DNA of 32,000 nt from positions 297,392 through 329,391 of the forward strand of contig JAUWGH010000004.1 of NCBI GenBank assembly GCA_030606485.1, in the 5' to 3' direction. Below are positions 1 to 32,000 of the stretch, one piece after another. A program made the translations under genes and the position numbers. The notes below the pieces were generated by a model. That model was not told the origin of the DNA and did no database searches. It worked only from the letters and a program-made list of their open reading frames with translations. How positions within the stretch are numbered: position 1 is the stretch's first letter; each line of letters starts with the position of its first letter. This DNA comes from Promethearchaeota archaeon. GTDB lineage: Archaea > Asgardarchaeota > Lokiarchaeia > Sigyniarchaeales > SOKP01.

Positions 1-1041
1 TTAATTAGTATAAAAAACAGAATTCGGAGATTTTCGGAAGGGCCTTTAAAAAAAGTGTTTAATAATAAAAATTCAATACCAATCAGTAAAATTTTAAATA
101 ATAATTGTATTTTGAATTTGAACTCAATCATTAGACTTGGAGGAGATAAAGAGGATATTTATTTCTTTTTAATGTTAGTTTTAAAGAATATCTGGGATTA
201 TAATGTTTCTGCCGGTATATTTAATAGGTTAAAGCATCTAACAATTGTTGACGATGCAACATATTTTATGCCTAAGGAAAGTTCTCAGAATGATAAAATT
301 AGCACATATCTTGAAGACATTGCATTGCTCCAGAGAGGTACGGGTGAGAGTTTAATGGCTATTGCCACAAGACCCGATATCAGTGAAAATATTTTGGCTA
401 ATTCGGGTTTGGTTATAGGTTTTGAAACACATTTTAAGAAAAAAAATTTCGCTGAATTATTAAATTTACCCGAAGAGAAGTATATGTATCTCTCTTTATT
501 AAAAAAGGGGCAATGTATAATTAGAACGCCCTCTATTAAAAATCCCTTTCTTTTACAAGTTCCTTGGGTAAAAGAAACTCATATCTCAAGAAAATCATCA
601 AAAGTAAAAAAGAAGGAAAAGAATATCGATATGATTTTATTGAAGGATAAGAGACAAAATAAAATCAATTTTAAAAAAACCAATAAAGCAATCAAAATTA
701 AAAACCTCAATTTTCGACTCAATTTTACTCGAAATTGTTTTCATTCTGGGGATTATTCCAGCTGTTATTTCATTTGTTTAGAGATTATTGACTATATTGT
801 TGATCAACTTGTATATCGATTAAATTATAAATTTGGAGGTGTTGAAAAACTTTTACTTGATATTGAGCAAAATAATCTTTCGGATCGCATTAAAATTTAT
901 CCCGAGTTAAAATTAATTTCAGACAATATTAAAAATACTAAACAAAAAAAAATGATCTCACGTAACGATGTTTTAGAACTATTTGAACAAATTCGTAAGA
1001 TTTTCAATAAATATAAATATGCTGAAATTAACGCTCTTTAA
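1..1041 (+). CDS. HerA/FtsK-like P-loop ATPase, C-terminal part (truncated by window start), with an additional C-terminal helical domain
   Basis: The listed ORF starts at a GTG at 55, but the same frame is open back to base 1 (LISIKNRIRRFSEGPLKKVF...), so the real start is outside the window. Motifs TIVDDATYFMP (Walker B-like) and SLMAIATRPDIS followed by LANSGLVIGFET resemble the C-terminal half of HerA-like ATPases. No Walker A is present in the window. Confidence 0.6.
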   Translation, partial: LISIKNRIRRFSEGPLKKVFNNKNSIPISKILNNNCILNLNSIIRLGGDKEDIYFFLMLVLKNIWDYNVSAGIFNRLKHLTIVDDATYFMPKESSQNDKISTYLEDIALLQRGTGESLMAIATRPDISENILANSGLVIGFETHFKKKNFAELLNLPEEKYMYLSLLKKGQCIIRTPSIKNPFLLQVPWVKETHISRKSSKVKKKEKNIDMILLKDKRQNKINFKKTNKAIKIKNLNFRLNFTRNCFHSGDYSSCYFICLEIIDYIVDQLVYRLNYKFGGVEKLLLDIEQNNLSDRIKIYPELKLISDNIKNTKQKKMISRNDVLELFEQIRKIFNKYKYAEINAL

Positions 1042-1176
1042 GATTTAAATGATTTTCTACATTTTGAAATCAGTTGGAGCAAACAATACTTGCTTCCCGT
1101 ATTTCACATCCTTTTATTTTATGAAAAAGGTTGTATATTTTCTATATCTTCTCCAGTATAATGGATCTCAATTTGT

Positions 1177-1716
1177 TTAAACACGATAAATTTTTTTCTG
1201 ATTAAAAGTAAAATTCCTACCAGTCAAATGATAAGGGATTTCTACTTTTTTAACATCTATTCTATTATTTTTTAAAAAATCCTCATTTCCTAGACATGTT
1301 ACAACCTTACCAATAAATAAAGTGTGATCTCCGTAAACCTTACTATCGATCAGCTTACATTCTATGTGGCAAATGCACTCTTTTATTCGAGGACACTTCA
1401 CATTTATTCCATCTAATGATGTTAAGCCTGTTTCTTTGAATTTATTTACTTTTTTCCCAGAGATTTGACCACAATACATTAGTTTTTTTAATATTTCGCT
1501 TGTAGGAATATTAATTGTGAATTCTCCTTGATCTTTAATTAAATTATGCGAAAATCTTAAGGGCGACACAGAAATTCCTACAATAGGAGGATTTCTACTT
1601 ATAATTAAATTCCAAGCAAGTGGAATAATATTAATCGGAAAAGTCGTGACTAAAATTGTTTGTCTTGGATGCATTAATCCAATATGATTTGTATTTGCTA
1701 ATTTTTTAAAACCCAT
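1177..1716 (-). CDS. Flavin reductase-like (FMN-binding split-barrel) domain protein
   Basis: HPRQTILVTTF...PLAWNLIISRNPPIVGISVSPLRFSHNLIKDQGEFTINIPT matches the archaeal flavin reductase/flavoredoxin family pattern. Confidence 0.8.
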   Translation of the reverse strand: MGFKKLANTNHIGLMHPRQTILVTTFPINIIPLAWNLIISRNPPIVGISVSPLRFSHNLIKDQGEFTINIPTSEILKKLMYCGQISGKKVNKFKETGLTSLDGINVKCPRIKECICHIECKLIDSKVYGDHTLFIGKVVTCLGNEDFLKNNRIDVKKVEIPYHLTGRNFTFNQKKIYRV

Positions 1717-1786
1717 GAATTTTTAAATTCTTTTATTTTATTTATTATTTTACTATTAATAATCTAATTAAATTGAAATATAAATA

Positions 1787-3628
1787 ATGTGCGGAATTTT
1801 TGGAGTTATATCAAATCAAGATACCCCTATAGGGAGTATTGTACTTGAAGGAATTAAACGATTGGAATATCGAGGATATGATTCTGTAGGCATTGCCTCA
1901 CAATTTAACGGAAAAATATTTGTGAAAAAAGATTCTGGAAAAATCAATGATGTTCATAAAAAAATAAAATTAGATGATTTTCCAGGAACTATTGCGATTG
2001 CGCACACTAGATGGGCCACCCATGGTGCTCCAATTAAAGAGAATAGTCATCCACATTTAGATTGTTCAAATAAAATAGCAGTAGTACATAATGGAATTAT
2101 TGAAAATTTTATGACTCTAAAAGAAGAACTCATTCAAAGGGGGCATAATTTTAAATCTGACACAGATACAGAGATTATTCCACATTTAATTGAAGAGAAA
2201 ATGAAGGAAGGGTTAGACTTTAAGGATTCAATAATTGAAGCTTTAAAAATCTGTAAAGGGTCATATGGATTAGCCATTCTAAGCTTATATATCCCAGATA
2301 CTATTATTGCTGTAAGAAAAGAATCTCCGATTATAATTGGGATTGAACCCGGAGTAGCAACCTATTGTGCATCAGATTTTCCAGCTTTTCTGCCATTAAC
2401 AAAAACATATTACATTTTGGAGGATTGTGAGATGGCGATTTTAAAAGCAGGAGAGGTAGAATTTTATGATATGAATACTTCAGAGATAATTGAGAAGAAA
2501 TCTCAACAAATTGAGTGGAGTATTGATGCAGCAGAAAAGGGAGGATATAAACATTTTATGTTAAAAGAAATATATGAACAGCCTGAAGCTTTGAAACGGA
2601 CATTGAAGATTTCGAATGAAGATATTAAAATTTTTGCCCAAATACTTTTGGCTGCCAATGATATTTATATTACTGGTGCTGGAACCTCACTATTTGCTTC
2701 CTTAGCTGGAAAATTTATTATTTCCAAATTTTTAGGTAAATATATTCAGGCAATTGAATGTTCTGAGTTAAAAGGTCAGTTAACAAATTGTTTAAGGGAT
2801 AATTCAGTAATAATTGCAGTTTCACAATCAGGTGAGACAATAGATACAATTGAGGCTATTCGCTGGGCCAAAAAAGCACAAAATTTAAAAATTTTATCGA
2901 TAACTAATGCTGTAGGATCATCAATTACAAGATATTCAGATCACTTTATAATTACACAAGCTGGTCCTGAAATTGGAGTCGCTGCTACAAAAACTTACTC
3001 TTGCCAAGTACTTACACTTGCATTAATCGCGTTGGAGATTGCAAAATTGAGAAAAATAGAACCAGAAAGTGAAATACAAAACTATTACAAGGCTTTAAAA
3101 TCAACACCTCAAATAATTGAGAATTTTTTGAGTAATAATATTAATTTAATTAGAAAAATTGTAAAAGATTTAGAGAAACATTCGAGTTATTTCTTTTTAG
3201 CTCGTGGGATATCAATTGGTACAGCTAAAGAAGGTGGATTAAAGTTAAAAGAAGTAGCTTGTAGATTCATTGAAGGATATTCTGCAGCTGCAGCAAAACA
3301 TGGTCCCATTGCATTGGTACGAAAAGGATACCCCATTGTTTTTATCGCACCGCCAGATGAGACTTATGTTAGATTAATCGGAAATTTAATGGAATTTAAA
3401 TCAAGAGGGGGCAAAATTATCTCCATTGTTGTAGAAAGTGATAAAAAAGTTAAAGTACATAGTGATATGACAATTGATATACCTCAACCAGCCGATATAT
3501 ACCATAATATATTTAGTCCAATTACCTTTATTCCAGCATTACAGTTGCTTGCATATTATACAGCAATTTTCCATGGACTCGACCCAGATATGCCATTGAA
3601 CTTAAGTAAGACTGTTACAGTTCATTAA
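1787..3628 (+). CDS. glmS: Glutamine--fructose-6-phosphate aminotransferase (isomerizing)
   Basis: N-terminal MCGIFG nucleophile-Cys glutaminase, RLEYRGYDSVG, HTRWATHG; two SIS domains (TGAGTS, SQSGETIDT); C-terminal LAKTVTVH-like ending (LSKTVTVH). Confidence 0.97.
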   Translation: MCGIFGVISNQDTPIGSIVLEGIKRLEYRGYDSVGIASQFNGKIFVKKDSGKINDVHKKIKLDDFPGTIAIAHTRWATHGAPIKENSHPHLDCSNKIAVVHNGIIENFMTLKEELIQRGHNFKSDTDTEIIPHLIEEKMKEGLDFKDSIIEALKICKGSYGLAILSLYIPDTIIAVRKESPIIIGIEPGVATYCASDFPAFLPLTKTYYILEDCEMAILKAGEVEFYDMNTSEIIEKKSQQIEWSIDAAEKGGYKHFMLKEIYEQPEALKRTLKISNEDIKIFAQILLAANDIYITGAGTSLFASLAGKFIISKFLGKYIQAIECSELKGQLTNCLRDNSVIIAVSQSGETIDTIEAIRWAKKAQNLKILSITNAVGSSITRYSDHFIITQAGPEIGVAATKTYSCQVLTLALIALEIAKLRKIEPESEIQNYYKALKSTPQIIENFLSNNINLIRKIVKDLEKHSSYFFLARGISIGTAKEGGLKLKEVACRFIEGYSAAAAKHGPIALVRKGYPIVFIAPPDETYVRLIGNLMEFKSRGGKIISIVVESDKKVKVHSDMTIDIPQPADIYHNIFSPITFIPALQLLAYYTAIFHGLDPDMPLNLSKTVTVH

Positions 3629-3704
3629 ATAAATTAGTAGCTTTAACGCTGTAAAAAATAATTTTATATTTCGTAGTAAAATAATATATATAAAAACGAG
3701 ATAA

Positions 3705-4676
3705 TTAATTACTGTTTTTTTGCAAAATATTAATTTCTATACCTTTTTGTTCAAGTATCATTTTATTAGCGAGTAACTCTCGACCAGCAATTTTATCCAC
3801 TATATAAATTAGATTACCACCCTTTTCAGAGTATTTCTGACCATAGGAAATGGGAATATTTGGTGTAGGATCAACTAATAGCGATTCGGCAACTGCCTTT
3901 TCTTTTCGTTTGCCAGTAGCTAGCAGGACTACTGTTTTCGCTTTATAAACTAATTCTGCACCCATGCTAATAGCATAATGTGGGCTATCTTTTTCTGAGG
4001 GAAAATGTCCATCGATAACGGCATTTTTTATCGTGTTATCGTCAAGTTTAACTAACATGATATTACTACCATCAAAAGGAATTCCCGATTCATGGAAAGC
4101 TACATGGCCACGTCCACCAACTCCTATAATTTGCAAATCAATACCTCCAATATCCTTAATTTTTTGGGCATATCCATCCAAGATTGTTTTACGGATCCAA
4201 GCTAGATATTCTGAAACTGGATTATCTATGATATCAATTGATTTACCAGCATCTGTGCCCAATTCACGCCAATCATCTGGATGACCTTTTAATTCTTGTA
4301 TGAGAATTTCTTGATCGATTAAGCACCCATAAGGAACAGTTGTTTCTATGAATTTATTGACAAGATGTCCAAAAAATTCTTGAATCATAAAATAACAGTA
4401 GCTCTCCGGATGTATCGTGCGTTGTTGAACATTTTCACCTGGAAGGCCAATATATTCATCAAGGTTGAAACTGCGGATCCGACTACTATCAAATTCACCA
4501 GCGTTAGCCATTCTCGCTAAATGTTTATAAAGACCAGTAGGCGAATTTCCTGTTGCTAATCCAATAACGAATTCTTTTTTCTTCTGTAACGTTTGGTTGA
4601 TATTATCTTTAATAATTATGGATGCAATTTCGCTAATGTGTTCAAAATTTTCTGTTATAATAATTTTGATTGGCAT
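3705..4676 (-). CDS. nagB: Glucosamine-6-phosphate deaminase
   Basis: GLATGNSPTGLY, FNLDEYIGL, IGVGGRGHVAFHESG motifs of the NagB/6-phosphogluconolactonase-like family. Confidence 0.9.
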   Translation of the reverse strand: MPIKIIITENFEHISEIASIIIKDNINQTLQKKKEFVIGLATGNSPTGLYKHLARMANAGEFDSSRIRSFNLDEYIGLPGENVQQRTIHPESYCYFMIQEFFGHLVNKFIETTVPYGCLIDQEILIQELKGHPDDWRELGTDAGKSIDIIDNPVSEYLAWIRKTILDGYAQKIKDIGGIDLQIIGVGGRGHVAFHESGIPFDGSNIMLVKLDDNTIKNAVIDGHFPSEKDSPHYAISMGAELVYKAKTVVLLATGKRKEKAVAESLLVDPTPNIPISYGQKYSEKGGNLIYIVDKIAGRELLANKMILEQKGIEINILQKNSN

Positions 4677-4702
4677 AAAAATCTACTTTTATAGCAAGAT
4701 AC

Positions 4703-4722
4703 TTAATTATATTTTAAAAAAA
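4703..4722 (-). promoter_or_regulatory. Candidate TATA-like element upstream of nagB
   Basis: TTTTTAAAATATAATTAAG-like tract (minus strand) about 30-45 nt upstream of the nagB start at 4676. The background is very AT-rich, so this is weak. Confidence 0.2.
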
Positions 4723-4988
4723 GAGCATTTTCTAATAAATTTAATTACCTAATATATCGAATTGATTTTATTTATTAATTTATTTCCAAACTATAATAGT
4801 ATATATTAATAAAATTATCATTTATTCAGAGATTTTAAAACATTTTTTATTCTAATTAATTTTTAATTTAAAAGATTTATTCTTTTATATGTATGACATA
4901 TTTGGTGTTATTAAGAAAAAGAGCCGAATTATGATAGTCTGATTCTCTTTCAAATATATCAAGTATATGATTCGAGATATATCTTTTC

Positions 4989-5858
4989 TTAGCCTAAAAT
5001 AAGATTAATTTTAGAAGCTAAAATACCAGGTGATTCTCCAAGAAAGCTCTCAGGACTAGCGAAAAGAATATAATAATAAGGCATAAAAATAGATTCTTCA
5101 GAAGGGCCTACTCCAGAATTGACGATATATATCCATTTCCTTAGATCTCCAATTGTTGATTCTCGATATTTCCATCGTAAAGTCTCTACTTCAGGAATTT
5201 TTCCTAAATTTCTTAGGAGGACTGCAACGGATTTAAAATTAATACCAAAAGAAATTATAGGGGATAAATCAAATGATGTAACACATACTCCTTCAAGTCC
5301 ATAAACCTCCATTTCATTTAAAAATTTATTAAAAACGCGTGTTAATTCGTCTTTTTTTGCTTCAATTAGTTCTTTTGCTTTTGCATCTGTAAGTATTCGT
5401 ATAATTCTTTCTTTTTCTTCAAGATTTATTTTTTTTTCAAAACCAAGTGGGATTTTATTTTGAATTACCCAATCAAATATCATTTGAACTTTTTGTTTTA
5501 CAGCCTTACTATTTAAATAGGTTTCTGTTTGACATGTGATTAAAACATTGCCACTTTGTTTTTTTATTTGCTTTTCTTGGGATTTATTACTTCTTTTTGT
5601 ATTTTTACGTAAGGGAATAAATTCTAATACTTTTAGGTTTTTATCTAAAAGCCTTGCAAATTCAAAAATAGCTGAGACAAATCCGGAAGTCAATTCAAAA
5701 CATTCGGTTGGATTGAATTCATTCTTATGGTTAAATTCTTGAGTTGAAAAATCGAAAAATCTTAGATAAAGAGGGACTCCTTTAGGCAGAGGTTCTATTT
5801 CTAGATCATAATATGGATAACCAGTGGTCGTTATAACTTGAAGTGAGTAAATTGTCAT
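4989..5858 (-). CDS. Hypothetical protein, possible longin/roadblock-like domain protein
   Basis: N-terminal layout (beta-strand start MTIYSLQVITTTGYPYYDLEIE, then ECFELTSGFVSAIFEFARLL and KVLEFIPLRK) resembles archaeal longin-like proteins. The second half has YGLEGVCVTSFDLSPIISFGI. Fold call is by eye only. Confidence 0.4.
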   Translation of the reverse strand: MTIYSLQVITTTGYPYYDLEIEPLPKGVPLYLRFFDFSTQEFNHKNEFNPTECFELTSGFVSAIFEFARLLDKNLKVLEFIPLRKNTKRSNKSQEKQIKKQSGNVLITCQTETYLNSKAVKQKVQMIFDWVIQNKIPLGFEKKINLEEKERIIRILTDAKAKELIEAKKDELTRVFNKFLNEMEVYGLEGVCVTSFDLSPIISFGINFKSVAVLLRNLGKIPEVETLRWKYRESTIGDLRKWIYIVNSGVGPSEESIFMPYYYILFASPESFLGESPGILASKINLILG

Positions 5859-5969
5859 GTATTCTTAAAAATTTCTCAATTTTTTATATATTCAATATAT
5901 ACATAAATTTGTTAATTGGATATAAATAATTATAGAAAATTAATATTAAAGCGAATTGAACAAGTTTTA

Positions 5970-6533
5970 TTAGCCTGAAATTGCAATTATTTCAGCACTT
6001 CTTACAACAAAATTTGTATCGATATAGAGTAATAGAGCATGGTCTTGATGATTAAAAACTAAAGGGACTAGTTTTTTAGTTGAATTCTCGATTAAACTAT
6101 TCTTTACATATATTTTAAGAGTTTTTTTACAATATTTACAAAATGCATCAATAAATTTTCCATTTTTACTCGGTACTATTTTTATAGCTTTCTCTACTAC
6201 TGAGTTAAAACCTTTAAAAAAATCATCATAAATCGCATCATACGAATTTAAAAAAGATTCTCCATAGATTTCAATAAATTCATCAGAGATGTAATCCAAA
6301 ATCGCCTCAATTAACTGAAATTGAACGGATTTATCGGCACCAATTACAAAGACTATATTTTTTTTTTTGATAAATATAACCTTAGAGTCAGCTTTGTTTA
6401 TATGATAATATCTGGATTCTTTAGGTACATTTCTAGCGAGAGAACTTTCAAAAAAAAAAGATTTTGGTAAATTTTTTTGTTTCCATGAAAAATAGGAGCT
6501 TTCAAAACATCCAATATTAACAAAAAAAATCAA
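5970..6533 (-). CDS. Longin-like domain protein
   Basis: SRYYHINKADSKVIFIKKKNIVFVIGADKSVQFQLIEAILDYISDEFIEIYG matches a longin/adaptin-small-chain-like strand-helix pattern. Confidence 0.5.
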   Translation of the reverse strand: MIFFVNIGCFESSYFSWKQKNLPKSFFFESSLARNVPKESRYYHINKADSKVIFIKKKNIVFVIGADKSVQFQLIEAILDYISDEFIEIYGESFLNSYDAIYDDFFKGFNSVVEKAIKIVPSKNGKFIDAFCKYCKKTLKIYVKNSLIENSTKKLVPLVFNHQDHALLLYIDTNFVVRSAEIIAISG

Positions 6534-6638
6534 ATTTGAATAATCAGGGAATTGTTTGGATATTTTTCAGCACCATCAATTTCATATTATATAAATAAAG
6601 TATATTTTTTTGAGCTTTTATTTTTATTTTTTTCTCAA

Positions 6639-9419
6639 TTATTCTAAAATTAGAACAGGTTTTCCAGGTAATGCTTGTTTAGCTTTTTTATGGTCAATTT
6701 GATCTTCTAAAAATATTTCAATATTACATTTAAACTTATCCTGAAAAGTTGGTTTTATTTCATTAAAAAAGTCCATTTCATCTTTTGATGTTAGGACTAT
6801 TTTTGAATATGTCCTAAGATTTTGTAAAATATTATTGGTGATTTGATTTATTTGTTTCCCAAATTTTTTCAATTCAGCGTCCTGCATAACTGATTTCATA
6901 ATTTCTCCTTGATCTTTAGATTTTTCAATCAATGGTATTAATATAGAAAACAATTTGTATTTCCATTCGGTTGCAATTACAATTTTAATCAAAGAAATTT
7001 TTTGATCCTTTAAAATTTGTATTATATTTTTTACATCATCTATTGTGTTGTTCATTAAATTCCATTTAAAATCGTTTTCATCTGTTAGTAGATTTTTGTT
7101 ATAGGATGGCCAAGTAGATATACTTAAGAAATCTTTATGACCAAGCATTTCCCATAATTCTTCTGTTATGTGTGGTATAAATGGATGTAAGAGCAGAAGC
7201 AATTTTTCTTGACATTCTTTATAGAGATGTTCAATAACACCATTTTTTTTATATTCTTTCAAATTTGGAATGAATTGAACAATTTCATTTATAGCATCAC
7301 GTATTGCTAGATTATTCATATGCTCTGTAACAAATTTTATAGTCTTATTCAATTGGAATTCTATTAAATCGTCATTAATATTCCTTTTTTTCCTTATTTT
7401 CTCTAGAGACTCTGTAAATAAATTCCATAAACCAGATACAAATTTATATGCAAAACCAACTCCTTGATCAGACCATTCCATTCCTTTCTCTGGACTTGCT
7501 CCGAATAAAATGAAAAATCTAGTTGCATCTGCCCCATATTCATTCATAATTCCAATTGGATCAACGGTATTTCCTAGAGATTTGCTCATCTTAGCGCTTT
7601 TTAGAATATATTTCGTTCCACATCGTTTACATCTCTCATCATGCATTTCTGCTTTCATCGCAAAGGTATTACATTTTGAACAATATGGATGTGCTTTATT
7701 AATCATACCATGTGTAAATAATCGTTGAAAGGGTTCATCATGTGAATGTAGCCCAAGATCACGCGCTACTTTTGTAAAAAATCTTGCATAAAGAAGATGC
7801 ATAATTGCATGTTCTATTCCACCAATATATTGATCAACATTTCCCCAATAATCAACAATTTCCTTTCTATATGGTAAATCTTTTACATGAGGATCACAGA
7901 ATCTAAAAAAATACCACGAACTATCAACAAAAGTATCCATTGTATCAGTCTCACGCCTCCCTGGTTTACCACATTTTGGACATTGACAATTAATGAAAGA
8001 TTCAGAAGTTTCTAAAGGGTTTCCTTTTCCAGTAAATTTAACATCTTTTGGTAGTTCTAATGGTAAATTCTCATAAGGAACAGGCACAACTCCGCAATCA
8101 TCGCAATATATTATTGGTATTGGGCATCCCCAATATCTTTGACGGGAAATTAACCAATCCCTTAACTTATAATTAACGGTTGCTTTACCCAGCCCAATTT
8201 TTTCTAACTTTTTTGTTATCGCGTTAATCGCGGTTCGATTATCCATCCCATCAAATTCTTCTGAATTTACTAGGATGCCATCTGCCATATAAGCTCTTGT
8301 CATTTTATCCTCATTTAATTCATAATCAGGTGGTTGAATAACAACTCTAATCGTGATATTATATTCTTTTGCAAATTCAAAATCACGTTGGTCATGAGCA
8401 GGAACCGCCATGACTGCACCTGCCCCGTATTCATAAATGATAAAATTTCCAATATAAATAGGAACTTTTTCTTTTGTCATTGGATTAATCGCATATTTTC
8501 CGATAAACATCCCTTTTTTATCAACCTCAACATCCGTTCTTTCAAATTTATTCTGCTTCATAACATCAGTATAAAAAATTTCAAAATCTTTTTCATATTC
8601 AGTTCCTTTAACCCATTCGCGAACCCAAGGATGTTCTGGAGCAAATACCATAAAAGTTACTCCATAAAGTGTATCAGCTCTAGTTGTAAATATGTCGATG
8701 GTTCTTTCTTCTCCCACAATTGGGAATTTAATTATCGACCCCTCCGACCTCCCGATCCAATTTCTTTGCATAACTTTAACTTTTTCGGGCCAATCAACAT
8801 TATTTAAGCCATTTAACAATTCTTCGGCATAAGATCTTATTTTTAAAAACCATTGGGTCAAAAATTTTTGTTCTACTTCTGAATTGCAACGCCAACAGTG
8901 ACCACCTTGAACTTGCTCGTTAGCCAACACTGTTGCACATTGAGGGCACCAATTAATATAACTATCTTCCCGATAAGCAAGATCTTTTTCAAACATTTTC
9001 AGAAAAAACCACTGGTCCCATTTAAAATAATTTGGATCGTGGCTATGAATGTCACGAGTCCAATCATAAGATAATCCTATGCGTTTTTGTTGATTTCTCA
9101 CGATATCGATGTTTAAATTGGTCCATTCCTCCGGATTCACTCCCTCGTCAATTGCGGCGTTTTCTGCAGGTAATCCGAAAGAATCATATCCCATGGGATA
9201 AAGTATTTGGAATCCGCACATTCGTTTGAATCTAGTAAATGCATCGCCAACAGTATAATTACGTAGATGACCTATGTGAAGTTTTCCAGAGGGATAAGGA
9301 TACATTTCGAGTATATAATACTTTTTCTTTTTAAGATCTTTTTGTACTTCGAATATTTTTGCTTCTTCCCATTTCTTTTGCCATTTCTCTTCTATTTTTT
9401 GGGGGTTATAATCATTCAT
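6639..9419 (-). CDS. leuS: Leucyl-tRNA synthetase (bacterial-type)
   Basis: YPYPSGKLHIGHLRNYTVGD (HIGH), FGLPAENAAI, WCPQCATVLANEQV, FTTRADTLYGVTF editing-domain motif, AVMAVPAHDQRDFEFA, KMSKSLGNTVDP. Confidence 0.96.
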   Translation of the reverse strand: MNDYNPQKIEEKWQKKWEEAKIFEVQKDLKKKKYYILEMYPYPSGKLHIGHLRNYTVGDAFTRFKRMCGFQILYPMGYDSFGLPAENAAIDEGVNPEEWTNLNIDIVRNQQKRIGLSYDWTRDIHSHDPNYFKWDQWFFLKMFEKDLAYREDSYINWCPQCATVLANEQVQGGHCWRCNSEVEQKFLTQWFLKIRSYAEELLNGLNNVDWPEKVKVMQRNWIGRSEGSIIKFPIVGEERTIDIFTTRADTLYGVTFMVFAPEHPWVREWVKGTEYEKDFEIFYTDVMKQNKFERTDVEVDKKGMFIGKYAINPMTKEKVPIYIGNFIIYEYGAGAVMAVPAHDQRDFEFAKEYNITIRVVIQPPDYELNEDKMTRAYMADGILVNSEEFDGMDNRTAINAITKKLEKIGLGKATVNYKLRDWLISRQRYWGCPIPIIYCDDCGVVPVPYENLPLELPKDVKFTGKGNPLETSESFINCQCPKCGKPGRRETDTMDTFVDSSWYFFRFCDPHVKDLPYRKEIVDYWGNVDQYIGGIEHAIMHLLYARFFTKVARDLGLHSHDEPFQRLFTHGMINKAHPYCSKCNTFAMKAEMHDERCKRCGTKYILKSAKMSKSLGNTVDPIGIMNEYGADATRFFILFGASPEKGMEWSDQGVGFAYKFVSGLWNLFTESLEKIRKKRNINDDLIEFQLNKTIKFVTEHMNNLAIRDAINEIVQFIPNLKEYKKNGVIEHLYKECQEKLLLLLHPFIPHITEELWEMLGHKDFLSISTWPSYNKNLLTDENDFKWNLMNNTIDDVKNIIQILKDQKISLIKIVIATEWKYKLFSILIPLIEKSKDQGEIMKSVMQDAELKKFGKQINQITNNILQNLRTYSKIVLTSKDEMDFFNEIKPTFQDKFKCNIEIFLEDQIDHKKAKQALPGKPVLILE

Positions 9420-9885
9420 ATTTCCTTTTATTCCATTCCATTGTTTTTATTAAAATTATCCACATTTTTTCAATTTTATGAATTCTTTTTTTCAATGCTT
9501 CTTCGAACCTTTGAGCTTTAATTCTAAAGATATTTGCTGGAGATTAAGAAAGAACAAATCCATAGAAATTATTTATAGAAAAGAAGGCTCAGGTTCGTTC
9601 TCTCTCGAATTAGAGCACCAATAAGAGTACCACTACTAAGAGTAATACAAATAACAATGCATTTTGTACTTTATTCATCAAGAGAGACATTATGGTAAAT
9701 ATTATAATTACTACTTTTAAAGATTATTATAAGATTTATAGGAAATTTATAAATTTAAATTAAATTAAGAGATATTTTTTGAAATTTTCGATGAGGATAA
9801 TATTAAGAAGGAGTTTAACCATAATTTTTTCATTTACTTTATATTATTTTTAAATTAACATAATTATTTAATTTTAAAATATTCT

Positions 9886-10884
9886 ATGACGATTGGGAAA
9901 ATTAGAGTTTCTATTGGTAGCGCCACGATTTTAGGATTTACTTCCATAAAACTCGAGAGTCCACCTACTACGATTTATATTATGACTTATAAGAAAGGAA
10001 AATGCATTGCAAATTGCGGTTTTTGTCCTCAAGCGAGAAATTCAAACAGTCCAAATGAAAAATTATCGCGAATCAACTGGCCGATTTTTCCTTTTAAGGA
10101 TTTTTTAACCAAATTGAAATATACTGCTTCTTTAAAAAAATTTCAGAGAATTTGTATTCAAACACTTAATTATGCCGAGAATTTGCAAGACTTAATTGAA
10201 ATTATATCTGAGATTAGAAAAGTTACCAATATACCAATATCTGTGGCAATTCCTCCAATGTCTAAAGAAAGTTTAAGGGATTTAAAATTGTGTGGAGTAC
10301 AAAGAGTAGGAATAGCATTGGATGGCGCAACACAAGAAATTTTCGAAAAAATTAAGGGAATAGGAGTTAATGGTCCGTATTTTTGGCGTTCTCACTTTGA
10401 TAGTTTAAGAGATGCTTTAGATGTTTTTGGAAATGGACTTGTAAGCACTCATATAATAATTGGTTTTGGTGAGACCCAGAAAGAAACATTAAATTTAATT
10501 ACAGAATTGCATAAGTTTTCTATTTTACCCGGGTTATTTGCATTTACTCCTATTGAAGGGACAAAATTTGAAAATATGATCCAGCCAAACATTAGTCACT
10601 TTAGAAAAATACAATTAGGTAGATATCTTCTCATTAATGATTACAAGAAATTAGATGATTTTACATTTAATCAAAAAGGAGATATTATATATTTTAATTT
10701 AAATAAAAAAGAATTAAGAAATTTTGTTGATGAGAGTGAGGCCTTCAGGACTACAGGATGTCCGGGTTGCAATCGTCCTTATTATACTTCTAAACCTTCA
10801 GGACCAATCTATAATTATCCACGAAATTTAAATGAAAATGAGAAAGAAGAAATATATAAATTACTAGAGAGATTAGTAAATTAA
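9886..10884 (+). CDS. Radical SAM protein, BioB-like; probable member of the archaeal two-component lipoyl synthase (LipS1/LipS2) pair
   Basis: CX3CX2C motif (CIANCGFC) in a BioB-like context, GFGETQKE, extra C-terminal cysteines TGCPGCNRPYYTSKPSG; directly followed by an LplA-like gene and a second radical SAM gene. Confidence 0.75.
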   Translation: MTIGKIRVSIGSATILGFTSIKLESPPTTIYIMTYKKGKCIANCGFCPQARNSNSPNEKLSRINWPIFPFKDFLTKLKYTASLKKFQRICIQTLNYAENLQDLIEIISEIRKVTNIPISVAIPPMSKESLRDLKLCGVQRVGIALDGATQEIFEKIKGIGVNGPYFWRSHFDSLRDALDVFGNGLVSTHIIIGFGETQKETLNLITELHKFSILPGLFAFTPIEGTKFENMIQPNISHFRKIQLGRYLLINDYKKLDDFTFNQKGDIIYFNLNKKELRNFVDESEAFRTTGCPGCNRPYYTSKPSGPIYNYPRNLNENEKEEIYKLLERLVN

Positions 10885-10901
10885 TTATTAAGAGTGATAT
10901 T

Positions 10902-11681
10902 ATGGATATTTGGAGATTTTTACCATTAGAAATCAGAGATGGTTATTGGAATATGGCATTAGATGAGTCAATATTACAATCTTGTATTGAAAAAAAAACT
11001 CCAAATACGATTCGTTTATTTAAATGGGATCCTTCTACGGTAACGATTGGATATCATCAGAGTGTTTCAGATGAGGTTAACATAGCTGTTGCTAAAGAGG
11101 AAAAATTTAATATAGTAAGAAGGATAACTGGAGGAGGTACGGTTTTTCATGATTCTAAAGGAGAAATAACTTATTCAGCTGTATGTCCATTAAAATTTTT
11201 AGAGGAAAAGGGATTTACAAGAATGATAGAACAATATGAGATTATTACTCAAGGGATAATTGAAGCCCTTAGTAATTATCATTTAGGATCTGATAAAGGA
11301 GTTATACATTGCCCTGCGATTTTTTTAGATGGAAAAAAGATCTCCGGAAATGCACAAGTTAGAAAAAGAGGATATATATTACAACATGGAACGATATTAT
11401 TAAAAATAAATCCTGAGTTGATGTATTCTGTATTAAAAGCTCCAAATAATGTTCCTACTAAAAAGATGGTGGCTTCAGTGTATGCTAAAGTAATTGGAAT
11501 AAAAGAACAAATTCAAAATTTTAATGAAAATGAATTTATTTCTTATCTTATTAATGGTTTTGAAAAAACTTTAGGAATAAAATTGGAGAAGGGAAAATTT
11601 TCAAAATATGAATTAGATTTAGCAGAAAAATTGGTAATAGAGAAATATAGTTTGGATAAATGGTTATACAAATATGAATAA
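10902..11681 (+). CDS. lplA: Lipoate--protein ligase A family protein (lipoyl transferase catalytic domain)
   Basis: MALDESI, IGYHQSV, RRITGGGTVFHD, DGKKISGNAQVRKRG, ILQHGTILL. Confidence 0.88.
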   Translation: MDIWRFLPLEIRDGYWNMALDESILQSCIEKKTPNTIRLFKWDPSTVTIGYHQSVSDEVNIAVAKEEKFNIVRRITGGGTVFHDSKGEITYSAVCPLKFLEEKGFTRMIEQYEIITQGIIEALSNYHLGSDKGVIHCPAIFLDGKKISGNAQVRKRGYILQHGTILLKINPELMYSVLKAPNNVPTKKMVASVYAKVIGIKEQIQNFNENEFISYLINGFEKTLGIKLEKGKFSKYELDLAEKLVIEKYSLDKWLYKYE

Positions 11682-12744
11682 AATCCAGCAATTACTTAAT
11701 AAAATTAAGGTGGGAAATGCCTCATGGGATGATTACCATAATTTTTTACAATTAGAAGAAAACGATTTAGAAGCTTTTTTTGATCTTTCTCATGAAATTT
11801 CAATTCTAAATTTTGGAAATCAACTTAAGATATATACACCGGGTAAAAGATTTCCGGCTATAAGTATTACAGGAAATAAGTGTGCCTTAGAATGTGAACA
11901 TTGTAATAAAAAATTTTTAGAAGGAATGGAAAAAATTCAAAATTCAATTAAATTAGAAAAATTCTTGCTTAATCACTCAAAAAATAATGGTGTAGGGGCT
12001 TTAATTTCTGGGGGTTGTGATGAAGAAGGAGCGGTCCCTTTAAATGATTTTTTAGATGTGATTAAAAAAGTAAAAAATGAGACTAATTTAATTATAAATA
12101 CACATACTGGATTGTTAACTGAGGAAACGGCAAAAAAATTGGCAGATTCTAATGTTGATATTATATCATTTGATATTAATATGGATGAAGAGATTATCCA
12201 AAATATTTATCATTTGAATAAGAATTTAGAAGATTATAAACGAGCTGTTCAGATTTTAAAAAAGTATAATTTAAATATAGTTCCTCACATTTGTATTGGA
12301 CTATTTTATGGGAGACTTCATAAAGAAATTGAATCTATTAAATTTATCAAACAGAATATTATTAATCCTTCAGTAATTGTATTAATTGTATTAATTCCTC
12401 CCAGATCTTTAGAGGATAAGAATGAAAGATTTGCCACGCCAAATCCAATCGATATTGCAAAGATTGTAACATTAACTAGATTAATTTTTCCTAATACAGA
12501 AATTTCATTAGGTTGTATGCGCCCGAGAGGTTCATTAAAATTTAAAATTGAGAAATATGCAGTTCAAGCAGGAGTTAATAGAATCGAGATTCCTTCCAAA
12601 AAAACTTTAATTTGGGTAAAAGAAAGTTATCCTGGAATTTCATTCAAATTTTATTCTGCCTGTTGTGCAATTCCAGAAAAATTTGAAAAATTTTCTAAAA
12701 GTTCAGATAAAGAAATTAAAAAATATCAAAATTCACAAGAATAA
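11674..12744 (+). CDS. Radical SAM protein, probable partner lipoyl synthase component (LipS1/LipS2-like)
   Basis: Radical SAM CX3CX2C (KCALECEHC), ALISGGCDEEGAVPL, NTHTGLL, FYSACCAIPEKF C-terminal cysteines. Its start overlaps the end of the lplA-like gene by 8 nt. Confidence 0.72.
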   Translation: MNKIQQLLNKIKVGNASWDDYHNFLQLEENDLEAFFDLSHEISILNFGNQLKIYTPGKRFPAISITGNKCALECEHCNKKFLEGMEKIQNSIKLEKFLLNHSKNNGVGALISGGCDEEGAVPLNDFLDVIKKVKNETNLIINTHTGLLTEETAKKLADSNVDIISFDINMDEEIIQNIYHLNKNLEDYKRAVQILKKYNLNIVPHICIGLFYGRLHKEIESIKFIKQNIINPSVIVLIVLIPPRSLEDKNERFATPNPIDIAKIVTLTRLIFPNTEISLGCMRPRGSLKFKIEKYAVQAGVNRIEIPSKKTLIWVKESYPGISFKFYSACCAIPEKFEKFSKSSDKEIKKYQNSQE

Positions 12745-12754
12745 ATGATTTAGA

Positions 12755-13555
12755 ATGATATCAAAAAATCAAATTGAGATAATTGGTGTTCAAGATATTC
12801 CTTTTATAAAAGAAGGAGATAATATTTCGAAAATAATAATAGAATCACTAAAGAAAAACAATATATCCTTAAAGGATAAGGATGTTATTATTATATCTCA
12901 ATCAATTATTTCGAAGAGTAATGGGCGTATTAGAAATTTAAATGTAATTGTACCTAGTAAAAAAGCTATTGAAATATACAAACAGATGAAACCAAAAGCA
13001 GAAAGAGCTGGGATTCCAATAAAACCTCCTGAATTAATTCAGGCAATATTAGAAGAATCGAAAGAAATACTTAAAGTTGAGCATGTGATAATAGTTGAAA
13101 CAAAACATCAAGGATTTATATGTGCTAATGCTGGGGTAGATAAATCAAATGTTGAAGGGATTAACAATGTTACTTTACTACCAGAAAATCCGGATGAGGA
13201 TGCTAGGAGAATAAGAAAAGAATTTAAAGAATTATCAAATAAAGAAGTAGCAGTAATCGTTTCAGATTCTTTTGGAAGACCTTTTCGAGTTGGGACTGTA
13301 GGAGTTGCAATTGGTATTGCTGGAATGAAACCTATTTTAGATAAACGAGGTTGCATGGATTTATATGGGTATAAATTACAAACAACAATAATAGGACAAG
13401 CAGATAATTTGGTATCCGCTGCACAATTAGTAATGGGTGAAAGTAATGAAGGAATTCCAGTAGTGATTATTAGAGGTTATGATTATAATATAGAAGAACA
13501 TGCTTCTATAACATCTATTTTAAGAGAAGATAAATTTGATATTTTTAGGAGTTAA
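12755..13555 (+). CDS. cofE: Coenzyme F420-0:L-glutamate ligase
   Basis: IIISQSIISKSNGRI, CANAGVDKSNVEG, VSDSFGRPFRVGTVGVAIGIAG, DLYGYKLQTTIIGQADNLVSAAQLVMGE are CofE/FbiB N-terminal domain motifs. Confidence 0.93.
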   Translation: MISKNQIEIIGVQDIPFIKEGDNISKIIIESLKKNNISLKDKDVIIISQSIISKSNGRIRNLNVIVPSKKAIEIYKQMKPKAERAGIPIKPPELIQAILEESKEILKVEHVIIVETKHQGFICANAGVDKSNVEGINNVTLLPENPDEDARRIRKEFKELSNKEVAVIVSDSFGRPFRVGTVGVAIGIAGMKPILDKRGCMDLYGYKLQTTIIGQADNLVSAAQLVMGESNEGIPVVIIRGYDYNIEEHASITSILREDKFDIFRS

Positions 13556-13560
13556 TTTTT

Positions 13561-14184
13561 ATGGAAATTATAAATGCATTAAAGAATAGAAGGAGTTATA
13601 AATTTCCTTTTGAAAAAAAAGAGGTTGAAAAGAGAATAATAGATGAATGCATAGAGATTTCTCAATGGGCTCCTTCAGCACATAACTATCAGCCATGGCG
13701 CTACATTATTATCGATAATAAGGAACAACGATTAACTCTAGTGGATAAAATGAATGAAAAATTGAGGAAAGATCTAAAGAATGATTGTAAATCAGAAGAA
13801 GAAATTGAGATAAAAATTAAATTAACTAGAGAACAGTTCTTAAATTCTCCACTTTTGATCCTTTCATGTATGGATTCATCTGTATTGTATATATATCCAG
13901 ATAATGAACGTAATAAGAATGAATTTATCTTAGGAAATTTAAGTGTAGCTAGTTCAATTACATATTTACTTATTTCATTTCAAAAGTATGGATTAGCTTC
14001 TTGCTGGTATTCAGCGCCTTTATTTACAAGAGAAATAGTCTTATCTATATTAAATCTACCTAAAACTTATTATCCCATAGCATTTATTACTGTTGGCTAC
14101 CCAAAAAAAAAAGAGATTAAACCTCCTAATCGCCAACCACTTAATAAGATTCTATTTATTAGCTCAAATTTTATGAAAAATTAA
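13561..14184 (+). CDS. Nitroreductase-family protein resembling the C-terminal domain of actinobacterial FbiB (dehydro-F420-0 reductase)
   Basis: N-terminal RRSYKF, WAPSAHNYQPWRYIII nitroreductase signature, GLASCWYSAP. Located 5 nt after cofE and 8 nt before cofD. Confidence 0.82.
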   Translation: MEIINALKNRRSYKFPFEKKEVEKRIIDECIEISQWAPSAHNYQPWRYIIIDNKEQRLTLVDKMNEKLRKDLKNDCKSEEEIEIKIKLTREQFLNSPLLILSCMDSSVLYIYPDNERNKNEFILGNLSVASSITYLLISFQKYGLASCWYSAPLFTREIVLSILNLPKTYYPIAFITVGYPKKKEIKPPNRQPLNKILFISSNFMKN

Positions 14185-14192
14185 AAGTTTAT

Positions 14193-15140
14193 GTGGATAA
14201 TATGTTGGAAAATTCAAAAATAGTAGTCTTAGCGGGGGGAATAGGTGCAGCACGGTTAATACGAGGTTTAATTGAAGTTTTACCTCAAAAAAAATTTCAA
14301 ATTATCGTCAATACTGGAGATGATATTGAGTTATTTGGGCTAAAAATCTGTCCTGATATCGACATTATAACTTATACAGTAGCAAATTTAGTAGATGAGA
14401 ATAAGGGGTGGGGATTTAAAGATGAGAGTTTTACCTGTTTAAATATTTTAAAAAAATATTATGGTTTTAATTGGTTTAACATTGGAGATAAGGATGCTGC
14501 AACACATATCTACAGAACAGATTTAATGTCAAAAGGATTTTCTAAGTCAGAAGCCACAAAAAAAATTTGTGATAAATTAGGAGTTAAATGTGAGATTATA
14601 CCTATGACTGATACATGGGTGGAAACTCATATAATAACACCGCGTGGAGATATTCATTTTGAAGAATATTTTATTAAGTATAAGACTAATATCGGCATTA
14701 TAGATGTTATTTTTAAGGGAATAGACCAAGCAAAACCAGTTAATGGCGTATTAGAAAAAATTAAGCAAGCGAAAAAAATTATTATATGCCCATCAAATCC
14801 TATTGTATCAATTAAACCAATTTTAGAGGTAAAGGGAATAAGAGCTGCCCTAAAAGAAGTGAAAGAAAAAGTAATTGGAGTTAGTCCTTTAATAAAAGGG
14901 GCTCCAGTAAAAGGTCCAACGGATAAATTAATGAAAGCATTAAATCTTGAAGTATCTTCTTTTGGAATAGCAAAATATTATGCAGATTTTTTAGGACATT
15001 TTATCATTGACATAAGAGATGAAAAATTTACTTTAAAAATTGAAAACCTTGGAATTAAAACCCATTTATATGATATTTTAATGATAAATTTACAAAAAAA
15101 AGTAGCATTAGCAAAATATATTCTAAATTTAGACATATGA
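14193..15140 (+). CDS. cofD: 2-phospho-L-lactate (or phosphoenolpyruvate) transferase of F420 biosynthesis
   Basis: VVLAGGIGAARLIRGL, IVNTGDD, NIGDKDAATHIYRTDL, ICPSNPIVSIKPILEV, SPLIKGAPVKGPTDKLM. Confidence 0.95.
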   Translation: MDNMLENSKIVVLAGGIGAARLIRGLIEVLPQKKFQIIVNTGDDIELFGLKICPDIDIITYTVANLVDENKGWGFKDESFTCLNILKKYYGFNWFNIGDKDAATHIYRTDLMSKGFSKSEATKKICDKLGVKCEIIPMTDTWVETHIITPRGDIHFEEYFIKYKTNIGIIDVIFKGIDQAKPVNGVLEKIKQAKKIIICPSNPIVSIKPILEVKGIRAALKEVKEKVIGVSPLIKGAPVKGPTDKLMKALNLEVSSFGIAKYYADFLGHFIIDIRDEKFTLKIENLGIKTHLYDILMINLQKKVALAKYILNLDI

Positions 15141-15147
15141 AAAGTTA

Positions 15148-16593
15148 TTATGTGATTGAAACCTCTCCCTCTTCTTCAATGATTTCACTCTTTTCCTGTT
15201 CTGTAGAGACTAGATAATCTCCAACAGTAGCTTCAATTTCTTTTATTTCTTTTTCTTCCTTTAATTGACTAATAAGGGCTCGCTTTTTAACATAAGATAT
15301 TATTTGAGCACTTAGAGGGAAAAGTAATATAATTGGCAACATTACAACAAGTATTATTTCCGGTGAGAACATTGCAACACTTCCTGATATTGCCTCCGGT
15401 AAATTCAAAACTGAATTAATTATCCAAGAAGTATGGAGAATAATAAAACCAATAAAGATTAATGCAATTACTCTAATAAAAAAACTGGTGAGAGTTGAAA
15501 CAATGAGTTTAGAAGGTCTTGGTGCGGAACTTGTAGCTGTGAGTGTATCTCTTGCTTCTGAATCTTCTACAAACAATCTTTCTATATAACTCCCTAATCG
15601 CCTTGTATCATGAGCAGCAGAAATCAGTTTCTTTTCCTCTTCTTCTAATTTCTTTTTTAATATCATCTCCTTAATATACGAGAATTTTTGTTCCTTTTTT
15701 CCTAAGAACTTAGAAATTTTTGCCTCCTTTTCAATTCCCAATTCTTCCTTTTTCTTTTTACTTTCTTCTTTAATTTGTTCAATATTTGTTGTAATCTCCA
15801 AGGCTTCTTTTTTTAATACATCTAATTGAGATTCTAACCTTTCAGATCTTTCTAAAGAGGGCATTGATATTAAATTTATATAATTTATTTGAAAGGATAG
15901 ATCTAGATAAATATAAAGTGCAAGTGCCAATTGAAAAATAGAACTTAAAATAAAAGATATAAAGTCATTAACAGGTCTCTCAAGAATAGATGAAAAGAGA
16001 GGATTTGGAAGATCATCCAAATATTCTATACTAATATTAAATAAATTAAACGCATTTCTTAATCCTTCAAAGAATAGTGGGATTATAATCATTCCTACAA
16101 GGCAACCAACTACCCAAAAATTATATTTTGGATTTGTTTGAAGTGTGGATCTGATAAAATTAATAATTAAAAGCAAAAATAAGATTTGGAATGATACATT
16201 ATAAATATCATCCGTTATTAATTCAATTTGATTTAATAAACGACTTGGAATCTGGCCTAAGGATTCTATTGGTCCTTCTGGAAATGCAAACCATGAGTTT
16301 AAAAGACCTTTAAATAAATTATCAAGAAAATTACGCATAAAAGAGGGATCGAAATAGCTATGCCATAAAAACAAGAAAATTACCATCATAGATAATCCTA
16401 TTGCGACTAAATAGAGCAATCCAAAAATTAAATAGCTAACAATATTCTTTAAAGAAGTTATTACATTTATTACTGCAGCAAAGTCAATTAAACTCTGATC
16501 AAAAATCGTATTAAAAATTGCTAAAATCCAAAAAAATACTAAAATATTTGCAACTTTTAATGTTGTTAGATACCATCTTACCATTTTTATCAC
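15148..16593 (-). CDS. Hypothetical multi-pass membrane protein with a long charged coiled-coil segment
   Basis: Multiple hydrophobic segments (VANILVFFWILAIFN, NIVSYLIFGLLYLVAIGLSMMVIFLFLW, FQILFLLLIINFI, etc.) separated by a Lys/Glu-rich helical region (ERLESQLDVLKKEALEITTNIEQIKEESKKKKEELG). Last gene of the operon. Confidence 0.75.
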   Translation of the reverse strand: MIKMVRWYLTTLKVANILVFFWILAIFNTIFDQSLIDFAAVINVITSLKNIVSYLIFGLLYLVAIGLSMMVIFLFLWHSYFDPSFMRNFLDNLFKGLLNSWFAFPEGPIESLGQIPSRLLNQIELITDDIYNVSFQILFLLLIINFIRSTLQTNPKYNFWVVGCLVGMIIIPLFFEGLRNAFNLFNISIEYLDDLPNPLFSSILERPVNDFISFILSSIFQLALALYIYLDLSFQINYINLISMPSLERSERLESQLDVLKKEALEITTNIEQIKEESKKKKEELGIEKEAKISKFLGKKEQKFSYIKEMILKKKLEEEEKKLISAAHDTRRLGSYIERLFVEDSEARDTLTATSSAPRPSKLIVSTLTSFFIRVIALIFIGFIILHTSWIINSVLNLPEAISGSVAMFSPEIILVVMLPIILLFPLSAQIISYVKKRALISQLKEEKEIKEIEATVGDYLVSTEQEKSEIIEEEGEVSIT

Positions 16594-16620
16594 TTTTTTG
16601 TTATTTAAATTTACCCAATT

Positions 16621-17925
16621 TCAATATGCTTTTCCCTTCTTTTTGACTTCTAAGTATTGGGCTAAGATCTGAGACATCATATCATCTGGACCCACACTAA
16701 TAATTGGTACCCCTAATGTTCTAGCACTATGTCTTATCTTTAAAACTTGTTCCATCATTTCTTCTGATATTGCTTCAGCTAGCGCCTTATCACTTGGAGA
16801 TAAATCAACCTCGTGAATTTCAAACCAAGGACTGAATGGACTTATGACGACTAGAGAATGCTTCCACATTACAATTTTTTTAATTCCCTTAATAATATCA
16901 TCAGAAGTTTGCTCTAAATCTGTAATTAAAAACACTAAACTCCTTTTTTGAAATTGTTTATTAATAAAATCCATTGCTTCTTCTAATTTAGTTTTACCAG
17001 ATGGTTTTACTTTTGCGATAAAATCAAGCACTTGATAGAAATGATTGCTCCCACTATTGGGTTCTTTAAAATGATAATTTTTCTTATCTGAAAATAAGAA
17101 AACCCCTACTGAATCTCTTCTCGTAAGTGAAATCTTTGTTAATAACATTGTAGCTCTAATGGCATATTCGAATTTTGTATTTTCAATCGATCCACCTGCC
17201 ATAGATTCTCCACAATCAACCATAATCAGGACTGTAATGTCTCTCTCTGATTCATATTCTTTAACTATGAGTTTCTGATGACGAACACTTGCTTTCCAAT
17301 CTATTAATCTAAATTGGTCTCCAAAAGCATATTTTCTCAATCCAAAGAATTCAGAGCCCAAACCTTTCATCTTTGATCTTTGAATACCATAGTTTAAACT
17401 GAGAGATCTTTTTGAACCAAGAATTTCAATTCGTTTAATATCTTCATAAGGAGGATAAATTAAAATTTTCGTGACTGATTTTGGAACGATTCTTTCTTCA
17501 GAATTAAAACCTAATCTATCTTTTACGATGACGGATAATGGCCCAAATGGATATTCACCTCGTACTCTTGGTTGTAATACGTAGGAAAATTTTATTGTTT
17601 CTTTTGGATCAATTCTTGTTAAAATATGATTTTCTCCTAAAACCAATCTAAAAAGTGTAGGGTTGTAATAATCTCTCACTTCGATAAATTCAAATTTATT
17701 TTTTCCCAAATTCTCTAATATGACTTTTACATGGACAAAATCGTCTTTAAATACCTTATTTTTCTCTAATTCCCTCGTAACTTTGAGATCTTCAATATTT
17801 AATCCTAAATGAAACGATGGCAGGCTGATAATAGTACTAAATAGAAGTATAATTGCAAGAAATATTAAAAAAAAATTGACAAAGGCAAACCCTGCCATTA
17901 AAAAAAATGCAGAGAGCAGTATCAA
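16621..17925 (-). CDS. DUF58 domain-containing protein with vWA-like fold
   Basis: EFFGLRKYAFGDQFRLIDWKASVRHQKLIVKEYESERDITVLIMVDCGESM is the DUF58 signature; two N-terminal hydrophobic segments. Confidence 0.93.
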   Translation of the reverse strand: MILLSAFFLMAGFAFVNFFLIFLAIILLFSTIISLPSFHLGLNIEDLKVTRELEKNKVFKDDFVHVKVILENLGKNKFEFIEVRDYYNPTLFRLVLGENHILTRIDPKETIKFSYVLQPRVRGEYPFGPLSVIVKDRLGFNSEERIVPKSVTKILIYPPYEDIKRIEILGSKRSLSLNYGIQRSKMKGLGSEFFGLRKYAFGDQFRLIDWKASVRHQKLIVKEYESERDITVLIMVDCGESMAGGSIENTKFEYAIRATMLLTKISLTRRDSVGVFLFSDKKNYHFKEPNSGSNHFYQVLDFIAKVKPSGKTKLEEAMDFINKQFQKRSLVFLITDLEQTSDDIIKGIKKIVMWKHSLVVISPFSPWFEIHEVDLSPSDKALAEAISEEMMEQVLKIRHSARTLGVPIISVGPDDMMSQILAQYLEVKKKGKAY

Positions 17926-17972
17926 TAACCGTCCATGTCCCGCTAATATTTTTATACACCAATTTTCTTTTT

Positions 17973-18953
17973 TTAGATAGGAACTGGAAGATCTTCTATA
18001 ATTCTCTTAATAACTGTACTAGAATTAAGACCTTCTAATTCTGCTTCTGGTTTTAATAAAATTCGATGGTTTAATACTGATATACAAAGTGATTTTACGT
18101 CATCAGGAGTTACATAATTCCGTCCTAGAATTGCTGCTCTTGCCTTACCACATTTCATTAACGCCAAACTTGCTCTAGGTCCAGCTCCAAGAGCAATTTG
18201 TGGGTGTTGCCTAGATTTGACTATAATATCTCTGATATATTTTAAAATTCTATCATCGATATATACCATATTTACCAAGTTTTGAATTTGAATTATTTCT
18301 TCTGAATTTGTTATATTTTCAACTTCACTTATATCTCCAGATAATTGTCGGCGAATAATCTCAACCTCATCATCTATATCCGGATAATCAAGCCAAAGTT
18401 TAAAAATGAATCGGTCAACTTGTGCCTCTGGAAGGGGATATGTACCTTCCATTTCTATTGGATTTTCTGTTGCAATGACCATAAATGGTTTTTCTAATAT
18501 CCTAGTTTCATTTTCAATTGTTACTTGCCGTTCAGCCATCGCTTCTAGAAGAGCTGCTTGAGTTTTAGGGGCAGTTCTATTAATTTCATCCGCGAGAACA
18601 ATATTAGCGAAGATTGGTCCTGGCATTAATACAAAACTACCTTCACTTTGATCAAAAATCTTGGAGCCAGTGATGTCTGCAGGTAATAAATCTGGTGTAA
18701 ATTGTACTCTACTAAATGACATACCAAGAACTTTTGCAAAAGTCTTAGCCATGACTGTTTTTCCTAAACCTGGCACGCCTTCTAACAGAACATGACCGTT
18801 TACTAGAAGAGCGATAAAAAGGTGCTGCATGATTTCTCCATATCCTACAATAACGCATGCTACTTCTGAAAGAACATTTTGTGCAACATTTCTTACTGGA
18901 GATAGGTCAAATTCTTGTCCAAATCGGTCTTTTACTTTTTTTGGTGCTTCCAT
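17973..18953 (-). CDS. MoxR-family AAA+ ATPase
   Basis: LLEGVPGLGKTVMAKTFAK (Walker A), RVQFTPDLLPADITGS, ANIVLADEINRTAPKTQAALLEAMAERQVTIE (Walker B/sensor), ATENPIEMEGTYPLPEAQVDRFIFK. Confidence 0.97.
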   Translation of the reverse strand: MEAPKKVKDRFGQEFDLSPVRNVAQNVLSEVACVIVGYGEIMQHLFIALLVNGHVLLEGVPGLGKTVMAKTFAKVLGMSFSRVQFTPDLLPADITGSKIFDQSEGSFVLMPGPIFANIVLADEINRTAPKTQAALLEAMAERQVTIENETRILEKPFMVIATENPIEMEGTYPLPEAQVDRFIFKLWLDYPDIDDEVEIIRRQLSGDISEVENITNSEEIIQIQNLVNMVYIDDRILKYIRDIIVKSRQHPQIALGAGPRASLALMKCGKARAAILGRNYVTPDDVKSLCISVLNHRILLKPEAELEGLNSSTVIKRIIEDLPVPI

Positions 18954-19017
18954 TTTTTCTCACTTTTTAATTATTTATTTATAATTAATTTTTTTTTAAT
19001 GATTTAATTTTAGGCAA

Positions 19018-20691
19018 TTAAATTTGATTCATTGCCCATTCCATTTCGAAATATAACTTTTGGAAATCTTCAGGATCTTTAATTTTCTTTTTATTATTTT
19101 TAACGCCAATTATTGCTTCAAAAAAATTATTTAATCTTCTTAAATTTGATTTTGAAATATTGGTTTTTCCTTTTACCATAATAATTAAATTAATTATATT
19201 TTCTACAGTAAAGGCTCGACCTTTTAATAAAGAATTGATTTTTCTCTCAAGCCTTCTGAATAGTAAAGTTAATGCTTGATTAAATTTACGATTATCTTTA
19301 TACCAATTAATTTTTCTTGCAAAGAAGGAAGAGGTCCGGAATTTCAATGTTTCTTCTTTCTTTTCCTCTTTTTTTTCTATCTCTTTTTCTTCTTCTTTAG
19401 CTTCTTTAGGTAAATATCTTTTAAGGGTATAAATTCCCAGTAATGGATAAATAAAGGCAGTTAGAGGATTTGTTGATAAATGAATTACATAACCAAGATA
19501 AAGGCCAAAAACGCCTGCAGATGATACATCTGGCAAATTTTCAGGTCTTATATGAGCCTCATCAAAAGCGATTATATAATTTGAAGGATTTCCAAAGGTA
19601 AGCCAGTTCAAAATATTTAATGCAAATTGTTTATTATCATAATTATCATTATTTATTAGTTCATTATCAAATAAACTGGCATCTGCAGAACAGAATATAC
19701 GGGAATGGCTTCCAACATCAGTTGCCATGAATACTGCTTGCGGGTACCCTCCTAATGGTATTGTAAAATCGCCTTTAATACCTAAAAATTCACCCATACC
19801 TCCAAATAAGGTATATCCATCATTTTCACTAGTATATATTCCATCTCCGTTTCTATCTACAAAGCTATATTGACTTGATTGGCCAATTAAACTCCATCCA
19901 AACATTTCAATAAATGGGCCACCTAAAGCACAAGATGATCTACTTAAAATTACATTGGAAATTCCTTGGGTTGTTGGGTGAAATTGGAAATTTGTTATAA
20001 TAGGGAATGTTGGATTTTTGTCATATGAAGCATTATCACGCAAAATTCCTTCAGGAAATATAGTTACGGGGAATGATCCAGCACTTGTAATTGCAATTTG
20101 ATATAATAATTCTGATGTACTTCCATGATCATGACATACAAATAGGGAGTTATTTCCTTTCATAAAATCAATAAAAAACGGAATTTCATATAATGGATTA
20201 TAAAAACGATTTGCTCCCATTATAATTAAAACTACAGGTTTATCAAGTCTCTGAGTTGCACTTAAGTCAGTTTGAATTGAAAAAACATTGTAACCATTCG
20301 CTTCGAGTGTATCTTTCAATTCAGAACATCCATTCCATTGAGAATTATGTATAGAAAAATTATGATCATTTTTTCCTTGATCTATTATAGAAGATAATAG
20401 AGGTATGAAAGATAAAACGAAAATTATAAGGAATAAACTCTGTTTCCAACTAATCTTCACTTTTTTCTCTGATTTTGCCTGTCGGGTTTTTAATTTTCTA
20501 GAAGCCATAATGAAAATTATAAGTCTAATTCCAATGATTCCGGCACCTAAGAAACATACCATTGGAAGGAAACTAACAAAATAGGGAGCATTCGTAACAG
20601 TAGACAATTGAATTCCCACTATTATTAAATACACAGTAAAAAAAATATAAACTATGTATTTTGAAACTACAACACTTTTTCTTTCTGGCAT
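19018..20691 (-). CDS. Membrane protein with DUF4350-like domain
   Basis: N-terminal two-TM hairpin, VVLIIMGANRFYNPLYEIPFFIDFMKGNNSLFVCHDHG, YIIAFDEAHIRPENLP and following TM segment. The position next to MoxR/DUF58 is typical of DUF4350-containing operons. Confidence 0.75.
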   Translation of the reverse strand: MPERKSVVVSKYIVYIFFTVYLIIVGIQLSTVTNAPYFVSFLPMVCFLGAGIIGIRLIIFIMASRKLKTRQAKSEKKVKISWKQSLFLIIFVLSFIPLLSSIIDQGKNDHNFSIHNSQWNGCSELKDTLEANGYNVFSIQTDLSATQRLDKPVVLIIMGANRFYNPLYEIPFFIDFMKGNNSLFVCHDHGSTSELLYQIAITSAGSFPVTIFPEGILRDNASYDKNPTFPIITNFQFHPTTQGISNVILSRSSCALGGPFIEMFGWSLIGQSSQYSFVDRNGDGIYTSENDGYTLFGGMGEFLGIKGDFTIPLGGYPQAVFMATDVGSHSRIFCSADASLFDNELINNDNYDNKQFALNILNWLTFGNPSNYIIAFDEAHIRPENLPDVSSAGVFGLYLGYVIHLSTNPLTAFIYPLLGIYTLKRYLPKEAKEEEKEIEKKEEKKEETLKFRTSSFFARKINWYKDNRKFNQALTLLFRRLERKINSLLKGRAFTVENIINLIIMVKGKTNISKSNLRRLNNFFEAIIGVKNNKKKIKDPEDFQKLYFEMEWAMNQI

Positions 20692-20723
20692 ATTTTAAAG
20701 ATGATTTTATCTTTTTAATTTAA

Positions 20724-21089
20724 TTAAAATCTGAATTGTTTTCCAGTTATTTCTGTATAGACTTTTGAAAACAAACTTAATGTGGCTTTGAAATCAGTTT
20801 CAGTAGGTTCAACTCCTCCGTATATCGTTTCCTCAATTTTTTGAATGAATGGATAAATAATTTCTGGATTTTGGCCTAATTTTTTTACGCAAGTTATTGC
20901 AAATTCACGAATAGTTTCGAAAAATTTTCTTGGTTGGCCAAATTTTTGCCGGATTAAATCAGTATAAATTAAATAAATGTATGCAATAGATTCTTTCATA
21001 CGATTTGTTTGATTTAATACTTGTATATTCCTTTTTTTACTTTCTATATCAAAAATGGGTTGTGATTTCTTTTTTTTACTTTTTGCCAT
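20724..21089 (-). CDS. Small soluble protein made of a DUF4129-like helical domain
   Basis: ETIREFAITCVKKLGQNPEIIYPFIQKIEETIYG aligns by eye with the C-terminus of the neighbouring 523-aa protein. Confidence 0.6.
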   Translation of the reverse strand: MAKSKKKKSQPIFDIESKKRNIQVLNQTNRMKESIAYIYLIYTDLIRQKFGQPRKFFETIREFAITCVKKLGQNPEIIYPFIQKIEETIYGGVEPTETDFKATLSLFSKVYTEITGKQFRF

Positions 21090-21147
21090 ATCATTTCACT
21101 ATTTTTATTTTTTTATATTTTTTTTCAATTTTTTATTTACCATATTA

Positions 21148-22719
21148 TTATTTCAATGTAATTTTATATCCGGTAAAATCATAAAATAATGTAATAAACT
21201 GAGAGAAAATTTCTTCAAAATCTTCTTCACTAATTTTACCTCCACTTCCATATAAAATTTGTTCAATTTTTTTTATGAAAGGATATATTTTTGAAGGCGG
21301 AAGCCCCATATCTCTAACACATTTAATGGCATAATCATTAATCGTTTCATTAGACTTCTTTATTACTCCATATTTAGCTTCACTAAGTTGTAAAAAGACA
21401 TAAAATAGATAAACAACTGATTCTTCACGCCTATCGGTATCTTTAAGTATAGTTATGTTTTTTAACTTATTTTCGAGAGGGATTTGGACAACTTTAGGCT
21501 CAGCAGCTTGTCTCTTACTAAAAAAATAAACGGCAGTAATAATTCCCGCTATTATTACAATTAGAATAATAATTGTAACTGGATTAATTAATAATCCGCC
21601 CGGGGGAGGTGGTTCAGCACCAGCAGTGACATTAACAATGATTGATGATTTTACTGGGAGATGGAGGAGATTATCAGTTGAAACAGTTAATGTACCATTT
21701 CCTGATGGCATAAAATTAAATGAAAAACCACCACTACTATTTGTTGTTAAATTTTTAATTAAAACTCCACCAAATTCAATATTAATTGATCTGTTAAATA
21801 TTTTAAAGGAGGAATTTGTGGATGATGTTAATTCTCCTCGAACAGTTATATTCTGCACTTCGGTGATGTTCTTAGGTATATCCCATTTGCATGTGAAGTT
21901 TGAAAATACCAATAAATTATTAATTATTAAACTTGATTCATAAATGTTTGGAGAACCGGTGAAATTAAGAACCAGCTCAATTGAACTCCAACTAGTAGAA
22001 GGGAGAGAAATTTGTCCAGAAAAAAGTCCATTTAAATCGGTTGTTATAGTGCCTTGGTGTGAGTCTGAACCATTGATTCTCCAATATGCATCTACATCTG
22101 TTGTAGAAATTCCAGAATTATTATCAAAATATAAATTTCCTTTAATTTTATAATTTTCACCATTAACTTTAGGATTATAGTTTGTCTCTTTATAGAACAT
22201 TTTTGAGTCTGCTGAAACATAAATAAGGTAATAGTGATTGTATTTCGTATTTTTAGGATCTGTTACATTTATATTGATTATATGTGATTGATAGATATTA
22301 ACCCACATAGGTATTTTTGTTGTTATTGTAAAATTTCCAGTTGAGTCTGTTACATCTTTTGCACCAATACTTTCTCCAAAATCTATTCCATCGAAAATTA
22401 ATGTAACATTTACATTGGGTTGACCTCCACCTAAAAAAGGGTTATATACAATTCCCTTTACTGTTATTGATTCATAATGCTTAAAATGTGAATTATTTAC
22501 TTCAGTTGGATTTGTTAAATTTAAAAAATAACTATATACTATACTTGGTCTTGGGCTTAGACCTTTTTCGATTTTATTTTCATTTATTAAAGTTTTATTT
22601 GAATAAAATGAAACATTTAACCAAATTATGAAAAATGTAATTATTATTATGAGAAGAAGTTTCATATTTTTTAAGTTTTTGTAGGGATACAATTTATTTT
22701 TCACCTTAATTACACCCAT
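21148..22719 (-). CDS. Membrane-anchored protein: extracellular Ig-like domains, one C-terminal TM, cytoplasmic DUF4129-like domain
   Basis: N-terminal TM (LLLIIITFFIIWLNVSFYS), beta-rich Asn-rich ectodomain, TM (NPVTIIILIVIIAGIITAVYFFS), then ETINDYAIKCVRDMGLPPSKIYPFIKKIEQILYG. Its start codon overlaps the end of the upstream 1471-aa ORF by 10 nt. Confidence 0.75.
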   Translation of the reverse strand: MGVIKVKNKLYPYKNLKNMKLLLIIIITFFIIWLNVSFYSNKTLINENKIEKGLSPRPSIVYSYFLNLTNPTEVNNSHFKHYESITVKGIVYNPFLGGGQPNVNVTLIFDGIDFGESIGAKDVTDSTGNFTITTKIPMWVNIYQSHIININVTDPKNTKYNHYYLIYVSADSKMFYKETNYNPKVNGENYKIKGNLYFDNNSGISTTDVDAYWRINGSDSHQGTITTDLNGLFSGQISLPSTSWSSIELVLNFTGSPNIYESSLIINNLLVFSNFTCKWDIPKNITEVQNITVRGELTSSTNSSFKIFNRSINIEFGGVLIKNLTTNSSGGFSFNFMPSGNGTLTVSTDNLLHLPVKSSIIVNVTAGAEPPPPGGLLINPVTIIILIVIIAGIITAVYFFSKRQAAEPKVVQIPLENKLKNITILKDTDRREESVVYLFYVFLQLSEAKYGVIKKSNETINDYAIKCVRDMGLPPSKIYPFIKKIEQILYGSGGKISEEDFEEIFSQFITLFYDFTGYKITLK

Positions 22720-25700
22720 GGCAACCTAATTCTGAATTCTAATATAAAATTATCTCCATAATAAGTAGCAAATACTCTATCAGCAAGATCCCATCCCGAT
22801 TGTATTGTAATATATCCCCAAAATTCACCTCCGACTAAAGTAGTATAAGATATTTCTGCATATACATATCCTTGGGAATCTTCAAGAGTCATATTTACAT
22901 CATATCCAACCATAGCAATTCCATTATCCCAAGTTAAATTTCCGTGAATTGTAATTATTTCACCCTCACCAAAATAATCTTCAAAATAAGAATCATAGTA
23001 TCCATCAATTATATTGGTTCCAGCGGAAACATTAAGGACTTTTGGCATGCTACTATTTGAGATCATATAATCATTGAGGTTTATGCTACAAAATGGATCT
23101 GGATGATCAATAATTGTTCCATTAAAATCAACCCGTATATCATATTTACCATATGGTATCGATATATTGACTTTGAATATAAACATGTAATCCCAATTAG
23201 TATTCTGAGATATAATCATAGAAGGATAATAACCAGCTTGGAAGATAAGATAATCGGAGTAATCATTTGAATTATTAAATAATTTAATTGTAACTTCCAC
23301 TTGCTTCATTTTTATATTATTATATGTATCCTTAACAGACCCAGATACATTTATCCAATCAATGTTTCTAATAACAACATCATTCTTAACAACAGAAATT
23401 TCTACATTTTTACTTCCATTCAATATAATAAAAGTATAATTTAGGAAATCATAACCATCCAATTGATATAATACTTTGATTTTATGAGGACCTACGACCC
23501 ATGATTCATTTATGTTAGATATAAACTCTATGTATCCATCTTCATCTGTTTGGCCAGAATTTAATAACCTATTTTCATAAACATCGTATAGAAATACATC
23601 ACCATATTGCTCAGGATTCTCGCCACACATTACTTTTACTGTGAAATTAACATTATCATTACGGTTAAAGGATTGAGGGGGATAATTATTATCATAAGTA
23701 GGTAATGCTTCATTTCCATCTATCCAAAGAGCAATTGAGATACTATAAGGATCTTTTATTTTTAAATCCATTATAGTAGATGTTGATGTATTAATATAGG
23801 TAAGGAAGAAATTATGCGGAAAATCATTGTCTTGATTTAAATAATAAAAGGTTCCATTAAAATCAATTCTTAAGGAATAATTTCCAGCCGGAATAGTATT
23901 ACTTACATCAAAATTTAGATCAAAGGTACCATCTGCACCACAATAATAAGGATTAGTGCTAGGATATATAGGAATGAGTTGTGTATTGAATTTATTATTA
24001 TTTTTAATTAAATTTACAGTAATTTCTGCATATTTTATAGGTCTATTATAAAGATCATCAACAATTGTACCTTTTATATTAAACGCAGTGTCTATTGAAC
24101 CACTTCGATTAATAATATTTGGAACAGGCTTTGGTGGATTTATTTCTATTCTGATGGCTTCATATATAATGAAATAAGAGTAATTCTTTAAACTGCCCAA
24201 TTCCCATTCCGCATAAACCAAATGTGGTCCTGCCAATAAATCACCGGCGTTTAAATAATATGTAATATTTGCACATCCATTCTCATCTGTAGTTTTTACA
24301 CCTATTTCGGAATTATTTGTTTCATCGAAAAATCTGACTAATTCTCCCTCTAAAGGACCGCTTCCACCTTGAAGATTAATTTTTAAATTTAATTCTTGAG
24401 TTCTTTTTACAATTGGTTGTTCATACTCAGAAGTTGAAGTTCCATTTATCCAGAAATCAAGGATTTGAATATCTGGAGCTTCAATTTTTAAATCCATCAC
24501 TGTAGATGTAGATGTGTTTATATAGGGAAGATTGAAAAGATATGGATAATCTTGACTTAAGTAATCAAATATTCCGTTAAAATCGATTCTTATAGAATAA
24601 TTTCCAGGAAGAATGTTATCATCAACATTAAAATTTAGATCAAACGATCCATATTCACCACAATCAAAAAGAATAGGATATGGAGGTTGTAGATAGCTAG
24701 AATAATCTACTAAATTCTTAAATAATCTTACAGAAACTTGTGCATATTTTATGGGATTATTGTTTGTGTCATCTAGAATAGAACCTTTTATATTAAATGT
24801 GTAATCACCCACATCAATTCGATTAATAATATTAGGAACCGGTCTTGGTGGATTAAGATCTATTCTAACATTATCATCCAATATAAAATATGAATAATTC
24901 TCTTGACTACCACATTGTGCATAAATTAAATGAGGTCCTGCTATTTTATCATAATCTAAATTATAATTAAAGAAGATCTCTCCATTAAAGTTAGTATCTT
25001 CAGTATGTATTGGTGGTCCTAAAGGATCTTCTGTAATATCGTATAAATTAATTGTTCTCCCTTGTAAAGGCCCACCACTTAATGAATATAATACTACTCT
25101 CAATTCAACCGAAGTGTTTCTTTTTACTCTAGGATTAGAAAAATCATCAGAGGGATACCCATTAATAAATAAATCTAAAAAGATAGCATCGGGATTTATA
25201 ATTTGAACAGAGATTTCTGAACTAGAATCACTTAATTGAGGATATGAATAAAATTGAGAAAAAACTCCAGAAAGAAATCCGATTTGAAATGATCCGTTAA
25301 AATCAACTCTAATACCATATGTTCCGCTCACTACATGATCATTCACATATACAATAATGTTATAATCTCCATCATTATCAGTTAATTCAGAATCGGGAGT
25401 GAATGCTAGTGAAATCTTATTATTAGATGAATCTAAGAGTATAAATTCCACCTCTCCATTAGAAACTCCCTTTCCGTTTAAGGGATCAAAAAGTACTCCC
25501 ATTATTCTAGTATTACTGCTAACGGTTTTATCAATAATAGTGGGATCAACATCAGTAAGATTTACTTCTATGGGTGCATTTAGAAAATAAATAGTGTAAT
25601 TAATAGTAAATCCCGTAGATGCTTGAATTAGATGGGGTCCTGCAACAGTCTGATCGTTAATATCAACTATTATGGAGCATTTACCATCATTATTTGTTAT

Positions 25701-27125
25701 TCCTTCACCTAAATTTGGATTATTTTCCGTTGAATCCTCAAAAATAATAGTTATTCCCTCTTGAGGGGTTCCGTCTGAAAAAAGTTCTGCAATAATTTCA
25801 ACTGAATCCCCGCGAATTACGGGAGTAGTTGTATTAGTATAAACATTTAATTCCATTTCTTCAAAAGTTAAGGGATTTCCTCCTCCAAAGCTTTCAAATA
25901 AAACATCCATTTCAGTCCAGACACCAGATCCATCAACAGCTAATGGAACATAAATTTCTGACCATGAATAAAGATTTAACCTTCTAATTATCGAATAGTT
26001 TTTATCTTCTTGAGCATTATAATGTTCGCTCGGATAGATAGGGAATTTTCGAGAATTGAAACCATCAACATATCGACTTGCAATTCCAAACGCACGAGCA
26101 AATGCTGTAAAAGTTGCAGCAAAATCAGAGAAAATTCCAGATTGTTCACCACAAAACCATTCAACTACGTCTTGTCCATGAGCGGGGCGATTATAAGGAG
26201 GAAGGACATCAATATCAAAATTTTCTTGCAAATAATTTCTAATTTTATTAGCTTTTACATATGCATTATCTGTAGAATTAATAATTGCATCTAATGCATC
26301 ATAATGGCTTTTAAAATTTGGATTATTTAAGATATATCCTGGTATGCCTCCTGGGTCTGGTAATTGATAATATTGATCTTTTATCGCATTAGGAGTATAA
26401 GTTTCCATAACAGCGGAAGTATTTAATTCAGTTGGACTCATAACGGATTCGCTAAATAAATCATATGTAAGATTACAAGAATATGCTTCATCAAAAGAAA
26501 AGCTCATTGATGCTACATTGAAAATATCTTTATATAATAGAAGAGAACTTTCATCAAATTCAGGTGACCATGGATCTACCCATGAATGCTCCCACGGATG
26601 ATCCATAATGTAAGGTGTAGGGAATAAGGCGGGAATTACCAATGAATTTTCTCCTGCTGTTGCATCAATTGGATATTTTATTCTTATTATATCTCTATCT
26701 GAATAGTCATTATTATAATCATGCCAGTAAGTAAATTCTGTTGGGCTTACCCCAGATACTGATTGGGACCAACTCCCATCGTTATTATATTCATCCGCTA
26801 CAGAGAATTTCCATAGCCAAGATTCATCAAAAGGATCATAATCTTCAATATAAAAAACTGCTTCTCCAGCGTGTTCTAGGAGGTCATCATAATCGAGAAG
26901 ATCCGTCAAATTAAACATATCAAATGCAATATCGAATAATTCTGCCTCTTCTTCTGGTGCATTTGCTAATTCATCTGATGGAGTTGTTCTTATACCGAAT
27001 ATTAGCCCAAATAAAGCTATAGAGCCCAAATATAGCCCAAAGAGTAAGATAGCTATTAATATTATTGAAATAGCTTGCTTTATTGTATTTCCTTCAGTAA
27101 TAAGCTCCTTTCTTCTCTCAGACAT
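22710..27125 (-). CDS. Large surface protein: N-terminal TM anchor, transglutaminase-like domain (apparently catalytically inactive), tandem Ig-like modules
   Basis: TM IKQAISIILIAILLFGLYLGSIALFGLIFGI. Transglutaminase-core pattern SGIFSDFAATFTAFARAFGIASRYVDGFNS...LNLYSWSEIYVP...GVWTEMD. The long C-terminal region has repeated AGPHLIYA and GNYSIRIDFNG motifs. Confidence 0.85.
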   Translation of the reverse strand: MSERRKELITEGNTIKQAISIILIAILLFGLYLGSIALFGLIFGIRTTPSDELANAPEEEAELFDIAFDMFNLTDLLDYDDLLEHAGEAVFYIEDYDPFDESWLWKFSVADEYNNDGSWSQSVSGVSPTEFTYWHDYNNDYSDRDIIRIKYPIDATAGENSLVIPALFPTPYIMDHPWEHSWVDPWSPEFDESSLLLYKDIFNVASMSFSFDEAYSCNLTYDLFSESVMSPTELNTSAVMETYTPNAIKDQYYQLPDPGGIPGYILNNPNFKSHYDALDAIINSTDNAYVKANKIRNYLQENFDIDVLPPYNRPAHGQDVVEWFCGEQSGIFSDFAATFTAFARAFGIASRYVDGFNSRKFPIYPSEHYNAQEDKNYSIIRRLNLYSWSEIYVPLAVDGSGVWTEMDVLFESFGGGNPLTFEEMELNVYTNTTTPVIRGDSVEIIAELFSDGTPQEGITIIFEDSTENNPNLGEGITNNDGKCSIIVDINDQTVAGPHLIQASTGFTINYTIYFLNAPIEVNLTDVDPTIIDKTVSSNTRIMGVLFDPLNGKGVSNGEVEFILLDSSNNKISLAFTPDSELTDNDGDYNIIVYVNDHVVSGTYGIRVDFNGSFQIGFLSGVFSQFYSYPQLSDSSSEISVQIINPDAIFLDLFINGYPSDDFSNPRVKRNTSVELRVVLYSLSGGPLQGRTINLYDITEDPLGPPIHTEDTNFNGEIFFNYNLDYDKIAGPHLIYAQCGSQENYSYFILDDNVRIDLNPPRPVPNIINRIDVGDYTFNIKGSILDDTNNNPIKYAQVSVRLFKNLVDYSSYLQPPYPILFDCGEYGSFDLNFNVDDNILPGNYSIRIDFNGIFDYLSQDYPYLFNLPYINTSTSTVMDLKIEAPDIQILDFWINGTSTSEYEQPIVKRTQELNLKINLQGGSGPLEGELVRFFDETNNSEIGVKTTDENGCANITYYLNAGDLLAGPHLVYAEWELGSLKNYSYFIIYEAIRIEINPPKPVPNIINRSGSIDTAFNIKGTIVDDLYNRPIKYAEITVNLIKNNNKFNTQLIPIYPSTNPYYCGADGTFDLNFDVSNTIPAGNYSLRIDFNGTFYYLNQDNDFPHNFFLTYINTSTSTIMDLKIKDPYSISIALWIDGNEALPTYDNNYPPQSFNRNDNVNFTVKVMCGENPEQYGDVFLYDVYENRLLNSGQTDEDGYIEFISNINESWVVGPHKIKVLYQLDGYDFLNYTFIILNGSKNVEISVVKNDVVIRNIDWINVSGSVKDTYNNIKMKQVEVTIKLFNNSNDYSDYLIFQAGYYPSMIISQNTNWDYMFIFKVNISIPYGKYDIRVDFNGTIIDHPDPFCSINLNDYMISNSSMPKVLNVSAGTNIIDGYYDSYFEDYFGEGEIITIHGNLTWDNGIAMVGYDVNMTLEDSQGYVYAEISYTTLVGGEFWGYITIQSGWDLADRVFATYYGDNFILEFRIRLPWV
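23090..25860 (-). repeat. Four tandem protein-level two-domain (A-B) Ig-like modules, period about 705-730 bp
   Basis: Marker A (AGPHLIQA / AGPHLIYA / AGPHLVYA / VGPHKIKV) near 25.63, 24.93, 24.22 and 23.49 kb alternates with marker B (GTYGIRVDFNG / GNYSIRIDFNG / GNYSLRIDFNG / GKYDIRVDFNG). Boundaries are approximate. Confidence 0.75.
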
Positions 27126-27356
27126 ATATTTGTATTCTCATAAAGATTATTATATATTTGTAATAACATAAAAATAAAAATAGAAATATATAATTTAGCT
27201 GTATTTCTAGAAATGTAGAACATTCAAATTTTTTTATTTGCTGATTAGATATTAAAATTTAACAAGAATATTTACAAAATCAGAAAAACAACTAGAAGAA
27301 ATTAGAAAAAAAGAGATAAAATATATTATTCGAATAAAAAGAATTTAGATAAACCT

Positions 27357-28238
27357 TTAAAATTCATAGCCACATTTGGTGCATATATTTTTCTTTGCGT
27401 AAATTGGTTTAGGAATGTAGGACACTATTTTGGTTTTGTCTTCAACCTCTTTAATCGCAGTAGAGCCACAATTAGGGCAAACTCTTCTTATTCCAGTACC
27501 TAATCCAATTGCGGGAGATATTATTGGTTCAGTTGAAGGCATTGAGGGTGTCGGTTCAGTTGAAGGTATTGAGGGTGTTGGTGCTGGTGTTGGCATAGTA
27601 GGTTGTTGGCTAAAAGGATAAGGACTTGTAGAAGCAAGTGTAGAAGGCATTACAGGTTTTGGCTCTTTTAATTCTTCAATTCTTTTATTTTTTGCTGAAA
27701 TTTCTTGGGTTAATTCATTTACTTTTGCTTGTATTGGACCAATTTGTTGTTTTAATTGAACATTTTCAGCCGAAAAGTAACGTGCTTGAGTTTGTGCTTC
27801 TGCTAATTGTGTTTGTAGTTGTTGAATATGTGAATTGAGTTGATTTACCTGATTTTTATGGACTTCCATCGATTGCTGGAGAGTAGCAAGTTGTTGGTTT
27901 AGTTGATTAATTTGAGCATCCTTTTGAGTTGCAATATTTTGTAATTCATTAATTTGATTATTTTTATTTTGCAGTTCGGTCTCTAACTGGTTAATTTGCC
28001 TATTCAAATCTTGTACTTGAGTTTGAATTTGACCTATATCTACTGAAGATATTTGGGTGGATGGCAATGGTGGTTGTGGCGCTGGAGGGGGAGAAGGTGT
28101 TTGTACTGGGGGAGGAATCGGTGGACTTATCGGAGGCGGGATTTGAGTAGGGGCTGGTGGTGGAGGTGTGTATGGAGGTGCTCCTAAAGGTTTTTTTTCC
28201 TCTTCTTCTTCTTTTTCAGGATCACGTTCATCTGACAT
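27357..28238 (-). CDS. Polyproline N-terminus / coiled-coil / C-terminal zinc-ribbon protein
   Basis: PPYTPPPPAPTQIPPPISPPIPPPVQTPSPPPAPQPPLP; heptad-rich QIQTQVQDLNRQINQLETELQNKNNQINELQ...; CPNCGS...CTKCGYEF at the C-terminus. Confidence 0.75.
   Translation of the reverse strand: MSDERDPEKEEEEEKKPLGAPPYTPPPPAPTQIPPPISPPIPPPVQTPSPPPAPQPPLPSTQISSVDIGQIQTQVQDLNRQINQLETELQNKNNQINELQNIATQKDAQINQLNQQLATLQQSMEVHKNQVNQLNSHIQQLQTQLAEAQTQARYFSAENVQLKQQIGPIQAKVNELTQEISAKNKRIEELKEPKPVMPSTLASTSPYPFSQQPTMPTPAPTPSIPSTEPTPSMPSTEPIISPAIGLGTGIRRVCPNCGSTAIKEVEDKTKIVSYIPKPIYAKKNICTKCGYEF
27526..27579 (-). repeat. Two tandem copies of a 27-bp unit within the coding sequence (encodes repeated PSM/IPSTEPT)
   Basis: ggttcagttgaaggcattgagggtgtc (27526-27552) followed by ggttcagttgaaggtattgagggtgtt (27553-27579); two mismatches. 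Confidence 0.9.
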
Positions 28239-28379
28239 TTTAAATCATTTAAATTATTTTAAAATAATTCTCTAAGTAAAAAATAGATAGACATTTAAAT
28301 TTATATATTTATAGGTCGCTTAAAAAAAATTTAATGTATAGAGAAAAAAAAATTTAAAAAATTTTTTAGATTAAAATGA

Positions 28380-29465
28380 TTAAAAACAATTCCAATATTC
28401 TGATAAGTTATTCTTGATTTGTTTGATAAGTCTTTCCTGGGTATATTCAAGTATTTTTTCATCAGATTTTCTTTCATCTTCGGAAATTAAATCAGTTTCA
28501 CTGTTTAGAACTTTTAATACATTATATATTGCTTGAGCCTGTTTATCTAATTCATATCCTCCTTCTAAAGTAATTAAGATTTTTCCATTGGCATAATCAT
28601 CAGCTAGTGATTTAATCAGTTTTGTAAGATTTGCTGGCCCTTGGATTGTCCAGCCCATTCTTGTCAGGAGGTCGGTATGATGAGTATCAAAACCAGCAGA
28701 GATTAGGATAAATTCTGGTTTAAATTCATTTGTTATTGGAATTGCTATTTCTTTATACAACAATTGAATTATATCATCACCAGAGGAAGGAGCCATAGGG
28801 AAATTGATTATATGGCCCTCTCCCTTTCCTGAGCCAATTTCATTAGTAAATCCGGTTCCAGGATAGAGAGTTCGTCCATCTTGATGAGAACTGAAAAAAA
28901 GTAATTGTCCATTTTCTGAGCCATCATAAAATATGTCTTGGGTTCCGTTTCCATGGTGGCAATCCCAATCGAAGATTGCAACTTTTTTTACATTTTTTTC
29001 TCTAAAGAGATATTCCGCAGCGATTGCAATATTATTAAAAATACAAAAACCTGCGCATTTATATTTATTGGAATGATGCCCAGGTGGTCTAACAAGACCA
29101 AAAGCGCTACTAATTTCTCCCTTTAATATTTTATCAATACCAGTTAAATTTCCCCCAACTGAATATAAAGAAGATTCAAAAGTATCTCCAGAAACAACGG
29201 TGTCCATATCGATATTTTTTAAACTCTCTGTTTTTGCTGCTAAATCACTTAGTTCCTTAATTTGCTCAATTAGCCTCTCCGAGTGAACATATTTTATCTG
29301 ATCAATGGTTGCCTTGCGGGGTTTAATAACTGGAAATTCTTTAGAGTTCCAAATACCCTTTTCCTCTAAAAATTTTTTCGCTACAATAAGTCTTTTTGGC
29401 GTCTCTACATGGACTCCTACTTCATGTTTTAAATAAATCTCGTCATAAATTAATCCAACTGGCAT
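28380..29465 (-). CDS. Histone deacetylase family protein (HDAC/acetylpolyamine amidohydrolase superfamily)
   Basis: LVRPPGHHS, CIFNNIAIAA, IFDWDCHHGNGTQDIFY, ISAGFDTHHTD, TLEGGYE; the metal-binding and catalytic residues look intact. Confidence 0.94.
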   Translation of the reverse strand: MPVGLIYDEIYLKHEVGVHVETPKRLIVAKKFLEEKGIWNSKEFPVIKPRKATIDQIKYVHSERLIEQIKELSDLAAKTESLKNIDMDTVVSGDTFESSLYSVGGNLTGIDKILKGEISSAFGLVRPPGHHSNKYKCAGFCIFNNIAIAAEYLFREKNVKKVAIFDWDCHHGNGTQDIFYDGSENGQLLFFSSHQDGRTLYPGTGFTNEIGSGKGEGHIINFPMAPSSGDDIIQLLYKEIAIPITNEFKPEFILISAGFDTHHTDLLTRMGWTIQGPANLTKLIKSLADDYANGKILITLEGGYELDKQAQAIYNVLKVLNSETDLISEDERKSDEKILEYTQERLIKQIKNNLSEYWNCF

Positions 29466-29621
29466 TTTTAAAACCTTTCAATCATTAGATGGTTTTCATT
29501 TAATTGAATATAAATAATTTCTGAAGGTTAAAAAGATTTGGGGATAATTTTGGATTAATTCTTTTTAGGTATTGACTTAAAGAAAAGTATTAAAACACAA
29601 ACTAATTTAATATTTACAAAG

Positions 29622-30143
29622 ATGAGTGATATTCAAGTGTTTAAATTTAAGTTTGTTATAATTGGTGAAAACGCTGTAGGAAAGACATCTTTAGCGAGAT
29701 CTTTTGTATCTAAGCAATTTGCTACGGATTATAAACCGACAATTGGCAGTAATATCTTTATGCATAATGTTTCTTTATCAGATAATCTTAATGTCTCAGT
29801 TGCTTTATTTGATATTGCTGGTCAAGAGAAGTGGGCAATGATGAGGCATATTTATTATGAAGGAGCTCAAGCAGCTTTTTTAGTTGGGGATGTAACAAGA
29901 GATCGTTCTTTCGATGAGTTAGCAAATTTTTGGTATCCAGATTTTATAAAATTCTGTGAGAAAAAGCCAACAATCTTACTTGCAAATAAGAGTGATTTAG
30001 AATCAAAAACGGATAAGAAGAAAATTGAAGAAGCGGCAAAAAAAATAGGAGCTATAGATATTGTTTATACTTCTGCAAAAACGGGAGAAAATTGTGATGA
30101 TGCGTTAAAAAAGCTCGTATTATATTGTATGAATCAAATTTAA
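29622..30143 (+). CDS. Ras/Rab-like small GTPase
   Basis: GENAVGKTS (G1), PTIGSNI (G2), DIAGQEKW (G3), ANKSD (G4), TSAKTGEN (G5). No C-terminal Cys prenylation motif (ends YCMNQI). Confidence 0.94.
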   Translation: MSDIQVFKFKFVIIGENAVGKTSLARSFVSKQFATDYKPTIGSNIFMHNVSLSDNLNVSVALFDIAGQEKWAMMRHIYYEGAQAAFLVGDVTRDRSFDELANFWYPDFIKFCEKKPTILLANKSDLESKTDKKKIEEAAKKIGAIDIVYTSAKTGENCDDALKKLVLYCMNQI

Positions 30144-30144
30144 C

Positions 30145-32000
30145 TCATCTATTATCCACAAATTTTATATATTTATTTCTAGGTTTATAAAGAGTTCCTT
30201 CTTTTACAGCTTGATCAATGGTTTCCTCAATAAATTCTTTATCTAGATCTTCTTCCATTTCAAGTATTTCCATAACATTTTCTATTTCGACTGCTTTTCC
30301 GTCATTTTCATTGATCATATTCTTTATTCTATCTAAGATTTTAGTTATTTTATTTATCTTTGAGCGAGTCTGTCCGGTAAAAATTCTATCGATGTCAAAT
30401 TTACCAGTGCTTTCATCATATCCTACATCTCGTAAGAATCTGTTAAATATTTTTATTATTTCTTCGACATCTTCTATTAAAACTTTATCTCTTAAAGCCA
30501 TTTTTGCATATGATTCACTTAATCTAATCAAAGCTTCTAAATTTCTTGCTAATATTGATATTATTGCTTGTTCTGCATCGTATTTACCTCTTAAATCTAA
30601 ATAATACTCCTTTATTTTATCTTTTGCTTCTTGTGTTAAAACTGGAAAACAATTATTACGTGCATAATGAATATATTTTTTAAGAAGGTCATGATTTATG
30701 GGAATTAATGGTTCGTCAGCATTTTGAGAGATTTTTGTAAAATCACCAGTAGCTTGTTCTAAAATGAATTCTGCCAATTGAGCGTCTTTAGCTTTATCAG
30801 GCTCATCCATAACAATAAAAATAAGATCAAACCTTGAAAGTAATGTTGGTGGTTGTCTAATGTTCTCAGTAGGTGTCTTATATTTATTATATCTACCCTG
30901 ATAGGGATTTCCAGCAGCAATTATACCAGTTTGAGCTCTTAATGTAGCTATAATTCCTGCCTTGGCTATACTAACGGTCTGTTGAGCCATCGCCTCGTGT
31001 ATTGCAGCAATATCTTGTGATTCCATTTTATCAAACTCATCTATAGCAGCAATTCCTCCATCAGCTAATACAATTGCCCCAGCTTCAAGAGACATAGTTC
31101 CTGTATCTGGATCTTTTACAACAGCTGCCGTAAGTCCTACAGCTGTAGAGCCTTTACCAGATGTATATAATGCTCGGGGAGAAACATTAACAGCGGCCTT
31201 AAGAATCTCACTTTTCCCAGTTCCAGGATCTCCTACAAATAATACATGAATATCTCCTCTTCTATAAGTTCCATCAATTTTTTTTAATCTAGTACCCCCA
31301 AACAAGCATAAAGCGGTTGCCAACTTCAAATCCTCTCTTCCATATATGGATGATGCAATAGATCTGGCGATTTTCCTTTGAATATATGGTTCTGCAGCGA
31401 GTTCTTTAATTTGTTGCAGTTCTTCTGGAGTTGGATAAAAATCTTTATCCTCTTTATCTGAAGATTTAATAGAATTCACATCAATAAAAGTTCTAAATAT
31501 AAGTGAGCCTTTTCCTTTAGCATTTTTTTGTGGCAATGATTTGAAAGCTCCCATTATTTTTACACGATCACCAGGACGTACTTTATCGACTAAATCTTTA
31601 ATAAGAATCCCATCAATGGATCTAGGTATTCTTCCAGCTGGCAACTCTTCTGGTGTTTCCTGTATTGTTATTTTCTGCCAATCAATAAAATCAGATTTTT
31701 TAGAAATGAAAATAAAATCTTTTTGAGTATTTGCCTTACATTTTGGATTCATACAATGATTTGGCCAAATAAGTGTGTTGGATAGTTGAATTTGTGGGAA
31801 TTCAGTATCGCATCTTAAACATTTATAAATCGCATTTTCTAATTTTGGACGAACAGTAGAAGCGCGAAGCAAAATTCCACGTGTAAAAATTAATTTATCA
31901 ATATGTTTTGATCTTAATCCTCTAAGCAAAATAAGATTAGAATCATTATCTGTTGAAATTTGAATAAAATATTCTACTTCATCCTTTAATTTGCCTCCAG
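30145..32000 (-). CDS. mcm: Replicative DNA helicase MCM (5' end truncated by window)
   Basis: GDPGTGKSEILK (Walker A), LADGGIAAIDEFDKM (Walker B), PPTLLSRFDLIFI arginine finger, CLRC...HCMNPKC zinc finger. The listed TTG start at 31929 is internal: the frame continues to the window edge (GGKLKDEVEYFIQISTDNDSNLI...). Confidence 0.96.
   Translation of the reverse strand, partial: GGKLKDEVEYFIQISTDNDSNLILLRGLRSKHIDKLIFTRGILLRASTVRPKLENAIYKCLRCDTEFPQIQLSNTLIWPNHCMNPKCKANTQKDFIFISKKSDFIDWQKITIQETPEELPAGRIPRSIDGILIKDLVDKVRPGDRVKIMGAFKSLPQKNAKGKGSLIFRTFIDVNSIKSSDKEDKDFYPTPEELQQIKELAAEPYIQRKIARSIASSIYGREDLKLATALCLFGGTRLKKIDGTYRRGDIHVLFVGDPGTGKSEILKAAVNVSPRALYTSGKGSTAVGLTAAVVKDPDTGTMSLEAGAIVLADGGIAAIDEFDKMESQDIAAIHEAMAQQTVSIAKAGIIATLRAQTGIIAAGNPYQGRYNKYKTPTENIRQPPTLLSRFDLIFIVMDEPDKAKDAQLAEFILEQATGDFTKISQNADEPLIPINHDLLKKYIHYARNNCFPVLTQEAKDKIKEYYLDLRGKYDAEQAIISILARNLEALIRLSESYAKMALRDKVLIEDVEEIIKIFNRFLRDVGYDESTGKFDIDRIFTGQTRSKINKITKILDRIKNMINENDGKAVEIENVMEILEMEEDLDKEFIEETIDQAVKEGTLYKPRNKYIKFVDNR

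Follow-up and report, generated by a model that had tools for sequence, protein, structure and literature searches.

A conserved transglutaminase-like domain of the TgpA type, lacking the catalytic Cys and His, in a MoxR-DUF58-associated gene cluster of Asgard archaea

The locus and its gene cluster

The window analysed here, a stretch of 32,000 nucleotides from a Promethearchaeota contig (JAUWGH010000004.1), carries on its reverse strand seven genes in the order TG-like protein, Ig-like/TM/DUF4129-like protein, DUF4129-like protein, DUF4350, MoxR, DUF58 and polytopic membrane protein, with the following coordinates:

22710..27125, (-) strand: transglutaminase (TG)-like gene, intact ORF of 1471 aa, encoding an anchor, a TgpA-type ectodomain and ~1000 aa of Ig-like/MG-like repeats
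21148..22719, (-) strand: g523, N-terminal anchor, sequon-rich Ig-like ectodomain, TM segment (aa 371-403) and cytoplasmic DUF4129-like tail
20724..21089, (-) strand: g121, small soluble DUF4129-like protein, a paralogue of the g523 tail (37% identity)
19018..20691, (-) strand: DUF4350 membrane protein (Pfam, hydropathy)
17973..18953, (-) strand: MoxR-type AAA+ ATPase (AAA_3; Pfam E 6e-64; Walker A GVPGLGKT, Walker B LADE)
16621..17925, (-) strand: DUF58/VWA-like protein with an N-terminal membrane segment (Pfam E 2.5e-32)
15148..16593, (-) strand: g481, polytopic membrane protein with a central coiled-coil, the final conserved gene of the cluster

The start of g523 overlaps the end of the TG-like gene by 10 nt, and the AAA_3 MoxR and DUF58/VWA genes are adjacent, on the same strand and linked to the TG-like gene. 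In a set of 62 loci taken from species-representative genomes, whose labels are all Asgard lineages or uncultured archaeon, essentially every long-enough contig keeps this order. Strand, spacing and synteny suggest that the cluster is co-transcribed. The designation of g121 and of the g523 tail as DUF4129-like is tentative: single-sequence Pfam scans of the two detected no DUF4129, one of ten orthologues gave a match (E 5.8e-4), and indirect support comes from Jord and Thor relatives, in which DUF4129 is fused. Literature searches returned almost nothing on either DUF4350 or DUF4129. The sequence-only reading of this DNA had overlooked both the TgpA-type identity of the first gene product and the conserved MoxR-DUF58 cluster, which form the most informative context of the locus.

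Architecture and fold of the TG-like protein

The 1471-aa product of the first gene is divided into the following segments:

26988..27074, (-) strand: single hydrophobic signal-anchor, about aa 18-46 (hydropathy), with R/K residues N-terminal to the segment
26316..26870, (-) strand: N-terminal beta-sandwich lobe, aa 86-270, with the motif LWKFSVADEYNNDGSW, equivalent to YWRALTMERFDGRRW of TgpA
25905..26285, (-) strand: transglutaminase-like core, aa 281-407 (PF01841; AF2 model/Foldseek)
22713..25805, (-) strand: Ig-like, macroglobulin-like and CarboxypepD_reg-like repeats, aa 441-1471 (Pfam; sequon-rich)

The presence of a transglutaminase-like domain, as originally proposed from the sequence, was borne out by alignment to Transglut_core (PF01841), which matches aa 281-407 with 51.9 bits against a cutoff of 23 (E 1e-13), so that the domain call is far above chance. 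The family TgpA_N (PF11992) was matched in relatives. Hydropathy and the R/K residues preceding the anchor predict an N-in, C-out topology. A stretch at aa 12-46, which includes the anchor, is the only hydrophobic segment of the chain: the polytopic N-terminal domain of TgpA (DUF3488, six TM helices) is absent, and neither a TM segment nor a DUF4129 domain was found C-terminal to the repeats by Pfam and hydropathy. The protein contains 33 N-x-S/T sequons and is probably N-glycosylated. A location at the cell surface is suggested by these sequons together with the single N-terminal anchor following R/K residues and with the periplasmic location of the homologous TgpA domain (PMC3507681).

An AF2 model built from a 55-sequence alignment reached a pLDDT of 91.3 and a pTM of 0.89; it was used in place of a model from an 11-sequence alignment (pLDDT 51.5), which was discarded. 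A Foldseek search of the PDB with this model ranked the periplasmic domain of TgpA first (6g4h/6g49, E 1.8e-12, ~340 aligned columns) and 3isr next (E 1.3e-5), and TgpA is also the best sequence-profile match of the family (E 1.7e-16). The family profile was required for this assignment, as a single-sequence phmmer search of the domain against the PDB returned only a spurious hit to EBA-140 (E 0.68). In the search for homologues, the profile gave fewer matches than the single sequence and added little. Overall, aa 86-440 form a TgpA-type two-lobed module, a beta-sandwich followed by a papain-fold core, which corresponds to the C-terminal part of TgpA_N and the TG core, and the core as modelled keeps the transglutaminase-like fold with its core helix packed on the beta-sheet.

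Catalytic residues are replaced

The codons of the triad positions, and of a nearby cysteine, were read directly from the DNA:

26130..26132, (-) strand: Phe332 (ttc), which occupies the nucleophile (Cys) position and starts the core helix
25968..25970, (-) strand: Tyr386 (tat) at the general-base (His) position
25905..25907, (-) strand: Asp407 (gat), the third triad residue, retained
26151..26153, (-) strand: Cys325 (tgt), in the motif EWFC

The catalytic columns were set by aligning the family profile with active enzymes of solved structure, TgpA and factor XIII, and also with PNGase. The nucleophile column, occupied by W/F in the family, pairs with the Cys of TgpA (SGFCAHYA), with Cys314 of factor XIII (GQCWVFAG) and with the Cys of PNGase (GRCGEWAN); the family Tyr column pairs with the His of TgpA (DAHAWVEYW) and factor XIII (NYHCWNEAW), and the family Asp column with the Asp of TgpA (WLSVDPT) and factor XIII (WQAVDST). 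In papain-fold enzymes the nucleophile sits at the start of a long core helix, and in the AF2 model it is Phe332 that opens the long helix spanning aa 332-345. The domain thus lacks both the Cys that heads the core helix in active enzymes and the His of the H-x-W-x-E strand. The motifs quoted in the sequence-only reading (WFCGEQSGIFSDFA, FARAFGIASRYVDGFN, LNLYSWSEIYVP and VWTEMDV) are all present in the translation, and its placement of Phe at the Cys position, Tyr at the His position and a retained Asp proved exact to the base.

The loss is family-wide and under purifying selection

The comparison with orthologues, set beforehand as a test, gave a uniform picture. Neither a Cys at the nucleophile site nor a His at the base site occurs in any of 63 loci from Asgard genomes or in the 50 domains of cluster representatives; the triad columns of the 63 loci read WYD in 47, YYD in seven and FYD in four. 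Among the family representatives, the nucleophile column is aromatic in 46 of 49 (W 29, Y 9, F 8), the base column is Tyr in 48 of 48 and the third column is Asp in 45 of 47; over the whole family, the nucleophile column holds W, Y, F, P or S (0 Cys). The other cleft motifs are retained, and many residues of surface motifs are invariant over phylum-level divergence. The dN/dS ratio of the TG core, estimated by NG86 and approximate in this AT-rich genome, was 0.22, 0.26 and 0.19 as compared with 0.36-0.37 for the Ig region, the core being the lowest of the protein. The suggestion that catalysis was lost without decay of the gene therefore holds for the family as a whole, with an intact ORF, conserved replacements and a constrained core. 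Since Cys and His are gone in every relative examined, the domain is a conserved pseudoenzyme, in which the catalytic residues have disappeared and the fold has been kept by purifying selection.

Outside this family, the closest relative in which an intact triad was found belongs to the same Asgard superfamily branch. It is a Jordarchaeales protein (P0061, MEM2777369.1; E 3e-55 against the family profile), which has Cys-His-Asp in the first of its TG domains and Pro-His-Asp in the second. It likewise contains MG/Ig-like repeats, and its gene is followed in the operon by DUF4350, MoxR, DUF58 and a ~440-aa protein, all shared with the cluster described here. It differs in its intact triad and in carrying DUF4129 fused at the C-terminus of the same chain, whereas here the DUF4129-like parts are on separate products. 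A Freyrarchaeum relative reads Cys-Tyr-Asp at the triad columns.

Proposed function and alternative explanations

We propose, with a probability of about 0.6, that the protein represents a non-catalytic TgpA-type ectodomain within a MoxR-DUF58-associated envelope module. It would be a giant membrane-anchored, outward-facing protein of Promethearchaeota (Loki-type Asgard archaea), in which Tyr would have taken the place of the His and an aromatic residue, Phe in this protein and Trp in most relatives, that of the nucleophilic Cys, with the Asp kept. As judged from its residues, no transglutaminase activity is expected of the ectodomain, since replacement of both Cys and His would make thiol-based transamidation, deamidation and proteolysis impossible for it. 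Purifying selection acts on the fold, on the motifs that form the cleft and on the substituted residues alike, so the domain would work non-catalytically, most likely as a module for binding or docking at the foot of the long Ig-like stalk; such a binding or scaffold role is suggested by the conservation. The TG-like gene would be the first of a seven-gene envelope module, an Asgard version of the bacterial MoxR-DUF58-TgpA module, whose cytoplasmic MoxR/DUF58 pair presumably assembles or remodels membrane and surface components. A coupling of the TG-like protein to MoxR may be part of this arrangement.

Could the domain still be an enzyme, with a relocated or different catalytic set such as a Cys325 nucleophile or a chemistry based on Tyr386 and Asp407? 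We consider this very improbable. Cys325 is indeed common in its column (42 of 50 family representatives and 54 of the 62 locus domain matches covering it), Tyr386 and Asp407 are near-invariant, and the remaining cleft is preserved. On the other hand, Leu or Ser stands there instead in some 15% of the orthologous family itself (8/50 and 8/62, respectively), and the column is Leu in the active TgpA and in 137 of 152 distant relatives; a position that is hydrophobic in TgpA and most distant relatives argues against Cys325 as a substitute nucleophile. Moreover, in the AF2 model Cys325 lies in a short helix preceding the catalytic one, and no conserved His takes over the base role. The check on Cys325 as a replacement, raised from the sequence at the outset, thus came out against it. 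We know of no transglutaminase-fold enzyme with a Tyr/aromatic pair at the nucleophile and base sites. Even less credit can be given to a sequencing or assembly artefact or an early-stage pseudogene, which nothing except the missing catalytic residues would recommend: the ORF is intact over 1471 aa, and the recurrence of the same substitutions in 62 independent genome assemblies and 50 cluster representatives, together with a dN/dS well below 1, rules it out.

A more serious, albeit still unlikely, alternative is a purely architectural domain, in which the aromatic and Tyr side chains fill the old active site and the module, binding no specific ligand, supports the Ig-like stalk as a rigid base or spacer. 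The bulky aromatics exactly at the nucleophile site would fit such a function, as would the position of the domain between the membrane anchor and the ~1000-aa repeat region, and Tyr could preserve a His-type hydrogen bond to Asp407. However, the TG core is under tighter constraint than every other segment, the many surface-motif residues invariant at phylum-level divergence exceed what a spacer usually needs, and six partner genes are tightly linked to the TG-like gene, which points to specific contacts. Returning to the non-catalytic ectodomain in an envelope module, a bolder version of it, which we put forward as a speculation with the odds against it, would make the aromatic/Tyr cleft a specific ligand site (for a glycan or a peptide) on a major conserved surface protein of Asgard archaea of the Loki, Hod and Hermod types; the MoxR, DUF58, DUF4350 and DUF4129 partners would then drive the display or assembly of that protein across the membrane. 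If this were true, the transition from Cys-His-Asp in Jordarchaeales via Cys-Tyr-Asp in Freyrarchaeum to Trp/Phe-Tyr-Asp in Promethearchaeota would constitute a natural series, tractable for probing both the function of the MoxR-DUF58-TgpA module and the change from an enzyme to a receptor or scaffold.

MoxR-DUF58-TgpA modules are common in bacteria and archaea, and TgpA is essential in P. aeruginosa. That an entire Asgard clade keeps the module order yet abolishes the TG thiol chemistry implies that the core job of the module there needs no transglutaminase catalysis. These observations also draw attention to a large, conserved and probably glycosylated protein of the cell surface in the closest archaeal relatives of eukaryotes, a lineage with few well-characterised envelope proteins. 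Sister Asgard classes, with orthologues whose active site is intact in some and dead in others, offer a ready-made experimental comparison. Our literature searches found no account of this Asgard family.

Comparison with known systems

TgpA (PA2873 of P. aeruginosa; 6G49/6G4H) resembles the Asgard protein in both lobes, in the xWRxxxxDxYxGxxW motif, in the TG core motifs and in having the domain face outward. TgpA carries a C-terminal DUF4129 in its own chain, whereas in the Asgard cluster DUF4129-like parts are on separate gene products; it has six TM helices (DUF3488/TgpA_N), in contrast to one TM segment and ~1000 aa of Ig-like repeats. PA2875 and PA2874 we take to be a MoxR ATPase and a DUF58 protein. 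Both lie upstream of tgpA and are co-transcribed with it (PMC3507681). TgpA is an active transglutaminase with a conserved Cys-His-Asp triad in its periplasmic domain and measurable activity (PMC3507681), whereas the Asgard protein has Phe and Tyr at the Cys and His positions.

Dead domains of the transglutaminase-like fold are already known from other proteins. Eukaryotic TG-like domains without catalytic residues have been retained as scaffolds or binding modules (PMC10318531; see also PMC3495828 and PMC3718969). EPB42/band 4.2, Rad4/XPC, FBXO21, CC2D2A and Cyk3 share the fold and have lost the catalytic residues, and thus provide a precedent for the proposed mechanism. They differ in being independent losses on unrelated branches, in intracellular proteins with other partners, and no specific kinship to them was found, the Foldseek probabilities being low for XPC and band 4.2.

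The bifidobacterial PFNA cluster (pkb2-fn3-MoxR-DUF58-tgm; PMC8430577) is similar in combining a MoxR-proper ATPase, a DUF58 protein and a TG-like membrane protein (a presumed cysteine protease, according to that study) with a large surface protein of beta-sandwich (FN3) repeats. It differs in gene order and gene set, with a kinase present and no DUF4350, and in that the repeats are on a separate protein.

Catalytic sites and predicted fold

The transglutaminase (TG)-like gene is a single intact frame, and a sequence-only reading had held that its domain carries Phe at the Cys site and Tyr at the His site with the Asp kept. Every motif quoted in that reading was found in the frame, and the codons, read from the sequence, confirm all three residues:

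22710-27125 (-), TG-like ORF, 1471 aa
26132-26130 (-), ttc, Phe332
25970-25968 (-), tat, Tyr386
25907-25905 (-), gat, Asp407
26153-26151 (-), tgt, Cys325

The HMM alignment places aa 281-407 on Pfam Transglut_core (PF01841) with E 1e-13 and 51.9 bits, and since this far exceeds the gathering score of 23, the domain is real rather than a chance resemblance. When searched against all PDB sequences, the family profile aligned to TgpA, the membrane transglutaminase of P. aeruginosa with a periplasmic TG domain (6g49; E 2.8e-4 with 11 sequences and 1.7e-16 with 55), as well as to factor XIII, TG2/TG3, the Cytophaga TG-like protease 3isr and PNGase. In this alignment the W/F column of the family (Phe332) corresponds to the Cys of TgpA (SGFCAHYA), Cys314 of factor XIII (GQCWVFAG) and the Cys of PNGase (GRCGEWAN); the Tyr column (Tyr386) to the His of TgpA (DAHAWVEYW) and factor XIII (NYHCWNEAW); and the Asp column (Asp407) to the Asp of TgpA (WLSVDPT) and factor XIII (WQAVDST).

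The AlphaFold2 model was poor with an 11-sequence alignment (pLDDT 51.5) and reached pLDDT 91.3 and pTM 0.89 with 55 sequences. In papain-fold enzymes the nucleophile begins the long core helix; in the model, Phe332 opens just such a helix (aa 332-345), Tyr386 lies at the start of a beta-strand (aa 385-394), and Asp407 directly follows the next strand (aa 401-406). The top Foldseek PDB match was the TgpA periplasmic domain (6g4h, E 1.8e-12; 6g49, E 9.5e-12; about 340 columns, TM 0.60 on target), followed by 3isr and 3kd4. With TgpA as the best match, aa 86-440 are predicted to form a TgpA-type two-lobed ectodomain (beta-sandwich plus TG core).

Antisense to the core lies a TTG-initiated ORF of 94 aa (26010-26294 (+)), which is almost certainly spurious, because the minus-strand protein is strongly conserved.

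Family-wide loss of the catalytic residues

The search of 1.84 billion cluster representatives returned 6107 relatives at E<=1e-3, of which 79 reached E<=1e-30. Among the 50 domains of the core family (E<1e-80), Cys is replaced by W (29), Y (9), F (8), P (2) or S (1) and His by Y in 48/48; at the Asp position stands D (45), N (1) or E (1). A GTDB scan with one genome per species yielded 62 loci, labelled as Promethearchaeota/Promethearchaeia, Hodarchaeota, Hermodarchaeota, one "Odinarchaeota" or uncultured archaeon. Together with locus L001, the triads read WYD (47), YYD (7), FYD (4), SYD (1) and WYE (1), and none of the 63 loci has Cys or His at the catalytic sites. The dN/dS ratio, computed segment by segment against orthologues at 88%, 77% and 53% identity, is lowest in the TG core (0.22, 0.26 and 0.19, respectively), with 0.36-0.37 in the Ig-like region. 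By these patterns the replacement residues are themselves selected, which marks a pseudoenzyme rather than a decaying gene.

The proposal that Cys325 might serve as a replacement nucleophile did not hold. Its column is Cys in 42/50 family representatives (Leu in 6, Ser in 2) and in 54 of the locus domain matches covering it (L 7, S 1), and it is Leu in active TgpA and in 137/152 distant relatives. The residue sits within a short helix (aa 320-327) ahead of the catalytic one in the model, and the column behaves as a hydrophobic core position.

Live and dead triads among relatives

Relatives at moderate distance likewise come from Asgard archaea. The 1564-aa P0061 of Jordarchaeales has two TG cores (Cys-His-Asp in domain 1, Pro-His-Asp in domain 2), MG-like repeats and, at its C-terminus, a fused DUF4129, with DUF4350, MoxR, DUF58 and a 437-aa protein encoded downstream. 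The Freyrarchaeum protein P0054 reads Cys-Tyr-Asp and Pro-Tyr-Asp, and P0098 of Thorarchaeota has Pro at the Cys site and a fused DUF4129. One Asgard class thus has this operon with a live triad, and others have it with a dead one. The present-day states suggest, as a hypothesis, that His changed to Tyr first and Cys to an aromatic residue second.

The subfamily of P0098 and P0106-P0127 combines Pro at the Cys site (GGGLPMDFA) with a His lying two positions before the usual His column (K-V-R-H-M-M-F-W-A-E), a remodelling different from the Loki-type W/Y/D pattern. Three TgpA-like Promethearchaeota paralogues (P0055, P0064, P0067), named "DUF3488 and transglutaminase-like domain-containing" at NCBI, likewise lack the Cys, with Pro there and Tyr at the His site. 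In distant relatives 2000-3200 aa long (P0071, P0072, P0075 and similar), each chain has three or four TG-like cores, whose nucleophile site is, core by core, Cys (GTCG) or Ser/Gly (GTSG, GTGG); live and dead domains thus coexist within one protein. As Cys-less domains are frequent among the 152 distant relatives (S 29, P 18, A 14 in the nucleophile column), catalysis has been lost repeatedly in this superfamily.

Topology and gene neighbourhood

The sole hydrophobic segment is N-terminal (aa 12-46, preceded by Arg/Lys residues), and no further TM segment was found in the 1471 aa. The protein's 33 N-x-S/T sequons amount to 2.2 per 100 aa, compared with 4.0 in the neighbour g523 and 0-1.7 in the cytoplasmic neighbours. 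In TgpA the homologous domain lies in the periplasm (PMC3507681). From anchor, sequons and TgpA we infer that the protein faces outward and is probably N-glycosylated.

All same-strand genes downstream form one module, whose order is kept in essentially every locus with a long enough contig:

21148-22719 (-), g523: anchor, sequon-rich CarboxypepD_reg-like ectodomain, TM segment, cytoplasmic tail
20724-21089 (-), g121: paralogue of the g523 tail (37% identity)
19018-20691 (-), DUF4350 membrane protein
17973-18953 (-), MoxR (AAA_3, E 6e-64; Walker A and B intact)
16621-17925 (-), DUF58/VWA (E 2.5e-32)
15148-16593 (-), g481: polytopic membrane protein

Both g121 and the g523 tail are weakly DUF4129-like (1/10 orthologues matched, E 5.8e-4). 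Since the TG proteins of the Jordarchaeales and Thorarchaeota relatives carry DUF4129 as a fusion, the Loki-type cluster looks like a split version of that fusion. The TG-like stop region overlaps the g523 ATG by 10 nt (22710-22719), which suggests translational coupling.

Upstream lie the following genes:

30145-31929 (-), MCM
29622-30143 (+), Ras-like small GTPase
28380-29465 (-), HDAC-like deacetylase
27357-28238 (-), 293-aa coiled-coil protein: Pro-rich N-terminus, Q/N-rich coiled coil, C-terminal zinc ribbon (CPNC...CTKC)

This order is kept in most Asgard loci (L004-L063), a synteny unusually stable given phylum-level divergence. In nearly all loci the coiled-coil gene directly precedes the TG-like gene, and its product may belong to the module.

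Elsewhere in the window, radical SAM, lipoate-protein ligase A/B catalytic domain and radical SAM genes are consecutive (9886-12744 (+)), a set that we take to resemble the archaeal two-component lipoyl synthase (LipS1/LipS2) beside lipoate ligase. They are followed by CofE (F420-0:gamma-glutamyl ligase), a nitroreductase-family protein and CofD (12755-15140 (+)), a cofactor F420 biosynthesis cluster of an Asgard genome.

Interpretation and comparison with known systems

Most likely, the domain would serve for docking or binding, without catalysis, as an ectodomain at the foot of the Ig-like stalk and within an envelope module that cytoplasmic MoxR/DUF58 may assemble or remodel through membrane partners (DUF4350, the g523 tail, g121, g481). 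That it is a mere spacer with a plugged cleft is plausible though less likely, with roughly one chance in four, and catalysis persisting via other residues is very improbable. An artefact or a pseudogene is refuted: the frame is intact, the core has a dN/dS of 0.19-0.26, and Cys and His are absent from these sites in all 63 loci. The sequence-only reading therefore stands in its observation and its main interpretation, lost catalytic residues without gene decay. We add that the pattern spans the family, that its context is TgpA/MoxR, and that Asgard archaea show a series from live to dead triads.

The concept of a dead TG-like domain is not new, as eukaryotes have well-known examples in EPB42, Rad4/XPC, FBXO21, CC2D2A and Cyk3 (PMC10318531). 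The searchable literature yielded no description of the Asgard family or its cluster; a cluster of MoxR, DUF58 and a TG-like protein has been described in bifidobacteria (PMC8430577). In TgpA the triad is conserved and transglutaminase activity has been measured in vitro; its gene is co-transcribed with the two genes upstream of it (PMC3507681). The Asgard protein is TgpA-type in fold and operon, but differs in lacking the catalytic residues, the polytopic membrane domain and the fused DUF4129.
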